Shown: positions 1-64,000, counted from the stretch's first letter. The stretch: DNA of 64,000 bases from an uncultured Methanomassiliicoccales archaeon (GCA_963695345.1 OY968769.1:864001-928000), one strand, 5' to 3'. The notes: a model not told the origin generated them from the sequence alone. A program made the numbers and translations.

Positions 1-173
1 CTAACCATTGCCGTCTGGTTATCGGTCAGATTGAAGGCGTCGGCATACCCTCTCATGTTCCCGACGTGTTTCCTCAGCACATCGGGGTTGGCCCCCTTCG
101 GAGGCCCTATCTCGGCGGTGACCGCGAACTGCCCGGAATCCAGCACTCTCTGCAGGTTGCTTGAGGCCTTCAT
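1..173 (-). CDS. metF: 5,10-methylenetetrahydrofolate reductase MetF, N-terminal part (runs off the window edge)
   Basis: Not in the ORF track. ATG at 173 overlaps the metV stop (ATGA). Translation MKASSNLQRVLDSGQFAVTAEIGPPKGANPDVLRKHVGNMRGYADAFNLTDNQTAMV carries the MetF signatures TAEIGPPKG and N-x-TDNQ. Confidence 0.9.
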   Translation of the reverse strand, partial: MKASSNLQRVLDSGQFAVTAEIGPPKGANPDVLRKHVGNMRGYADAFNLTDNQTAMV

Positions 174-873
174 TGCGAGACCCCCCGGATCCTCTTTTCC
201 TCGTCGGTCTGGACCGCTTCCTTCCTGACGGTCTTCCGCGGCCCTCCGGAGCGGCTCGGCCTCCAGTTCTTGGGGGGATCACGGCCTCCATGAGGTCCAG
301 GCGGCCCAGCTCCTTTAATGAGCGGTAAATCAGGTCCCAGCCGCAGGGGGTGTCCGGGTCGATCTCGCACTTGCCGTTCTGGGAGCCGCCGCAGGGGCCG
401 TTCATCAGGCTCTTGGAGCACCTCGCCACGGGACACACCCCTCCAGTAAGGTGCAGCACGCAGTCTCCGCAGCCACCACACCTCTCCAGGTAGATCCCCT
501 GCTCTTCCGGCGCGCCCATGGAAACGGTGTTGACGCCGGGAACGACGAAAACCGAGGGATACATATCGTGGATGACCTGAGCGCCGACCCCGCACGCCAA
601 AGAGATGACCGCGTCCTTGCCCTCGATGGCCGCCTTCATGCCCGCGGCCCATTCCTTCTCGCACGCCCGCTCGAGGGTGACCACATCTACGTTCCACCCC
701 TTGTGTTCGAGGTCGGAATGCAGCCGGAGCGATTCCGCCAGAATGTTCGCCTCCTTTTCCCCTCCGGCCAGGCAGATCGCCACGCAGGAACGGCATCCTA
801 CGACGAGCACTTCCCTGTGCCCCTCGAGCATCTTGATGACATCAATCAATGGTTTCTGTTCCGCGATGATCAT
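170..873 (-). CDS. metV: MetV, Fe-S/Zn subunit of methylene-THF reductase, with one frameshift at the G6 run 272-277
   Basis: Contains GCRSCVAIC, CGGCGDC, CPVARCSKSLMNGPCGG and CEID..CGW. The C-terminus continues in another frame (PPKNWRPSRSGGPRK...*170); one extra base in the homopolymer restores the frame. Confidence 0.88.
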
Positions 874-1274
874 TTCCTCACCTTTCCGATGGGGTTCGGG
901 CCGAGCCTATCCACCCTCGAGACCATCTCCTCGACGATCTCCACGAACCTCCAATCCTGATTGGAGGACAGGTTGAACATCTCCAGCCGCTCCGGTTCCA
1001 GACCGGCGGACTGGATCAGCGATTTCGCCAATGTGACGCGTTTCCGCGCCTCGATGTTGCCATACTGGTATTTGCAGTTGCCTTCGAGGCATCCAGCTAC
1101 AAATACGGCATCCGCGCCCTCCCGGAGCGCCCTCAGGAGATGCACCACATCTACCCTTCCGGTGCATGGCAGCTCCACCAGCGTCACCGAGGATGGATGG
1201 ACCGACCCTTTCGATGATGCCCGCTCGGCCGCCTCCAGCGCGCCGTCCCGGCAAACGAACCCGATGATCTTCAT
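870..1274 (-). CDS. mvhD: MvhD/FlpD-like [2Fe-2S] hydrogenase delta subunit
   Basis: Motifs FVC, LPCTGRV, GADAVFVAGCLEGNCKY and GLEPERLEM; translationally coupled to its neighbours. Confidence 0.9.
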   Translation of the reverse strand: MKIIGFVCRDGALEAAERASSKGSVHPSSVTLVELPCTGRVDVVHLLRALREGADAVFVAGCLEGNCKYQYGNIEARKRVTLAKSLIQSAGLEPERLEMFNLSSNQDWRFVEIVEEMVSRVDRLGPNPIGKVRK

Positions 1275-2911
1275 TCCATCTCCTCCAGTGCGGATGCCAA
1301 CTCTGACATTATCTGGTCATCCCGGTAGGAGTATACCTGGATGGCCTTGCTGGGGCAGGCCGCCGCGCAAATCCCGCAGCCCTGGCATATGCCGATGTCG
1401 ACCTCGGCCTTCCTCTCCGTACCAATGCGGGGAGCGTGGAAGGGGCAGGTCCTGACGCAGGTAAGGCATGCGGAGCAACGTTCCTGATCGACCTCGGCGA
1501 CGTTCCCTCCGATTACCAGGCGCGAACGGAGCAGCGAGGCCATCCTGGAGGCCGCGGCCTTTGCGCTCATGGTCGGACCCGCCCCCAGGTTCATTTCCGA
1601 GGCCGAACCGCAAAGGAGAATACCGGGAATATGAGCGGAGACCGGACGGCATTTGGGATTGGACCGGGCCATGCCGCCGTCGGAAGCGAGCGGTAGCTGG
1701 AAAGCCCTGGCCACGACCTCCGTCCCGACGCTCTCGGAACGGTTGTCCACCACCACCAGGTCAGCCGGTATCCTAAGGACCAGGCCGGAATGCATGTCCT
1801 TGACGACCAGACCTCCATCGTCCATGGTCGGCACGGTCTCCGAACGGATGAAACGGACCCCCATCTCCTGGGCCTTGCGGTATCCCACCTCGCACTGGCC
1901 GAAGGCATAGACCTCACGGAGGATCACGGTGACATTGGATTTGGGCGATAGGCCTTTGGCGTGCATCGAATGATGCACGGCGTCATGCGTGGACATGGGC
2001 GAACGTTCCGACGTCCCATCCTGGTCCATGGCAACCATGACGATGTTCCGCGGGACCCTCCCCAACGCCCGGAGCTGCGCCTCGAACCCTTCCTGGGTTA
2101 TGGCGCCAGGGAATCGTGAGAGCAGGGGATTGAAGGAATCGACCTTGTCCAGGGCGACGATCGCGCCTCCTACCGTTTCCTTCCATGTCTCTCCGCCCTT
2201 GGACATCGTCACCGTAAAATCGCCTGGATGTCCGTCAATGGACCGGACCTCGGTGGAATCGTGCACCCGGAACCGGTCCCCGACCGAATCGGCCATCTGG
2301 TCCAGTGCCCCGCCCTCCAGCGGGATAACGCTCTGATGGTCGCTCTCCTCGATCTGGGAGGTCGGATTCGCCACGATCACATCCAGACCTTCATCCAATA
2401 ACGCCATGGAAGCGGTTATGGCGGATGGCCCGTTGCCGATGACCAGCACCTTTCTCGACCTCCCCACTTCCATGCGGGGAGTGGTCTGGAGCATCGCGAT
2501 CCTCCTCAGCGAGGTGCGCATCGCGCGTTCCGCCCTGCCCTGCGCCTCTGACCTGGATAGGGGGCCGCACAGGCCGATGATATCGACGAAGGTGACCAGT
2601 TCGGGACAGATGCCGGCCGATTCCGCCAGTTGCGCGAATCGTTCCGATGCGCTACGGGCGCTGCAGCCGACCACCATGAACCTGTCGATGTCCCCGGCCA
2701 TCAGGGAGAGCTTGACCTCTCCCAAGGCTGGCCCGTCGCACCCGCGGTCGAAGCAGAGAACGTCCCTGACATTGGCGTCGGCGTTGGCAATAACCTTGAT
2801 CCGGTCCAGGTCGACCTTTCTGGATATTACCCCGCCGCAGGAGCATATGAAGACCCCGATGCCCTTGGGCGTTCCGATGGGGCCGTGAGAGGGCGGCACC
2901 GGCTCGGTCAT
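1271..2911 (-). CDS. HdrA/QmoB-like flavoprotein, divergent
   Basis: N-terminal IGVFICSCG and VVGCS, degenerate Rossmann motif IGNGPSA, and a C-terminal 2x[4Fe-4S] domain (CSACLTCVRTCP, CQGCGICAAACP). Start chosen at ATG 2911, overlapping the upstream stop. Confidence 0.8.
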   Translation of the reverse strand: MTEPVPPSHGPIGTPKGIGVFICSCGGVISRKVDLDRIKVIANADANVRDVLCFDRGCDGPALGEVKLSLMAGDIDRFMVVGCSARSASERFAQLAESAGICPELVTFVDIIGLCGPLSRSEAQGRAERAMRTSLRRIAMLQTTPRMEVGRSRKVLVIGNGPSAITASMALLDEGLDVIVANPTSQIEESDHQSVIPLEGGALDQMADSVGDRFRVHDSTEVRSIDGHPGDFTVTMSKGGETWKETVGGAIVALDKVDSFNPLLSRFPGAITQEGFEAQLRALGRVPRNIVMVAMDQDGTSERSPMSTHDAVHHSMHAKGLSPKSNVTVILREVYAFGQCEVGYRKAQEMGVRFIRSETVPTMDDGGLVVKDMHSGLVLRIPADLVVVDNRSESVGTEVVARAFQLPLASDGGMARSNPKCRPVSAHIPGILLCGSASEMNLGAGPTMSAKAAASRMASLLRSRLVIGGNVAEVDQERCSACLTCVRTCPFHAPRIGTERKAEVDIGICQGCGICAAACPSKAIQVYSYRDDQIMSELASALEEME

Positions 2912-4128
2912 TTCAACCTCTCCAGATAGATGCTGGCCTTGCCCGCCGCGATGTTTCCGTCCATAACGCACTCCTCGATGTCCTTGGGGCCGGAGCATGA
3001 TCCGCAGAAGAACAGCCCTTTGGCATCAGTCACCCGCCCGGGGTTCCCTTCGGACACGAAGAATCCTTGCGGGGAAAGGCGTACTCCGAGCGAGCTCGCG
3101 ATATCCGCCCCGGAGTCTGGAGGCATGAGACCGATCGATAGAATGACCAGATCGAACTCCGTCTCCTTGACGCCGTCGTCGGTGGCCATCGCATACCGGA
3201 CGAGCGGTCTCCCGCCCTCGCCTTCGACCACTTCGGCGGGCCGGCTCCGCAGCACCGTCAGTTTCGGGTCGGAACGGGCCAGGTCCGTGATCGAGTCCTC
3301 GTCCGCGTACCTCCTCCAGTCCATCATGAAGAAGGATATGTCGAGATTAGCGTCCGCTGCCCTCAATGATTGGGCCAGTTTCATCGCGTATTTGCAGCAC
3401 ACCTTGGAGCATTGCTCGGACCCGGTTCGGCCCCTTGAGCCTACGCATTGGATGAAGGCGACGCTGCGCGGCGGCTTCCCTTCGCAGAAACGATTCAATG
3501 AGCCGCACCGATTCAGCTCCGCCTCCGCGTCAAGACCGGTGATGACCCCGTTGACCGAGCCATAACCCAATCTCGGGTCTGCCCCGGCGTCGAACGGATC
3601 GTTACCTACCGCCACAATGATGGCGTCCGCCAGGACCTCGCAGCCTACCGGACCGGTCCGGACCGCGTCCCTGGAACAGACATCGACACACCTGCTGCAT
3701 TCCTCCACCGGGAACGGGCAGGACGGCGTCACTACCTTTCTCTGACCCTTGCTGCCAGTAACCGCCACTATGGCCCCGGACGGACAGGCATCGGCACAGT
3801 CACCGCAACCATCGCAGCTCATCGGGTCGATGGAACGGCCCGGCGCAACGGTGACCCGGTACATTCCCATGTCCCTCTCGATCGTGGCCACCTCCGAGGA
3901 GGTGATGATCCTCACCAGGCCTGAACGGAACAGTCTCGGGACCAGCTCCGTCGACATGCACACATCGCATTTCACGCATTGCACCCGCCCCTTGCAGGCT
4001 AGCTCTGAGGCCAGTCCGCCCAATCTAGGGGAGCGCTCCACGATGGTGCATGGTATTCCCCTCTGGGCCAGTGAAAGGGCCGCAGAAATGCCCGCGGTAC
4101 CTCCGCCGATGATGACCACACCTCTCAA
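2908..4128 (-). CDS. HdrA/QmoA-like FAD/Fe-S protein
   Basis: Motifs IIGGGTAG, an inserted ferredoxin domain (CDGCGDCADACP, CSRCVDVC), FIQCVGSR, CSKVCCKY and GPKDI. Confidence 0.85.
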   Translation of the reverse strand: MRGVVIIGGGTAGISAALSLAQRGIPCTIVERSPRLGGLASELACKGRVQCVKCDVCMSTELVPRLFRSGLVRIITSSEVATIERDMGMYRVTVAPGRSIDPMSCDGCGDCADACPSGAIVAVTGSKGQRKVVTPSCPFPVEECSRCVDVCSRDAVRTGPVGCEVLADAIIVAVGNDPFDAGADPRLGYGSVNGVITGLDAEAELNRCGSLNRFCEGKPPRSVAFIQCVGSRGRTGSEQCSKVCCKYAMKLAQSLRAADANLDISFFMMDWRRYADEDSITDLARSDPKLTVLRSRPAEVVEGEGGRPLVRYAMATDDGVKETEFDLVILSIGLMPPDSGADIASSLGVRLSPQGFFVSEGNPGRVTDAKGLFFCGSCSGPKDIEECVMDGNIAAGKASIYLERLK

Positions 4129-4335
4129 GGAAACCGCACCTCGGGTGAACGAAGTATGGTGGACGACATCTCAGGTTGGAGTGCCGGGAATGATTCGAAA
4201 TGATACTGGACGGTCAAATGGTATCGGACTTTCTGACCTGATGGGTGATATAAAAAGCTTATGAACATGCTATTGCGCCGGACGGGGATTGTGGTTCGGC
4301 AACGGTTATCTAGGGCGCTGACCTTCTGTTTCCCC

Positions 4336-5175
4336 ATGCGCAGGGCGGCCATCACCGTCGATGTGGACAGGGATGTCAATCAGGCCTGTAAGGGACGAAC
4401 GGCGGCCATCTCCAGTCCTGTCAATGGTTCGGACCAGCCCAGGTTCTCCTCGTCCAGGAAAGGCTTGGAGCTCATCGTGGCCGCCATGAACGACCTGGAG
4501 GTCCGCGGGACGTTCTTCTTTGAGGCGACGACGGCGCTGGAGATCAGCAAGTCGGCGGATATCGCTGAACTGATGCAGGGACATGAGATCGCCTGCCATG
4601 CCTATGACCATGAGGATCTGACCGGGCTCGACACCGGGATAAGGATCGACCGGGAGGAGGTCGACGATATCCTGGAAAGGTCCATCGGGGTGCTGGATTC
4701 CCTGTTCGGCGAAGGAAGGCGCGGTTTCCGTGCCCCCTACCTGCACTCGAACGATGAGCTGATGGAATCGCTGAAGGAACACCGCTTCCTCTATGATTCC
4801 AGTGTGGTGGAGGAGATGCGCGACGGCCAGATCCGGCCCTATCTCACCAAGGGCGGATTGCCGGAGGTGCCCATCGCATCATCGCGGGACGGCCGGGGGA
4901 AGAAGATAGTGGGATATCTCTGGCCCCTGCATGAAGGAAAGAGGCCCATAGGCGACTACCTCCAAATGGTGGACGGTTTCCGAGACGGGCTGCTGGTCCT
5001 CTCCACCCATTCCTGGCATCCGGTGGAGAACTTCTGCGATGGCCAGCAATGCGAGCTCGATGTGCAGAAGGGCATGGACGACCTGAGGACGCTCATCAAT
5101 CATTCGATCGACACAGGGGTGGAGTTCGTCACCGTGGCGGAATATGTCGGCCGGGACATGGGAGGGAGCTGCTGA
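4336..5175 (+). CDS. polysaccharide deacetylase (NodB/CE4) family protein
   Basis: Motifs TVDVD, GTFF, HAYDH and GFRAPY; start placed at ATG 4336. Confidence 0.8.
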   Translation: MRRAAITVDVDRDVNQACKGRTAAISSPVNGSDQPRFSSSRKGLELIVAAMNDLEVRGTFFFEATTALEISKSADIAELMQGHEIACHAYDHEDLTGLDTGIRIDREEVDDILERSIGVLDSLFGEGRRGFRAPYLHSNDELMESLKEHRFLYDSSVVEEMRDGQIRPYLTKGGLPEVPIASSRDGRGKKIVGYLWPLHEGKRPIGDYLQMVDGFRDGLLVLSTHSWHPVENFCDGQQCELDVQKGMDDLRTLINHSIDTGVEFVTVAEYVGRDMGGSC

Positions 5176-5819
5176 TGCCTGCCATCTTCGAAAAACTGAG
5201 GAACACTGCCAGCTATTCCGCCGCCCAGGAGAAGGCCTGGGAAGACCTGGTCCATCTGGATTCGAAGAGCATCGCGAAGAACTCGATGGCCGATTTCGAT
5301 GGCCGGACGTTCACCCTCAATGTGCTCGACGAGACCGTCAAGGTCGATAAATGGGAGGGCCGGGTGACCACTTCAAGTCCGCATGACCGGGCCTTCGAGA
5401 TCCTGGTGATGCATTATCTGATCGGCTGCCAATCGGGAGGGCCGTGCGGCGAGCTTGTCCTTTTCCGCCAGCTCAAGGGAGGGGAGGCGTACAACGATAC
5501 CTTCCACAAACGCGTGAACGACCGGTTGGCCAAGGCGTTCGGCGACGATCCCGGGTCGCTGGTAACGACGGGCGAACGGTTGAAGGGAACCAGGAGGTCT
5601 AAGGGCAACGCTTCGATCGAACTGCCCCTGTTCCCCAAGGTCCCCATCACCGTTATCGTCTGGCGGGGGGATGATGAGATCCCAGCTTCTTCCACAGTTC
5701 TGTTCGACCGCAGCATAGGCGACATCTTCCCCACCGAGGACGTTGCAGTGGCCGGCTCCCTGATCGTGGAGAAGCTGGTCGGGGCGAAGGGAGAATGGCC
5801 GGTCAGTACAGACCGGTGA
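5175..5819 (+). CDS. DUF3786-like protein
   Basis: TGATG coupling to the upstream gene. The patterns FRQLKGG.AY...F and FPKVP..VIVW.GDDE.PAS...LFD......PTED resemble DUF3786. Confidence 0.7.
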   Translation: MPAIFEKLRNTASYSAAQEKAWEDLVHLDSKSIAKNSMADFDGRTFTLNVLDETVKVDKWEGRVTTSSPHDRAFEILVMHYLIGCQSGGPCGELVLFRQLKGGEAYNDTFHKRVNDRLAKAFGDDPGSLVTTGERLKGTRRSKGNASIELPLFPKVPITVIVWRGDDEIPASSTVLFDRSIGDIFPTEDVAVAGSLIVEKLVGAKGEWPVSTDR

Positions 5820-7476
5820 TGTAACCGTCATCGCTGATGTCGATCCCCAGCGCCGCCGGGTCGGAGGACAGGCCGGGCATGAGCATTATCGGACCGCAGA
5901 CCACCACGATGAACCCTGCCCCGGCGGAAACGAACACTTCCCTGACGTTCAGTTCCCATCCGGTGGGGGCTCCCTTCAGTTTAGGATCGTCGGATAGGGA
6001 AAGCTGGGTCTTGGCCATGCAGACGGGGAGGTGATTGGTCCAGGAGCTCTCGATGAGCTTGATGGACTTCTCTGCCCCGCTCTCGTACTGAACGTCCATG
6101 GCACCGTACATCTCGGTGGCGACCACCCGGATCTTCTCCTTCAGCGGCAGGTTCGTGTCATAGAGGAAGCGGAAATTGGGCTTCTCGTTGGCCAAGACCT
6201 CAAGCACCTGCGAAGCCAGCTCCGCGCCTCCCTCCCCACCTTTAGCGAACACGTCGGAGAGCGCGCACCGCACGCCTTTCTCCTTGCAGTGATCGATGAC
6301 GATCCTGATCTCCTCCTCGGTATCGGTGGCGAAATGGTTCAGAGCCACGACCATCGGCACACCGAACTTCCTGATGTTCTCGATATGCTTGTCCAGATTC
6401 GAGAATCCGCGCCTCAGGCCGTCGCAGTCCTGAACGCATACCTTGTCGATGGGGACGTTCCCGTGCATCTTCAGCGCCCGGATCGAGCACACGACGACCG
6501 CGCAGTCGGCGTGGATACCTTCATTGCGACAGACTATGTCGAAGAACTTCTCTGCGCCCAGATCGGCCGCAAAGCCCGCCTCGGTGACGACGATGTCGGC
6601 CATCTTCAGGGCATATTTGGTGGCGGTTAGGGATGAATTGCCGTGGGCGATGTTCGCGAAGGGGAAGCCATGGATGAAGAACGGTTCGCCCTCCAAGGTC
6701 TGGACCAGATTAGGGAATATGGCATCCTTGAGGAGCAATGCCAGCGCTCCCACGCATCCGAGCTGGGTGACGGTGACCGGCTCTCCGTCGAAGGTGTAGG
6801 CCACGATCATCCTTCCCAATCGCTCCTTGAGGTCGGCCATGGAGGTGGCCAGGGCGAGGATGGCGCTGATCTCCGTCGCCACGGTGATGATGAAACCGCC
6901 CTCGTGCGGGGTCCCGCCTTCGGTCCTGCCGCCAAGTCCGACCACGATGTGCCGCAGCTCACGGCAGTTCATGTCCATCGCCTTGCGCAGTACTATCCGG
7001 GTAGGATCGATATTGAGCGGGTTCTTCTTGGAAATGCTGTTCTCCAGCAGGGCCGAGAGCAGGTTGTTCGCGGCTCCGACCGCATGGATGTCCCCGGTGA
7101 AATGCAGGTCGATGTCCCACATCGGGTATACCTGGGAGTATCCGCCGCCGGTGGCGCCCCCCTTGAGGCCGAAAGTGGGCCCTAGGGACGGTTCACGGAT
7201 CGCCCCCATCACCTTCTTGTTCAGCCTTCCCAATGCCTGCACCAGGCCGATGGTGGTGACCGTCTTGCCTTCCCCAGCCGGCGTGGCGGTGATGGCGGTC
7301 ATGAGCACGAGCTTGCCAGTCGGATGGCCGTCGAACTTCTTGAGAGAGCTCAGCGGCACTTTCGCGATGTACTTGCCATAGAGGACGATGTCATCCTTGT
7401 CCAGACCGACGGACCTCGCGATATCCTCGATGGGTCTGGCCTTGACTTCCTGAGCGATCTCGATGTTGGTCTTCAT
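5803..7476 (-). CDS. fhs: formate--tetrahydrofolate ligase
   Basis: Motifs TPAGEGKTVT, REPSLGP, KGGATGGGYSQ, LHFTGDIHA, PFANIAHG, TEAGF..DLGAEKF and CMAKTQ. Confidence 0.97.
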   Translation of the reverse strand: MKTNIEIAQEVKARPIEDIARSVGLDKDDIVLYGKYIAKVPLSSLKKFDGHPTGKLVLMTAITATPAGEGKTVTTIGLVQALGRLNKKVMGAIREPSLGPTFGLKGGATGGGYSQVYPMWDIDLHFTGDIHAVGAANNLLSALLENSISKKNPLNIDPTRIVLRKAMDMNCRELRHIVVGLGGRTEGGTPHEGGFIITVATEISAILALATSMADLKERLGRMIVAYTFDGEPVTVTQLGCVGALALLLKDAIFPNLVQTLEGEPFFIHGFPFANIAHGNSSLTATKYALKMADIVVTEAGFAADLGAEKFFDIVCRNEGIHADCAVVVCSIRALKMHGNVPIDKVCVQDCDGLRRGFSNLDKHIENIRKFGVPMVVALNHFATDTEEEIRIVIDHCKEKGVRCALSDVFAKGGEGGAELASQVLEVLANEKPNFRFLYDTNLPLKEKIRVVATEMYGAMDVQYESGAEKSIKLIESSWTNHLPVCMAKTQLSLSDDPKLKGAPTGWELNVREVFVSAGAGFIVVVCGPIMLMPGLSSDPAALGIDISDDGYITGLY

Positions 7477-7618
7477 TAGCTCCACCCTGGGAAGGACAGG
7501 TATGTTGGAAGTATGTCTTAAACGTTAGGACATTGTCCTTCCTGAACCTGACCAGTGGTCCCGGTAGGGCATCGAACATTTATTATTTAGCGGATAGATA
7601 GGGTGACACTGAGACCTC

Positions 7619-8506
7619 ATGACCGCCATCTTGATCGAGGGAAAGCCCATCGCCGAGGAAATCAGGAAGGAACTAAGGGAAAGGATATCCTTGTTGAAGG
7701 ATAAGGGGGTCGTCCCAGGCCTGGCCGTCATCTTGGTCGGGGATGACGCGGCCTCACAGACCTATGTCCGCATGAAGGGGAAGGCGAGCGAAGAACTGGG
7801 CATGTTCTCGCAGACCATCCTCAAGCCCAATGACTTCACCGAAGCGGCGTTGCTCCAGCTCATCGACGAGCTCAATGCGGACCCCCGGGTCCATGGCATC
7901 CTGGTGCAACTGCCCCTGCCTCCGCATATCGATGAGCGGAATGTCCTGGTCCGCATCGACGAGCGCAAGGATGTGGACGCTTTCCATCCGGTGAACGTGG
8001 GCAAGATCTTGATCGGAGACCATACCGGTTTCATGCCGGCCACACCTTACGGCATACAGGAACTTCTTATTCGCAGCGGGAATGCGCCATCGGGTAAGCA
8101 CGTGGTCATACTGGGAAGAAGCAATATCGTAGGCAAGCCCCTGGCGGCCATGCTGATGCAGAAGGATGAGCGCGCCAATGCCACGGTCACCGTCTGCCAC
8201 TCAAGGACCAAGAACCTGGCGGAGATAACCCGCACCGCCGACATCCTGATCTCGGCGATGGGGGCGGAGGCGGCGTTCGTCAAGGCGGATATGGTCAAAC
8301 CGGGAGCGGTGGTCATCGATGTCGGTTCGAACCGTGTGCCGGACAAGAGCCTGCCAAGGGGTTACCGGTTAGTGGGGGACGTAGACTTCGATTCCGTGAG
8401 GTTGAAGGCGGCGGCGATCACCCCCGTGCCTGGCGGAGTGGGTCCGATGACCATCGTCATGCTCATGCGCAACACCATCAAGGCGGCGGAGTCGACGCTG
8501 GAATGA
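7619..8506 (+). CDS. folD: bifunctional methylene-THF dehydrogenase/cyclohydrolase
   Basis: Motifs HGILVQLPLP, KDVD.FHP.N.G, GRSNIVGKP and ITPVPGGVGPMT. Confidence 0.97.
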   Translation: MTAILIEGKPIAEEIRKELRERISLLKDKGVVPGLAVILVGDDAASQTYVRMKGKASEELGMFSQTILKPNDFTEAALLQLIDELNADPRVHGILVQLPLPPHIDERNVLVRIDERKDVDAFHPVNVGKILIGDHTGFMPATPYGIQELLIRSGNAPSGKHVVILGRSNIVGKPLAAMLMQKDERANATVTVCHSRTKNLAEITRTADILISAMGAEAAFVKADMVKPGAVVIDVGSNRVPDKSLPRGYRLVGDVDFDSVRLKAAAITPVPGGVGPMTIVMLMRNTIKAAESTLE

Positions 8507-8585
8507 AGCGCCCTCCTAAAGAATGACTTTTTATCGCACAGCCGAAAAAGTATAAGTGCGCCAAGCTAATTCCACCCCCGCTGAA

Positions 8586-9248
8586 ATGTTGCGCGAATGC
8601 AGTGAGCACGGCTATTTCCGGGGTGACGTCTGCCCGGTCTGCGGCGAGGAGGGCAAGTTCCTTATGAACGAGCAGGAGCTTGAACAGATCGGTAGGACCA
8701 TGGCCGGAGTGCTCCGCCACTTCCCAGAGAAGTTCGGGCTGGAGATGGACGAACAGGGTTTCATCAACCTGAGGGAGTTCGTCAACGCCCTGAAGGACCA
8801 GAGCAAGCGCTACCATTGGCTCAGGCCACATCACATAATCGCTATCATCGAGACCGACCCCAAGGGCAGGTATCAGATAAGCAACGACATGATCCGCGCC
8901 ACCTACGGCCACTCCATCGAGCTGAACCTTAGGCTGCCGACGGAGAACATACCGGACCGTCTCTACTACCCGACCACACCGGAAGAGGCGGACATACTGC
9001 TCGAGACCGGGCTGAAGCCCTCCGACAGGAAGATGGTCCACCTATCCAAGACATACAACGACGCACTGTCCGCAGGCAAGGTCAGGACCGGAGAGCCCAT
9101 CATCCTGGAGATCGACGCGAAGGGAGCGATCGCGGACGGCTTCGTAATCGGCCAGGCAGGAAGGACGGTTTTCCTGGCTACGGAGATACCGGCCGAGTGC
9201 CTGAGCAAGGCGGAGCCGCCGGTCGAGGAAGAGGTCATCACGGACTGA
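8586..9248 (+). CDS. kptA: RNA 2'-phosphotransferase (Tpt1/KptA)
   Basis: Motifs LRH, RATYGHS and VHLS; N-terminal C-x2-H...C-x2-C zinc-ribbon-like segment. Confidence 0.9.
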   Translation: MLRECSEHGYFRGDVCPVCGEEGKFLMNEQELEQIGRTMAGVLRHFPEKFGLEMDEQGFINLREFVNALKDQSKRYHWLRPHHIIAIIETDPKGRYQISNDMIRATYGHSIELNLRLPTENIPDRLYYPTTPEEADILLETGLKPSDRKMVHLSKTYNDALSAGKVRTGEPIILEIDAKGAIADGFVIGQAGRTVFLATEIPAECLSKAEPPVEEEVITD

Positions 9249-9350
9249 TGATCAGAAACTCCTTTGACATTCTCTAAAGTTCGGCGATCGACCTGTTTGC
9301 CTTTAATTCCATGAACATTGAGGGTATCCTCTGACACTTGTTATGGCTGC

Positions 9351-9620
9351 TCAGTTCATCGGATTGACGATCTCCATGACCTGGAACACGACCGTGGCCA
9401 CGAAGACCAGAAGGAGCGGTGCGACTACCGAGTCCAGAGTCCCCAGTATCCTCTTCGACCTCATCGAGGATGCGGAAATGAGCTCTCTTGACGACAGGAG
9501 CGATACCAGAAGAATAGCGATCAATGCTCCGCCGACGCCTCCGCTGATGACCGTGGTCATCGATACAGCGCTTGACGCCGCACTCGATGTCAGTGACGAG
9601 GCTGCCATTACTAAGCTCAT
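9351..9620 (-). CDS. small membrane protein with two TM segments and a Ser/Thr-rich N-terminus
   Basis: Two hydrophobic stretches in an ORF of about 90 aa; AT-rich upstream region. Confidence 0.6.
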   Translation of the reverse strand: MSLVMAASSLTSSAASSAVSMTTVISGGVGGALIAILLVSLLSSRELISASSMRSKRILGTLDSVVAPLLLVFVATVVFQVMEIVNPMN

Positions 9621-9779
9621 TGTTCTAGTTAACAAAATTAAGCGTATTTAATGCTAGTCGGGATAATCCAATCCTTGAGAATATCACCATCTTTCATTGG
9701 AAATGGCGAAAAAACGGTACCTGTACTTTCGTTGGACCGTACGACAATTTGATATTGCCGTGAAGGACTGGGTTGGAGC

Positions 9780-10637
9780 ATGTTCGTCCGTGCCGATCGA
9801 TTGCTCGGTTCCGCTCCCGATCTATTCCCTCAGCACGCGGTCTCTTTCGGATGGGAAGAGTACACGCCCTGTCTGGAGGCGTTCGACACCCGGACCGGGA
9901 AGATGACAAGGATAGAACTGACGGAGATCGACTGGCGGGTTTCCGGGGATAGGATGTGCGTGGGTCGGTACAGTTCAGATGGATATGTCCCCTGTCCGTC
10001 GAAACGGAAGGTGGACCGTTTCGACCAATGCGGAAGCTGCGCATCGGTCTGGATCGGACATCAGGAATGCATCTTCGAACCCAGATGTGACGGGACACGC
10101 TGCGATTCAGAGATCTGCAGAAGGAAACATGTCGTCTATGTGGCGTTCCACGGGGACATGATCAAGATCGGGATGACCTCGGGTTCGAGGCTTAAGGAGA
10201 GAGGCATAGAGCAGGGAGCTGACGCCATCGCGCCAATCGTCGATTGCGACAACCGCATGGCGGCAAGAGCGGCGGAGAACCAGATCTCCCACCTCCTGAA
10301 AGCGCGCCAGACCGTTTCTAAAAAGGAATCGCTGAGGACCATTCTGAGGATAACGGACAAAGGATTGTACGAATCGAGATATGAGGGAGTTCTATCCCAG
10401 GTGTCGAAGATCCTCCCCACCAAGAACGCGCCGCTGGATGTGCTGGATCGATACCCGGTCGCCTTCAGTGACATTGGACAGATAGATGTGTCCCCGCTCG
10501 AGGGCAGGCATGTCGGTGAGGTCGTGGCCATCAAGGGCAAGTTCCTGGTGTACAGGACGAAGAGCGGCAAGGACCTGAAAGCCCTGCAACTATCCAACGT
10601 GCCATCTCACTTCATCAGAACACAGGGAGCACCATAA
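9780..10637 (+). CDS. DUF2797-like Cys-rich protein
   Basis: Cys pairs, H.VY.A, KIG.T...R..EQGA and the C-terminal G.V.AIKG pattern. Confidence 0.7.
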   Translation: MFVRADRLLGSAPDLFPQHAVSFGWEEYTPCLEAFDTRTGKMTRIELTEIDWRVSGDRMCVGRYSSDGYVPCPSKRKVDRFDQCGSCASVWIGHQECIFEPRCDGTRCDSEICRRKHVVYVAFHGDMIKIGMTSGSRLKERGIEQGADAIAPIVDCDNRMAARAAENQISHLLKARQTVSKKESLRTILRITDKGLYESRYEGVLSQVSKILPTKNAPLDVLDRYPVAFSDIGQIDVSPLEGRHVGEVVAIKGKFLVYRTKSGKDLKALQLSNVPSHFIRTQGAP

Positions 10638-10664
10638 TATAGACTCTGGGAAATACTTATACCG

Positions 10665-11753
10665 ATGCGCTCGCAGATCACATTGTTGATGGTGTTTGTT
10701 GTGCTTGCATCAATGATCTCCTCCACTATGATTACGGAGGCGGTGCCATCGGAACATTTTGGTGAAATAAGCTCTTTCACGGTGACGACTGACGGGGGTA
10801 TGTGCTTCATGGAATGGATGCAACCCTCCATGGTCTTAACCTCTGGAGCGCAAGTGGAACGCTATGAGGTATACCGTTCTGTGGAGGATCTCGATCATTT
10901 TGTGCTGTTGGCGACGCTGCCCGCTAGTCAAACAAACTATACGGATACCGATCCGCCATTCGGGGAGGTCTGTTTCTACCAGCTTTTGGCAGTGGCGGGA
11001 GATGATACATACTCCAGCCGTTACGAACCGGTGGGGATCGGGCGGACCGTTCCATCGTCACCTGACCAAACGCGCTGCCTCGCCGGGGACAGTTCGGCCT
11101 TCGCTTCATGGGCATTCGGTCCTGCCCAGATGGGGGGAACGATCAGCTCCTCCTTCATCCTCTACGGCGGATACTCCGCCACCAACCTCACGAAGATAGG
11201 ACAGCTGGCCTCCATGGGTGATGAATCTTGGAACGTGCACTATTACGATTACAAGATCACCGGCCTGGTGAACGGTTTGGGCTACTGGTTTGGCGTGGCT
11301 GCCGTGAACTCGGCCGGCCAGGGACCCATTTCCGGACCGGTCCGGGTAGTTCCGCTGGGGGGCCCCATGAATGTGACCAGCAGCGTCATAAGCGCGAATA
11401 CCGTCGACCCGATACCGGTCAACATTTCATGGACCCCGCCCATTGATACTGCTGGCATTTCACTTTATCTGGTCTGGAGCAGCAGGACCGGAGAGCACGT
11501 CGTAGACCGTAATTCATCCTGGTTCAACGAAACGGTGGCCTGTGACTGGGGAAACCAGTACCGCGTCACAACGGTGTATCAGGATGGCAGCAGGGTCTAT
11601 TCCGATTACGTGTACGTGGCGGGACCCATGGTGGAGGGTGATCCGAACGCTGGAAGTAAGGCCTTGACACTCATAGGAACAATCATCCTTCTGTCAAACG
11701 TGATCGGCGGCGCGGTCATATTGACCCAGAAACGTCTGAGGATACGAGGCTGA
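10665..11753 (+). CDS. secreted or surface protein with fibronectin type III repeats and a C-terminal TM anchor
   Basis: N-terminal signal peptide; YEVYRS...YTD and GLVNG..YWF.VAAVNSAGQG FN3 patterns; C-terminal hydrophobic helix followed by KRLRIR. Confidence 0.75.
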   Translation: MRSQITLLMVFVVLASMISSTMITEAVPSEHFGEISSFTVTTDGGMCFMEWMQPSMVLTSGAQVERYEVYRSVEDLDHFVLLATLPASQTNYTDTDPPFGEVCFYQLLAVAGDDTYSSRYEPVGIGRTVPSSPDQTRCLAGDSSAFASWAFGPAQMGGTISSSFILYGGYSATNLTKIGQLASMGDESWNVHYYDYKITGLVNGLGYWFGVAAVNSAGQGPISGPVRVVPLGGPMNVTSSVISANTVDPIPVNISWTPPIDTAGISLYLVWSSRTGEHVVDRNSSWFNETVACDWGNQYRVTTVYQDGSRVYSDYVYVAGPMVEGDPNAGSKALTLIGTIILLSNVIGGAVILTQKRLRIRG

Positions 11754-11883
11754 ACCCCCTGCGTGGGTTGAGATCAAACGCGGATTGTCCTGGTCCTCAA
11801 ATCCAGATGCGGCGTCTAGAAATGTAAATAAGTAACCATGCCATGTTAGCCGAATACCAAGGCCTCCCTAGAGGGTTAATCAT

Positions 11884-12837
11884 ATGACCAAGATCCTTAG
11901 TCCTGAAGAGATCAAACAGAAGTTCGGTCAATATTTCTGCCGTGGCATATACACGATGGTCGATGAGAAGAACAACGTTGCCCAGATCATCGAGGAGTGC
12001 AGCGCCAAGGGACCGGTGGAGTGGGATGCCGTCAACAGGAAAAGGGCGAAGGGCGCCATCACCAAGATCAGAGTGGAAGGCACCACCCTGATCATGGACA
12101 CGATAATCGGAGAACGGGAGCTGAAGTTCGGAGCCGCCTCGAAGGACCTTGGCGGTCAGGGCCTGAGGTCGCTGACGATCGATGGCGATAACGTCAGGAC
12201 CGCCTGGGTCGGACTGGCGGGAGCCAGCGTCGGGATAGGGGCCTGCATGCCGCAGGGTCCGGGCACCATCTGCGCGGAGTATCCCGATGAGATAAGTATA
12301 GGCGGGGCGCACATGATCGAGGTAACAGTGGTCACCCCGAAACTGGTGCGGGTGATCATCGGGGTCGATGATACGGACACAAGGGAGAAGGGAGCCACCT
12401 GGGCCTCCGTCCTCAAGCTGGCGAGGTCCTGCCCCATCGGTCATTTCCTTGAGCACAAGATCATCCAGCTCAATCCGGAGGCGCCGGAGAAGACCACCAA
12501 CTGCACTTCATCGGCGGTCTCCTTCGCCATCGCGGAGAAGGAGGTTGAAGATCTGGTCCAGTACTTCGTGGAGGGGGTCAGGAAGGAAACCCTCTCCGAC
12601 CACACCGTGGTGGCGGCGTACGTCGGCCTGAAGGTCCCAGACCCATTGGTCAAGTACGGATGGGAGGCGAAGAGCATTCTCTACAACGTCGATTCGGCAT
12701 TCCGGGTCGCCGAGCAGAACGGGGTGCGCATCTTCGAGATAACCGGAAGGGGCGGAGCAATAGGGGCGGTGTCGGCGATAGGGTGCTTCGACCTGGGACT
12801 AAGGGCATCCGGACTGCCCGAGGACTTCGAAAACTAA
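11884..12837 (+). CDS. methanogenesis marker protein 11 (TiaS-like C-terminal domain)
   Basis: Motifs GPVEWDAVNR, GLAGASVG..AC, IGVDDTDT...GATW and QLNP..P.KTTNC. Confidence 0.85.
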   Translation: MTKILSPEEIKQKFGQYFCRGIYTMVDEKNNVAQIIEECSAKGPVEWDAVNRKRAKGAITKIRVEGTTLIMDTIIGERELKFGAASKDLGGQGLRSLTIDGDNVRTAWVGLAGASVGIGACMPQGPGTICAEYPDEISIGGAHMIEVTVVTPKLVRVIIGVDDTDTREKGATWASVLKLARSCPIGHFLEHKIIQLNPEAPEKTTNCTSSAVSFAIAEKEVEDLVQYFVEGVRKETLSDHTVVAAYVGLKVPDPLVKYGWEAKSILYNVDSAFRVAEQNGVRIFEITGRGGAIGAVSAIGCFDLGLRASGLPEDFEN

Positions 12838-12870
12838 ATGAGCCTGCAAGTGTTGGCAAGACGGTAAGGT

Positions 12871-13662
12871 GTGGTTACGGTTAAGAGCGAGATCTCCAGG
12901 GTCATAGCCAATACGGCGTTCCAGACCTATGAGCGCAAACTCCAGAAGGAGATCGAGGAGGGCCAGGTGCCGAGGCATGTGGCCATCATCATGGACGGCA
13001 ACCGCCGCTTCGCCAAGGAGTTCGGCCTGAGCACCACGGAAGGCCACATCAAGGGCAAGGACAAGCTGGAGGAGGTCATGGAGTGGTGCCGGGAACTGGG
13101 CGTGAAGATCCTTACGGTCTATGCCTTCAGCACCGAGAACCTCAACCGCGAGCCGGAAGAGATCGAGTACCTGATGAACCTGTTCGAGGACAACTTCAAG
13201 CGGCTGGCGACGGACGAGAGGATCCACAAGTACCATATCCGCCTGACCGTGATCGGGCAGCGCGAACTGCTCCCCGACCGGGTCCAGAAGGCCATCCAGG
13301 TGGCGGAGGATGCCACCAAGCAGTATGACTCCTACTTCTACAACATCGCCATCGCGTATGGCAGCAGGCAGGAGATCATCCAGGCGATCAAGCAGATCGC
13401 AGAGGCGGTCAAGGACGGCAAGATGGAGGTGGAGGATATCGACGAGGAGGTCTTCTCCAAGTTCCTCTATACCGCTGACTTCCCCGATCCGGACCTGATC
13501 CTCCGTACCTCCGGCGAGGAGCGGATATCGAACTTCCTGCTCTGGCAGCTCGCTTATGCCGAGCTGTACTTCACCGACGTATACTGGCCGGGATTCCGGA
13601 AGGTGGACTTCATGAGGGCCATCCGGTCATACCAACTGAGACAGCGTCGCTTCGGCAAGTGA
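12871..13662 (+). CDS. uppS: cis-polyprenyl diphosphate synthase (UppS)
   Basis: Motifs HVAIIMDGNRR, YAFSTEN and PDLILRTSGEERISNFLLWQ. Confidence 0.95.
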   Translation: MVTVKSEISRVIANTAFQTYERKLQKEIEEGQVPRHVAIIMDGNRRFAKEFGLSTTEGHIKGKDKLEEVMEWCRELGVKILTVYAFSTENLNREPEEIEYLMNLFEDNFKRLATDERIHKYHIRLTVIGQRELLPDRVQKAIQVAEDATKQYDSYFYNIAIAYGSRQEIIQAIKQIAEAVKDGKMEVEDIDEEVFSKFLYTADFPDPDLILRTSGEERISNFLLWQLAYAELYFTDVYWPGFRKVDFMRAIRSYQLRQRRFGK

Positions 13663-13707
13663 GTTTTAATACCCACAACATTTTCTCGTCGCACCGGGGG
13701 ACATCGC

Positions 13708-15429
13708 TTGCGGGAAGACCTCATACTCATACACGCTCCCAGCGTCTACGACTTCAGAAAGGAATTCCTATTCTACGGACCGGTCAGCGACCTGGTGCCC
13801 TCCACCCCGGTCTTCGAGATGTACCCGATCGGGTTCACGACCATGGCGACGGCCCTGCATGAGGCCGGCTTCCGGGTCCGCATCATCAATCTGGCCAGCA
13901 TGATGCTCAACGACAGCAAGCTGGACGCCGAGAAGCTGATCGCCAAGCTGGATTCGGCTGTCTTCGGCATCGACCTGCATTGGCTTCCGCACGCCCAGGG
14001 CGCCTTGGAAGTGGCCAAGCTGGTCAAGAAGCTGCATCCCGATTCCAAGGTCCTCATGGGAGGATTCTCCTCGACCTACTACCATCAGGAGCTCATCGGT
14101 TACCCCCAGGTCGACCTGGTGCTGAGGGGGGATTCCACCGAGGGACCGGTCACGGAACTGATGCAGGCACTGGAGAAGGGCACTCCGCTGGAGAAGGTCC
14201 AGAACCTCACCTGGAAGGACGATTCCGGGAAGGCGCATTTCAACGAGCTCACCTACGTGCCGGCCGACCTGGACCACTTGGATATCGATTATGGCTGGAT
14301 CGTGAAATCGGTCATACGGCATCGGGACCTGGAAGGGTTCAAGCCGTTCAAGGACTGGGACCGCTACCCGCTCACGGTCGCCTTCACCGTGCGGGGCTGT
14401 TCGGTTCAATGCGCGGTTTGCGGCGGCTCATGCTCGGCCATGAAGGGTTTCCTCGGCAGGAGCCGTCCGGCGTTCCGCTCGCCGGAAAAGGTGGCCGCCG
14501 ACATCCACAACATCCAGCAATACCTGAAGGCGCCCACCTTCGTGGTCGGCGACCTGCGCCAGAACGGAAAGGGCTACGCAGAACGGTTCTTCAAGGAAGC
14601 GAAGGAGCTGGGCATCAGGAACCAGCTTATCCTGGAAACCTTTACCCCGGCGAACGATGAGTTCTATGCCATGGCCCAGAGCTCGCTGGAATCGTACTCG
14701 GTGGAGTTCTCACCCGATTCGCATGATGAGAGGGTAAGGAACGCCCTCGGCCGAAGGTTCGACACGCCGAGCATGGAACGCTCGGTCAAGAGCGCCTTGG
14801 ACCACGGGGCGGAGAGGTTCGACCTCTTCTTCATGATCGGCCTCCCCCAGCAGACCCGGGAATCCGCCCTGGCCAGCGCCGAGTACTCCCGCAAGATGTA
14901 CGAGATGGTGGGTAACGACGAAAGGCTGTTCGTCTTCACCTCGCCGCTGGCGCCGTTCCTGGACCCGGGCAGCATAATATTCGAGAACCCCTCCAAGTTC
15001 GGGTACCGGTCATTGGCGAGAACGCTGGAAGAGCATCGCACCAGGCTGCTCTCGCCCTCGTGGAAGTATGTACTGTCGTATGAAACCGAATGGATGGACC
15101 GGGACCAGATCGCCGACGCGTCCTACGACGCCGCCGACATCCTGAACAACGTCCGGTTCGAGTGCGACCAGATCGGCCGGGAAGAGCTCGATCTGCGCCT
15201 GGCCCGGTCGGAGAACGCCAGGAAGATGATGGGCCGCATAGACGGGATCATGAGGATGAAGGACGTGAATGACCGGCAGGAGGCGTTCCGTTCGCTGAAG
15301 GCCGAGACCGAGGAACTGATGGATTCGACGATATGCCAGAAGTCCGACCTGGAATGGGCCACGAAAGGGGTCGTGCATAGCGTGCCCAGGGCCGTGTTCG
15401 GGTTGATGAAAGGGAAGAGAAAGAAGTAG
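13708..15429 (+). CDS. B12-binding domain / radical SAM protein (resembles the TIGR04190 family)
   Basis: N-terminal DLILIHAPSVYDFR and GIDLHW.PH B12-binding domain; CxxxCxxC motif RGCSVQCAVC. Confidence 0.85.
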   Translation: MREDLILIHAPSVYDFRKEFLFYGPVSDLVPSTPVFEMYPIGFTTMATALHEAGFRVRIINLASMMLNDSKLDAEKLIAKLDSAVFGIDLHWLPHAQGALEVAKLVKKLHPDSKVLMGGFSSTYYHQELIGYPQVDLVLRGDSTEGPVTELMQALEKGTPLEKVQNLTWKDDSGKAHFNELTYVPADLDHLDIDYGWIVKSVIRHRDLEGFKPFKDWDRYPLTVAFTVRGCSVQCAVCGGSCSAMKGFLGRSRPAFRSPEKVAADIHNIQQYLKAPTFVVGDLRQNGKGYAERFFKEAKELGIRNQLILETFTPANDEFYAMAQSSLESYSVEFSPDSHDERVRNALGRRFDTPSMERSVKSALDHGAERFDLFFMIGLPQQTRESALASAEYSRKMYEMVGNDERLFVFTSPLAPFLDPGSIIFENPSKFGYRSLARTLEEHRTRLLSPSWKYVLSYETEWMDRDQIADASYDAADILNNVRFECDQIGREELDLRLARSENARKMMGRIDGIMRMKDVNDRQEAFRSLKAETEELMDSTICQKSDLEWATKGVVHSVPRAVFGLMKGKRKK

Positions 15430-15434
15430 GAACG

Positions 15435-15920
15435 TTACTTCTTGGCCATCGCCCTGGCCTTGTCCGCGCCTGCCATGATGAGCTTCCTGACGCCGTCCGG
15501 GTCCTCTTCACCATTCTCCTCCATTGTTACACTGTCGACCCGTATCGGTCGGTTGAACTCGACGTAGGAGTAATGACCCCAATCGCCCCTTATCCGCACA
15601 TCGGTTCGGTAGGAGCCCACCGTCTCCACTGAGCTTATCTTCTCCAGATGGTCCGATTCATTGAGCACGTATTTCCTGTGGAATATGCCCTTGAGGACCA
15701 GTATCAGCAGCCTCTTGTCGGTGAGGACCATCAGTGCCGGTTCCGGAGCACCTACATTCCTTTCCCCGCGCAGGACCCTGGTACCCATGGACGTCCTCAT
15801 CGATTCGTGGGACGGGCTGAAGCCCTTCCAAACCTGGACCAACGATTCGTCGGCGTCGAGAAATGAAGCTGGTCCGATGCCTTTCATGGCCGACCGATCG
15901 GATGTTTTGGCATTGACCAT
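15435..15920 (-). CDS. hypothetical protein, possibly PH-like fold
   Basis: ORF immediately downstream of the geranylgeranyl reductase; contains LVLTDKRLL-type motif. Confidence 0.55.
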   Translation of the reverse strand: MVNAKTSDRSAMKGIGPASFLDADESLVQVWKGFSPSHESMRTSMGTRVLRGERNVGAPEPALMVLTDKRLLILVLKGIFHRKYVLNESDHLEKISSVETVGSYRTDVRIRGDWGHYSYVEFNRPIRVDSVTMEENGEEDPDGVRKLIMAGADKARAMAKK

Positions 15921-15930
15921 CGGGACCACA

Positions 15931-17022
15931 CTACGGGAGAACCGGCTTGCAGCGGATAAGCTTGTTGATGCGCCTCTGACCCAGGAGCCGCATGGCCCAC
16001 TCCAGGCGCCACTGGCTTCCGAAACAGGTGTTGGCCAGCCATTTGGTGTGGACCGCCGAGGCAAGAGGTTTGTAAATCTCCTTTCTCCACCGGTCCTCAT
16101 ACGCCTTCAACGGCAGGCCCTTGGTGACCGTGCCGGCTGCCGCCTGTCCCGCTATCCTTCCGCAGATCATGGAGATCGGGATGCCGCCGCCGTTCACCGC
16201 CATGACCTGTCCTGCCGCATCGCCGACCACCAGGGAGTCGCCGATGACCGTCCGTTTGATCGGGCCGGACATCGGAATGAGCTTTCCCATCAGCGGTTCG
16301 TCGCTGGTGAGGTTCTTCAGCTTCATGAACTTGTCAAAGTACTCACCGACCGGCATCTGGGAGAAATGGGTCGCTACTCCGAGCCCGACGTTCGCCCCGA
16401 CCTTCTTCGGCAATATCCAAGCGTATCCACCAGGCGCCACGGTGCCGAAGTACATCTCCGGGATCGGCTCGAAATCAGCCTTCACCTGGAGCGATACCCC
16501 CGGACAAAGATCGGTGGAACGTCCGTATCCCAGGCTCTTTCCCACCAGGGAAAGGGGGCCGTCCGCCCCTATGATGACCTTGGCCTCGATGTCCATCTCT
16601 GGCGTTGAGACGGTCCTCGCGGTCACCTTGGTGCAGGCCAGATCGGTGCGCAGTTCGGCCCCCGCCTTGACCGCTTTCGATGCCAGGAATTGGTCGAAGC
16701 GGTCCCTGTCCGTGGTATAACCGGCGAACGGGACCTCCCAACGGGTCATTCGTGGAGAATATATGCGGATCATCTCGGTGGTAAGGGAACGAAGATCTCC
16801 GGGAATGTCGAAAAGAGAATCCAAGTCATTGGCCTTTGGAAAGATCGTCCTCATCTCCTCCACCGCGGGCATGAACTCGCCGCACCGGACCGGGACACCG
16901 ACCTTGGGCCTTTTCTCCAGAATGAGGACCTGGGCTCCACCGAGAGCCGCGTGCTCGGCGGCCGAGCTTCCTGCTGGACCGGCCCCGACGACCACCACAT
17001 CGACCTTAACAACCTTGGTCAT
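15931..17022 (-). CDS. geranylgeranyl reductase family flavoprotein
   Basis: Motifs VVGAGPAG, PVRCGE, R..FD, GADG, PGGYAWI.PK and GDAAG.V...NGGGI. Confidence 0.92.
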   Translation of the reverse strand: MTKVVKVDVVVVGAGPAGSSAAEHAALGGAQVLILEKRPKVGVPVRCGEFMPAVEEMRTIFPKANDLDSLFDIPGDLRSLTTEMIRIYSPRMTRWEVPFAGYTTDRDRFDQFLASKAVKAGAELRTDLACTKVTARTVSTPEMDIEAKVIIGADGPLSLVGKSLGYGRSTDLCPGVSLQVKADFEPIPEMYFGTVAPGGYAWILPKKVGANVGLGVATHFSQMPVGEYFDKFMKLKNLTSDEPLMGKLIPMSGPIKRTVIGDSLVVGDAAGQVMAVNGGGIPISMICGRIAGQAAAGTVTKGLPLKAYEDRWRKEIYKPLASAVHTKWLANTCFGSQWRLEWAMRLLGQRRINKLIRCKPVLP

Positions 17023-17069
17023 TGGATACGCCTCTTGAACTCAGATGGATGAATAAATTGACAACCTTC

Positions 17070-18035
17070 TCAGGACTTCCGGTCCAGGATGGCTTTCGTG
17101 AGTGCCTTCAAGGCCTCCTTGTACTCGGACGGCCGGAGGATCTCGAGATCGAGCAGCGCTTTGTTCGCGTACTCCTCGGCCAGCTCGGAAGAGGCGTCCA
17201 GAGCCTTGGTCTTCTTTACTAGGGCAATGGCCTCGGCGACCTCTTCCGGATCCTTCCGGTCCTTCCTGAATATCTCCCTGATGCGAACGCCATGGACCTT
17301 GTCATGCATGGCAATGATAAGAGGTAGGGTGGGTTTTCCATCTATGATGTCGATCCCGTGAGGTTTTCCCAGAGAGGCCTCCTCCCCGGTGACATCCAGG
17401 ATGTCATCGACGATCTGGAACGCTATGCCGATGTTCATGCCATAGCTGCCCATCGCCTCCATTACCGCCGGGGTCGCGTCGGCCAGGTAACTTCCCACCC
17501 GGGCACCGGCCTCGAACGGCCTGGCGGTCTTGCCCTCGATGATACTGATGTAAACGTCCTCGTTGGTGTCCTGGTCGTGTTCGTAGTCGCTCTGGAGGAT
17601 CTCCGATTCGGCAATCCCGGTGCAGGCATCGGCGACCAGGCCGATGACCTTCTCGTCAAAGGCCCCGCCCAGCGCGAAGCTCTTCACGAACAGGAAATCT
17701 CCGGCGATGAGCGCTTTCTGAGTTCCGTATTTCTTGTAAGCCGCCTGCCGCCCACGACGCATCTCACCGTGGTCGTTGATGTCATCATGGATGAGCGTGG
17801 CGCTGTGGATGAGCTCGAACGCGGAAGCGACCTTGATCACTTTCTCCGGGTCCGTCCCTCCAGTCGCCTTGAACACGAGGATCGCCACCGCCGGGCGCAT
17901 CCTCTTGCCCCCGGATGTGATGATGTAATTGCTTATCTCGGTGAGCAATGGTTGCTCGGAATGTACACTTTCACGGAGCTGCTCCTCGACCAGCATTAGC
18001 TCTTTTTGAACAGGAGCATCCCAGGTAGAAACCAT
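17070..18035 (-). CDS. trans-polyprenyl diphosphate synthase, probably long-chain type
   Basis: GGKRMRP, first Asp-rich motif ATLIHDDIND..RRG, GKTA, second motif FQIVDDILD. Confidence 0.93.
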   Translation of the reverse strand: MVSTWDAPVQKELMLVEEQLRESVHSEQPLLTEISNYIITSGGKRMRPAVAILVFKATGGTDPEKVIKVASAFELIHSATLIHDDINDHGEMRRGRQAAYKKYGTQKALIAGDFLFVKSFALGGAFDEKVIGLVADACTGIAESEILQSDYEHDQDTNEDVYISIIEGKTARPFEAGARVGSYLADATPAVMEAMGSYGMNIGIAFQIVDDILDVTGEEASLGKPHGIDIIDGKPTLPLIIAMHDKVHGVRIREIFRKDRKDPEEVAEAIALVKKTKALDASSELAEEYANKALLDLEILRPSEYKEALKALTKAILDRKS

Positions 18036-18079
18036 CGAGCCTCGATAATGTCCAATCTATACTTAAGATTACTGGCATT

Positions 18080-18120
18080 AAAAAAATGTCTAAAATTGAG
18101 AGCCACAGAGGCCAAAAAAA
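18080..18120 (-). terminator. oligo-T tracts downstream of fpoN (archaeal-type terminator candidate)
   Basis: Two A7 runs on the + strand (about 18080-18086 and 18114-18120) read as T7 on the fpo strand. Confidence 0.4.
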
Positions 18121-18194
18121 CCGTTAGGCCGACGGCGTATTGGAGCGCTCGCTGGGCCATGAAAAATGAAAAAGGGAATTGGTTTGTTGGGGTT

Positions 18195-19668
18195 TCAAGC
18201 TCCGGCGAAGAACGCGGCGGCCGCGTTCTGTGCTGCCTGATAGAACGGACCCGGCCAAACTCCGATCAGGATCACCATGAATACGCAGATGGCGACCGCG
18301 GCGACCATCGAGATCGGCAGTTTCAGCTTCTCCGTCGGTGCCCCTTCCTCGGCCTCGTCCACATACATGTACTTCACGACGCGTACGTAATAGTACAGGG
18401 AGATGGCAGAGTTGATTATGGCGGCGACTGCCAGCCAGATCATCCAACCATTTCCCGGGATCGTCGACGCGTCGATCGGGGATGAGAACAGGACGAACTT
18501 CGAGAAGAAACCTGCCAGTGGAGGTATTCCCGCCAGGGAGAACAACAACACCGTCATCCCGAAAGCCATGAACGGAGCCCGCTTGGCCAGTCCCTTGTAG
18601 TTGCTGATGGATTCGCCGACCGCCACCGTTGCCAACGTGGCCACGATCAGGAACGCCCCGCCCTTCATGAACGCGTGCGTCATGATCTGCATGATACCAG
18701 CGGACAAGGCGAAGTGCAGTGGCGACCGGCATAGCGATATCAGGATGTACCCTGCCTGGGCGATCGATGAGTAGGCCAGCATCCTCTTGATGTTGGTCTG
18801 GCTTATTGCCGCCAGATTGCCGACCGTCATGGTCACGATGGCGATGATCCCGATGAGCACGTCCCAGTTCGACTTTATCGCGAAGAGGCCGATCAGCAGC
18901 ACCTTGAACAGAGGCCATGAAACCCATCTTCTTGCTGCCGCCGGCCAGCATCGCGGTCACGGTGGTTGGGCGCTCCCTCATAGACGTCCGGGGCCCACAT
19001 GTGGAACGGGACGATGGCCACTTTGAATCCGAAGCCGGCGACGATCATTATGAGCGCCAGGAATATCACCGGTTGCATCGGCGAGTTCATGGTCACTGCG
19101 TCTGCGATGCCCGCGAAGTTGGTCGTGTCGGTGACCCCGTACAGCAAGGATATGCCGAACAGGGCGAGGCCGGAGGACAATCCACCGATGATGAAGTACT
19201 TGACCGCCGCCTCCGCTCCCTGGGCGTCCCTCTTCCTGAAGGCCACCAGGGCGTAGGAGGATATGCTGGTCAGTTCGATACCGACGAACAGCGCGACCAG
19301 GTCGTTCGAGCAGGCCACGACCATCATGCCGATGGTGGCCAGCAGTATCAGCGAGTAGAACTCCGGCTGGTGCTTGTCCTCCTCGATGAAGCGGGCCGAC
19401 GCCAGTATGACGTAGAAGGCCACTGCCAGGAAGATCATCATGAACAGCGCGGAGAACTGGTCCAGCCTGAGTATGCCGCCCTCCAGTCCAACCGCGGTGC
19501 TGTTGTTGTAGACGAACATGAAGACATCTGCGAATGCCAGTCCAACTCCTACCAGGGAGAATGCCGCACAGATCTTGCTGCTGTTCTTGGACAGCAGTCG
19601 ACCGCCGGCACCAGTATGGCGAACAGCGCCACTATGATCTCAGGACGAATTGCTTGGATATCGATCAT
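18195..19668 (-). CDS. fpoN: Fpo/Nuo subunit N (frameshifted in this sequence)
   Basis: Fragments in several frames: EAAVKYF, FKVAIVPFHMWAPDVYEGAP, KRMLAYSSI and SLAGIPPLAGF. Confidence 0.88.
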
Positions 19669-21172
19669 CTTAATCGCCTCCCAATAAGACCGGTCAAGAC
19701 CTGACGGACGGCGTGATATAGTCCATTATCAGCGCCGGAAAGATACCGAACAGAACGATCAGCCCGGTCAGGACCGCCAGTGGCGCGGTCTCGAACCAGT
19801 ACAAGTCGTGGACATGCTCCAGTGTCGATCTCCTTGGTCAGCGGACCGAACAGCGTCCTCTGCATCGCCCATATGTAGTAGGCAGCGGTGATCGCCACGC
19901 TTATTATGGGTATGAGGAGCCAGCCGAACGAGTCGAAGGTCGCCGCGAACACGCAGAACTCGGCCAGGAAGCCGACCATTCCAGGTAGCCCGAGAGAGGC
20001 CATGAAGCCGATCATCATGAACGTGGCAGCATGGGCATCTTGGCCGCCAGACCGCCCAGCCGGGGCATGTTCCTGGTACCCACCTTGTGCTGGATCATGC
20101 CGCACATCATGAAGAGGACGGCCGTGATCAGGCCGTGGGCGAACATCTGGAACACGGCGGCCGCGATACCCAGCTCGGTCATAGGTGGCGATACCGAGCA
20201 TGACGATGCCCATGTGGCTGATGGACGAGTAGGCGACCATCTTCTTCAGGTCCTTCTGCGCCAGGCAGGTGATCGCCCCATACATGATCGAGACTATGGC
20301 GATTATGACCATGACCATCTGGTATTGGTCTGCGCCATACGGCGAAGGTGGGCAGGCAGACCCTGATGATACCGTAGGAACCCATCTTCAGCAGCAGACC
20401 GGCCAGCAGGACCGACCCTGCGGTCGGGGCCTGCGACGTGCGCGTCCGGAAGCCAAGTGTGGAACGGGACCATCGGCATCTTGACGATGAACCCGAAGAA
20501 CAGCGCCCCGAACACCACGAGCTGGAACATCTGACCGAAGCTACCCGACACCGAGGCGATCGCCTCCATGTCGAAGTTCTGTGAGCCCAGCAGGGCGCGG
20601 ACGCCTCGAAGTACAGGGCGAGGATTCCCAGCAGCATCACCAACGATGCGATGTGGGTGTAGATGAAGAACTTGATCGAGGCGTACGCCCGCCTTGGACC
20701 TCCCCATACCGCTATGAGGAAGTACATCGGGATCAGCACGACCTCCCAGAAGACGTAGAACAGGAAGTAGTCCAGGGACATGAACACGCCCAGGACACCG
20801 ACCTCCAGTACGAGCATCAGGCCCATGTACTGGTTGGTCCGCTCTTCCACGTCCCAGGAGAACAGGATGGCCAGGAAGACCAGCAGGGTGGTCAGGAAGA
20901 CCATGGGGATGCTGATGCCGTCGACCCCCACGTTGTAGGATATGCCCAGCGTCTCGATCCAGGTGAAGTTCTCGACGAACTGGAACGTACCGACGGTCAG
21001 GCTGAAATCGAGCCAACAGGACCACCGATATGACCAGCGGTATCGCCGAGAAGACCAGTGCGATGATACTTGGCGATGCCTTGGGTTCTTTCCCAGCATG
21101 AAGGCGATCATTGCTCCGATCAGCGGGACGAGTATACAGCAGGGATAAGATGGGTACGTTCTGCAACAGCAT
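19665..21172 (-). CDS. fpoM: Fpo/Nuo subunit M (frameshifted)
   Basis: Fragments GVDGIS, FWEVVLIPMY, KMPMVPFHTWLPDAH, LLKMGSYG and AYSSISHMG. Confidence 0.88.
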
Positions 21173-21173
21173 T

Positions 21174-23248
21174 TCAGATCAGACCTCCGAGGACATACGA
21201 GCAGACAGCAGCACGATCAGTGCCACGATCCCACCGATGATGATGGCGCGTAGCTCTGTACCAGTCCGGTCTGCATCTTCCTCAGGACGCTTTCCGCCGC
21301 CTACCAGGCCGCGGCTGATGACGTTAACGATGCCATCGATGACCTTGCGGTCGAACCAGTCGCAGCACGAGGGAGAATCCGTACACGACCTTCTCGCCGA
21401 TCTAGTCGTAGCCCTCGGTGAAGCCGTACCGCTCGAGCAGCATGTTGTAGAGCGGTCTTACGCGCCGGGCTGTGGCACGATCGCGTCTGGGCTGATCGAC
21501 CTTCTTCTTGTAGAAGGTGAAGTACGCCAGGCCGATTCCGCCTACGGCCACGAATACCGAGAGGTAGGTCAGCCAGTCGCCAAGTACCGTTGCCCAGGTC
21601 GAAGGCCTCGGCGATCTCGAAGTAGATCGATGCCGCTGAGATCCTTGTCCCATGAACAGGCGACCAGCCCGGAGCCGATCGCCAGGATCGCCAGGATGAC
21701 CAGCGGGCCGAGCATGACCCAGGGTGCCTCATGGTGCTCGTGGACTTCGGCATGGTGACCGTGCTCGTCCGCGTGAGCGCCCACATGCTCTCCCTTGGTG
21801 TGGGTGGCGTGCTTGGTGGCCTCTCCCTCTTCCCCGCGAAGGTCATGAACCACATGCGGAACATGTAGAACGCGGTCATGAAGGCGGTCAGTGACGCCCA
21901 TGAGCCACAAGCAGCATGGAACACCGAGTGGTCAGCTCCCGCCTCGAAGACCACTGGCCAGGATCTCGTCCTTGGACCAGAACCCGCTCAGTATGGCGGA
22001 ATGCCGGCTATGGACATACGAACCGATGAGCATCACGATGGAGGTGACCTTCATGTGCTTCCTCAGCCCGCCCATGAGCCTCAGTGTCCTCAGTGTGGAC
22101 GAAGTGGATGACGGCGCCGGCGCAAAGGAAGAGCAGTGCCTTGAAGAAGGCATGGTTCATCAGGTGGAACAATCCAGCCGCGAATGCGATGCTGCCGGCC
22201 GCCATCAAGGCTTCGTTTCCGTGCTCGAGCCCGATACCGAACAGGTATGCGCCGGTACCGAGTGACAGGAACATGTAGCCCAATTGGCTGATGGTGGAAT
22301 AGGCGAGCACGCGCTTGATCAGCGGCGAGTTGAGCGCCATGGTGGCCGCCATCAATGCGGTCATACCTCCGATGATGGCGATGAACAGGCCGACGTCCGG
22401 GCACGAAGATCAACAGCGGGAACATCCTCGCCACGAGGTACACACCGGCCTTGACCATGGTCGCCGCGTGGATAAGTGCCGACACCGTGGTCGGGCCTTC
22501 CATGGCGTCCGGTAGCCAGTCATGCAGCGGGAACTGAGCGGACTTTCCGATCGCGCCTCCGAACATGAAGAACAGGCCCAGCGCCAGCATTCCCTGGTCC
22601 ACGCCCTCGTATCACCAGTCGGATCGAACAGCGTGTGGAAGTTCAGGGTCTTGAAGGTCGGTCGAACAGCATGAACAGGCCGATCATGAACATGACGTCT
22701 CCGACCCTGGTGACCAGGAACGCCTTCTTGGCGGCCGAGGCCGCCGACGGCCTCTCGAACCAGAAGCCGATCAGCAGGTAGGAACAGAGACCGACCAGTT
22801 CCCAGAATATGAACATCTGCAGGAAGTTGTTCGCCAGCACCAGACCGAGCATGACGCCCACGAACAGGCATATCTCGGTGAAGTAGCGGCGTCTCCTCTC
22901 GCCCTGGTCATGCATGTAGCCGACGGAGTAGATGACGACCAGGGTGGAGACGAATGATACCACGATGAGCATCAGCGCGGTCACGGTATCGATGTATATG
23001 CCTAGCTCCAGATTGTAACCGCCGACCGTTACCCAGGCCATGCTCTGTTCGAAGTAATGCTCCGCGCCTTCGAAACCGACGGTCAGCACCTCATAGGCGA
23101 CCAGCAGCGAAAGCACCATCGCGCCCCCGACACCGGCCAGCGCGACCATTCCACCCTTGTCCTTCATCTTGCCGCCGAGGAACCCGACGATCAGGAAAGC
23201 GACGAGCGGCAGCAATGGGATTATCCAGGCAAGTTCGTAGATCTGCAT
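21174..23248 (-). CDS. fpoL: Fpo/Nuo subunit L (frameshifted, with one in-frame TAG)
   Basis: Fragments [53 protein letters not shown] and SKDEIL. Confidence 0.88.
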
Positions 23249-23250
23249 TC

Positions 23251-23553
23251 TTACCACCTCATGGTGTTGAGGTCATCAACATGGACCGTGTCCTTCAACC
23301 TGTTCAGGTTCAGCAGTATTGCCAGACCCACAGCGACCTCGGCCGCGGCGATGCCGATGGAGAACAGCGCGAACACATACCCGGTCGGGGAATTGTTGTA
23401 TGCCGCGAACGCCACGAAGTTGATGTTGGCGGCGTTCAGCATCAGCTCTATGGACATCAGCACGATGATGGCGTTCTTCTTCGTGAGCACGCCCACGATT
23501 CCGATGACGAACAGGACCGACGAAAGTATCAGGAAATATTCCAGGGGGATCAT
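23251..23553 (-). CDS. fpoK: Fpo/Nuo subunit K
   Basis: Motifs LMSIELMLNAAN and AAAEVAVGLA. Confidence 0.93.
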   Translation of the reverse strand: MIPLEYFLILSSVLFVIGIVGVLTKKNAIIVLMSIELMLNAANINFVAFAAYNNSPTGYVFALFSIGIAAAEVAVGLAILLNLNRLKDTVHVDDLNTMRW

Positions 23554-23795
23554 TGCTCTTCCTCCTGCGCAATGAAGACACCGGCAATTATGGTGGCGAA
23601 GAGCAACAGCCCCAGCACGACGACGATCGAGCCGTATGTACCGAACAGGATTGTTCCGAATTGTTCTGAGGTGAACTGGGCTAAGGGGCCGCTCGGCCAG
23701 GTGACCGTCAGTATGGACACGACGATGAAGGCCAGGAGGGCAGCGCCCAGGATGGTCTTGCCGATCGCGTTGCCTAGACCGGTGGACTTACTCAC
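23550..23795 (-). CDS. fpoJ: Fpo subunit J, C-terminal half (J2)
   Basis: Hydrophobic ORF with G..LF..Y between J1 and K; GTG start overlaps the J1 end. Confidence 0.75.
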   Translation of the reverse strand: MSKSTGLGNAIGKTILGAALLAFIVVSILTVTWPSGPLAQFTSEQFGTILFGTYGSIVVVLGLLLFATIIAGVFIAQEEEQ

Positions 23796-24054
23796 AGGTA
23801 CCACCTCCGGTGAGGCGTCTCTTGGTCAGCATGACCCCGAACAGGATCAGCACGTTGATCGCCCCCACGTATACCAGGACCTGGATGAGGCCCAGGAACT
23901 CGGCGTTCAGGAATATGAAGGTGATACCAACTCCGATAAAGCAGAACGTCAGGTAGAACACGGCCCGGATGATCTCCTTCGTAATCAGGACGGAGATCGC
24001 GGCGCCGACGGTGATACCTGCGATGACTAGGAACATCAGCTCAGACAGATCCAT
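23788..24054 (-). CDS. fpoJ: Fpo subunit J, N-terminal half (J1)
   Basis: NuoJ signature LNAEFLGLIQVLVYVGAINVLILF; ATG overlaps the fpoI stop. Confidence 0.88.
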   Translation of the reverse strand: MDLSELMFLVIAGITVGAAISVLITKEIIRAVFYLTFCFIGVGITFIFLNAEFLGLIQVLVYVGAINVLILFGVMLTKRRLTGGGTCE

Positions 24055-24800
24055 TACAGCGCCTCCTTCATGGTCAGGCAGTCCTTTGGACAGACATCTA
24101 CGCACATCTCGCAGGACACGCACTTGGAATCGTCGAAGACCGGCCTCTTGATCGGTTTCTTGGTCTTCTCGTTGATCTCGCCGGTCTCGGTCATCTTGAC
24201 CGCTCCGGTGGGACAGGCCTTCTCGCAGCGGCTGCAGGAGATGCACTTCTTGGCCTCCAGACAGACCGTGTCCTTCAGCTCCATCGACCCTTTCTTGGCG
24301 GGAGCGCCCTGTCTGTTCGAGGGCAGCAGTTCCTCGTAGTTGATCTCGTAACCAGCCTTCCAGGCGTGCTGCAGCTTGATCGGGTCGTATACCAGGTCAT
24401 CACGGGTATACGAGGCGAGCTCGAACTCCGGGGTGACGATCATCGCGTTGGTCGGACATACCTCTGCGCAATTGCCGCACATCATGCACCTTCCGACATT
24501 GACCTCGGGGCGCTTGACCTTGCCCAGCGTCTCATGCTCGATCTGCACCATCTTGATGCAAGTGGTGGGGCATGCCTTGACGCATTTCTGGCAGGCGATG
24601 CACTTGTCCAGGATGATACCGGGGCGTCCCCGGAAGCAATCCGGGATGATGCTCTTCTCCCAGGGGTACATGATCGTGCGCGGCCTGTGACCGGGAAGAG
24701 ATACCCGGACCATCGTCCTGAGGGTGACCCATAGCGGCTTGAGCATGTAACCGGTGGCTCTCAGCTTCTTGTCTCTCGGATTGTTGCTGGTTGCGTTCAT
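24054..24800 (-). CDS. fpoI: Fpo subunit I with an extra 2x[4Fe-4S] domain
   Basis: NuoI-like N-terminus (YPWEK...FRGRP) and four CxxCxxCxxxCP motifs. Confidence 0.9.
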   Translation of the reverse strand: MNATSNNPRDKKLRATGYMLKPLWVTLRTMVRVSLPGHRPRTIMYPWEKSIIPDCFRGRPGIILDKCIACQKCVKACPTTCIKMVQIEHETLGKVKRPEVNVGRCMMCGNCAEVCPTNAMIVTPEFELASYTRDDLVYDPIKLQHAWKAGYEINYEELLPSNRQGAPAKKGSMELKDTVCLEAKKCISCSRCEKACPTGAVKMTETGEINEKTKKPIKRPVFDDSKCVSCEMCVDVCPKDCLTMKEAL

Positions 24801-24801
24801 C

Positions 24802-25900
24802 TCAGAACCACCCCATAGCCTTCATGACAACGGCGATGCCCAGGTTGACGATGGACAGCGGGAGCAGCCTCTTCCATCCGATCTTCAGGAGCTGGTCGGT
24901 CCTGATACGGACCGTGGCTGACCTTACCCATATCATGATGAAGAAGACCAAGAACACCTTGGCCAGGAACCAGACCTCGGGCCAGAGGAACGTGGGACCG
25001 TCCCATCCGCCCAGGAAGAGCACTAGCGACGAGCGCGCTGACGACATACGCCCTCAGGTAGTCGGCCATCATGATCAGGCCCCACTGTATGCCTCCGTAT
25101 TCGGTCTGCCAGCCTTCGACGAGTTCCGCCTCGGCCTCGGGCAGGTCGAACGGGACCCTTTCGGACTCGGCGATGCCGCAAACGAAGAAGGTGATGAAAC
25201 CGATGAACAACGGGAACATCAGCCACATGTGCGCTTGCTGGAAGGCGACGATGACATTGAAGTTCAGGCTTCCGGTCATGATGATGATCGAAAGCACGAC
25301 CATCAGGATCGGGATCTCATAGGCGATCAGCTGCGCCGCGCCTCTCATCGCCGCCGATCATGGTGTACTTGTTGTTGGAGGCCCACCCTGCCGATCAGGA
25401 TGAAGAACGGAGCCGAGCGAGAACACTGCGAGACCGATCAGAAGCGCCAGTTCGGGGTTGGCGACGAAGAAACGGGTGCTCCACGGCACCAGTCCCGAGG
25501 AGCAATACGGACGATGCCGATGAATCCGGTGACGGACCACATGAACAGCTTCTTGTCCGCGTCCCGCGGGATGATCAGTCTCCTTCAGCAGGGTCTTGAT
25601 CGCGTCGGCGAAGTTCTGGAAGAGACCGAGCATACCGACCTGCGTTCCCCGCCTGTCCATTATCCTTCCCAGGATCTTCCTTTCCTGCCAGATGCAGGTG
25701 ATGCCCACCAGGAGGGCGGCCACCATGAATATGGCACAGGTCAGAAGGATGGTCAGGAAATTGACCGGTCCTCCGGTCACCGCCCAGTCACCGATGAACT
25801 GGATCTCCTGGATTCCGGTGAGCCGGATAAACCATTGGACGACCTCGCCTATCCAAAACGCAAGGCCGTGCAGAAGACTGAAGAGCGTAGTTTCGACCAT
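24802..25900 (-). CDS. fpoH: Fpo/Nuo subunit H (frameshifted)
   Basis: Fragments ERK...R.G, Q..ADAIK, AQLIAYEIP, R.PFDLPEAEAELVEG...EY and R.DQLLKIGWK. Confidence 0.88.
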
Positions 25901-25904
25901 GGTA

Positions 25905-26992
25905 TCACCTGTCTGTCTCACCGAGGCACATGTCGGCCATGCCCATGATGGCGGGGATATCCGCCACCTTGCCCCCGACCAATGCTGCTGGCATTCCAGA
26001 TACTGTCACGAATATCGGAGATCGGACCTTCAACCGGTACGGTTTGTCGGATCCCGTCGCTTATCAGTACATCAGACCCTCGCCCCGGGGGTCCTCGACA
26101 TGGGCGAATGTCCGCCCGGCCGGTACCGCCTTAGGCGACTTGACCCGCACTGGGCCCTGCTTCATCTTCTGGAAGCATTGACGGATGATGTTGCACGATT
26201 CGTACATCTCATCCATGCGGACCCGGTACCGAGCGTACGAATCGCAGCCTGGATGTGTGCAGACGTCGGAAGTCGATCTCGCTGTACTTCTCGTAGGGAT
26301 CGTCCCTGCGAAGGTCGAAGTCGACGTTGCTGCCCCTCATGATCGGACCGGTTACGCCCAGGTTCATGGCCTCGGGACCGGACAGTTTGCCGACGCCCTG
26401 CGTTCTCATGCAGGAAGGCGGTGCATTCGTCGAACAGGGCCTCGTAACTCCCTGAGCCTCTTCTCGAAGAGGTTGAGAACGCGCAGGGTGTCCCTCTCCC
26501 AGTTGGGGGTGAGGTCGTTCCTGACCCCTCCGATCCTCGGATAGTTGTAGGTCATCCTGGCACCGCTCAGGTCCATCATGAGGTCCATGAACAGTCTCCC
26601 TCTCCCTCATCGGAAGAAGGAACATGGTGTATGAACCGAGATCCGTACCTATGGCCGCCAGCCACATCAGGTGAGAGGCGATCCTCTGTATCTCGAGCGT
26701 CATGAGTCCTTATCCAGCTGGCCCGTTCCGGCACCTCGAGCTCCAGAAGGTCCTCCACGGTCATGCAATACAGGTGAGACCAGGAAAGCGACGACGCGTA
26801 GCATAGCCGGTCAGCCAGCGGGACTATCTGATGGTAATCGCGGTTCTCCATCATCTTTTCCCACCCGCGGTGCAGATAACCGATGATCGGTTCGGCATCG
26901 GTGATGATCTCACCGTTGATCTTGACCCTTAGGCTCCACAGACCATGCGTCATGGGGTGCTGCGGACCCATGTTGACCCACATTTCCGACAT
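25905..26992 (-). CDS. fpoD: Fpo/Nuo subunit D (frameshifted)
   Basis: [30 protein letters not shown] and a C-terminal D...GETDR; no NiFe-binding CxxC pairs seen. Confidence 0.88.
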
Positions 26993-27469
26993 TAAATCCG
27001 CCTCCCCACTTCGTAGTCCTTCCTCAGCGGGAAGAACTGGTAGTCCTGTGGCAACAGGATCCGTTCCAGCTTCGGATGTCCAATGAAAACTGATCCCGTA
27101 CATGTCATAGGCCTCCCGCTCGTGCCAGTTCGCCCCGCCATACAGCGGCGCGATGGAGTCCACCTCGGGGGTTTCTCTGGGTACATCGACCGTAATCTGG
27201 ATCACCATCTTGTTGGCATAGGACGAGATATGGTAGACGACCTGAAAGAAGGTCTTCATGTCTACGCCTGAAACGCAGGAGCACTGCTCGAACTCGTATC
27301 CTTCCTTGAGAGTCTTGCACATCTCCAGGATCACCGAACGGTCGGTGTTGAGCGTTATCCTGCGCGGTTTGATCTTAACTTCCTTGACCTTGTCCTGGAA
27401 CTTCTCGGTCAAGGCATTGACGACCTGCTCCTCAGTGAAAGATTTGGCTTTGGGACTCGTCTCGGTCAT
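26992..27469 (-). CDS. fpoC: Fpo/Nuo subunit C (one frameshift near 27085-27090)
   Basis: ANWHEREAYDMYGI continues in another frame as GHPKLERILLP...PLRKDY. Confidence 0.88.
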
Positions 27470-27478
27470 TTTCCCACC

Positions 27479-28039
27479 TCAATCCAGGAAGGTTCCCTTC
27501 TGCTCGGCGGTTATCTTCCTGTTAAGCTTCAGCATGCCATCGATCAAGGCCTCGGGCCTGGGCGGGCAGCCCGGGATATAGATGTCGACCGGAACTATGG
27601 TGTCCAGCCCCTGAATGACATTGTATCCGTCATACCACGGACCGCCGGATATGGCGCACTCCCCCATGGCCACGACCCATTTCGGCTCAGGCATCTGTTC
27701 ATATAGCCTCCTCAGGGAAGGCCTCAGCTTGGCCGAGAGCCAACCCATGATGAGCAGGACGTCAGCCTGTCTTGGGGAGGAACGAGGGATCATGCCCAGC
27801 CGTTCCATGTCCCACCTGGGACCGTATGCCGCCGCGAATTCCAGCGAGCAACAGGCAATACCGAACTCCAGCGGATAAATCGCATTTCTCTGCCCCCACG
27901 ACCATATGGGAGCGGTGACCTTATCGACCGCCTGCTTGACGCCGGTGGACTTCATCGTCTCAACCATGAATTGGCTGGACCATTTCTGGAAGTCCTTGAC
28001 GGTCATGGTTATTACTTGGGGCGAATTACTTAGATCCAA
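27479..28039 (-). CDS. fpoB: Fpo/Nuo subunit B
   Basis: GIACCSLE, SPRQAD, MPEPKWVVAMGECA and IPGCPPRPEA; TTG start after GGAGG. Confidence 0.92.
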   Translation of the reverse strand: MDLSNSPQVITMTVKDFQKWSSQFMVETMKSTGVKQAVDKVTAPIWSWGQRNAIYPLEFGIACCSLEFAAAYGPRWDMERLGMIPRSSPRQADVLLIMGWLSAKLRPSLRRLYEQMPEPKWVVAMGECAISGGPWYDGYNVIQGLDTIVPVDIYIPGCPPRPEALIDGMLKLNRKITAEQKGTFLD

Positions 28040-28408
28040 AGTATGGCCTCCTTCTTTAATGCGTAGTAGACCCCGACCAACCCGATAACAATGAAAACGA
28101 ACGCAGCCAACGCAGCCTGACCGAGCAGGTCCAGGGAAGAGAGTAGTGTTAGAATATGTCAAAGCCCAAACGAGCATGAAAACCGTAACGATATCGAAAA
28201 GGACGAAGACGAGGGCATAGATGTAGAATTGCACGTGGAATTGAATTTGTGCTTGCCCGATGGGCTCCATTCCGCACTCGTAGGTTGTATCCCTTAGGGT
28301 GCTATACTTTGTCGGTCTAAAGAACTTAGCCGTAACAAAGGCCAGTACCGGGAACATGATCGCCACCAGTACAAACACAGCAATTGGATAATATTGGTCT
28401 ACGAGCAT
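28030..28408 (-). CDS. fpoA: Fpo/Nuo subunit A (one frameshift)
   Basis: TYECG and FY.YALVFVLFD; the natural end YALKKEAILWI* at 28030 lies in another frame. Confidence 0.88.
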
Positions 28409-28413
28409 TGAGA

Positions 28414-28440
28414 GGGGAATATTCTCCCCGTATTTAAACG
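28414..28440 (-). promoter_or_regulatory. fpo operon TATA box with a downstream inverted repeat
   Basis: TTTAAATA (28438-28431) lies about 23 nt upstream of the fpoA ATG; GGGGA-ATATTC-TCCCC at 28414-28429. Confidence 0.5.
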
Positions 28441-28704
28441 TTTGATAGATATGCTGGCTACCCTTTGAAATGCCCTAATTGTGAGTCTTATTTGACTCAG
28501 TAAGGAACGACTGACCAGAGAGCGGGAACATAGCCGAGGAATCGTTATTTCAAGGTTGGCCCGTGAGTGTCGGATGTTGATAACTAGGAACCGGTCGTCA
28601 ACCCTTGTTTTTTGGAACAAGAATGCCTAGAATCGGGTACGGACTCCCACTTGTTCCGGCAACATTAAAGAACTCGGTGACCGAATTATTCATGGGTTGA
28701 TAAA

Positions 28705-29220
28705 ATGGTCGAGAAGGTGGCGGTTTTGGTCGAGGACATGTACGAGGACCTGGAACTTTGGTATCCATTGATCCGTTTGAAGGAGGCGGGATACAATCCT
28801 ATCATCATCGGCAGCGGTACCAAGGACACCTACCTGAGCAAACACGGCTACCCGGCCCGGTCGGGTCTGGTCGCGGACAAGGCCAATGCCGATGAATTTG
28901 TGGCGGTCATCATACCCGGAGGCTTTGCCCCGGATCACATGCGGAGACATCCGCCGATGGTCGATTTCGTCAAGAAGATGTATTCGAAACAGAAACTCGT
29001 GGCCTCGATCTGCCATGCCGGTTCCTTGCTCGTGTCGGCGAACGTCCTCAAGGGAAAGAAGGCGACCTCATTCTATTCGATCAAGGACGACATGATCAAC
29101 GCCGGGGTGCGCTGGTTCGACGAGGAGGTGGTCGTGGATGGGAACCTGATAACCTCCAGATCCCCGGAGGACCTGCCGGCGTTCATGAAGGCCATATTGC
29201 AGTACCTGGAAGGGCGCTGA
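28705..29220 (+). CDS. pfpI: PfpI/DJ-1 family protease/deglycase
   Basis: Motifs YEDLE..YP, IPGG, ICHA and VVDGNLITSR.P.DLPAF. Confidence 0.9.
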   Translation: MVEKVAVLVEDMYEDLELWYPLIRLKEAGYNPIIIGSGTKDTYLSKHGYPARSGLVADKANADEFVAVIIPGGFAPDHMRRHPPMVDFVKKMYSKQKLVASICHAGSLLVSANVLKGKKATSFYSIKDDMINAGVRWFDEEVVVDGNLITSRSPEDLPAFMKAILQYLEGR

Positions 29221-29334
29221 GCCCGGACCGCATCCTATCCCCCAGGTGGCCAGATGGGCCACGACGCTCTTTTTATATCATCGAGTTCATAACGCCATCG
29301 CACTGACGGTAACGTCAAAGGAGAGTTGATTCAG

Positions 29335-30138
29335 ATGAAGATTGGATTCGTCGGGGCTGGCATGATGGCCGAAGCCCTCATGAAGGGGATCATCGCAGCG
29401 GGGGTTTCGACCCCGGAGGACATAGTCGCGAGCGAAATAGTTCCGGCTCGCAGGGATTACATCACCAAGACACTGAAGGTCCGCACCACGGTGGACAATC
29501 TCGATGTTGCTAGATCATCAGATGTCATCCTCCTGGCGGTCAAGCCCCAACAGATGGGGTCGGTCCTGGAAGAGCTGAACCAGGTCCTGACGAACGAGCA
29601 TCTGATCGTATCGATCGCCGCCGGCATCAAGATCGACTTCATAGAGAAACACCTTAATCCAGGAGTGCGCGTCGTCAGGGTGATGCCGAACCAGCCATGC
29701 CAGGTCGGGGCATCCGCCTCCGCGTTCGCGCTGGGCCAGAGCGCCAAGGCCGATGACAAAGAAACCGTACAGAAGATACTGAACTCGGTGGGCATCGCAT
29801 TCCCGATGGAAGAGAAGTACCTGGATGCCGTTACCGGGCTGAGCGGTTCCGGACCGGCCTATATCTATATGATAATCGAGGCGATGGCCGACGGCGGAGT
29901 GCTGGCAGGCTTGCCCCGGGATGTGGCGATCGGACTGGCAGCCCAGACGGTACTGGGCGCGGCCAAGACCGTCCTGGAGACGAAGAGGCACCCGGGTGAA
30001 CTGAAGGACATGGTGGCATCCCCGGCAGGAACCACGATCGAGGGAATACGTGTCCTCGAGCAGTACAGCGTCAGGGCGGCGTTCATCGACGCGGTGGAGG
30101 CCGGGGCTTTGAGGTCAGCCGAACTCGGGAACAAGTAA
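29335..30138 (+). CDS. proC: pyrroline-5-carboxylate reductase
   Basis: Motifs [28 protein letters not shown] and SPAGTT. Confidence 0.95.
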
Positions 30139-30357
30139 ATCGGAGCGCCCTGCTCCTTCTTTTCAATTTCTTCGTATATTTATTTTGAGAACAATATTAT
30201 GTCCAGTATGGCTGAATATCGTTATCGAGGTTATCAACGCTGATAATCATACCGAAGTGAATTATCTAGTCGAGGACCGTCACGAGGTAATTCGGCGGCT
30301 ATCGACCAAGCCTATGCAAAACGGGTCCTTCTTGGACGCCCGCCACATTCAGAGGCC

Positions 30358-30993
30358 ATGATGATGAGATCGGGAAAGGGTTGGAAACTCAACAAAAAGG
30401 CGGAGATGGGTGTCGGAGAGATACTCGTTTTCACCGCCACGATCCTCGTTCTCGTTATAGCTTCCTCGGTCCTTATGACATCGGCGAACAAGGTATCCGA
30501 ACAGTCTCAAAGTACCCGCGATACAGCCTTCGGCAATATCGCTTCCGGGTTCACTGTGCAAGATATCACGGGCCATGTCCTCGCTGACGGATCGGCGATC
30601 CACACGCTTTTCATTCAGGTCAAGCTGCAGGCGGGATCGCCATCGGTCAATCTGGACAGGATCACCATCCAATTCATCGGTAACTCCTCCCAGTACATGA
30701 TGCAGATATCAAATTCGACGAACAGTTCCGGTCATGGAATTATGACAAGTTCCACCTTCTCCGCCTACCAGGTCCTGGCACAGACCACCGGCGGGTCGAC
30801 CTGGACGGCCGGTCATTACGTGGTCCAGCAAGGTGACATGATCATGATCTCGATAAGCAACGATGCAGGTAATCTGAACCTTAAACCATCACAACCCGCC
30901 ACCATCAAGATCATACCTGCCTACGGTTCTTCGACCACCGTTAATTTCGTGACCCCGTCCCTCTTCAAATCGGACTACGTCAATCTGAAATAG
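30358..30993 (+). CDS. archaellin/FlaB-like type IV pilin family protein
   Basis: Class III signal peptide (basic ..NKKA then EMGVG and a hydrophobic helix); IQVKLQAGSPSVNL and C-terminal IIPAYG...TP archaellin patterns. Confidence 0.8.
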   Translation: MMMRSGKGWKLNKKAEMGVGEILVFTATILVLVIASSVLMTSANKVSEQSQSTRDTAFGNIASGFTVQDITGHVLADGSAIHTLFIQVKLQAGSPSVNLDRITIQFIGNSSQYMMQISNSTNSSGHGIMTSSTFSAYQVLAQTTGGSTWTAGHYVVQQGDMIMISISNDAGNLNLKPSQPATIKIIPAYGSSTTVNFVTPSLFKSDYVNLK

Positions 30994-31036
30994 CCGACAG
31001 TAGCCATCGATATCAGAGAAAGGTAATGTCGTTCCC

Positions 31037-31504
31037 TCATGTCCTGGCCCTCGTCGTCCGCAATTTGGATCCGCATACCGGGCAGTCTGGCATGTCCTTG
31101 TCGAAGACCTTGCCGCAGCCCAGGCATTTGTAGTTCCATTTGACGAGCTGCCTGATCGCTTTCATCCCGACGGCCTTGTACTTCAGGCCGAGTGACCTCG
31201 CGGTGTTCTGGATCGAGTAGTCATCGGTGAGGATGGTCGCTTCCAGGTCCTTCGCCAGGGCGAGGAGGTCAATATCGACCGGGGAAAGTCTCTTCGAATC
31301 GCCCGTGGACTGGGACGCCTGGACGATGGCCTTCCTAGACTTTGGGGACGGGTCCATGACCGTCACCTGGTGCTCCCAGAACATCCAACGCGTATCGTTG
31401 TACTTCTTCAGCTCCTCGACGACGCCTGGGGTGGTATAAGCCTTATACTCCCCGGGTACGGACTCCATCGAGAAGAGGGCGGATGTATCCAGAACGACGA
31501 TCAC
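31037..31504 (-). CDS. nob1: Nob1-like PIN endonuclease with zinc ribbon
   Basis: Motifs VLDTSA, LSPVD, TDDYSIQN and CLGC..CPVCG. Confidence 0.9.
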   Translation of the reverse strand: MIVVLDTSALFSMESVPGEYKAYTTPGVVEELKKYNDTRWMFWEHQVTVMDPSPKSRKAIVQASQSTGDSKRLSPVDIDLLALAKDLEATILTDDYSIQNTARSLGLKYKAVGMKAIRQLVKWNYKCLGCGKVFDKDMPDCPVCGSKLRTTRART

Positions 31505-31584
31505 GTCCCACTCAATGCCTTCGCATCGGTAATACCTTTTCCAAACAATCTTAAATACCGATTCTCCTTTTTTGGCGTTCGGAC

Positions 31585-31848
31585 ATGATCGAGGTACAAG
31601 TGGACCAAGCGGTCAAGGATTACATTCAGAAGACAGGAAGGGATTTCCGCGTGAGCACGACCTGCTCTGGTCCGGTCATCATGCCGATCGAGGTCAAGCC
31701 GGCGAAGGACAATGACATCAAGGTCAAGATAGGGAAGAACACGCTCTTCATTTCCCGGGTCCAGGCAAGGTATATCGACCGGATTACGATGGAAATGATG
31801 TATGACGCCGATGTAGGGCTCAATTGCTCTCTTTATCCAGGTCTTTGA
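31585..31848 (+). CDS. small hypothetical protein
   Basis: 87 aa ORF with TATA-like TTAAATA upstream; overlaps the convergent gene by 29 nt. Confidence 0.65.
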   Translation: MIEVQVDQAVKDYIQKTGRDFRVSTTCSGPVIMPIEVKPAKDNDIKVKIGKNTLFISRVQARYIDRITMEMMYDADVGLNCSLYPGL

Positions 31849-32473
31849 GCGATCTGATGTTGTCCAGGGCAAATTGAAGCTGCTCTGCCACATCGATCTT
31901 CACTTCCTCTTCCATGATCCTTTCGGGCCGGGCCATGGTGATCGGCCTTTCCGGGACGATGGTGCACGCCGGTGCCTTCCCGTGGGATATGGAGATCTCA
32001 TAGGTCCCGATCTGTTTCCCGATGAACTCGATCTCGATCTTATCCAGGCCTATCAGTGGGCGTAGGATCGGGAAGTCCATGCCGAAGGTCTCCGCTCTCA
32101 GGTTCTGAAGCGTCTGGGATGCCACTTGGCCGAGCGATTCCCCGGTAACGATGGCATCGGCGCCGATCCTCTCCGCGAAACCCTTTGCCGTCCGCAGCAT
32201 CTGCCGCTTGCACAGGACGCACTGGAATGTCGCACGGCACTTCTCGGCGTTGATCTGGTTGTTCCTTCCGTGCGGCGCATAATAGAAATCGAAATGCCTC
32301 CCAGTTGCCCTTTCCAGGGGGGCGATCATCATGGAGGTCTTGCGTACGCTGCCTGGAGAGCCATAGGGCCGGTTGTCCATGTGGAGCAGGGTCAGGTCGA
32401 CCCCTCTCATCGCCATCAAGTAGGCCGCCACGGGTGAGTCGATGCCTCCGGAGATGAGCGCCACTGCCTTCAT
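31820..32473 (-). CDS. ThiI-like PP-loop thiouridylase domain (no THUMP domain)
   Basis: SGGIDSPVA, CVLCKR, TGESLGQVASQT and RPLIG.DK; about 217 aa only. Confidence 0.82.
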   Translation of the reverse strand: MKAVALISGGIDSPVAAYLMAMRGVDLTLLHMDNRPYGSPGSVRKTSMMIAPLERATGRHFDFYYAPHGRNNQINAEKCRATFQCVLCKRQMLRTAKGFAERIGADAIVTGESLGQVASQTLQNLRAETFGMDFPILRPLIGLDKIEIEFIGKQIGTYEISISHGKAPACTIVPERPITMARPERIMEEEVKIDVAEQLQFALDNIRSLKDLDKESN

Positions 32474-32532
32474 ATCGGGAGAGGGGAAGATTTCCCTTAT
32501 AATAACATTGCCGGGGGAAAAAAGGTCCGCCT

Positions 32533-32718
32533 TCAATTGTTGGTCTTGAAATCGCTAGTGGTCGACATTCCGGGATAGGCGGCGAGATTCTCCTCCCCCT
32601 CCTCATCCTCTTGTTCTGCGACCATGTTCAGAAGGAGCGCCATTATCTCCTTCATCTGCTGAACCTCTTCCTTGAGCTCCTTGATCTCTCGGGCCAGGTC
32701 CTCGTTGCTCTTTGCCAT
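32533..32718 (-). CDS. small acidic coiled-coil protein
   Basis: 61 aa ORF with an RBS-like GAGG upstream and a heptad-like pattern. Confidence 0.6.
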   Translation of the reverse strand: MAKSNEDLAREIKELKEEVQQMKEIMALLLNMVAEQEDEEGEENLAAYPGMSTTSDFKTNN

Positions 32719-32834
32719 GCGACCTCACTCCATTGTCGAACCCGGTCTATTGCATTTATGCTTTTCTAGAAGAGAATAATAAACATGATAGGATGGTGAA
32801 GAATGGGGAGGGATGCGCGACCCCCAAAACGTGC

Positions 32835-33398
32835 CTAGACGCTCTCCACGTCGCCGTAGTCATCGGCCATCTTCCTTATGTCGCCCCTCTCGCAGGTGTT
32901 GCAGTAGAGGCCTTTATCGACCTTCAGCAGCGGCTGCCGGCATTTGCGGCACAGGGCCTTGACGACCCCATAGTGCGGACCGGCGGTGGTCAGCTGGATC
33001 GACGGCTTGACCTGGGTGACCTTGGCCCTGATGATATCGCTGGGCCTGACCTCGCGGCCAACGTCCTGGACATATTCCTGGGACAATTTTGAGACGTGTA
33101 TGGTTCCGTTGGTGTCCCCGGTGATATTGCGGCTCTTGCCTTTGACCAATACCACCTCGGCAATGGCCATCGAGGCGCGCACATCGGTGATCTCGGCGAA
33201 CACCTCATCGCCGATAGTTAACGTGATCATCGGATTCTCGGCGACAACCTTGGCGACCTTCTCCTTGTCGTCAAGCTCCAGTATACCTTTGAGAGCAGAA
33301 AATACCTTGCCGTTCTCCTCATAGGTGCCCTCAGCCGGCAAGTACTCTTCAGCCTCGGCCACTTCGTCGCCGGGCAAGACCTTTCTCTTATCGTTCAT
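32835..33398 (-). CDS. csl4: exosome RNA-binding protein Csl4
   Basis: VLPGD...EEY, S1 domain and C-terminal CRKC..CNTC...RK zinc ribbon. Confidence 0.92.
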   Translation of the reverse strand: MNDKRKVLPGDEVAEAEEYLPAEGTYEENGKVFSALKGILELDDKEKVAKVVAENPMITLTIGDEVFAEITDVRASMAIAEVVLVKGKSRNITGDTNGTIHVSKLSQEYVQDVGREVRPSDIIRAKVTQVKPSIQLTTAGPHYGVVKALCRKCRQPLLKVDKGLYCNTCERGDIRKMADDYGDVESV

Positions 33399-33404
33399 TT
33401 TGCA

Positions 33405-34007
33405 TCACCCAATTCTGCGCAAGCAGAGAAGCGAAACGTCGAAACACTTCTTAGCCTTCGTATGGAACGAAAACATATGAGGAATCTCGAATTTATACCT
33501 TTTCTGGTAGTCCACATAAAAACCACGGTCGGAAATATACTTGGCCAGGAAGTCAACCGTGTCGCTCATGTGGATCGAATAGACCGCGTCGGCTACGGTC
33601 ATCGCGGTATCGAGGAACGGCCTGTCCGCATTCCGTTTCTGAGACCCGAAAGGCGGGTTCATCACCACGGTGTCAACCTTCTCGTCGAACTCGCTCACGT
33701 TCAGATTGTAAAGGTCCACATCCACTCCGATGAACTTCGCGTTCGCCGCGGCCTGGGTGAGGGCGTTCTCATCGATGTCGACCCCTATCACGCGTTTCGC
33801 GCCCAGTTTGGCCGCTCCGATGGCCAGGATCCCGGTCCCGCATCCCAGGTCCACGACCGTCCTGTCCGCGATATCGCCTTCGGCGTAGGCCATGAATAGG
33901 AAGTCAGAAGCGATCACCGATGGAGTGGAATACTGTTCCAGTGAGGCCTTCGGTCTATCGAATGGCGGGATGGTCTGCAAGATCATCTCCAGGTCTTTCT
34001 TCTTCAT
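33405..34007 (-). CDS. METTL5-like N6-adenine RNA methyltransferase
   Basis: Motifs LEQY.TP, DLGCGTG, MNPPFG and FH. Confidence 0.9.
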
Positions 34008-34032
34008 TGCACACCAGGATGGACAGCGATGA

Positions 34033-34335
34033 TTAATACTCGTAGTCGACGACGGCGCGGGCCTCTCTTATCTTGAGGATATATTCGGCCACCTTGACAT
34101 GTTCCGGGTGTGCCTGATAGGCCTGAAGGTCCAGGATGTTGGCGAAATCCACGATGAGGACCAGATCATATGAGGTCGGAGAGTTCATCGCATTGATTCC
34201 CACTTCCAGTGTCTTGATCTCCTTGATCCTGAACGGAAGAAGATCCAGCATCTCCTTGGCGTGAATGGCGTTCTGTTCCTTTGTCCTGCCTTCGGCCGAT
34301 TCCTTCAGCCTCCACATAACGATGTGCTTGAGCAT
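34033..34335 (-). CDS. Dabb (stress-responsive A/B barrel) protein
   Basis: Motifs [16 protein letters not shown] and VDY. Confidence 0.88.
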
Positions 34336-34349
34336 ATTGATCGCTAGCC

Positions 34350-34994
34350 TCACTGGTTGAGACCTAGATTGAGGAAATCCGCGCTGGTGAGTATCCCGAC
34401 GATCTGGCCTTTCCGGGATATCAGGATCGCCTCCTCTCGTTGAAGGTGGAACGAGGCCAGGTCGATTGGCGTGTCCTCCGAGAGTATCGGGAACGGCTCG
34501 TCCATGATCTCCTCGATCTTCGTCCTCATGACCTCGTCATAGGTCTTCCGGCCGGATTTAGTTTCCTCTATCGTGTAGTCGCGAATGCGATCATCGGTAA
34601 TGCCCCCGACGACCCTCTCACCGACGATCACGGGCAACTGCGTGAAGCGGCCCTTCATCATCCTCTCGGTCCCTTCTCCGATCGACTGGTCCGGGGTCAC
34701 ATGGATCACCCCGCGGGTGGCAAGATCGCCGACGGTGAGCTGGTTCCCGGTCTTCATGCCCTCCACCTTTCGCCTTCGGAGCACTTCCTCGAACGCCACT
34801 AGTATCTTGCGCACGTTGCTGTAGGACGGATCGATGCTGCCGCGTTCGATCTTGGCGATCAGTGATTGGCTGACTCCTGCCAAATTCGCCAATTCTCGCT
34901 GTGAGAGATTAAGCCTCTTCCTCATCTGACGTATCTTGTCGAGATCTGGGAGCTGGGGTACCAATGCGATCCGGGCCGAGGACATGGGAATCAA
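34350..34994 (-). CDS. XRE-HTH plus CBS domain transcriptional regulator
   Basis: LSQRELANLAGVSQSLIAKIERG HTH followed by two CBS repeats. Confidence 0.9.
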   Translation of the reverse strand: MIPMSSARIALVPQLPDLDKIRQMRKRLNLSQRELANLAGVSQSLIAKIERGSIDPSYSNVRKILVAFEEVLRRRKVEGMKTGNQLTVGDLATRGVIHVTPDQSIGEGTERMMKGRFTQLPVIVGERVVGGITDDRIRDYTIEETKSGRKTYDEVMRTKIEEIMDEPFPILSEDTPIDLASFHLQREEAILISRKGQIVGILTSADFLNLGLNQ

Positions 34995-35113
34995 CCTTTC
35001 TTATGACCTGCTGCAGAGCTTCATTGTGATTGGCAAATTTAAGCTTTGCCAGAATCATATGAACAAATCCTGGGGGGAATCAATGTTCGGATTATGATTC
35101 TGGTTTGCATCGA

Positions 35114-35206
35114 CTAGACAAATAGCTAGATAATATGAAAATATTTCGCTTAAATGACTATGGGATTGGAGCTAGTCAACTAAAAACTAGACAATTGTAC
35201 AGTCAA
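35114..35206 (+). repeat. clustered CTAG(A/T)(C/T)AA direct repeats, candidate operator sites
   Basis: CTAGACAA 35114, CTAGATAA 35126, CTAGTCAA 35172, CTAGACAA 35187 and a partial CAGTCAA at 35200. Confidence 0.55.
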
Positions 35207-35248
35207 ATAGAGGCGGTATTCCCATATGAATCAATAAAACAATAATGC

Positions 35249-35486
35249 ATATATATGTCCGCGAAATAGCATCGAGTGATGGACCAACGTCATAAAGGTA
35301 AGAGATGTCCCTCTTTCACAGGGCGTTCGGCCCTGCCCACGGTAGGTTTCCTTCCGCTAATGCGGCATGTATCTCTGGAAAGATTAATTACCCAAGCGGA
35401 GACAACTACTGGGACTCTGATGCGAGAGCTATTATCCATCGGACATCCCTACAGGGATGTATTCGTCGTTAACAGGAGTAAGTAAT
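35249..35486 (+). promoter_or_regulatory. TATA-like box and long structured 5' leader of the glutamate synthase operon
   Basis: ATATATAT at about 35249-35256; several stem-loops; AGGAG at 35474-35478 before ATG 35487. Confidence 0.45.
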
Positions 35487-36721
35487 ATGGAATATTTCGG
35501 TGATGAACGTCACCACAGATGCGTGTCACAGGTCAGCAACCCACTCCCCAAGCCGGCTTATGCTTATGGAGCGGCCAGACCGTCCGGGCCCGCCTACCTC
35601 ATGGGCGGCTGCGGTATCGCGGGCATCATGGCACTGGATGGCAGCACGATCTCGGGCAACCGGATCGGCTCGATGTTAAGGACCATGGGCGAGAGGGAGA
35701 ACGGACTAGGAGCCGGCTATGCCTGCTACGGGCTCTTCCCCCAGCACCTCGACGAATATTGCTTTCAGGTCTTCTTCGATGATGAGGAGATCAAGAAGAA
35801 GGTCGAAGAGTTCTTCAAGGATTATCTCGAGATCAACCATGCCGAGAAGGTATATACCAAACCGGTTCAGACTATGACCCCTCCGTTCCCCAAGATATGG
35901 CGATACTTTGTCACGCCAAAACCGGGCAAAGATTGGTACGGCAATACCCAACTGGCCCCTGACGATTTCATCATCCAGGTGGTCATGTTCGTCAATTCCA
36001 CCATGTCCGGTGCCCAGATCATATCTTCCGGGAAGAACATGGCCGTCTTCAAGGGGAACGGGTTCTCCTATGAGATCGCCGAATTCTACGATATCTCCCG
36101 TTACAGCGGCAATCTCTGGATATCCCACTCCAGGTTCCCCACGAACTCTCCCGCCTGGTGGGCGGGGGCGCACCCGATGAGCGTCCTAGACTGGGGGGTC
36201 TGCCACAACGGGGAGATCACCTCCTATGGCGTGAACAAGAAACTGGTGGAGATGAACGGCTACAAGTGCACGGTGCAGACGGACACCGAGGTGGTCTCCT
36301 ATATCTGGGACCTGCTGGTGCGGAAGCATAAACTGCCGATCCAGGCGGCCGCCTTCGCCATGGCCCCGTGGACCCACGAGGAGATCGCCACCCTCGATCC
36401 CGCAAGCAGGAAACTGGCCACATGGCTCCGCATCGCCTATCGGGAGGCTTTCCTGAACGGTCCGTTCTCCATACTGGTCGGGCGCTCCCAACCCGAGATA
36501 ACGCTGATAGCCCTGGCCGACCGCAAGAAGTTGAGACCAATGCTCGTAGGCAAATCGCAGGATGGCAAATTGGCCTTCTGCGCCTCCGAGGAGTGCGCCG
36601 TCCGAACGGTGGAACCGGAGGCGATCACATGGACCTGTAACGCGGGAAGCCCATTCATCGCCCAGGTGGGCAAGGGCATCATCAGGGCGGGAATCGAACA
36701 CCCATTCCAGGGGGCCACCCA

Positions 36722-36725
<4 letters not shown>
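35487..36725 (+). CDS. gltB1: glutamate synthase amidotransferase subunit (GltB1)
   Basis: Ntn-type C in GGCGIAG, ENGLGAG, HSRFPTN, HNGEI, TDTEV and D...LRP. Confidence 0.88.
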
Positions 36726-38259
<1,534 letters not shown>

Positions 38260-38260
<1 letters not shown>

Positions 38261-39099
38261 TGTCGAACATCGATTACGACTACCATGTGGAAGAATGCGA
38301 CTGCGGCAAAGACTGCACTGTCACGCGGGAGGGCGTCGCCACCATCCGGGCCGACGGGAGAGATACGGGCAAAGGCGCGCTCCATTACAAGACGCTGAAC
38401 TGCGCCATCCGTAAGGCCATTGCCTCAGACATCAAGACGATCATCATAGAGGAGGTCATGGGCCAGCGTTATATAGGCGCCACTGCCACCGGGTCCGACC
38501 TGCGCATTATGATCCACGGCACCCCGGGCAACAGCCTGGGGGCTTTCCTGAACGGACCTACGATCGAAGTGATGGGCAATGCCCAGGACATGACCGGCAA
38601 CACCATGAACTCGGGGAAAATAATCGTTCACGGGAACGCCTGGGATGTTACTGGCCTGTCGGCACGCGGGGGGACCATCATGATCAAGGGGTCCTCCGGA
38701 TACCGCGTCGGCATACACATGAAGGAATATGGCCAGACACGACCCTCATTGGTCATCGGAGGAACCGTCAAGGACTACCTCGGCGAATACATGGCAGGAG
38801 GAACGATTCTGGTGCTGGGCCTCCGAACGCATGCGGAGTCACCGGTCGGTCACAACATCGGCGCTGGTATGCATGGAGGGCGAATCTATGTGAGAGGCAA
38901 GGTCGACATCAGCCAGCTCGGTCCGGGTGCGGTCGTATCGAAGGTAACGGAGGAAGACACGGCCGAACTGACCGCGCTCATCGAGGAGTACGAAGGATAC
39001 TTCGGCGAGCCAGTGGGAAGGGACTACTCCAATTTCGTGAAGATCAAGCCCTCATCGTCAAGGCCGTTCAGCGGATACTACGATAAGACGAACATCTGA
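38260..39099 (+). CDS. gltB3: glutamate synthase GXGXG subunit (GltB3)
   Basis: GQRYIG, GTPGN, G.HMKEY, GEYMAGG and GMHGG; TGATG coupling. Confidence 0.9.
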
Positions 39100-39102
39100 A
39101 CG

Positions 39103-39564
39103 TCATAGACCAGGCGGCCGTGAGACTGAATCGAGCACCACCTTCAGCTCGATGTCCTTCAGACCCATCGGGATCAGATCGCGGGTGACGATGTCCTCGA
39201 GCGAGTGATTGTCCGGGGCAGAGACACGGACCAGTATCCTTTTCTGCCCAGATATCTGAAGCACCTCCCTGACCCCTTCGATCTTGGAGAGCTTCTTGAG
39301 GTCCGCCGCCGTCGTTTCATGCGCCAGGTTACCCAGGACGATGGCGTCGGCATTCATCCCCATGCGCTCCGCGTTGACGATGGCATAGTAGCCGAGGATG
39401 ACCTTGTCGTCCTCGAGACGGCGTATGCGGTCCCGGACCGTCGATGAGGACCGCCTGAGCTTCACCGAGACGTCGTTGTATGTCATCCGGCCGTCCGCCA
39501 GAAGCAGCCCTATGATCTTCCGGTTCATCTGGTCAACGCTAACCAATTCCTTTCCCCCATCCAA
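39103..39564 (-). CDS. Lrp/AsnC family regulator
   Basis: D..II.LL..DGR and S.STV.DRIRRLE...VI.GY. Confidence 0.88.
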   Translation of the reverse strand: MDGGKELVSVDQMNRKIIGLLLADGRMTYNDVSVKLRRSSSTVRDRIRRLEDDKVILGYYAIVNAERMGMNADAIVLGNLAHETTAADLKKLSKIEGVREVLQISGQKRILVRVSAPDNHSLEDIVTRDLIPMGLKDIELKVVLDSVSRPPGL

Positions 39565-39716
39565 CTATTCGGTCTATTCTTAGTTGTCTCACGAATATAT
39601 AACTAACGGGGGTGTACGCCCCTCCGGCGGACGAAATGGACAAAGAGAGCGTGCAAAGCGGACCTTTGACATGTTTGACTTTGCCTGGTAAGATGACGGC
39701 AAATACGCCTTTTCGA

Positions 39717-40346
39717 TCAGTTCTTTACGGTCTGCATCTGCCGCGCGAACCCGCAGCCCTCGCAAGGTATCTCGAGAACGCACTTCTCTCCCTGCGGGAT
39801 GCCTTTGATAGCGCACAAGACCGCATGGTCCAATGGCTTGAACGGTACCTTGCGCCCGTTCGACAGAAGCATGGCCTTCTCCGCCTCATTGGGTACCATG
39901 GCATTGGAGCAGCTGGAACTAACCGATGTCATGCACTTGGCCACATCAGCGGGTGAGCATGAATCACATCTTGTGCCGCTTCTGGACAATGGCCCGAACA
40001 GGTTGGCCAACGGGTCCACCATGAAGATGCCGTTGTCCTTCCCGAAGGTGATGTACACCGTTGAAGGTTTCGCCGGCTCGATCAGCTCCATCCGCGTCCC
40101 TCTGACCTTGCGCTCCTCGCGCACGGCCCAGAAATCCTTCAGATGGTTATTGAGCTGATAGACAAGTTGATGGTATCCGACCCCTAACCTGTCCGCCAAA
40201 TCCTGTTTCGATATGGGCGCTTCCCTCGTCGAACCGTAGAGGGTGCGCAGGATGCGCTTCCTCATGTCATGATTGACAATGGACGAGTAGGTTTCTGGGT
40301 CAATGTAAGCGATTTCAATCCTGCAATTCGATGGCAATAGGTTCAT
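39717..40346 (-). CDS. winged-HTH (ArsR-like) protein with a Cys-rich C-terminus
   Basis: R.RIL..L..KQDLADRLG..Y.QL HTH; CDSC and C...CEGC. Confidence 0.7.
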   Translation of the reverse strand: MNLLPSNCRIEIAYIDPETYSSIVNHDMRKRILRTLYGSTREAPISKQDLADRLGVGYHQLVYQLNNHLKDFWAVREERKVRGTRMELIEPAKPSTVYITFGKDNGIFMVDPLANLFGPLSRSGTRCDSCSPADVAKCMTSVSSSCSNAMVPNEAEKAMLLSNGRKVPFKPLDHAVLCAIKGIPQGEKCVLEIPCEGCGFARQMQTVKN

Positions 40347-40420
40347 ATCAAACCGGCGGCTATTTAATTATTGAGTCTGTAGTTCAATCCACGGACCCGA
40401 TTGGATGCATTTCCCTGCCA

Positions 40421-41494
40421 TCAGCCCACTATCCGGTGGGTCGGGTTCGGCCTCGACGGGGCGAAGCACTCGTCCCTGAAACCATTTGACCGGTTGCCGA
40501 TCGAATCCATCGCCTGGATGATGGAGCTTCTGATGTTTGAGCGAAGCTCTTCCGGAGATGATACCACTCGGGCATTGATGGTGATCGCGACCTTGCCCTC
40601 GGCGTATCGGGAACCGCTGATACCGTCGATCGAGATATTGTCGAACACGACGGACATCTTGAGGGAATTGGTGTCCGAGGTCAGCATGATCTTGGCGTGG
40701 GCGATGTCCCCTGGATCGTAGCAGAGGGCGATGTCCCGGATGATCCTTGTGGCCAGGTCGTAAGTGTCGACCCTTTGATCGGCCTGGAAATTGAAGGTGC
40801 AATTATACCAGCCCAGTTCCGCCTCCGCCTGGGCGTAGGTGTCATAGTCGATGTCCACGTTCTGACGGTCGCTGGTATTGCCGGAACGGACAACGTTCAT
40901 TATCTCGTCCAGCCCATGGCCGGTGATCGCTGAGTAAGGGATCACGCTCGCCTGAGGATTGTAGCTCTTAGCCGCTTCGACCAGCTTGAGCAGTTCCTCC
41001 CTGGTGACCATGTCTATCTTGGAGATGACTATGTGTTCCGCCTCCTCGATCTGGTGCTTCCTGAGATAACCGCTCAAAGTGCTCGGGTCCAGCCCCACCT
41101 CGGCCAGACGCGGTGCGTCCACGACGATGATTAGCGGGGCGACCTCGAACTCGTCGGGATGCATCAGCTTCAGCGGGGCGATGACGGTGGCCAGCAGATC
41201 GGTGCATGAACCGACCGGTTCCGCGATAATGAAATCCGGGCTGGTGGTGGAGGCGAAATTCCTGGCCGATGCCATGAGGTCGTTGAACCGGCAGCAGAAA
41301 CAGCCACGCAGCACCTCCGATGTCTTAAAACCCATCGCGGTTGAATATTGCGTGTCGACCAGCGCCTCACCCTGATCGTTCATGATCAGACCGACGGTCT
41401 TGCCGGCCCCGCTCAATCCCTTCGCGATCTTGTTAATCAGGGTGGTCTTGCCGGCCCCGAGGAAACCACCAATGATCGCTATGCGTGTAGCCAT
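40421..41494 (-). CDS. COG0523/CobW-type metal-binding P-loop GTPase
   Basis: Motifs GGFLGAGKTT, GCFCC, EPVGSC and SKID. Confidence 0.85.
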   Translation of the reverse strand: MATRIAIIGGFLGAGKTTLINKIAKGLSGAGKTVGLIMNDQGEALVDTQYSTAMGFKTSEVLRGCFCCRFNDLMASARNFASTTSPDFIIAEPVGSCTDLLATVIAPLKLMHPDEFEVAPLIIVVDAPRLAEVGLDPSTLSGYLRKHQIEEAEHIVISKIDMVTREELLKLVEAAKSYNPQASVIPYSAITGHGLDEIMNVVRSGNTSDRQNVDIDYDTYAQAEAELGWYNCTFNFQADQRVDTYDLATRIIRDIALCYDPGDIAHAKIMLTSDTNSLKMSVVFDNISIDGISGSRYAEGKVAITINARVVSSPEELRSNIRSSIIQAMDSIGNRSNGFRDECFAPSRPNPTHRIVG

Positions 41495-41572
41495 TTCAGA
41501 ATCCCCGATGACCAGACAGCGGGCCTGAAGATAAACATTTTACTCTGGACCCAACAGTCTGCCTGAACCTGA

Positions 41573-42247
41573 TCAGACTATTATCGCGTCGCCCGGTCTC
41601 ATGACGGTTGCGGTACCGATGCCCTGCTCTGCGATACGGTCGCGGAACTCGTACGGGTCGGCCTCGGACCACTTGCCATAGTGCATAGGGACGACCTTCT
41701 TGGCCCTGAGCAGTTTCTCTGCCCTGACCGCGTCCTCGGAATCCATGGTGTATATGCCTCCGATGGGCAGCATGGCCAGGTCGATGTCGTATTGTTCTGA
41801 TATCAACGCCATGTCCCCGAACAGGGCGGTATCCCCTGCGTGGAACAGGTTCTTCCCGCCGATGTTGACCATGAACGAAGTGGCGGTGCCCAAAGGATGG
41901 ATGTCGTCCAGGGAGGATGAGTGCACTGCGGGGAACAGCTTGACCGAACCAAAACCGAACTTGAACTTGCCCCCTATGTGGGCGTTGATGACTTTGGCCC
42001 CCTGGGATTCGCAATACATGCCCAACTCGAATGAGCACAGGATCGGCGAGTTCGATCGCTTGGACATCTCGATCGCGTCCCCAAGATGGTCATTGTGGGC
42101 GTGCGTTACCAGAATGAGGTCGGCCTCGATGTCCCGGGCCTTGAAAGGGGCATCGGCGTTGCCGGTAAGGAACGGGTCGATGAGGACCGTAGTGCTGCCA
42201 TCGAAGATCGTGAACGCTGAATGACCTAGGTAACGAAGCTTGACCAT
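41573..42247 (-). CDS. metallo-beta-lactamase-fold hydrolase (UPF0173-like)
   Basis: Motifs GHSAF, IDPFL, THAHNDH, HAGDT, LPIGG and PMHY. Confidence 0.9.
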   Translation of the reverse strand: MVKLRYLGHSAFTIFDGSTTVLIDPFLTGNADAPFKARDIEADLILVTHAHNDHLGDAIEMSKRSNSPILCSFELGMYCESQGAKVINAHIGGKFKFGFGSVKLFPAVHSSSLDDIHPLGTATSFMVNIGGKNLFHAGDTALFGDMALISEQYDIDLAMLPIGGIYTMDSEDAVRAEKLLRAKKVVPMHYGKWSEADPYEFRDRIAEQGIGTATVMRPGDAIIV

Positions 42248-42383
42248 GGAGTCAGTAGATGAATCGCCGAACCGATATAAGTTACCGGCATTGTGATTCA
42301 CAAGACATGGCTTTGATATGACAAGTGCCAGCCAGGGACGGGATAAGCAAGGTTCAAATCCTGATGGTCAAATACTGCATGGA

Positions 42384-43319
42384 ATGGATGGAACCGACCT
42401 GAGCCTGATCAGGATCTTGCTCTTCGAGCCCAGGCTGTCCTACCGGGAGCTCGCCGATCGCCTGAATATTTCGGTGCAGGCTGTCCATCGCCGCATCCAG
42501 ATCCTTATGGAAGAACGGATCATTCTCGGCTTCGGGACGAACATATCCCTGAGATATCTCAAAGCGGTGGAGGTGATGGTCCAAGGAACATCTCGTTTCA
42601 CCTCGAGGGAACATATGATCGCAGAACTCCATTCTGATGATCGGATATCCCAGATCCTGTTCGGAAGCGGGAACATGCTTTTTGTAACCGCGATCCTTCA
42701 TGATATCTCGGAATTGGAAACGTTCGTCTCTTTTGTCAGCAGGTCCGCAGCAATGCCCGAGCCGATTGTGGCGATCGTTTCGCATGGCTTGGCCGGAAAG
42801 GCCGGCGAAAGAACCGATCCGAGCACTGGACCGGAACTATCTCACCTGGACAAGAGGATCATCTCTTCCATGAGGAGGGAGGCGCGTAAGGCGGTGGCAG
42901 ACATTGCCTCCGAGCTGAACGTTACTGCGGCGACGGTGAAACGGCGGCTGGACGGGATGATCGAGGATGGCTCTGTGGAGTTCTCCCTTGGCTTGCATCC
43001 AGGCCTGTCGGGCAACATCATAACCATCATCAACGTCAAACTCAACGAGGGAGCGGACAAGATGGCGGTGGGAAACGATTTCGTCCAACGGTTTGCTCCA
43101 ACGGTAGGTTACTACCGCACGTTCAGCAATCTGCCCGACCTGATAGTCATGTTGGCCTGGACCAAGACACTCCATGACCTGGAACTGCTATTGATGGAGA
43201 TAGAGAAGTGCGACCGTATACGGTCCGCGGTCCCTGAGATCATCTATGCAGGACGATACTATGAGACATGGCGTGACCACCTCCTGGAAGGCGGGAAGCG
43301 TCCAGATAACATGACGTGA
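42384..43319 (+). CDS. tandem AsnC/Lrp-type HTH regulator (two HTH-RAM units)
   Basis: Two HTHs (SYRELADRLNISVQAVHRRI and ADIASELNVTAATVKRRL); the start could be as far upstream as 42318. Confidence 0.8.
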   Translation: MDGTDLSLIRILLFEPRLSYRELADRLNISVQAVHRRIQILMEERIILGFGTNISLRYLKAVEVMVQGTSRFTSREHMIAELHSDDRISQILFGSGNMLFVTAILHDISELETFVSFVSRSAAMPEPIVAIVSHGLAGKAGERTDPSTGPELSHLDKRIISSMRREARKAVADIASELNVTAATVKRRLDGMIEDGSVEFSLGLHPGLSGNIITIINVKLNEGADKMAVGNDFVQRFAPTVGYYRTFSNLPDLIVMLAWTKTLHDLELLLMEIEKCDRIRSAVPEIIYAGRYYETWRDHLLEGGKRPDNMT

Positions 43320-43444
43320 GAGATCTTCAACGTCATTGTTGAAAGAATGAAGCATTTGTTCCCCCTCCATGTGAGGAACATCATCGGTCCCGTGAACGTG
43401 GAAATATCTCCCCGTTCGGCATTCATCATTTTCAGTGGAAAAAC

Positions 43445-43882
43445 ATGCAGATCACAAAGATTTCAAGCGGCTCGATGAGAACGAAAAGGATCATGGGCCT
43501 GTTCCTGATGGTTCACGGAATGGTGCACCTGGGGGTCGCCTCGGCCCCAAACCCGGACGGGTCGTCGGGGCCATGGATGTTGGACCCGGCAACCTCGGTG
43601 TTTATTTCTTTCGGACTTGGTACCGATATCGTCACCGGGATCGGAATCGTATTGGTAGGGATCGCGGCGGCGGGTTTCGTCCTGTCCGGCCTCGGCATCC
43701 TGATACGGAGGCAGGATAGTAGCCAGTTGGTCGTGGCATCGGCGCTATCCTCCCTTGCCCTGCTTCTGGGATTCTTCAACATCTATTGGATGGCCGCCAT
43801 AGGAATCGACATAATGGTGATTGTCCTGTTCGCTTCGAAAACCACACAGTACAGGGCCACCAAGGCAGCGTTCGCGGAGTAG
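43445..43882 (+). CDS. membrane protein
   Basis: About four hydrophobic segments; HGMVH motif. Confidence 0.65.
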   Translation: MQITKISSGSMRTKRIMGLFLMVHGMVHLGVASAPNPDGSSGPWMLDPATSVFISFGLGTDIVTGIGIVLVGIAAAGFVLSGLGILIRRQDSSQLVVASALSSLALLLGFFNIYWMAAIGIDIMVIVLFASKTTQYRATKAAFAE

Positions 43883-43883
43883 G

Positions 43884-44653
43884 ATGAACATGAAAGTGCT
43901 GACGATAATGGGAAGCCCGAAGGGCAAAGGAAACGGGTACGAGGTAGCACAGGCGATTGAAAGAAGGATGAACACCCATGGCAAGGTCGAGTTCGACTAT
44001 CTGATGCTGAAAGAGGAGAACCTTGGGTTGTGCCGCGGATGCTTCCTATGCGTTTCCAAGGGTGAGGACAAGTGTCCTATGAAGGAGGACAGGATATCGA
44101 TCGAAAGACGCATGGAAAAGGCAGACGGCATCATCCTGGTCTCTCCCGGTTACGTGCAGGACGTTTCGTGGTTAATGAAGAACTTCATGGACCGGTTCGC
44201 CTATACCCACCATCGACCGAAGTTCTTCGAGAAGAAGGTCATGCTGGTGGCCAACGGGGGGCGGGCCTCAAACGGACCATCAAGACCTTGCGGATGGCGA
44301 TCGGAGGACCGGAAATCGTATCTGAGCTGCAGGCAATGAAGCTTCCCTGGCCGATGAACGATCGGGCGATAAACAAGAACCGGGAAAGAACGGAGAGGGC
44401 TGCTGATCGGTTCTATGCTGAACTGCAACGGAAAGTTCCCCGGGTCTCTTTCGGTTCCTATATGGGCTTTCGGTTCTTCAAATCGGTCGTGGAATCCACG
44501 CGCGAACATCTGCCAGCAGATTACGAGTACTATAAGGACAAGAATGATTACTATTATCCAGTTAAGATAGGGATGGGCAAGAGGATCGGCTCTGTGCTGC
44601 TCATTGGCATTCTGAAACGGACCATGAAGGATATGGCCCCAAGAGAGGAATGA
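43884..44653 (+). CDS. flavodoxin-like/iron-sulfur flavoprotein (NADPH-FMN reductase family), frameshift at G6 44256-44261
   Basis: GSPK, CRGCFLC..KC and SPGY..KNFMDR; the C-terminus continues in the frame of ORF 44072..44653 if one G is added. Confidence 0.8.
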
Positions 44654-44659
44654 TCGGCC

Positions 44660-45007
44660 ATGAGCTGGGAAGAGGCGGACCTGGAATCGATCATGGCCAG
44701 GGCCAGGGAGTCAGAGGGCGGCGAGATCTATCTGAACATCCTGACCGGCGAACGATGCCGCTTAGGGGTCTGCGTGATCGATTCGGACGACGGAACAAAG
44801 CTCGTCCTTGAACTGTTGATCTGTGTGCTTAGCGAAGAAAAGGTCGACCTGGACCGGTGCTATCATAGTCTGGATATCGCTCGGGTGGCGCAGGAAATCG
44901 GATATGAGCTAACTAGCCAAGGAGATGGCTGGATCTATTGCCATAAGAGTGTTCGTCCAACGGAGATTGAGAGGGACACTGTTCCAGTGGCCAGAATGAT
45001 CGTATGA
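44660..45007 (+). CDS. hypothetical protein
   Basis: 115 aa ORF co-oriented, starting a few nt after the upstream stop. Confidence 0.55.
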   Translation: MSWEEADLESIMARARESEGGEIYLNILTGERCRLGVCVIDSDDGTKLVLELLICVLSEEKVDLDRCYHSLDIARVAQEIGYELTSQGDGWIYCHKSVRPTEIERDTVPVARMIV

Positions 45008-45149
45008 TATGTCCAGGATCTCATTCGTTAAAAAATGAATCCGAAAACGTGTCCCACCGAACGCAAGATCCATCCCATTCCAGGAACTCATCAGCTCTTG
45101 GTCGGGAGGATTCTATCGATATGCGGATTCCAGGTCAGGACGGTTATTG

Positions 45150-46562
45150 CTAGATAGGAGCTCCGAAATGACCGGCCAGTTCCACATGGTTGCCGGGTTC
45201 CATGTGGATCGAGATCACATCCACCTCGGGATGCTTGGCCCTTATGACCCCTTCAAGTTTTTCGGCCACGTCGTGTGCCTGCTTCACCGTATGGCCACTT
45301 CCGAAGGAACAGCACATGCCCACTCTGATCTTACCTTCCTTCCTCTGCACCGATATCCGAGTCACATCCTCGATCTCGGGGAAGGTGCTTACCAACTGCT
45401 TGATCGAAAACGCCATTCCGTCCTCTCCCATCCGAACGCTCTTCAGGCCGCATGAATGACAGTCCGCCGGTTCGATGTGGGTGGTGACCAGGGTGATGCG
45501 CTGATCGAGGGTCTTGATGCGGTTCTCCAGGCGAGTGGCAATGGCATGGGCCTTGTCCAAGGAAAGATCCCCATCCAGTTCCAGGTGGAAATCGACCTCC
45601 AACTCCTCTCCGAAGTCGTTATCGAACTCGGACACGTTGATGTTATGGACCGTCCGTATCTCCTCAAAATCCGCCGCCTCGGCCCGGATCTTATCGACCA
45701 GATCGGTGGGCTCAACGCAGAATGGTTCGGCGTTCACCATTATGACGGCCTTGTCCACCTTCTTCCTTATCCTGTTGGTGAACTCGTCCGTGACACGATG
45801 GGCCTGTTCCAACGGGATCACCTTATCGATCAGGACGGTGCAGTCGATGTAGGTGGTCGGACCGGTCTCCCTGACGCGTACCTGGTTCACCCCTCTGATC
45901 CCCTTGATGCCCATCGCCTCGTTCGCGACAAGCTCGGATATTCCTTCTGGCGCGCCGTCCATGAGCGTATGGATCGAACGTTTCCAGAGGCGGTAACCGA
46001 TCACCGCGGTGATGGCCGCGACCCCCAGGGCCGCGATAACATCGAAAGTCCTGTAACCCATCATTGTGAACACTATTCCAATGATCACCACAACGGATGA
46101 CAGAAGGTCGGTGGAGAAATGAATAGCGTCGGCCTCGAGTGCCTGGGACTTGTAGAGTTTGGCCATCTTGTGAAGGGCCCTCGAACGGGTGAAGTCGACC
46201 ACTATGGAGAACAGCATCACCCCGATCGCCAGGTATGTCACGTCCACATCGACCGGCGAGATCAGGCGGCGGACCGCTTCATATACGATCCATCCACAGG
46301 TCACGAACAGCAGTGCCGTCTCAAACAGGCTGGACAAGGACTCCACTTTCTCGTGACCGTAATTATGGTCCGCATCCGCTGGCCTCTCGGCCATGCGCAC
46401 CGCCGCCAATGTAACGAAGGCGGCTATGAGGTCTATGCTGGAGTGCAACGCTTCGGATAGTATCCCGAGGCTGTTGGTCCAGATCGCAACTGTGATCTTG
46501 GTGACCACCAGTCCAATAGCGGCGATGACGGAAGCGAAAGCAACCTTCTCTTTCGGTGTCAA
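45150..46562 (-). CDS. cation diffusion facilitator (FieF-like) with repeated C-terminal domains
   Basis: EALHS..D, HNYGH.KVE, ADAIHF.TD and six TM segments; three ...AH...(H/N).EP cytosolic repeats. Confidence 0.9.
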   Translation of the reverse strand: MTPKEKVAFASVIAAIGLVVTKITVAIWTNSLGILSEALHSSIDLIAAFVTLAAVRMAERPADADHNYGHEKVESLSSLFETALLFVTCGWIVYEAVRRLISPVDVDVTYLAIGVMLFSIVVDFTRSRALHKMAKLYKSQALEADAIHFSTDLLSSVVVIIGIVFTMMGYRTFDVIAALGVAAITAVIGYRLWKRSIHTLMDGAPEGISELVANEAMGIKGIRGVNQVRVRETGPTTYIDCTVLIDKVIPLEQAHRVTDEFTNRIRKKVDKAVIMVNAEPFCVEPTDLVDKIRAEAADFEEIRTVHNINVSEFDNDFGEELEVDFHLELDGDLSLDKAHAIATRLENRIKTLDQRITLVTTHIEPADCHSCGLKSVRMGEDGMAFSIKQLVSTFPEIEDVTRISVQRKEGKIRVGMCCSFGSGHTVKQAHDVAEKLEGVIRAKHPEVDVISIHMEPGNHVELAGHFGAPI

Positions 46563-47084
46563 ACCCTCACCCGCTATACATAAGAACCTGAATCTTTGGT
46601 GGGAACATAAACCTTTTCTATTGAGAAGAAAAAAAATATTTAGGCTGGCCTAACGAAAATCGATCAATAATGAGGTTCATTTCATTGCCGGTCTAATTGA
46701 GAAGAGACTGAACGGACCGATGACCGATAAAATTGAGGACCCTATTCGACCTTCGATACACTGGTCATTTTCGGGGAGAAATCGATCATTCCGTTGCACG
46801 CATAACCGTCATCGATCGCTCGTTCCGGATTCATCGACCCTTCAGAAGCGAATCCAAAACTCCCAGAGACCGTGCCTAACGCGAACCGGATAAATGTCGG
46901 TCCTGGCCGCCCTCATATATAATGTGAGCGTTCTGTACGAAGGTCACAGCTTTATTGCCCCCACGATTGTTGGTCAGAATGCTGGCATTACGAGGGTATG
47001 GGGGATTCTCAACAAAAGATTGAATATTCTCACCCTCCTGTTATCAATTGAATAGCGACCTAGGGAGACCGAGAAGGAGATCCA

Positions 47085-49433
47085 ATGAAACCGCTCTACA
47101 AGGCCATCATCGTCATGGTTGCAGCGATAGTGTTGGTGGCGGCACTCGGTAGCGCATTCAACCAGATCGCCACCTCCCCCATTCTGACCAGGGATCTCAA
47201 TTCTCAGGATGAAAACCAGGACATCCCCATACCGGCCATTCCGGACATCAACCTCACCGACCCCCGCCGTAGCAACGACCTTCCTGACATGAACAGCACG
47301 GTCCTCCCGCCTGAGCTCAACTATACCATCCCTGACATGCCTGGGAACATTTCGGGGGATGGCACTACCATCGGAGGCACTGTCTTCAACGACGCGGACG
47401 GGGACGGACTGGTGGACCCGGGAGAGGCGCTGCCGAACGTAGGGGTGCAGCTCTTCGACCAGAATGGCACCCTGATCGGGACGACACAGACCAACGCCAC
47501 CGGTGAGTACAGTTTTACCGGTGTGGACCCGGGCAGATACAATATCAGCGCTTTCCCTGGAATGAACGGGAACATCACCGGGAGTGAGAACCGGACAATA
47601 ACCGTGGATGGCACGCCCCAGGACGGGATTGACATTGGGACCGCCCCCGGGCCGGCCGGGAACCCGGCCATCAACACCATAACCGATATCACCTCGCCGA
47701 GAGACCAGTTCCTGATAAGAAAGGGAGTCATGTTCCCGGTTTCCGGAACTGTGACCACCGGTTCCCTGCAGCCCATCTCCGGAGTCCGGGTGGCGGTGTT
47801 CGTAGCCACCAGCAAGACCACCATGGATAGGCATTTCATCGGCATCGGTCAGGTTGATCGCGGATTCTTCACCGTCAATTGCCTGATCCCCGACGATCTT
47901 CAGTTGGGTAACTACCAACTGATAGCCCGCTTCCTGGGGGACGGTACATACAGACCGTCGGAGAGCGACCCTGCGGTCAAGATAATGGACGACACCAAAC
48001 TGACCATCGAGGCGCCGGACCGGGTCGTCATGGGGGTCAGCTACGATTATCGTTTCACACTGGTGGAGAATGCATCTTCTAAGGCGGTCCAGTACGCCCC
48101 GCTGTATATCGGTGAGCTCTCTCAGTACCTCCAAACGGACTCTCAGGGAGTGGCCCATTTCAACATACGGTGGACCACACCGGGGTTTTACAGCTTCAAG
48201 GTGACCTATGGCGGGAACGCCACTCTCTATGGTACCTCAGCCAACAAATCCACGACGGTGCTTGAGGTCTCAGTGGATGTGGCACCGTCCTACCTGGTCA
48301 GGGGATATGACAACCGGCTTTTCGTCCTGGTCCACGCCTCCGAGCTGCCAGTCACGCTACGGACGGTGCAGGTCTATCTGGAGACATATGAGGTTGGAAC
48401 CTTTCTGACGGACGGTGAAGGACGGGTCAACGTCACCGTTCCGGTGGCATATGATCGAGCTCTCGGCCCGGCCAGGATGGCGTTCGACATCGCCAACATA
48501 AAACGATGCGAGGTCAGCCTCGACATCAGGTCCACCACGACGATGGTGGTGAAGCTGGAAGGGAACCAGGTCAACGCCACCCTCCTCGATGATCACGACC
48601 AGGTGATGCTATCGATGCCGATACTGCTGCAGAGAACGGACCGGACCAACGTCGATGTGGGCGTTAGCATGGTTGGCTCGGAGTTCTCGCTGGAGAACCG
48701 CAAGGAGACCGACTATGTCGTCAACTTCACTGGCAGCTCGATCTATCAGCCTTCGTCCGCTACCGTGCATTACTCGCCTCCGGGATTCGGATCGGCCATG
48801 GACTGGTTGATAATTGGGGCCATAGGAACGGTCGCGGTCATAGCCCTGGCGGCTTTGGCGATGTCGCGAGGCAAAAGAACGGTACCGACAGACCTGGGTT
48901 TACTGCCCTCGACCCCGGCGCCCGTCACCGGGCAGACGACCTCCCCCTACGGTCTGAGCTTCCCCGATATCGCCGACGATCTACCGCTGGTGTGGGAGGA
49001 GAACAGGTCAATGCTCTTCCGGGTCTCAGGGCAGGGATCGATGCACCTGGACATCGATGGGAACGGTTCCGATGTGGATCTGCCGACTGGATCGGGGGAT
49101 TTCACCGTGACACTGCCCAAGGGAGACCACATCCTTTCTGTCTCCGGCCACCTGGGAAAGACTACCGTGCCCTTCCGGGTGGTCAATTACCGTGAGGAAA
49201 CGGTAAGTATCTACCGGACCTCTTATGCCCGTTGGAGGAGCAGGGACGAGGGCATCTCCGATTCGATGACCTGCAGAGAGATCCAGACGGTCCTGGAAGG
49301 CCGGATGGACCGCTCCCAGCATGGGCAACTTGACGTGGCGATATCCCTTTTCGAGATCGCCGAGTTCAGCGAAAGGCCGGTCGGCCGGCCGGAATATGAG
49401 AGCATGTACCGGGCTTCCAGACAGGTGAGTTGA
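47085..49433 (+). CDS. large membrane-anchored surface protein (SdrD-B/Ig-like domains, DUF4129-like tail)
   Basis: N-terminal hydrophobic anchor; GTVFNDADGDG..DPGE...GV.L..TNATGEYSF CnaB/SdrD-B pattern; TM near aa 575-595; C-terminal FE.AEFS motif. Confidence 0.75.
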   Translation: MKPLYKAIIVMVAAIVLVAALGSAFNQIATSPILTRDLNSQDENQDIPIPAIPDINLTDPRRSNDLPDMNSTVLPPELNYTIPDMPGNISGDGTTIGGTVFNDADGDGLVDPGEALPNVGVQLFDQNGTLIGTTQTNATGEYSFTGVDPGRYNISAFPGMNGNITGSENRTITVDGTPQDGIDIGTAPGPAGNPAINTITDITSPRDQFLIRKGVMFPVSGTVTTGSLQPISGVRVAVFVATSKTTMDRHFIGIGQVDRGFFTVNCLIPDDLQLGNYQLIARFLGDGTYRPSESDPAVKIMDDTKLTIEAPDRVVMGVSYDYRFTLVENASSKAVQYAPLYIGELSQYLQTDSQGVAHFNIRWTTPGFYSFKVTYGGNATLYGTSANKSTTVLEVSVDVAPSYLVRGYDNRLFVLVHASELPVTLRTVQVYLETYEVGTFLTDGEGRVNVTVPVAYDRALGPARMAFDIANIKRCEVSLDIRSTTTMVVKLEGNQVNATLLDDHDQVMLSMPILLQRTDRTNVDVGVSMVGSEFSLENRKETDYVVNFTGSSIYQPSSATVHYSPPGFGSAMDWLIIGAIGTVAVIALAALAMSRGKRTVPTDLGLLPSTPAPVTGQTTSPYGLSFPDIADDLPLVWEENRSMLFRVSGQGSMHLDIDGNGSDVDLPTGSGDFTVTLPKGDHILSVSGHLGKTTVPFRVVNYREETVSIYRTSYARWRSRDEGISDSMTCREIQTVLEGRMDRSQHGQLDVAISLFEIAEFSERPVGRPEYESMYRASRQVS

Positions 49434-49437
49434 GCCA

Positions 49438-50607
49438 ATGGAATTCTGGAGCAGGGTGCCCGGAAACGGGGATGACAGGACAACGGTTCGAAGGAAGGTC
49501 ATTTCGACAACGGTCATCACCGTGGCGATGGTGATCATGGCCACCGGAGCGTTCTTGGCATTGAGCCCTCCGGGCAGCAGGACCGACCTGTGGTTCCTTT
49601 TTCCGGCGGTATGCGCCATGTCGGCGTGCTACCTTGTCCTGGGGCTGGTCGGAGCCCTGGTAAGGGGAACGATGGCCAGCCTGTTGCGTACCGGCATCCA
49701 ATTCCTGAGCTTGGCATTGTTGATTGGATTGCTGTCGATCTTCCTCCCCAACGGACCGAAGGGCATGCTGGGATTCGGATTGCTCTTGATACTCACAGGT
49801 TTTGCGACGATGGCTGCGTACATCGCCAAGGGATTCTCCGATCACTATTGGCTGGCCGGCAGAGCGGCGGCGCTCATGCTGCTGGGCATTACGCTCGAAT
49901 CAGGGTTGGGGATGACGGGGGCAGCGGACCTGCTGTCCGGGATTCCCCTGATGGTGATGCTCGCGGTAGGTTTGCTTTCCCTATTCGGCATCGTGCACCA
50001 GCACAGTAACATATATGTGCGTTCGGTCGGACAGTTTTTCCGCAGCGCGTCGAACATGATCGCCCTGACGGTGGTCTTGACGCTGGTCCTCGTATACGCG
50101 TTCAGGCTCAGGGGCGCCATCGCCGACCAGGCCCCGGAACAGACCCTACTGGGGGAATGGATCGTTTTGGCCATAGTGGTGATCGTGGTAGTGTTCAAGT
50201 TCTTCTCGTTCTTCCGCTCCAAGGAGAAGAAGCAGGACTTCCTCGACACCCGCCGTTTGGTGCAATCGATCTACCAGAACCGGGGAGACACCATATATGC
50301 CCAGAGAGTGGTGGACCAGTTCATTGTGGAAGGGAGGAGGGAACCGCTCGTGGTCCTGCTGGCGACCGTGCTGCTGCAGGGCCGGGCTGACCCCAACCAG
50401 ATCGAGAGGATCATAGAGGGCGTGGTGAGCTACGCACCCAAGGAGCAGAGGCATACCTTCAGGTGGGCTTTTGGCAATGAAGAGGCCATGACCAGGGAGG
50501 AGAGGACCAGGATCGCCTTCGAGGCACTGGACCGGGCGGCACAAGCGCTGGGGGCTGGCTATCTCATGTCCAGTGCCCCCAACCAGACGGGGATCGCGGA
50601 GGGATAG
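49438..50607 (+). CDS. polytopic membrane protein
   Basis: About eight hydrophobic segments and a soluble C-terminus. Confidence 0.7.
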   Translation: MEFWSRVPGNGDDRTTVRRKVISTTVITVAMVIMATGAFLALSPPGSRTDLWFLFPAVCAMSACYLVLGLVGALVRGTMASLLRTGIQFLSLALLIGLLSIFLPNGPKGMLGFGLLLILTGFATMAAYIAKGFSDHYWLAGRAAALMLLGITLESGLGMTGAADLLSGIPLMVMLAVGLLSLFGIVHQHSNIYVRSVGQFFRSASNMIALTVVLTLVLVYAFRLRGAIADQAPEQTLLGEWIVLAIVVIVVVFKFFSFFRSKEKKQDFLDTRRLVQSIYQNRGDTIYAQRVVDQFIVEGRREPLVVLLATVLLQGRADPNQIERIIEGVVSYAPKEQRHTFRWAFGNEEAMTREERTRIAFEALDRAAQALGAGYLMSSAPNQTGIAEG

Positions 50608-50608
50608 A

Positions 50609-51583
50609 ATGGATATTACGGAATTCAGACAGTGTTCCAGGAACATAATCGATTCGACCGGCGGGGTCTTCGTGGGCGATGAGCTTGTGCTCAGGAAGCT
50701 CCTATGCGCGGCATTGGCCAACGGACACGTCCTGTTCGAGGACAAGCCCGGCCTGGGAAAGACCCTGCTGGCCAAGGTCTTCGCCAAGGTCACCGGGTGT
50801 AATTGGGGACGGGTCCAGTTCACCCCGGACCTGATGCCCATGGATATCCTGGGCACTAGGATATGGAGGGCGAGGACCTCGGAGTTCGTACTTGAGAAGG
50901 GACCGGTGTTCACCAATATCCTGCTGGCGGATGAGATCAATCGTTCCCCGCCGAAGACCCAGTCAGCCCTTCTGGAGGCCATGGAGGAAAGGCAGGTGAC
51001 CATCGAGGGAACCACCCACCGGCTCACCAAACCATTCTTCGTCATCGCCACCCAGAACCCCATCGAACAGGAGGGGACCTTCCCGCTGCCGGAGGCGCAG
51101 ATGGACCGGTTCCTGCTCAAGATGGCCACCGGCTATGTGAGGACGACCCAGCTGGAGAGCGAGATCCTAAGGCGCAGGATCCGCTGGCAGGCAGATGACC
51201 CGGTGGACCGCCTGGTATCCGCCATGGACCAGGCCACTTTCGTGGACATGCAGGATCTGGTCGAGAAAGGCGTCTACGCCGATGACCAGATCCTGGACTA
51301 CGTGAGCACCATGGTCCGGGCCACCAGGGAACATGAGGCGGTGGAGGTGGGGGCATCCCCCCGGGGCTCGCTTTCTCTGTTGAAGGTCTCCCGGGCCCAT
51401 GCGGCGATGATGGGACGGGACTTCGTCACCCCTGACGATGTCAAGCTCTTTGTCCGCGATGCGTTGTGCCACCGTATCATCATGAAGATGGAATACGAGA
51501 TCGATAACCGGGTCACGCCTCAGTCGGTGGTCGATGCGATAGTGGCGCAGACCCCGGTCCCGAAGGACTTTGGCCGGAAGTGA
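50609..51583 (+). CDS. moxR: MoxR family AAA+ ATPase
   Basis: PGLGKT, RVQFTPDLMP.D, LADEINR..PKTQSALLEAMEE, ATQNPIEQEGT and GASPR. Confidence 0.95.
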   Translation: MDITEFRQCSRNIIDSTGGVFVGDELVLRKLLCAALANGHVLFEDKPGLGKTLLAKVFAKVTGCNWGRVQFTPDLMPMDILGTRIWRARTSEFVLEKGPVFTNILLADEINRSPPKTQSALLEAMEERQVTIEGTTHRLTKPFFVIATQNPIEQEGTFPLPEAQMDRFLLKMATGYVRTTQLESEILRRRIRWQADDPVDRLVSAMDQATFVDMQDLVEKGVYADDQILDYVSTMVRATREHEAVEVGASPRGSLSLLKVSRAHAAMMGRDFVTPDDVKLFVRDALCHRIIMKMEYEIDNRVTPQSVVDAIVAQTPVPKDFGRK

Positions 51584-51587
51584 ATCG

Positions 51588-52877
51588 ATGCTTCCCCGGA
51601 TCTCGGCCGAGTTCAAGACCTTCGCCTTGCTTCTGGTGGTAGGGATACTTCTAGGCAACGTGCTGATCGTGCTGCTATCGCTCGTGCCGATGTTGTTCGT
51701 GGTCCTGTCCATGCTCTATCAGGCCCCGACCCGGATGAGCGTTTACCGCCCTGCTCCCCAACTGAACGCATACGTCAATGAGAACGTGACGGTCACCTCT
51801 GAGCTTTCCGTCATGGACGGCGTCGGGATAGTGACGGTGGGAGACTCGCTGCCTGCCCATTTCCGCCTCGCCGAGGGCAACAATTTCCGGGTGTATTGGA
51901 AATCCGGGGCGCCTCTGCAGGTCCGGATGCAGTATGGACTGGAATGCACGAAGCGGGGGGTGTACACCATCGGCAACTCGATGATCGAATCGATCGACCT
52001 CGCCGGACTGGAGGAGAACGAGGTCGTCCCCGGCCTTGACCCAGTGGAACTGCTGGTGCAGCAGCGCCCGATGGACATGCGCAAGATGAGGGACCCGAGG
52101 CTCCTTACCCGGATACTAATGCCCCCGGGGGCGGTCAGCAAGCTCGGGTCCACGACCACCGATTTCAAGGAGATCAGGGAATACCGCAATGGCGATCCGT
52201 TCCGCCACATCAATTGGAAGGCGAGCGTGAGGAATTCCGACCTGGATATCAGCAATCCCCTGGTAAACGAATATGAAAAGGAGGGACAGCAGGTGGTGTG
52301 GATCTTCCTCGATGCCTCGGAACGGATGGCCGTCGGTTCCAGCGTGGAGAATGCGTTCGAGCACGGAATCAGGGCGGCCAACGGCCTGTCCCAATTCTAT
52401 CTGGCCAGGAACTGCCGGGTGGGGCTGAAGGCGTTCAATTCCGGCCGTCTCATCCTGCCGGACGTGGGAAGAAGGCAAAGGGCCATGATATCAAAGATGC
52501 TGGTCAGCGTGGAGATGACCAGGTTGAAGGGAAAGATGAAGGAGGACGTGCGGGCCTGCCGGGGACACCTGGTCGGGTCCAGCCCCCTGTTCATCGTGAT
52601 CACCATGGTCAGGAATGAGAACCTGGATGAGCTGAGGGCGGGCATCCGCGAGATGCGTCTGTACTCCGGACCCCGGTCCAAGGTCCTGGTGCTGCATGTC
52701 GATGGCAACGGATTAATACCGACCAATCTGGGGGAAGAGGCCGCCGCCATGGCGACCGATCTGCTGTCGCTTTCCGCGGTCCGATCACTGGCCGGACCTG
52801 GGACCACCGTTGTTCCCTGGAATCCGCGGAGACAGAGCCTGAACGAGCTCATGCTCAAGAACCTGAGGAGGAGATGA
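51588..52877 (+). CDS. DUF58 family protein
   Basis: N-terminal TMs, KRGVY, F.EIREY..GDP.R.INWKAS, VNEYE and FLDAS. Confidence 0.9.
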   Translation: MLPRISAEFKTFALLLVVGILLGNVLIVLLSLVPMLFVVLSMLYQAPTRMSVYRPAPQLNAYVNENVTVTSELSVMDGVGIVTVGDSLPAHFRLAEGNNFRVYWKSGAPLQVRMQYGLECTKRGVYTIGNSMIESIDLAGLEENEVVPGLDPVELLVQQRPMDMRKMRDPRLLTRILMPPGAVSKLGSTTTDFKEIREYRNGDPFRHINWKASVRNSDLDISNPLVNEYEKEGQQVVWIFLDASERMAVGSSVENAFEHGIRAANGLSQFYLARNCRVGLKAFNSGRLILPDVGRRQRAMISKMLVSVEMTRLKGKMKEDVRACRGHLVGSSPLFIVITMVRNENLDELRAGIREMRLYSGPRSKVLVLHVDGNGLIPTNLGEEAAAMATDLLSLSAVRSLAGPGTTVVPWNPRRQSLNELMLKNLRRR

Positions 52878-52878
52878 G

Positions 52879-53601
52879 ATGATGGATCAGCCCCCAGTGG
52901 ATCGCCCGCATCCCATGCCCCGGGCGGTGACCACCCTGGTGGTCGTGATGGCCTTCGTGATGAGCGTCATTACGCTGATGAACTACCGGTTCTATGCCGA
53001 CATACGGTCTGCCGCGTCCCGGTTCTTCCAGGTGCTGGGCGCGGGTTTCGATACCGACATCATCCTGATCGGCCTGATGTTCGTCGCTGTTCTCGTCGGG
53101 GTCGTGAGCGAGAAGAGGCTCCGATCGACCCTGAGGTCCGGATGGATGCTGCTCATTCCGGCGATACTATTCTATTCCAAGATCGATTGGATGTACCTGA
53201 TGGGCTTGCCTGTCGACTTCAGCCTTTTCCACAATGACCTTCCTCAGGTCTACATACTCCTGAACGGTGTGGCGTTGTTCTGCGCCAGCCTGTTGTTCCG
53301 TTCCCACCTGCATCTGTCATGGATCAGGAAGACCCTGGCCGGTCGGGGGGCTTCAAAAGAGGACCTGGATAAAGCCGTGCAGGGCAATTTCATCTTCCTG
53401 GTAGTTCTGGTTGCCCTGTCGGCCGGGGCCGCGGCCCTTATCGGTGCGGCGGTCGGATTGATCATTCCCGCTCTAAGTGTGGCCAGCGGTGCCTTGGGCT
53501 ACGCGTATCTGGTGATCGGCCTGGTCGCCAACGCGGCCATCGTGGCAGTTTTCGGCCTCTACATATGGAAGAGCAAGAGGACGTCCCCGAACCGGGAATG
53601 A
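52879..53601 (+). CDS. membrane protein
   Basis: About six TM segments; last gene of the MoxR operon. Confidence 0.7.
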   Translation: MMDQPPVDRPHPMPRAVTTLVVVMAFVMSVITLMNYRFYADIRSAASRFFQVLGAGFDTDIILIGLMFVAVLVGVVSEKRLRSTLRSGWMLLIPAILFYSKIDWMYLMGLPVDFSLFHNDLPQVYILLNGVALFCASLLFRSHLHLSWIRKTLAGRGASKEDLDKAVQGNFIFLVVLVALSAGAAALIGAAVGLIIPALSVASGALGYAYLVIGLVANAAIVAVFGLYIWKSKRTSPNRE

Positions 53602-53806
53602 GCGGCACACCAGGCAGGTCCGGTCGCCTCTATGGAGGACCGATTTCTATTCCCGTCTTTATTGACAGCCCATGGCGACTAGTAAGATAGGTATCGTAAG
53701 AGAAGCCGCCCCCTTGATTTGCCCACTGTCATGGAACGAATAATCGTAGACTGCTATCATTATCTGTTCAAAGGTTTTTATACATCGGGTTAAACTATTT
53801 TCAAAC

Positions 53807-54610
53807 ATGACCGCCTCCAAAAAGGAGCTGAGAGTGTTCACCGCCTCGCAGGAAGCCTTGTGGATAAATTCGACCCTCATATGCGGGGAGCGCGACGCAA
53901 TACTCATTGACGCCCAATTCACCCTCAGCGACGCCAGAAAGCTTGTCACTATGATCAAGGAAAGCGGCAAGAATCTGAGCATGGTCTACATCACCCACCA
54001 TCATCCTGACCATTATTTCGGCCTTCAGGAGATCGTTAATGCCTTTCCCGATGCCCAGATCCTTGCCCAACCCACCACCGTGGAGAGCATCAAGAAGACC
54101 TGGAAGGGCAAGGTCGAGCAATGGGCCCCGGTATACGGGAACAACATCACCACCGCCCCGGTCATACCCAAACCGATGAGCGGAATGGTGCTGGAACTCG
54201 AGGGGGACATGTTCCCCATCTACATGAACGCCCAGGGAGATGACCATGGTAACTCCTACGTGTGGATACCTTCGCTCAACGCCGTCATCTGTGGAGACAT
54301 CGTGTACAATGGTGTCTATCCCTGGACGGCCGATACCACACCGGCGGACAGAAAGGAATGGATAAGGACGCTGGAAAAGATCGAATCGCTCAACCCATCA
54401 ATGGCAGTGGCGGGGCACAAGGACCCTGCCAAGACCGATGACCCTTCCTGCATCCGATTCATGAAGGAATATCTGAGATACTTCGATGCGGCGATCATCA
54501 CGTCGAAGACCGCGGATGAGCTGAAGGCTACTGTGAAGAAGAAATTCACCGGGCTCGGCCTGGAGGTCATACTGAACATCTCTTCAGGAGTGGCTTTCCC
54601 ATCGAAGTGA
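53807..54610 (+). CDS. MBL-fold metallohydrolase
   Basis: Motifs LIDAQF, THHHPDH, GDIVYN and AGH. Confidence 0.88.
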   Translation: MTASKKELRVFTASQEALWINSTLICGERDAILIDAQFTLSDARKLVTMIKESGKNLSMVYITHHHPDHYFGLQEIVNAFPDAQILAQPTTVESIKKTWKGKVEQWAPVYGNNITTAPVIPKPMSGMVLELEGDMFPIYMNAQGDDHGNSYVWIPSLNAVICGDIVYNGVYPWTADTTPADRKEWIRTLEKIESLNPSMAVAGHKDPAKTDDPSCIRFMKEYLRYFDAAIITSKTADELKATVKKKFTGLGLEVILNISSGVAFPSK

Positions 54611-54878
54611 GGCAGGAGACATTCCTTCCGATAAGGTCAAGCATCGACGATGGGCTCGCCGCCTTCCAAGCGAATGGTGACTCGTGAAGTCACGGGACCT
54701 GTCATTGTCACCACTGTTCCCGATTTCCGAAGGCCCTTCAGTTCTAAAGTAGTGTTTCTCCGATGCGTGGTTGGTCCTCCCAGGCGCTAGCGGTTATCGA
54801 CTGCGTCGGTGGCAGTGGACCGATTAAGGGAAATGTAATAAACGGAGTCCGCATTGGCAGGCATCGTCGGAGCATAAC

Positions 54879-55838
54879 ATGGCAAGCCTTCATGTCAAAC
54901 TATTGGCGGTCGGATTGGTCGCTATACTCATCGTCGCCTCTGTCTACATCGTCGTGTCTCCCAAGGAACAGAGTGCTGACAAGATCCGGATCGGGGTCCT
55001 CCCGGTCATCGATACACTACCTCTGTATGCAGCCCTGGAAAGGGGATCGTTCCAACAGGCCGGACTGAATGTCGAGCTGGTCCAGTTCGGGAGCGCACTG
55101 GAAAGGGATTCGGCCATGGTGGCTGGCTCGATAGACGGCTATTTCGGAGACATGGTGAACACGATCCTCCTGAAATCATCCGGTCAGGACGTGAAGGTTA
55201 TGACCATCGATTACCACACGAACCCCCAGGCTCGCATGTTCGGTCTGCTCGCTTCCCCTGCCAACAACGTTTCAGATATCAATTCCACGATCGGAATGTC
55301 GGTGGCCACCTCCTCAGCGACGGTCACCGAGTACGTTCTCGACAATATCCTGGCGGAGAACAATATGACCGGAAAGATCAGCAAGACGGAGGTCAAGGCG
55401 ATCCCGATCCGTTACCAGTCATTGATGCAGAACAACGTCCAACTCGCGATATTGCCCGAACCCTATGCCACCCAGGCGATCCAGGGAGGGGCCCACTTGG
55501 TGGCGGACGACAGGACGATCAATATCACAGCCACCGTGATCGGCATGAAGGCAGGATTCATAACCAGCCACATCGATGATCTGAAGAAGCTGCTCAAGGC
55601 GTACAACGACACCGTCCAAGCGATAAACCAAGACCCGACCCAATACTATGATGTCTTGGAAAAGGACATCGGATTCCCGAAGGCGCTGGAAGGCAACTTC
55701 ACCTTCCCAGTCCTGAGCAGCACCTCGCTCCCGTCACCGCAAGAATTCCAGAAGGTGCTGGATTGGATGACCGCAAAGGGAATCGTCCAAAGTCCGGTCG
55801 CGTATGATGCCATAGTCGCCGAAGAGCTATACCCGTGA
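54879..55838 (+). CDS. ABC transporter substrate-binding protein (SsuA/NlpA-like)
   Basis: N-terminal TM anchor; IGVLPV.D.LP.Y.A, F.SALERD.A..AG.IDG and LPEP. Confidence 0.85.
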   Translation: MASLHVKLLAVGLVAILIVASVYIVVSPKEQSADKIRIGVLPVIDTLPLYAALERGSFQQAGLNVELVQFGSALERDSAMVAGSIDGYFGDMVNTILLKSSGQDVKVMTIDYHTNPQARMFGLLASPANNVSDINSTIGMSVATSSATVTEYVLDNILAENNMTGKISKTEVKAIPIRYQSLMQNNVQLAILPEPYATQAIQGGAHLVADDRTINITATVIGMKAGFITSHIDDLKKLLKAYNDTVQAINQDPTQYYDVLEKDIGFPKALEGNFTFPVLSSTSLPSPQEFQKVLDWMTAKGIVQSPVAYDAIVAEELYP

Positions 55839-55842
55839 GCGC

Positions 55843-56577
55843 ATGATAAACGTCGAGCATCTGTCCAAGTCATATGAAGGAGGTTTCCAGGTCATCGATG
55901 ACCTGAACTTCGCAGTGGAAAAGGGCAGGTCCTTGGCGATAATCGGGCCTTCTGGGTGTGGCAAGACCACCCTCCTCTATATCCTGGCGGGGCTCACCCG
56001 GAGGTCTGCCGGCACAGTTACCGTGGAGGGAAGGTCGGTGGACGGTCCCTCGACGGAGGTCTCGTTCATCCTCCAGGATTTCGGCCTCCTGCCTTGGAAG
56101 ACGGTCCTTGAGAATGTCTGTCTGGGCATGAAGCTTCGCGGTACTCCGCCGGAAGATCGGGAGAAAAAGGCTGACGTACTGCTAGAGGAACTTGGCCTGA
56201 AGTTGCACCAGGACCACTATCCGGCTAGGCTGAGCGGAGGAGAGCGGCAAAGGGTTGCGATCGGCCGGGCACTTGCCACGGAACCGAAACTGCTCCTGAT
56301 GGATGAACCGTTCTCTTCGTTGGACACGCTGACCAGGGAGCGGATGCAGGAAATGCTCCTGGAGATAAGGAAGAGGAACGGACTGACGATGGTGGTGGTC
56401 ACCCACAGCATAGAGGAGGCGGCATTCCTGGGAGATTCCATCCTGGTCCTCGGCGGGCGCCCGTGCACCGTCCGGGCTATCCTGCAGAACCCGGGCGCTG
56501 GTACGCCAGGACACCGTGGCACTGATTCCTATTTCTCCACCTGCAAGGCCGTGAGGAAGGCGGTGGAGGGAATATGA
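55843..56577 (+). CDS. ABC transporter ATP-binding protein (TauB/SsuB-like)
   Basis: Motifs GPSGCGKTT, LSGGERQR, LLMDEPFS and VTH. Confidence 0.95.
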   Translation: MINVEHLSKSYEGGFQVIDDLNFAVEKGRSLAIIGPSGCGKTTLLYILAGLTRRSAGTVTVEGRSVDGPSTEVSFILQDFGLLPWKTVLENVCLGMKLRGTPPEDREKKADVLLEELGLKLHQDHYPARLSGGERQRVAIGRALATEPKLLLMDEPFSSLDTLTRERMQEMLLEIRKRNGLTMVVVTHSIEEAAFLGDSILVLGGRPCTVRAILQNPGAGTPGHRGTDSYFSTCKAVRKAVEGI

Positions 56578-58208
56578 ACAAGCAAAGGGCGTTCGGCTAC
56601 CTACTATCGTTGGCAGTTGGCCTGATGGCCTGGAAACTGGCATCGCTCCTGGTCTCATCGCCGATACTCCCCAGCCCCGAGACCACCTTCCAGGCATTCA
56701 TAGACACCGCTCAGACCGCTCTGTTCTGGTCCAATTTCGGTATCAGTGCCTATCGGGTCATCGTCGCCATCGCCCTCGCCTGGTGCTTGGCATTTCCCCT
56801 GGGCATCTTCATCGGCTATAGCCAGAAGATGGACCGCTACTTCAGTCCGCTGATCTTCCTGACCTACCCGATCCCCAAGATGGTGTTCCTGCCGGTTCTA
56901 TTCGTGTTCTTCGGCATTGGCGATACCACCAAGATACTCCTGATCACGCTCATCGTTTTCTTCCAGATACTGGTGGCGACAAAGGAAGGTGTGAGCGCCA
57001 TCGACCGCAAGTATATCGATTCGATGCGGTCCATGAACGCCACGAACAAGGACATCTTGAAAGAGGCGATCATACCGGCTGCGCTTCCGAGCAGCTTCAC
57101 CTCCCTCAGGATCGTCACCGGGACCGCCATCTCGGTGCTCTTTTTCGCCGAGGCCTTCGCGGGATCGACCGGACTGGGATACTTTATCTATAACGCATGG
57201 GGGCTCCTTCAGTATACCCAGATATTCGTGGGCATCATCGCCATGAGCATCCTGGGATTGGCTTTGTATGAGATCTTCACCTTCATGGAACGAAGACTTT
57301 GCAGGTGGAAGGAGGTCCCGGAGGGGACTGAGGACGTCACGGACGATCGGTCCGCACTGATGAAGATAACCGCCTATGCGCAGATGATCAAACTGAGCCA
57401 TAGCGTGTTCGCGGTACCCTTCGGATTGGCGGCATTGGTGCTGCTGGCCAAGGACAATGAAATCACCTTCGGGATGGTCTTCTGGATAGTCCTGGCGATC
57501 ATAGGGGCGAGGTCGGCGGCGATGGGCTTCAACCGGGTGGTGGATGCGAAAATTGACGCCAAGAACCCCCGGACCAATATGAGGCACATTCCGTCGGGGA
57601 CGCTCACGATGCGGGAGGGATCGTTCTTCGTCATGGTGTCTGCCGCGGTGTTCGTCATGTCCGCCGCCATGCTGTCTCCCTTATGCTTCTGGCTATCCTT
57701 CCCCGTGCTGGGAATAGTGATGGGATATTCATATGCCAAGCGGTTCACTGCCGCAAGCCACCTGATCCTGGGGATCTCCATCGGCCTGATGCCCCTGGGG
57801 GCCAGCGTGGCCGTGACCGGGACCATTCCCCTGGGGATACTCGTGCTCGGCCTGGCCCTGACCACATACATCGCCGGCTTCGACATACTCTACTCCTGTC
57901 TGGACATCGATTTCGATAAGAAAGAAGGCCTGTGGTCGTTGCCCTCCAGGCATGGCGTCATGAACGCCCTGGTGATCTCGTCGGCCCTCCACGTTGTCAG
58001 TCTGGCGGCCCTGGCGGCATTGTTCTGGATATATACTTTGGGAGCGGTCTTCCTGATCGGGGTAGCGGTGATCGGGGCGATGTTCGTATTGGAACATATG
58101 CTGGTCCGTCCGGCCGACCTGTCCAAGGTGAACGTGGCGTTCTTCAACGTCAACGCCGTGATATCGATCCTGGTGTTCGCATCCGTCCTGTTGGGAGTGT
58201 ACGCATGA
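56574..58208 (+). CDS. ABC permease apparently fused to a UbiA/MqnP-like aromatic prenyltransferase
   Basis: aa 1-~245 is a TauC/SsuC-like permease (YPIPK, EAA-like loop, AE..GLGY). From Met263 (57360) it is a UbiA domain: MIKLSHSVFA, NRVVDAKIDAKNPRT..R, Y.KRF and GFDILY...D..FD. Confidence 0.85.
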   Translation: MNKQRAFGYLLSLAVGLMAWKLASLLVSSPILPSPETTFQAFIDTAQTALFWSNFGISAYRVIVAIALAWCLAFPLGIFIGYSQKMDRYFSPLIFLTYPIPKMVFLPVLFVFFGIGDTTKILLITLIVFFQILVATKEGVSAIDRKYIDSMRSMNATNKDILKEAIIPAALPSSFTSLRIVTGTAISVLFFAEAFAGSTGLGYFIYNAWGLLQYTQIFVGIIAMSILGLALYEIFTFMERRLCRWKEVPEGTEDVTDDRSALMKITAYAQMIKLSHSVFAVPFGLAALVLLAKDNEITFGMVFWIVLAIIGARSAAMGFNRVVDAKIDAKNPRTNMRHIPSGTLTMREGSFFVMVSAAVFVMSAAMLSPLCFWLSFPVLGIVMGYSYAKRFTAASHLILGISIGLMPLGASVAVTGTIPLGILVLGLALTTYIAGFDILYSCLDIDFDKKEGLWSLPSRHGVMNALVISSALHVVSLAALAALFWIYTLGAVFLIGVAVIGAMFVLEHMLVRPADLSKVNVAFFNVNAVISILVFASVLLGVYA

Positions 58209-58241
58209 TCATGACCGCTCGGAAGCCGCCGTCACAGGGAT

Positions 58242-58961
58242 GTGAATGACTTGGAACTGGACAAGAACCCGCAAAGGATCGAAGGACTGTTCGACGACAT
58301 CACCCCCACGTATGATCGCCTGAACCATCTGATGTCCATGTCCATCGACCGGATATGGAGGGGACAGGCGCTGGACTGCCTCGGGCTCAAGGATGGCGAT
58401 CTCGTCCTGGACATTGCCACCGGAACGGGAGACATGGCGATACAGGCCCTCACCCGGGCGGACTGTTCCCTGGTGGGCATCGACCTCTCCCGGAACATGC
58501 TCGATATTGCGGTCAAGAAATGGCAGAAGAAAGTTCCTGGATCGGCATTCCCAGCCGTCCAGGGCAATGCACTATCGATGCCGTTCAAGGAAGGGACGTT
58601 CGACAAGGCCATGGTCGCTTTCGGCATCAGGAACGTTCCGGATGTCGGGGCTTTCTTGACAGACGTGCACCGGGTGTTGAGACCGGGTGGCCGTTTCGTG
58701 GTGCTCGAGCTGTCCGTGCCAGTTTGCCGGATAACCCGGCCGCTGTTCCTTGTCTATCTGACGCAGATACTGCCGCTCATTGGAAGCATGCAATCCGGAG
58801 ACCTGCCCGCCTACCGCTACCTGAGCGATTCCATACTTGCCTTCCCTACGCCGGATGAGCTGGAGAAAACGATGGTCTCCAAGGGGTTCAAGGTCGTCCG
58901 CTCAATATCACAGACCCAGGGCATCTGCCACCTGTATGTGCTGGAGAAGGAGGGCCAATAA
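58242..58961 (+). CDS. menG: UbiE/MenG-type quinone C-methyltransferase
   Basis: Motifs FD.I...YD.LN..MS, LDIATGTGD, FGIRNV and AY.YL..SI..FP. Confidence 0.88.
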   Translation: MNDLELDKNPQRIEGLFDDITPTYDRLNHLMSMSIDRIWRGQALDCLGLKDGDLVLDIATGTGDMAIQALTRADCSLVGIDLSRNMLDIAVKKWQKKVPGSAFPAVQGNALSMPFKEGTFDKAMVAFGIRNVPDVGAFLTDVHRVLRPGGRFVVLELSVPVCRITRPLFLVYLTQILPLIGSMQSGDLPAYRYLSDSILAFPTPDELEKTMVSKGFKVVRSISQTQGICHLYVLEKEGQ

Positions 58962-60769
58962 TGCACTATCGCAACCTGACCGAATTCATTTCCCGCCTGG
59001 AGAGGGAAGGGGAACTGCTCCGTGTGAAGGCCGAGGTGTCGCCTCATCTGGAGATAACGGAAGTTACGGACCTCATGTCCAAGAACCCGAACGGAGGCAA
59101 GGCATTGCTTTTCGAAAAGGTGACTGGCTCGTCGTTCCCGGTGCTAACCAACGCCTTCGGGTCGGAACGGCGGATGGCCATGGCGCTGGGCTGCGATACC
59201 TTGGACGATCTCGAGATGAAGATCGGAGGCCTGCTCGACACCAAGCCGCCTGAGGGATTGGTAGGGAAGCTGGGAATGTTGCCTGAGCTGCTGTCCCTTT
59301 CAAAGGCGTTCCCACGGACCAAGAGGAGCGGCCGAGCCCCCTGCCAGGAGGTTGTGGTCACGGGCGATGCCGTAGACCTTAGCGTGATACCGGTCCTTCA
59401 TTGTTGGCCCAAAGATGGGGGCCGATTCATCACTCTGCCGGTGGTGTTCACCAAAGACGTCGAGGGACATTCGAGGAATGCCGGAATGTACCGCATGCAG
59501 ATATTCGACAAGAACACGACCGGCATGCACTGGCACATCCACAAGGATGGCCGCCACAACTTCAACGGCTACAAGAGGCTGGGGAAGAGGATGCCGGTGG
59601 CGGTGGCCATAGGAACTGACCCATCGATCACCTACGCCGCCACCGCGCCGATGCCGCAGGGGATCGACGAGATGATCCTGGCCGGGTTCATCCGCGGTTC
59701 GCCCGTGGAAATGGTCAAGTGCAAGACGATCGACATGGAAGTCCCAGCGGAATCGGAGTTCGTCCTGGAGGGGTACATCGACCCGGAGGAGAAGCGTGTC
59801 GAAGGACCGTTCGGTGACCACACCGGATACTATTCGCTCCAGGGGGAGTATCCGGTCTTCCATGTCACGGCAATGACCCATCGCCGGAACGCTGTTTACA
59901 GCGCCACGGTAGTGGGGAGGCCTCCGATGGAGGACTGTTATATGGCAAAGGCCACAGAACGTGTGTTCCTACCCCCCCTGAAGAAGATCCTGCCGGAGAT
60001 CCTCGACTACTGGATGCCTTGGGAGGGCGTCTTTCATAACATCGTCGTGGTGGCCATTCAGAAGGAGTACCCCATGCAGGCCCGCAAGGTCATGAGCGCG
60101 TTGTGGGGCAACAACCAGATGAGCTTTGCCAAGATGATCGTGGTGATCGACGATCCAACGCTTCTCCGCAACCCCGCCCAACTCCTGGAACGGATCCAGA
60201 ATAACCTGGACCCAGCCCATGACCTGGTCCTGACCGAGGGAGTCCTGGACGTGCTGGACCATTCTGCCCCCGATGCGTTGTTCGGAGGTAAACTGGGCAT
60301 TGACGCCACGGAGAGGGTGGAAGGTGAGCCCTCCAGGTCGTCTCGGCATGAAGGCCGTCTGACCGATGAGGACATTCGGGCCACGATAAGAGGACTGAAT
60401 ATCCCGGCAGCGTCAAGGTCGGTCGGCCTGAATTCCAGGAACCCGTTGGTGCTGATCGGGGTCAGAAAGGAAGGGGGAAGCTCGAAGCACGTAAAGGAGA
60501 AGTTCAGGCCGATGGCGTCGAGTCTAGGATGCACAATAGTGCTGTACGACGACATCGACCTCAATGACGATTCGCTGGTGCTCTGGAAGGTCTTCAACAA
60601 TGTAGATCCCCGCAGGGACATCGAGCTGGATGGTGACGGGGCGATCGTCGACGCCACCAAGAAGGGACCGGCCGATGGATATAAACGGGAGTGGCCCGAC
60701 GAGATCGAGATGTCAGAGGACGTCAAGGATAGGATACAGCAGAGAAGGAAAGAGTTAGGCCTGGGATGA
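58961..60769 (+). CDS. ubiD: UbiD family (MqnL-like) prenyl-FMN-dependent decarboxylase, long form
   Basis: N.GMYRMQ, MHWHIHK.G, EGPFGDHTGYY, VGRPPMED and LDHS...GGKLGIDAT, with a duplicated C-terminal DP.RD..DATKK segment. Confidence 0.92.
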   Translation: MHYRNLTEFISRLEREGELLRVKAEVSPHLEITEVTDLMSKNPNGGKALLFEKVTGSSFPVLTNAFGSERRMAMALGCDTLDDLEMKIGGLLDTKPPEGLVGKLGMLPELLSLSKAFPRTKRSGRAPCQEVVVTGDAVDLSVIPVLHCWPKDGGRFITLPVVFTKDVEGHSRNAGMYRMQIFDKNTTGMHWHIHKDGRHNFNGYKRLGKRMPVAVAIGTDPSITYAATAPMPQGIDEMILAGFIRGSPVEMVKCKTIDMEVPAESEFVLEGYIDPEEKRVEGPFGDHTGYYSLQGEYPVFHVTAMTHRRNAVYSATVVGRPPMEDCYMAKATERVFLPPLKKILPEILDYWMPWEGVFHNIVVVAIQKEYPMQARKVMSALWGNNQMSFAKMIVVIDDPTLLRNPAQLLERIQNNLDPAHDLVLTEGVLDVLDHSAPDALFGGKLGIDATERVEGEPSRSSRHEGRLTDEDIRATIRGLNIPAASRSVGLNSRNPLVLIGVRKEGGSSKHVKEKFRPMASSLGCTIVLYDDIDLNDDSLVLWKVFNNVDPRRDIELDGDGAIVDATKKGPADGYKREWPDEIEMSEDVKDRIQQRRKELGLG

Positions 60770-61118
60770 GCCTGCGGCCAATGGTGGCCCAATGGACGGC
60801 CCCTTCTCCTGCCTCGGATCGAGGATCAGAAACCATGTCGTGGATGGCTCTACACTGATCTAGATCGATGCCGCCCTGCTTCTTCTTGCACATGGACGAT
60901 TCATCACGTTGAGGGAACCATTGGCTGACCGGTTTGGACGAGCCAGCAAACGATGGACAGGATATGTTTTGTAAGAAGAGGGCCGATGACCAGCCGTTTC
61001 CTTCCCCTGTTTCTCAACTTCTATCTCCCATTGGGGAGCTGCGTCCGCCCGTTCCATTGCAAACCAATAAATGGCATGGGAAGTGTAGAATTCCTACCTG
61101 TTAAGGAAATTCGGTGGA

Positions 61119-63062
61119 ATGAACATGGACAACGATCTGCCTGATATCGAATCAGTTGAGTGCCTCAGGGTCCCGATCAAGAAGTTCAAGCCCGATGAGA
61201 TCGAGGAAAAGGTCAAGGAACGGGCATTGGACAAATCGACCCAAGATGTCCTGAGAAAGACGATGAAGGAGGGTACCGATACCGTCTGGGACCGGTTCGA
61301 AAGACAGCAACCCCAATGCAAGTTCTGCACCGAAGGGATATCCTGCCAGCGATGTGCCATGGGACCGTGCCGTCTGATGGGCGGCGACCGCACCAGGGGA
61401 GTATGCGGCGCCGATGCCGACCTGATGGTGGCCAGGAACCTTCTGGACACCATGGCGACGGGCGCCGCCTCCCATTCGGACCATGGAAGGGAAGTGGTGG
61501 AGACACTGCTGAAGACCGCCCGGGGCAAAGCACCCGGTTATGCCGTCAAGGATGAGGAGAAGCTGCAAGCATTGTCCACGGAATATGGTCTGCCCGACTC
61601 TGACCCCATCAATGTAAAGGCAGAGAAGCTGGCATTGGCCATGCTGGAGGAGTTCGGGACCATTAAGGGAGAGATGCAGATGCCCAACCGGGCACCTCAG
61701 GCCTGCATCGACCTCTGGAGGGCGGCAGGCATCCTGCCCCGCAGCATAGACCGCGAGGTGGTCGAGGCCATGCACCGGGTCCATATGGGCGTCGGGGCGG
61801 ACTATTCCGGCTTCCTTCTGCAAGGGATGAGGGCTTCGATGGCCGACGGCTGGGGCGGTTCCATGATGGGTACGGAGATATCGGACGTCCTTTTCGGAAC
61901 ACCGACCATAAAGAGCTCGAAGGTCAACCTGGGCGTGCTCAAACACGACCAGGTGAACATATCCCTGCATGGCCACAATCCGATCCTATCGGAAATGATC
62001 GTCAAGGTGGCCAGCATGCCGGAGATGATCGCCCGCGCGAAAGCAGTGGGTGCGAACGGCATCAATCTGGTGGGGCTGTGCTGCACCGGCAACGAACTCC
62101 TGATGCGAAAAGGCATACCCCAGGCCGGTAACCATCTGGACCAGGAAATGGTCATCACCACCGGTGCGCTCGAGGCCATGGTCGTCGACTACCAGTGCAT
62201 CTTCCCCACCCTGGCGAACACCTCCTCCTGCTACCATACGATGCTGTTCACCACCTCTCCCAAGGCGGTCATTCAGGGCAGCTATTTCGTCGAGATAACT
62301 CCGGAGAACGCTTTCGAGCAATCGAAGAAGATAGTCGCCGCCGCCATCGACAACTATCCCAACCGGGTGAAGGAAAGGGTGCTGATACCGGACGCGCCGG
62401 TCGACGCGATGGTGGGGTTCTCGGTCGAGTCCATAAGGAAGGCCTTGGGAGGTAGTCTGAAGCCCTTGCTGGATGCCGTCGTTTCGGGCAAGATCAGAGG
62501 ATGCGCCGGCATCGTTGGCTGCAATAACCCCCGGATCAAGCATGACTACGGCCATGTCACGCTGGCCAAGGAATTGATCAAACGGGACATACTATGTGTG
62601 GAGACAGGTTGCTCGTCCATCGCCTGCGCCAAGGCGGGACTGCTTCAGCCGAGGTCGATCGACCAGGCCGGAAAAGGATTGCAGGAAGTATGCGGTTCAT
62701 TGGGGATTCCGCCGGTCCTGCACATGGGATCCTGCGTCGACAACAGCCGGATCCTGGCACTGGTGGCGGAGTTGGCCAGAACGGCCGGAGTGCGTATCGA
62801 CCAGCTTCCGGTGGTGGGGGCGGCTCCAGAATGGTACTCTCCAAAGGCGGTTGCGATAGGGGCGTATTTCGTGGGCAGCGGAGTCAGCGTCTGTCTCGGG
62901 GTGATGCCCCATATCGGGGGAAGCCATAACGTGATCAAGACGCTGACGGAGGACCTGGACGGATTGGTCCATGCCAAGTTCTGGGTGGAGCCGAGCCCCC
63001 TGAACGCCGCGGCCTTGATGTCAGACCACATCGAGATGAAGAGGAAGGCCCTGGGAATGTGA
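61119..63062 (+). CDS. cooS: anaerobic Ni-CO dehydrogenase catalytic subunit
   Basis: C..C..G..C..C.MGPC and GVCG (D/B clusters); HGH, CCTGNE, DYQC, GCNN, TGC and GSCVDN (C-cluster ligands). Confidence 0.95.
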   Translation: MNMDNDLPDIESVECLRVPIKKFKPDEIEEKVKERALDKSTQDVLRKTMKEGTDTVWDRFERQQPQCKFCTEGISCQRCAMGPCRLMGGDRTRGVCGADADLMVARNLLDTMATGAASHSDHGREVVETLLKTARGKAPGYAVKDEEKLQALSTEYGLPDSDPINVKAEKLALAMLEEFGTIKGEMQMPNRAPQACIDLWRAAGILPRSIDREVVEAMHRVHMGVGADYSGFLLQGMRASMADGWGGSMMGTEISDVLFGTPTIKSSKVNLGVLKHDQVNISLHGHNPILSEMIVKVASMPEMIARAKAVGANGINLVGLCCTGNELLMRKGIPQAGNHLDQEMVITTGALEAMVVDYQCIFPTLANTSSCYHTMLFTTSPKAVIQGSYFVEITPENAFEQSKKIVAAAIDNYPNRVKERVLIPDAPVDAMVGFSVESIRKALGGSLKPLLDAVVSGKIRGCAGIVGCNNPRIKHDYGHVTLAKELIKRDILCVETGCSSIACAKAGLLQPRSIDQAGKGLQEVCGSLGIPPVLHMGSCVDNSRILALVAELARTAGVRIDQLPVVGAAPEWYSPKAVAIGAYFVGSGVSVCLGVMPHIGGSHNVIKTLTEDLDGLVHAKFWVEPSPLNAAALMSDHIEMKRKALGM

Positions 63063-63250
63063 AGGGGACCGGGGCGCACCCAAGGAGATTGAGGCCGCTC
63101 CCTGACTATTAGAGACGGAATGATTAGGGAAACCCATGGCGATTATTGACCGGCACGAGTTAACTATTGCTACGACCCAGATGTAAAATCGAGCAATTAT
63201 TGAGGGTTGTTTCGATAATGCTTTGAACAAATGACAACATACGATGTTAC

Positions 63251-63976
63251 ATGACCGATTATGCCGAGAGTTCGAGGAAGATGGTCGAAATTCTTGGATT
63301 GAAATATGAACCCGTAGCGGTAACACTGATCAGGAAGGGACAGCCGCTTCCGGAAGGCATCCCGGAACCGGAGAAGGCCGTTAGGCACTGCCAATCAGTC
63401 ATGAGGGCGAGAAAAGGAGAATGCCTGCTGGTCCCGGCAAGCAAGCATGCGTGTCCGGTAGGGGCATCGGCCCTGGGCCTTGTACCCGTCCCTGAAAAGG
63501 TCGCCTCGGGGCAATTCCATTTCGGGCTGGGAATGTACGAGAATGAAGCGGCGGCGAAGCACACCATGGATGTCAGGCCGACGTTCGATGAGAATAGCCT
63601 GGACGCAACCCTTGTGTGCCCGTTGAGCAAGGCCACAAGCCCTCCCGACGTCATAATAGTCACGGGCACCCCGGAACAGCTGTACTGGCTTATTCCCGCC
63701 GCCTCGACCTATGATAAAGGAGGAAGAATCACGATCGAAATGGCGTCATTCCAAGCCAGCTGCGTGGATTCCACCATACTTCCGTACAAGACCGGTGTCC
63801 CTCACCTATCTCTCGGCTGTTATGGATGCAGGAAGAGCACGGACATCGCTCCAGAAGAGATGTTATTGGGATTCAAGGCAGACACCCTCGAACGGACCGT
63901 GGAAATATTGGAGAAATTGAAGGAAAAGGCGATCCCTTCCTGTCGGGATAGACCGGCGGCCCATCCAGCCAAATAA
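63251..63976 (+). CDS. DUF169 family protein
   Basis: PVAV, RHCQ...AR.G, CPVGA.ALG, PDVII...PEQ and SLGC.GCR. Confidence 0.8.
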   Translation: MTDYAESSRKMVEILGLKYEPVAVTLIRKGQPLPEGIPEPEKAVRHCQSVMRARKGECLLVPASKHACPVGASALGLVPVPEKVASGQFHFGLGMYENEAAAKHTMDVRPTFDENSLDATLVCPLSKATSPPDVIIVTGTPEQLYWLIPAASTYDKGGRITIEMASFQASCVDSTILPYKTGVPHLSLGCYGCRKSTDIAPEEMLLGFKADTLERTVEILEKLKEKAIPSCRDRPAAHPAK

Positions 63977-64000
63977 GGACTCTGGCAATCCAATCCCGTC

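What the first reader, a model, noticed from the sequence alone, without database searches (positions are those of the whole stretch)
54879..60769. Candidate quinone salvage operon: ABC importer plus UbiA, MenG and UbiD in a lineage thought to lack quinones
Seen: five tightly spaced co-oriented ORFs (binding protein, ATPase, permease-UbiA, MenG/UbiE, UbiD), several with overlapping start/stop codons and none with frameshifts. Established: the prenyltransferase (MqnP/UbiA), decarboxylase (MqnL/UbiD) and methyltransferase (MenG) perform the last steps of the futalosine menaquinone route acting on a dihydroxynaphthoate ring. Methanomassiliicoccales are generally described as lacking cytochromes and methanophenazine, with Fpo passing electrons directly to HdrD. 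Seen: no ring-building genes (mqnABCDE, menFDHCEB) and no ubiX occur in this window. Inference: the organism may import a ready-made aromatic head group, perhaps cross-fed by bacteria, and convert it to a membrane electron carrier. That would be an undescribed import-and-prenylate system and would change the energy model for the lineage.
Basis: partly seen in the sequence, partly recalled or inferred. Interest (0 to 1): 0.87.

Follow-up and report, generated by a model that had tools for sequence, protein, structure and literature searches.

The report
Importer fused to menaquinone-finishing enzymes
A methane-producing archaeon that cannot build a quinone ring carries a bacterial-type gene cluster in which an uptake pump is fused to the enzyme that attaches the lipid tail, so it probably scavenges a ready-made ring from neighbours to make vitamin-K-like menaquinone.

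Summary
Five co-oriented, tightly packed genes lie at 54879-60769: a membrane-anchored NitT/TauT-type binding protein, an ABC ATPase, an ABC permease fused to a UbiA prenyltransferase, a MenG/UbiE methyltransferase and an MqnL-type UbiD.

The module keeps its gene order in 13 of 14 related Methanomassiliicoccales loci. All 9 fused metagenome loci have the binding protein and ATPase directly upstream.

The best evidence is comparative. The nearest unfused UbiA relatives sit in full futalosine operons (MqnE-like, MqnA/D-type, MqnC-like, MqnA/D-type, nucleosidase, UbiA, UbiX, UbiD). In fused loci an importer stands where those five early genes stand. Ring-building genes were not found: MqnA/D passed the cut-off in 0 of 261 genomes of the order, and the own genome lacks MenB, MenD and MqnC.

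Salvage of a soluble naphthoate head group, probably 1,4-dihydroxy-6-naphthoate, into menaquinone is therefore the best reading (about 0.6).

- Only 16 of 261 genomes carry the module.
- UbiX exists elsewhere and is near-universal in the order.
- No quinol-oxidising partner was found, and a lipid-soluble carrier had already been proposed in 2014.

This is a new variant of a known kind. It is a testable candidate for the unannotated importers of quinone precursors.

The parts
54879..55838 (+). Substrate-binding protein of a NitT/TauT-type ABC importer (319 aa), with an N-terminal membrane anchor
   Evidence: Pfam NMT1_2 and NMT1. TIGR01728 SsuA_fam scores 69.8 bits, below its 163.5 cut-off. A hydrophobic N-terminal stretch is seen in the translation and in the archaeal orthologues; bacterial ones start with hydrophobic, signal-peptide-like N-termini, my reading of the printed N-termini, no predictor run. 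The AF2 model has pLDDT 94.5. Foldseek top hits are SsuA, TauA, ThiY, Thi5 and PqqT at 13-19% identity.
55843..56577 (+). ABC transporter ATP-binding subunit (244 aa)
   Evidence: Pfam ABC_tran, 116.7 bits. The best NCBIfam match is the taurine-type ATPase, 221 bits, below its cut-off of 357.
56574..57308 (+). Permease (transmembrane) domain of the importer, the N-terminal half of the 544-aa fusion protein
   Evidence: Pfam BPD_transp_1 at residues 74-242. About six hydrophobic segments followed by a charged linker at residues 236-273.
57339..58208 (+). UbiA-family aromatic prenyltransferase domain (MqnP-like), the C-terminal half of the fusion protein
   Evidence: Pfam UbiA, 162.4 bits. TIGR01475 ubiA_other scores 265.1, above its 180.8 cut-off; MqnP models score 228-236 and proteobacterial UbiA 98.5, all below cut-off. 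Both Asp-rich motifs are invariant in 14 fusion proteins. Nearest solved structure is Aeropyrum UbiA 4od4.
58242..58961 (+). MenG/UbiE-type C-methyltransferase (239 aa)
   Evidence: TIGR01934 scores 219.6 (cut-off 158.35) and NF001244 scores 216.8 (cut-off 216).
58961..60769 (+). MqnL-type UbiD decarboxylase, long form (602 aa, with a C-terminal extension of about 150 aa)
   Evidence: TIGR03701 scores 633.3 (cut-off 495.9); E. coli-type UbiD NF008175 scores 399, below its 788 cut-off. Nearest solved structure is E. coli UbiD 2idb, 368 bits. The long form is conserved in relatives, with query residues 1-601 matched.
54611..54878 (.). 268-nt upstream intergenic region (presumed promoter region; nothing identified)
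   Evidence: No ORF, sequence read, no Rfam match at E <= 0.1 in 53600-61200.

Best explanation
The five genes form a self-contained import-and-finish module for menaquinone salvage. An extracellular, membrane-anchored binding protein captures a soluble aromatic-carboxylate head group. The most likely ligand is 1,4-dihydroxy-6-naphthoate, the last soluble product of the futalosine pathway. The ABC ATPase and permease bring it across the membrane. The UbiA (MqnP-like) domain, fused to the cytoplasmic end of the permease, prenylates it at the membrane. The MqnL-type UbiD removes the carboxyl group, using prenylated FMN from a UbiX encoded elsewhere. The MenG/UbiE enzyme methylates the ring to give menaquinone. 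Shown: the gene content, the family memberships, the conserved synteny, the failure to detect ring-building genes, and the fact that an importer stands where the close unfused relatives have the early futalosine genes. Inferred: the identity of the ligand, the order of the reactions, the channelling between permease and prenyltransferase, and the product. The module was probably acquired from anaerobic bacteria. It is an accessory trait of two Methanomassiliicoccales families, and what the quinone does in the cell is not known.
For: Family membership by curated cut-offs: UbiD passes TIGR03701, the methyltransferase passes TIGR01934 and NF001244, and UbiA passes TIGR01475. The fusion is conserved: 750 homologues at E <= 0.001, and 119 of the 120 listed carry both PF00528 and PF01040 (one 333-aa fragment carries PF01040 alone). 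Some are named from Thermodesulfobacteriota, Spirochaetota and Syntrophorhabdaceae. Synteny holds in 13 of 14 archaeal loci. All 9 fused metagenome loci have the binding protein and ATPase directly upstream, and 4 of the 9 have UbiX directly after the fusion gene. In the UbiA tree (115 rows), the archaeal fused proteins form one clade (support 97). That clade is nested in a support-99 clade of 42 rows that holds bacterial fused forms and 8 unfused forms. Of those 8 unfused forms, 6 (L070-L073, L077, L095) have early futalosine genes next to them. L071 carries the whole operon: MqnE-like, PF02621, MqnC-like, PF02621, nucleosidase, UbiA, UbiX and a 629-aa UbiD that passes TIGR03701. The same early genes are found beside 0 of 9 fused loci and 0 of 14 archaeal loci. 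Ring synthesis was not found: PF02621 passes in 0 of 261 genomes of the order; the own genome has no MenB, and no MenD or MqnC over cut-off. Cofactor supply exists: a UbiX passes TIGR00421. The binding proteins look extracytoplasmic from their N-termini. The topology sketch puts the linker and the first Asp-rich loop on the same side of the membrane. Purifying selection acts on the own lineage: 258 of 400 private substitutions fall at third codon positions, and there are 0 non-triplet indels.
Against: The UbiA domain does not reach the three MqnP-specific models (228-236 bits against cut-offs of 375-430). No ligand information could be drawn from the binding protein. Its fold hits bind sulfonates, taurine, pyrimidines, thiamin or PQQ at 13-19% identity, and the only PDB sequence hit is an uncharacterised protein. 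Three of the 9 fused loci (L067-L069) show no UbiX, UbiD or UbiE in the 2-3 kb downstream. No quinol-using partner was found in the own genome: CydA, NrfD and NarI/HdrE families are all absent. From recalled midpoint potentials, menaquinol is a poor donor to the heterodisulfide. Whether bacteria with the fused form lack early mqn genes genome-wide could not be tested. Absence calls rest on HMM searches of a genome scored 85% complete. No expression data were available.
Confidence: 0.6

Rival explanations
1. The same import-and-prenylate logic holds, but with a different head group, such as 4-hydroxybenzoate, another hydroxy-aromatic acid or a phenazine carboxylate. The product would then be a prenylated phenol, benzoquinone or phenazine-like lipid rather than menaquinone.
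For: The UbiA domain fails the MqnP-specific cut-offs, and models named 4-hydroxybenzoate prenyltransferase score similarly (PRK12888, 273.9 bits). The nearest solved UbiD is the E. coli enzyme, which acts on prenylated 4-hydroxybenzoate. Some carriers are named Syntrophorhabdaceae; I recall that group as degrading aromatic compounds. UbiD-family decarboxylases that act on phenazine carboxylate exist (recalled, no call).
Against: The UbiD passes the menaquinone-specific equivalog TIGR03701 (633 bits, cut-off 496) but not the ubiquinone-type NF008175 (399 bits, cut-off 788). Proteobacterial UbiA TIGR01474 scores only 98.5 bits. The closest unfused relatives sit in futalosine operons. No hydroxylase or O-methyltransferase needed for a benzoquinone lies in the cluster.
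Confidence: 0.15
2. The ABC system imports something unrelated (a sulfonate, nitrate-like anion or vitamin precursor), and the fusion to UbiA is not a substrate hand-over. The aromatic ring would then come from an unrecognised endogenous route.
For: The best transporter-family matches are taurine, sulfonate and nitrate types. Fold hits are SsuA and TauA. HMM absence of known ring pathways does not exclude an unknown one.
Against: The fusion and the adjacent binding protein and ATPase are kept across archaea and bacteria: 14 of 14 archaeal loci and 9 of 9 fused metagenome loci. The binding protein is far below the SsuA family cut-off (69.8 bits against 163.5). The importer stands exactly where the early futalosine genes stand in close relatives.
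Confidence: 0.12
3. The cluster is a horizontally acquired passenger that no longer works in these archaea. It has no partner enzymes and therefore no role.
For: The distribution is patchy (16 of 261). A congener has other genes in the same slot. No quinol-oxidising partner was detected.
Against: All five ORFs are intact in 13 of 14 loci across two families. Substitutions are biased to third codon positions and there are no frame-breaking indels in the own lineage. Catalytic Asp-rich motifs are invariant.
Confidence: 0.08
4. The segment is bacterial contamination or a chimeric assembly.
For: The closest non-archaeal homologues are bacterial, at about 50-58% identity.
Against: The window lies in a single 2.56-Mb contig that carries mcrA. 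The same flanks occur in congeners. Another family has the cluster between archaeal housekeeping genes. GC content is unremarkable. The archaeal sequences form their own clade.
Confidence: 0.01

Closest known systems
Late futalosine-pathway module MqnP (UbiA-like) / MqnM (UbiX) / MqnL (UbiD) plus MenG, as predicted by Ravcheev & Thiele 2016 (PMC4746308, passages read) and encoded in NCBIfam TIGR03701 and the MqnP models
   Same: The same three enzyme families occur in one cluster. The UbiD passes the MqnL equivalog. The UbiA has the same score profile as an unfused UbiA that lies in a complete futalosine operon (L071). Fused bacterial loci also carry UbiX in the same position.
   Different: The early genes (mqnA-E) are absent from the locus, the genome and the order. 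The prenyltransferase is fused to an ABC permease and preceded by a binding protein and an ATPase. UbiX is not in the archaeal cluster. The MqnP-specific cut-offs are not reached.
Salvage of soluble menaquinone precursors by organisms with only the last enzymes (menA/menG plus external 1,4-dihydroxy-2-naphthoate), hypothesised in PMC4746308. That paper states that the importers 'remain to be annotated'. Quinones as growth factors: PMC5738691, seen only in search listings.
   Same: The logic is the same: the ring is made by neighbours, and the tail and methyl group are added by the recipient.
   Different: Here a dedicated importer is physically fused to the prenyltransferase. The enzymes are of the futalosine type, needing a separate UbiD decarboxylase, not MenA. 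The host is a methanogenic archaeon.
NitT/TauT-family type I ABC importers (SsuABC, TauABC, ThiY systems; the PQQ-binding protein PqqT, PDB 9b1u)
   Same: The binding-protein fold is the same (TM-score 0.7-0.8). The permease is BPD_transp_1 and the ATPase is TauB-like. PqqT shows that this fold can bind an aromatic quinone carboxylate.
   Different: Sequence identity to any solved member is only 13-19%. The SsuA family cut-off is not met. The permease carries a C-terminal enzyme domain. The ligand is unknown.
'Liposoluble electron transporter' gene set of Methanomassiliicoccales (ispA, MenA-like ubiA, ubiE) proposed by Borrel et al. 2014 (PMC4153887, passages read)
   Same: It is the same idea that the Fpo-like complex might reduce a membrane-soluble carrier made by UbiA and UbiE homologues.
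   Different: That proposal rests on other genes and mentions neither a UbiD nor an importer in the main text (the supplements could not be read). A weak MenA-like paralogue exists in this genome away from the cluster. With that protein as query it is found at E <= 1e-30 in 20 of 261 genomes.

Membership tests
Futalosine late-step module (MqnP / MqnL / MenG) | UbiD-family decarboxylase of the menaquinone (SCO4490) type | tested here: met
   TIGR03701 scores 633.3 bits, above its 495.9 cut-off.
Futalosine late-step module (MqnP / MqnL / MenG) | Prenyltransferase recognised by an MqnP-specific model | tested here: not met
   NF041584 scores 235.9 (cut-off 420), NF041586 scores 228.4 (cut-off 430) and NF041585 scores 227.9 (cut-off 375). 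Only the broader TIGR01475 passes, at 265.1 against 180.8. An unfused UbiA inside a full futalosine operon (L071) fails the same three models with like scores of 226-247.
Futalosine late-step module (MqnP / MqnL / MenG) | Intact UbiA Asp-rich catalytic motifs | tested here: met
   Both motifs are invariant in an alignment of 14 fusion proteins.
Futalosine late-step module (MqnP / MqnL / MenG) | Demethylmenaquinone/UbiE-type C-methyltransferase | tested here: met
   TIGR01934 scores 219.6 (cut-off 158.35) and NF001244 scores 216.8 (cut-off 216).
Futalosine late-step module (MqnP / MqnL / MenG) | prFMN supply by UbiX/MqnM | tested here: met
   L001:1498-2040 scores 206.8 bits on TIGR00421 (cut-off 108.9), outside the window. 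However, UbiX passes in 238 of 261 genomes of the order, so it is not specific to the module.
Futalosine late-step module (MqnP / MqnL / MenG) | Co-occurrence with early futalosine genes mqnA-E | tested here: not met
   Own genome: PF02621 gives no match and MqnC scores 25 bits against a 428 cut-off. Order: 0 of 261 genomes pass the PF02621 cut-off. The feature is met only in close unfused relatives.
Futalosine late-step module (MqnP / MqnL / MenG) | Activity on 1,4-dihydroxy-6-naphthoate | not testable with these tools
   Needs an enzyme assay or a feeding experiment.
Type I ABC importer, NitT/TauT family | Extracytoplasmic binding protein, BPD_transp_1 permease and ABC ATPase encoded together | tested here: met
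   for the families. N-terminal anchor or hydrophobic, signal-peptide-like N-terminus (my reading, no predictor run). Fold.
Type I ABC importer, NitT/TauT family | Membership of the sulfonate-binding SsuA subfamily | tested here: not met
   TIGR01728 scores 69.8 bits against a 163.5 cut-off.
De novo menaquinone synthesis (classical men pathway) | MenD and MenB present | tested here: not met
   The best MenD match is 51.9 bits against a 244.2 cut-off, and MenB gives no match. The genome is scored 85% complete.
Ubiquinone-type UbiA/UbiD | Proteobacterial UbiA and UbiD equivalogs | tested here: not met
   TIGR01474 scores 98.5 (cut-off 275.45) and NF008175 scores 399 (cut-off 788).

The most novel reading that the evidence does not exclude
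This is the first dedicated importer for a quinone head group. An ABC permease hands the imported naphthoate directly to a fused prenyltransferase. The design is widespread in anaerobic bacteria and was passed to cytochrome-free methanogens. There it would create a menaquinone pool that the Fpo-like complex (encoded about 27 kb upstream in the same window) can reduce, linking methanogen energy metabolism, or electron disposal to external acceptors, to cross-fed bacterial metabolites.
Probability: 0.2. Interest if true: 0.85.

Novelty: new variant of a known kind. Interest (0 to 1): 0.62.

Why it matters
Exchange of soluble quinone precursors between microbes has been proposed. The 2016 paper read here says that the importers remain to be annotated (PMC4746308). 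My full-text searches for such a system found none described.

This module is a concrete, widespread candidate: 750 homologues at E <= 0.001, and 119 of the 120 listed carry both domains. Its architecture points to the ligand, because the importer stands where relatives have the early futalosine genes.

For methanogen biology, it would mean that some environmental Methanomassiliicoccales carry a menaquinone obtained by cross-feeding. That reopens, for those taxa only, the question of a lipid-soluble carrier raised in 2014. It also adds a dependency on bacterial neighbours that could matter for cultivation. It does not overturn the energy model of the order as a whole.

Tried and rejected
Contamination or chimera: rejected.

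UbiX as a marker of the pathway: rejected, because it passes the cut-off in 238 of 261 genomes of the order. A second UbiD paralogue exists. I suspect, from recall only, that it is the mevalonate-pathway decarboxylase.

Ligand from the binding protein: the PDB sequence search gave one uncharacterised hit. The AF2 model plus Foldseek gave only generic family members.

Partner enzymes: the CydA, NrfD and NarI/HdrE families are absent. Flanks in another family and in bacterial loci hold unrelated genes.

Quinone-site residues of FpoD: abandoned.

Genome-wide mqn content of bacteria with the fused form: not possible. The single genome-contig scan returned only close archaeal relatives, and metagenome loci cannot serve as handles.

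Regulatory RNA: none.

Expression: no RNA holder was listed, and read laying was not used.

Literature: no paper holds Methanomassiliicoccales+UbiA+UbiD or futalosine+salvage+ABC transporter+prenyltransferase. The 243-genome study PMC10804542 has no UbiA, UbiD or ubiE in its main text. PMC11237513, on archaeal fusions, mentions neither UbiA, prenyltransferase nor permease. Becker et al. 2016 on M. luminyensis lipids is not held. Supplements are closed, so Additional files of Borrel 2014 that list the 'liposoluble carrier' genes were not seen.

Not used: complex prediction, the search of protein representatives, the protein-atlas search, and the second structure job.

Full report
OBSERVATION. 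They are:
- a 319-aa NMT1/SsuA-like binding protein;
- a 244-aa ABC ATPase;
- a 544-aa protein with a BPD_transp_1 permease domain (residues 74-242) and a UbiA domain (281-527);
- a 239-aa UbiE/MenG methyltransferase;
- a 602-aa UbiD.

The junctions are a 4-nt spacer, an ATGA overlap, a 33-nt spacer and a TAATG overlap. GC content is unremarkable. The genome is a single 2.56-Mb contig with mcrA. The closest homologues are named Methanomassiliicoccales. So the host assignment holds.

FAMILY ASSIGNMENTS. By NCBI's curated cut-offs:
- The UbiD is a 'menaquinone biosynthesis decarboxylase' (TIGR03701, 633 bits, cut-off 496). It is not the E. coli type (399 bits, cut-off 788).
- The methyltransferase passes TIGR01934 and, narrowly, NF001244.
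- The UbiA domain passes only the broad TIGR01475 'UbiA-like polyprenyltransferase'. The three lineage-specific MqnP models score 228-236, below cut-offs of 375-430. Proteobacterial UbiA scores far lower, at 98.5.

The Asp-rich motifs are invariant in 14 fusion proteins. The nearest solved structures are E. coli UbiD, which acts on a prenylated aromatic acid, and Aeropyrum UbiA.

The binding protein has an N-terminal membrane anchor. Its bacterial orthologues start with hydrophobic, signal-peptide-like N-termini (my reading of the printed N-termini; no predictor was run), as expected for an uptake system. A hydropathy sketch gives about six helices, a charged linker (236-273) and then the UbiA helices. 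The first Asp-rich loop falls on the same side as the linker, so the fusion is topologically sensible.

CONSERVATION AND DISTRIBUTION. The fusion is not a one-off. 750 homologues scored E <= 0.001, and 119 of the 120 listed carry both Pfam domains (one 333-aa fragment carries PF01040 alone). Methanomassiliicoccales homologues are 64-91% identical. Bacterial ones are about 50-54% identical; some are named Thermodesulfobacteriota, Spirochaetota and Syntrophorhabdaceae.

In the order, 16 of 261 genomes have the fusion gene, 14 full length and 2 cut by contig ends:
- 7 of 8 genomes of the own genus;
- 9 of 24 of a second family;
- 0 of 174 of the largest family.

In a sample of 401 genomes (162 genera) of the phylum, only the own genome and one other Methanomassiliicoccales genome matched at E <= 1e-60.

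The five genes keep their order in 13 of 14 fetched archaeal loci. The 14th is cut by a contig end and lacks a UbiE hit. Flanks differ between families and are archaeal housekeeping genes in one of them.

A congener without the cluster has the same flanks. In the slot it carries two Rieske proteins, a ferredoxin-thioredoxin-reductase-like protein, a radical SAM enzyme and another UbiA-family protein.

THE KEY COMPARISON. A metagenome scan with the fusion alignment returned 9 fused and 71 unfused relatives.
- All 9 fused loci have the binding protein and ATPase directly upstream.
- Four have UbiX directly downstream, and three of those then UbiD.
- Three (L067-L069) show none of UbiX, UbiD or UbiE in the 2-3 kb that follow.
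- Of the 71 unfused loci, 50 have UbiX, UbiD or UbiE adjacent.

In a UbiA tree of 115 rows (quick search, LG+G4), the archaeal fused proteins form one clade (support 97). This clade is nested in a support-99 clade of 42 rows that mixes bacterial fused forms with 8 unfused ones. Fused and unfused forms need at least 8 changes of state on the tree.

One of those close unfused relatives, L071, lies in a complete futalosine operon: MqnE-like radical SAM, PF02621, MqnC-like radical SAM, PF02621, a nucleosidase, UbiA, UbiX, and a 629-aa UbiD that passes TIGR03701. Its UbiA fails the MqnP-specific models with the same scores as the window's domain.

Using those five early proteins as tblastn queries:
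- early genes lie beside 10 of 71 unfused loci, including 6 of the 8 unfused members of the close clade;
- they lie beside 0 of 9 fused loci and 0 of 14 archaeal loci;
- in the own genome there is only a 21.7%-identical radical SAM hit.

So an importer stands where close relatives have the ring-building genes. That is the strongest argument that the imported molecule is what those genes make, 1,4-dihydroxy-6-naphthoate.

NO RING SYNTHESIS DETECTED. PF02621 (MqnA/MqnD) passes its cut-off in 0 of 261 genomes of the order; two sub-threshold hits are other binding-protein-like ORFs. The own genome has no MenB match, MenD at 52 bits against 244, and MqnC at 25 against 428. The genome is scored 85% complete, so each absence alone is soft. 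Together with the order-wide result they are convincing.

UBIX. A 180-aa UbiX passes TIGR00421 at G000:C1:88.8 kb, beside ribosomal protein S19e. UbiX passes its cut-off in 238 of 261 genomes (141 of 145 high-quality ones match at E <= 1e-20), so it does not track the cluster. A second, distant UbiD paralogue exists. From recall, archaeal mevalonate pathways use such a pair. This explains why bacterial fused clusters carry their own UbiX while the archaeal ones do not.

WHAT THE QUINONE WOULD DO. This is the weak point.
- The own genome lacks the CydA, NrfD and NarI/HdrE families.
- The only obvious quinone-type site is the Fpo-like complex, whose operon lies in this very window at about 18.0-28.4 kb on the minus strand.
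- From recalled midpoint potentials, menaquinol is too positive to reduce the heterodisulfide readily, so a simple Fpo-to-menaquinone-to-Hdr chain is unattractive.
- With only 16 of 261 genomes carrying the module, it cannot be part of the order's core energy scheme.

The cluster is nevertheless under purifying selection: 258 of 400 own-lineage substitutions fall at third codon positions, and there are no frame-breaking indels.

LITERATURE.
- Ravcheev & Thiele 2016 named MqnP, MqnL and MqnM. They wrote that importers for soluble menaquinone precursors remain to be annotated (passages).
- Borrel et al. 2014 proposed a 'liposoluble electron transporter' in Methanomassiliicoccales from ispA, a MenA-like ubiA and ubiE, with its nature to be determined (passages).
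- Ferry-lab review PMC6019823 describes the later Fpo-HdrD model (passages).
- My searches found no description of a permease-UbiA fusion or of this cluster. Supplements could not be read.

VERDICT. The finding is a real, conserved and probably functional module. The best reading is salvage of a futalosine-type naphthoate into menaquinone by an importer fused to the prenyltransferase (about 0.6). It was acquired from bacteria and is accessory in two families. It is a new variant of known parts. Its value lies mainly in giving a testable candidate for quinone-precursor import. The claim that it changes the energy model of the lineage is not supported.

Noticed in passing
window 18000-28400, minus strand: The Fpo-like (complex I-type) operon lies here (Pfam pieces of FpoA/B, C, D, H, I, L and M/N). 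In this assembly it is broken into many short ORFs. Against two congeners with intact genes, it has 58 private non-triplet indels in 11,101 nt, compared with 0 in the 5,891-nt cluster. Own-lineage substitutions are still biased to third codon positions (143/64/344). Local assembly error is therefore more likely than decay, but this is not settled.
   Followed up: partly
G000:C1:263646-265017 (L143:1646-3017, minus strand): A second, distant UbiD-family gene (about 30% identity to the cluster's UbiD) is split into two ORFs in different frames (228 and 226 aa). It is probably the partner of the near-universal UbiX.
   Followed up: partly
L148 (G220:C3:59500-67000), positions 937-5284: In a congener that lacks the cluster, the same slot between the MBL-fold gene and CooS holds two Rieske proteins, a ferredoxin-thioredoxin-reductase beta-like protein, a radical SAM enzyme and a 419-aa UbiA-family protein. 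The radical SAM and UbiA genes have no counterpart in the window's genome.
   Followed up: partly
window 61119-63062 (+): An anaerobic CO dehydrogenase catalytic subunit (CooS; TIGR01702, 650.8 bits, cut-off 478) follows the cluster after 349 nt. This adjacency is seen only in the own genus. A 40%-identical paralogue lies at G000:C1:839424-841307.
   Followed up: no
G000:C1:54438-55370 (L055:1408-2343): A UbiA-family paralogue has MenA models as its best, far sub-threshold, matches (91 bits against 277). With this protein as query, a match at E <= 1e-30 appears in 20 of 261 genomes of the order. It may relate to the 'ubiA' listed by Borrel et al. 2014.
   Followed up: partly
window 58961-60769, residues about 450-602: The UbiD carries a C-terminal extension of about 150 aa beyond the TIGR03701 and E. 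coli UbiD match. The extension is conserved in archaeal and many metagenome relatives. Its role is unknown.
   Followed up: no
G000:C1:2346999-2347724 (L149:1267-2349, minus strand): A 360-aa Complex1_49kDa-family protein keeps the N-terminal CGIC and C-terminal DPCxxC cysteine motifs. By recall these mark a [NiFe] hydrogenase large subunit of the Ech/Mbh type, not FpoD.
   Followed up: no
window 50573-54610 (+): Upstream neighbours are a MoxR-type AAA ATPase, a DUF58 protein, a 240-aa protein with no family match, and a Vmh-like MBL-fold hydrolase (217.6 bits, below its cut-off of 430). They are syntenic in the genus.
   Followed up: no
L141 (G024:C138) and L142 (G025:C15): Two cluster-positive genomes have ORFs of about 335 aa with weak, sub-threshold similarity to PF02621 (22 and 19 bits), on contigs other than the cluster. 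They were not examined.
   Followed up: no
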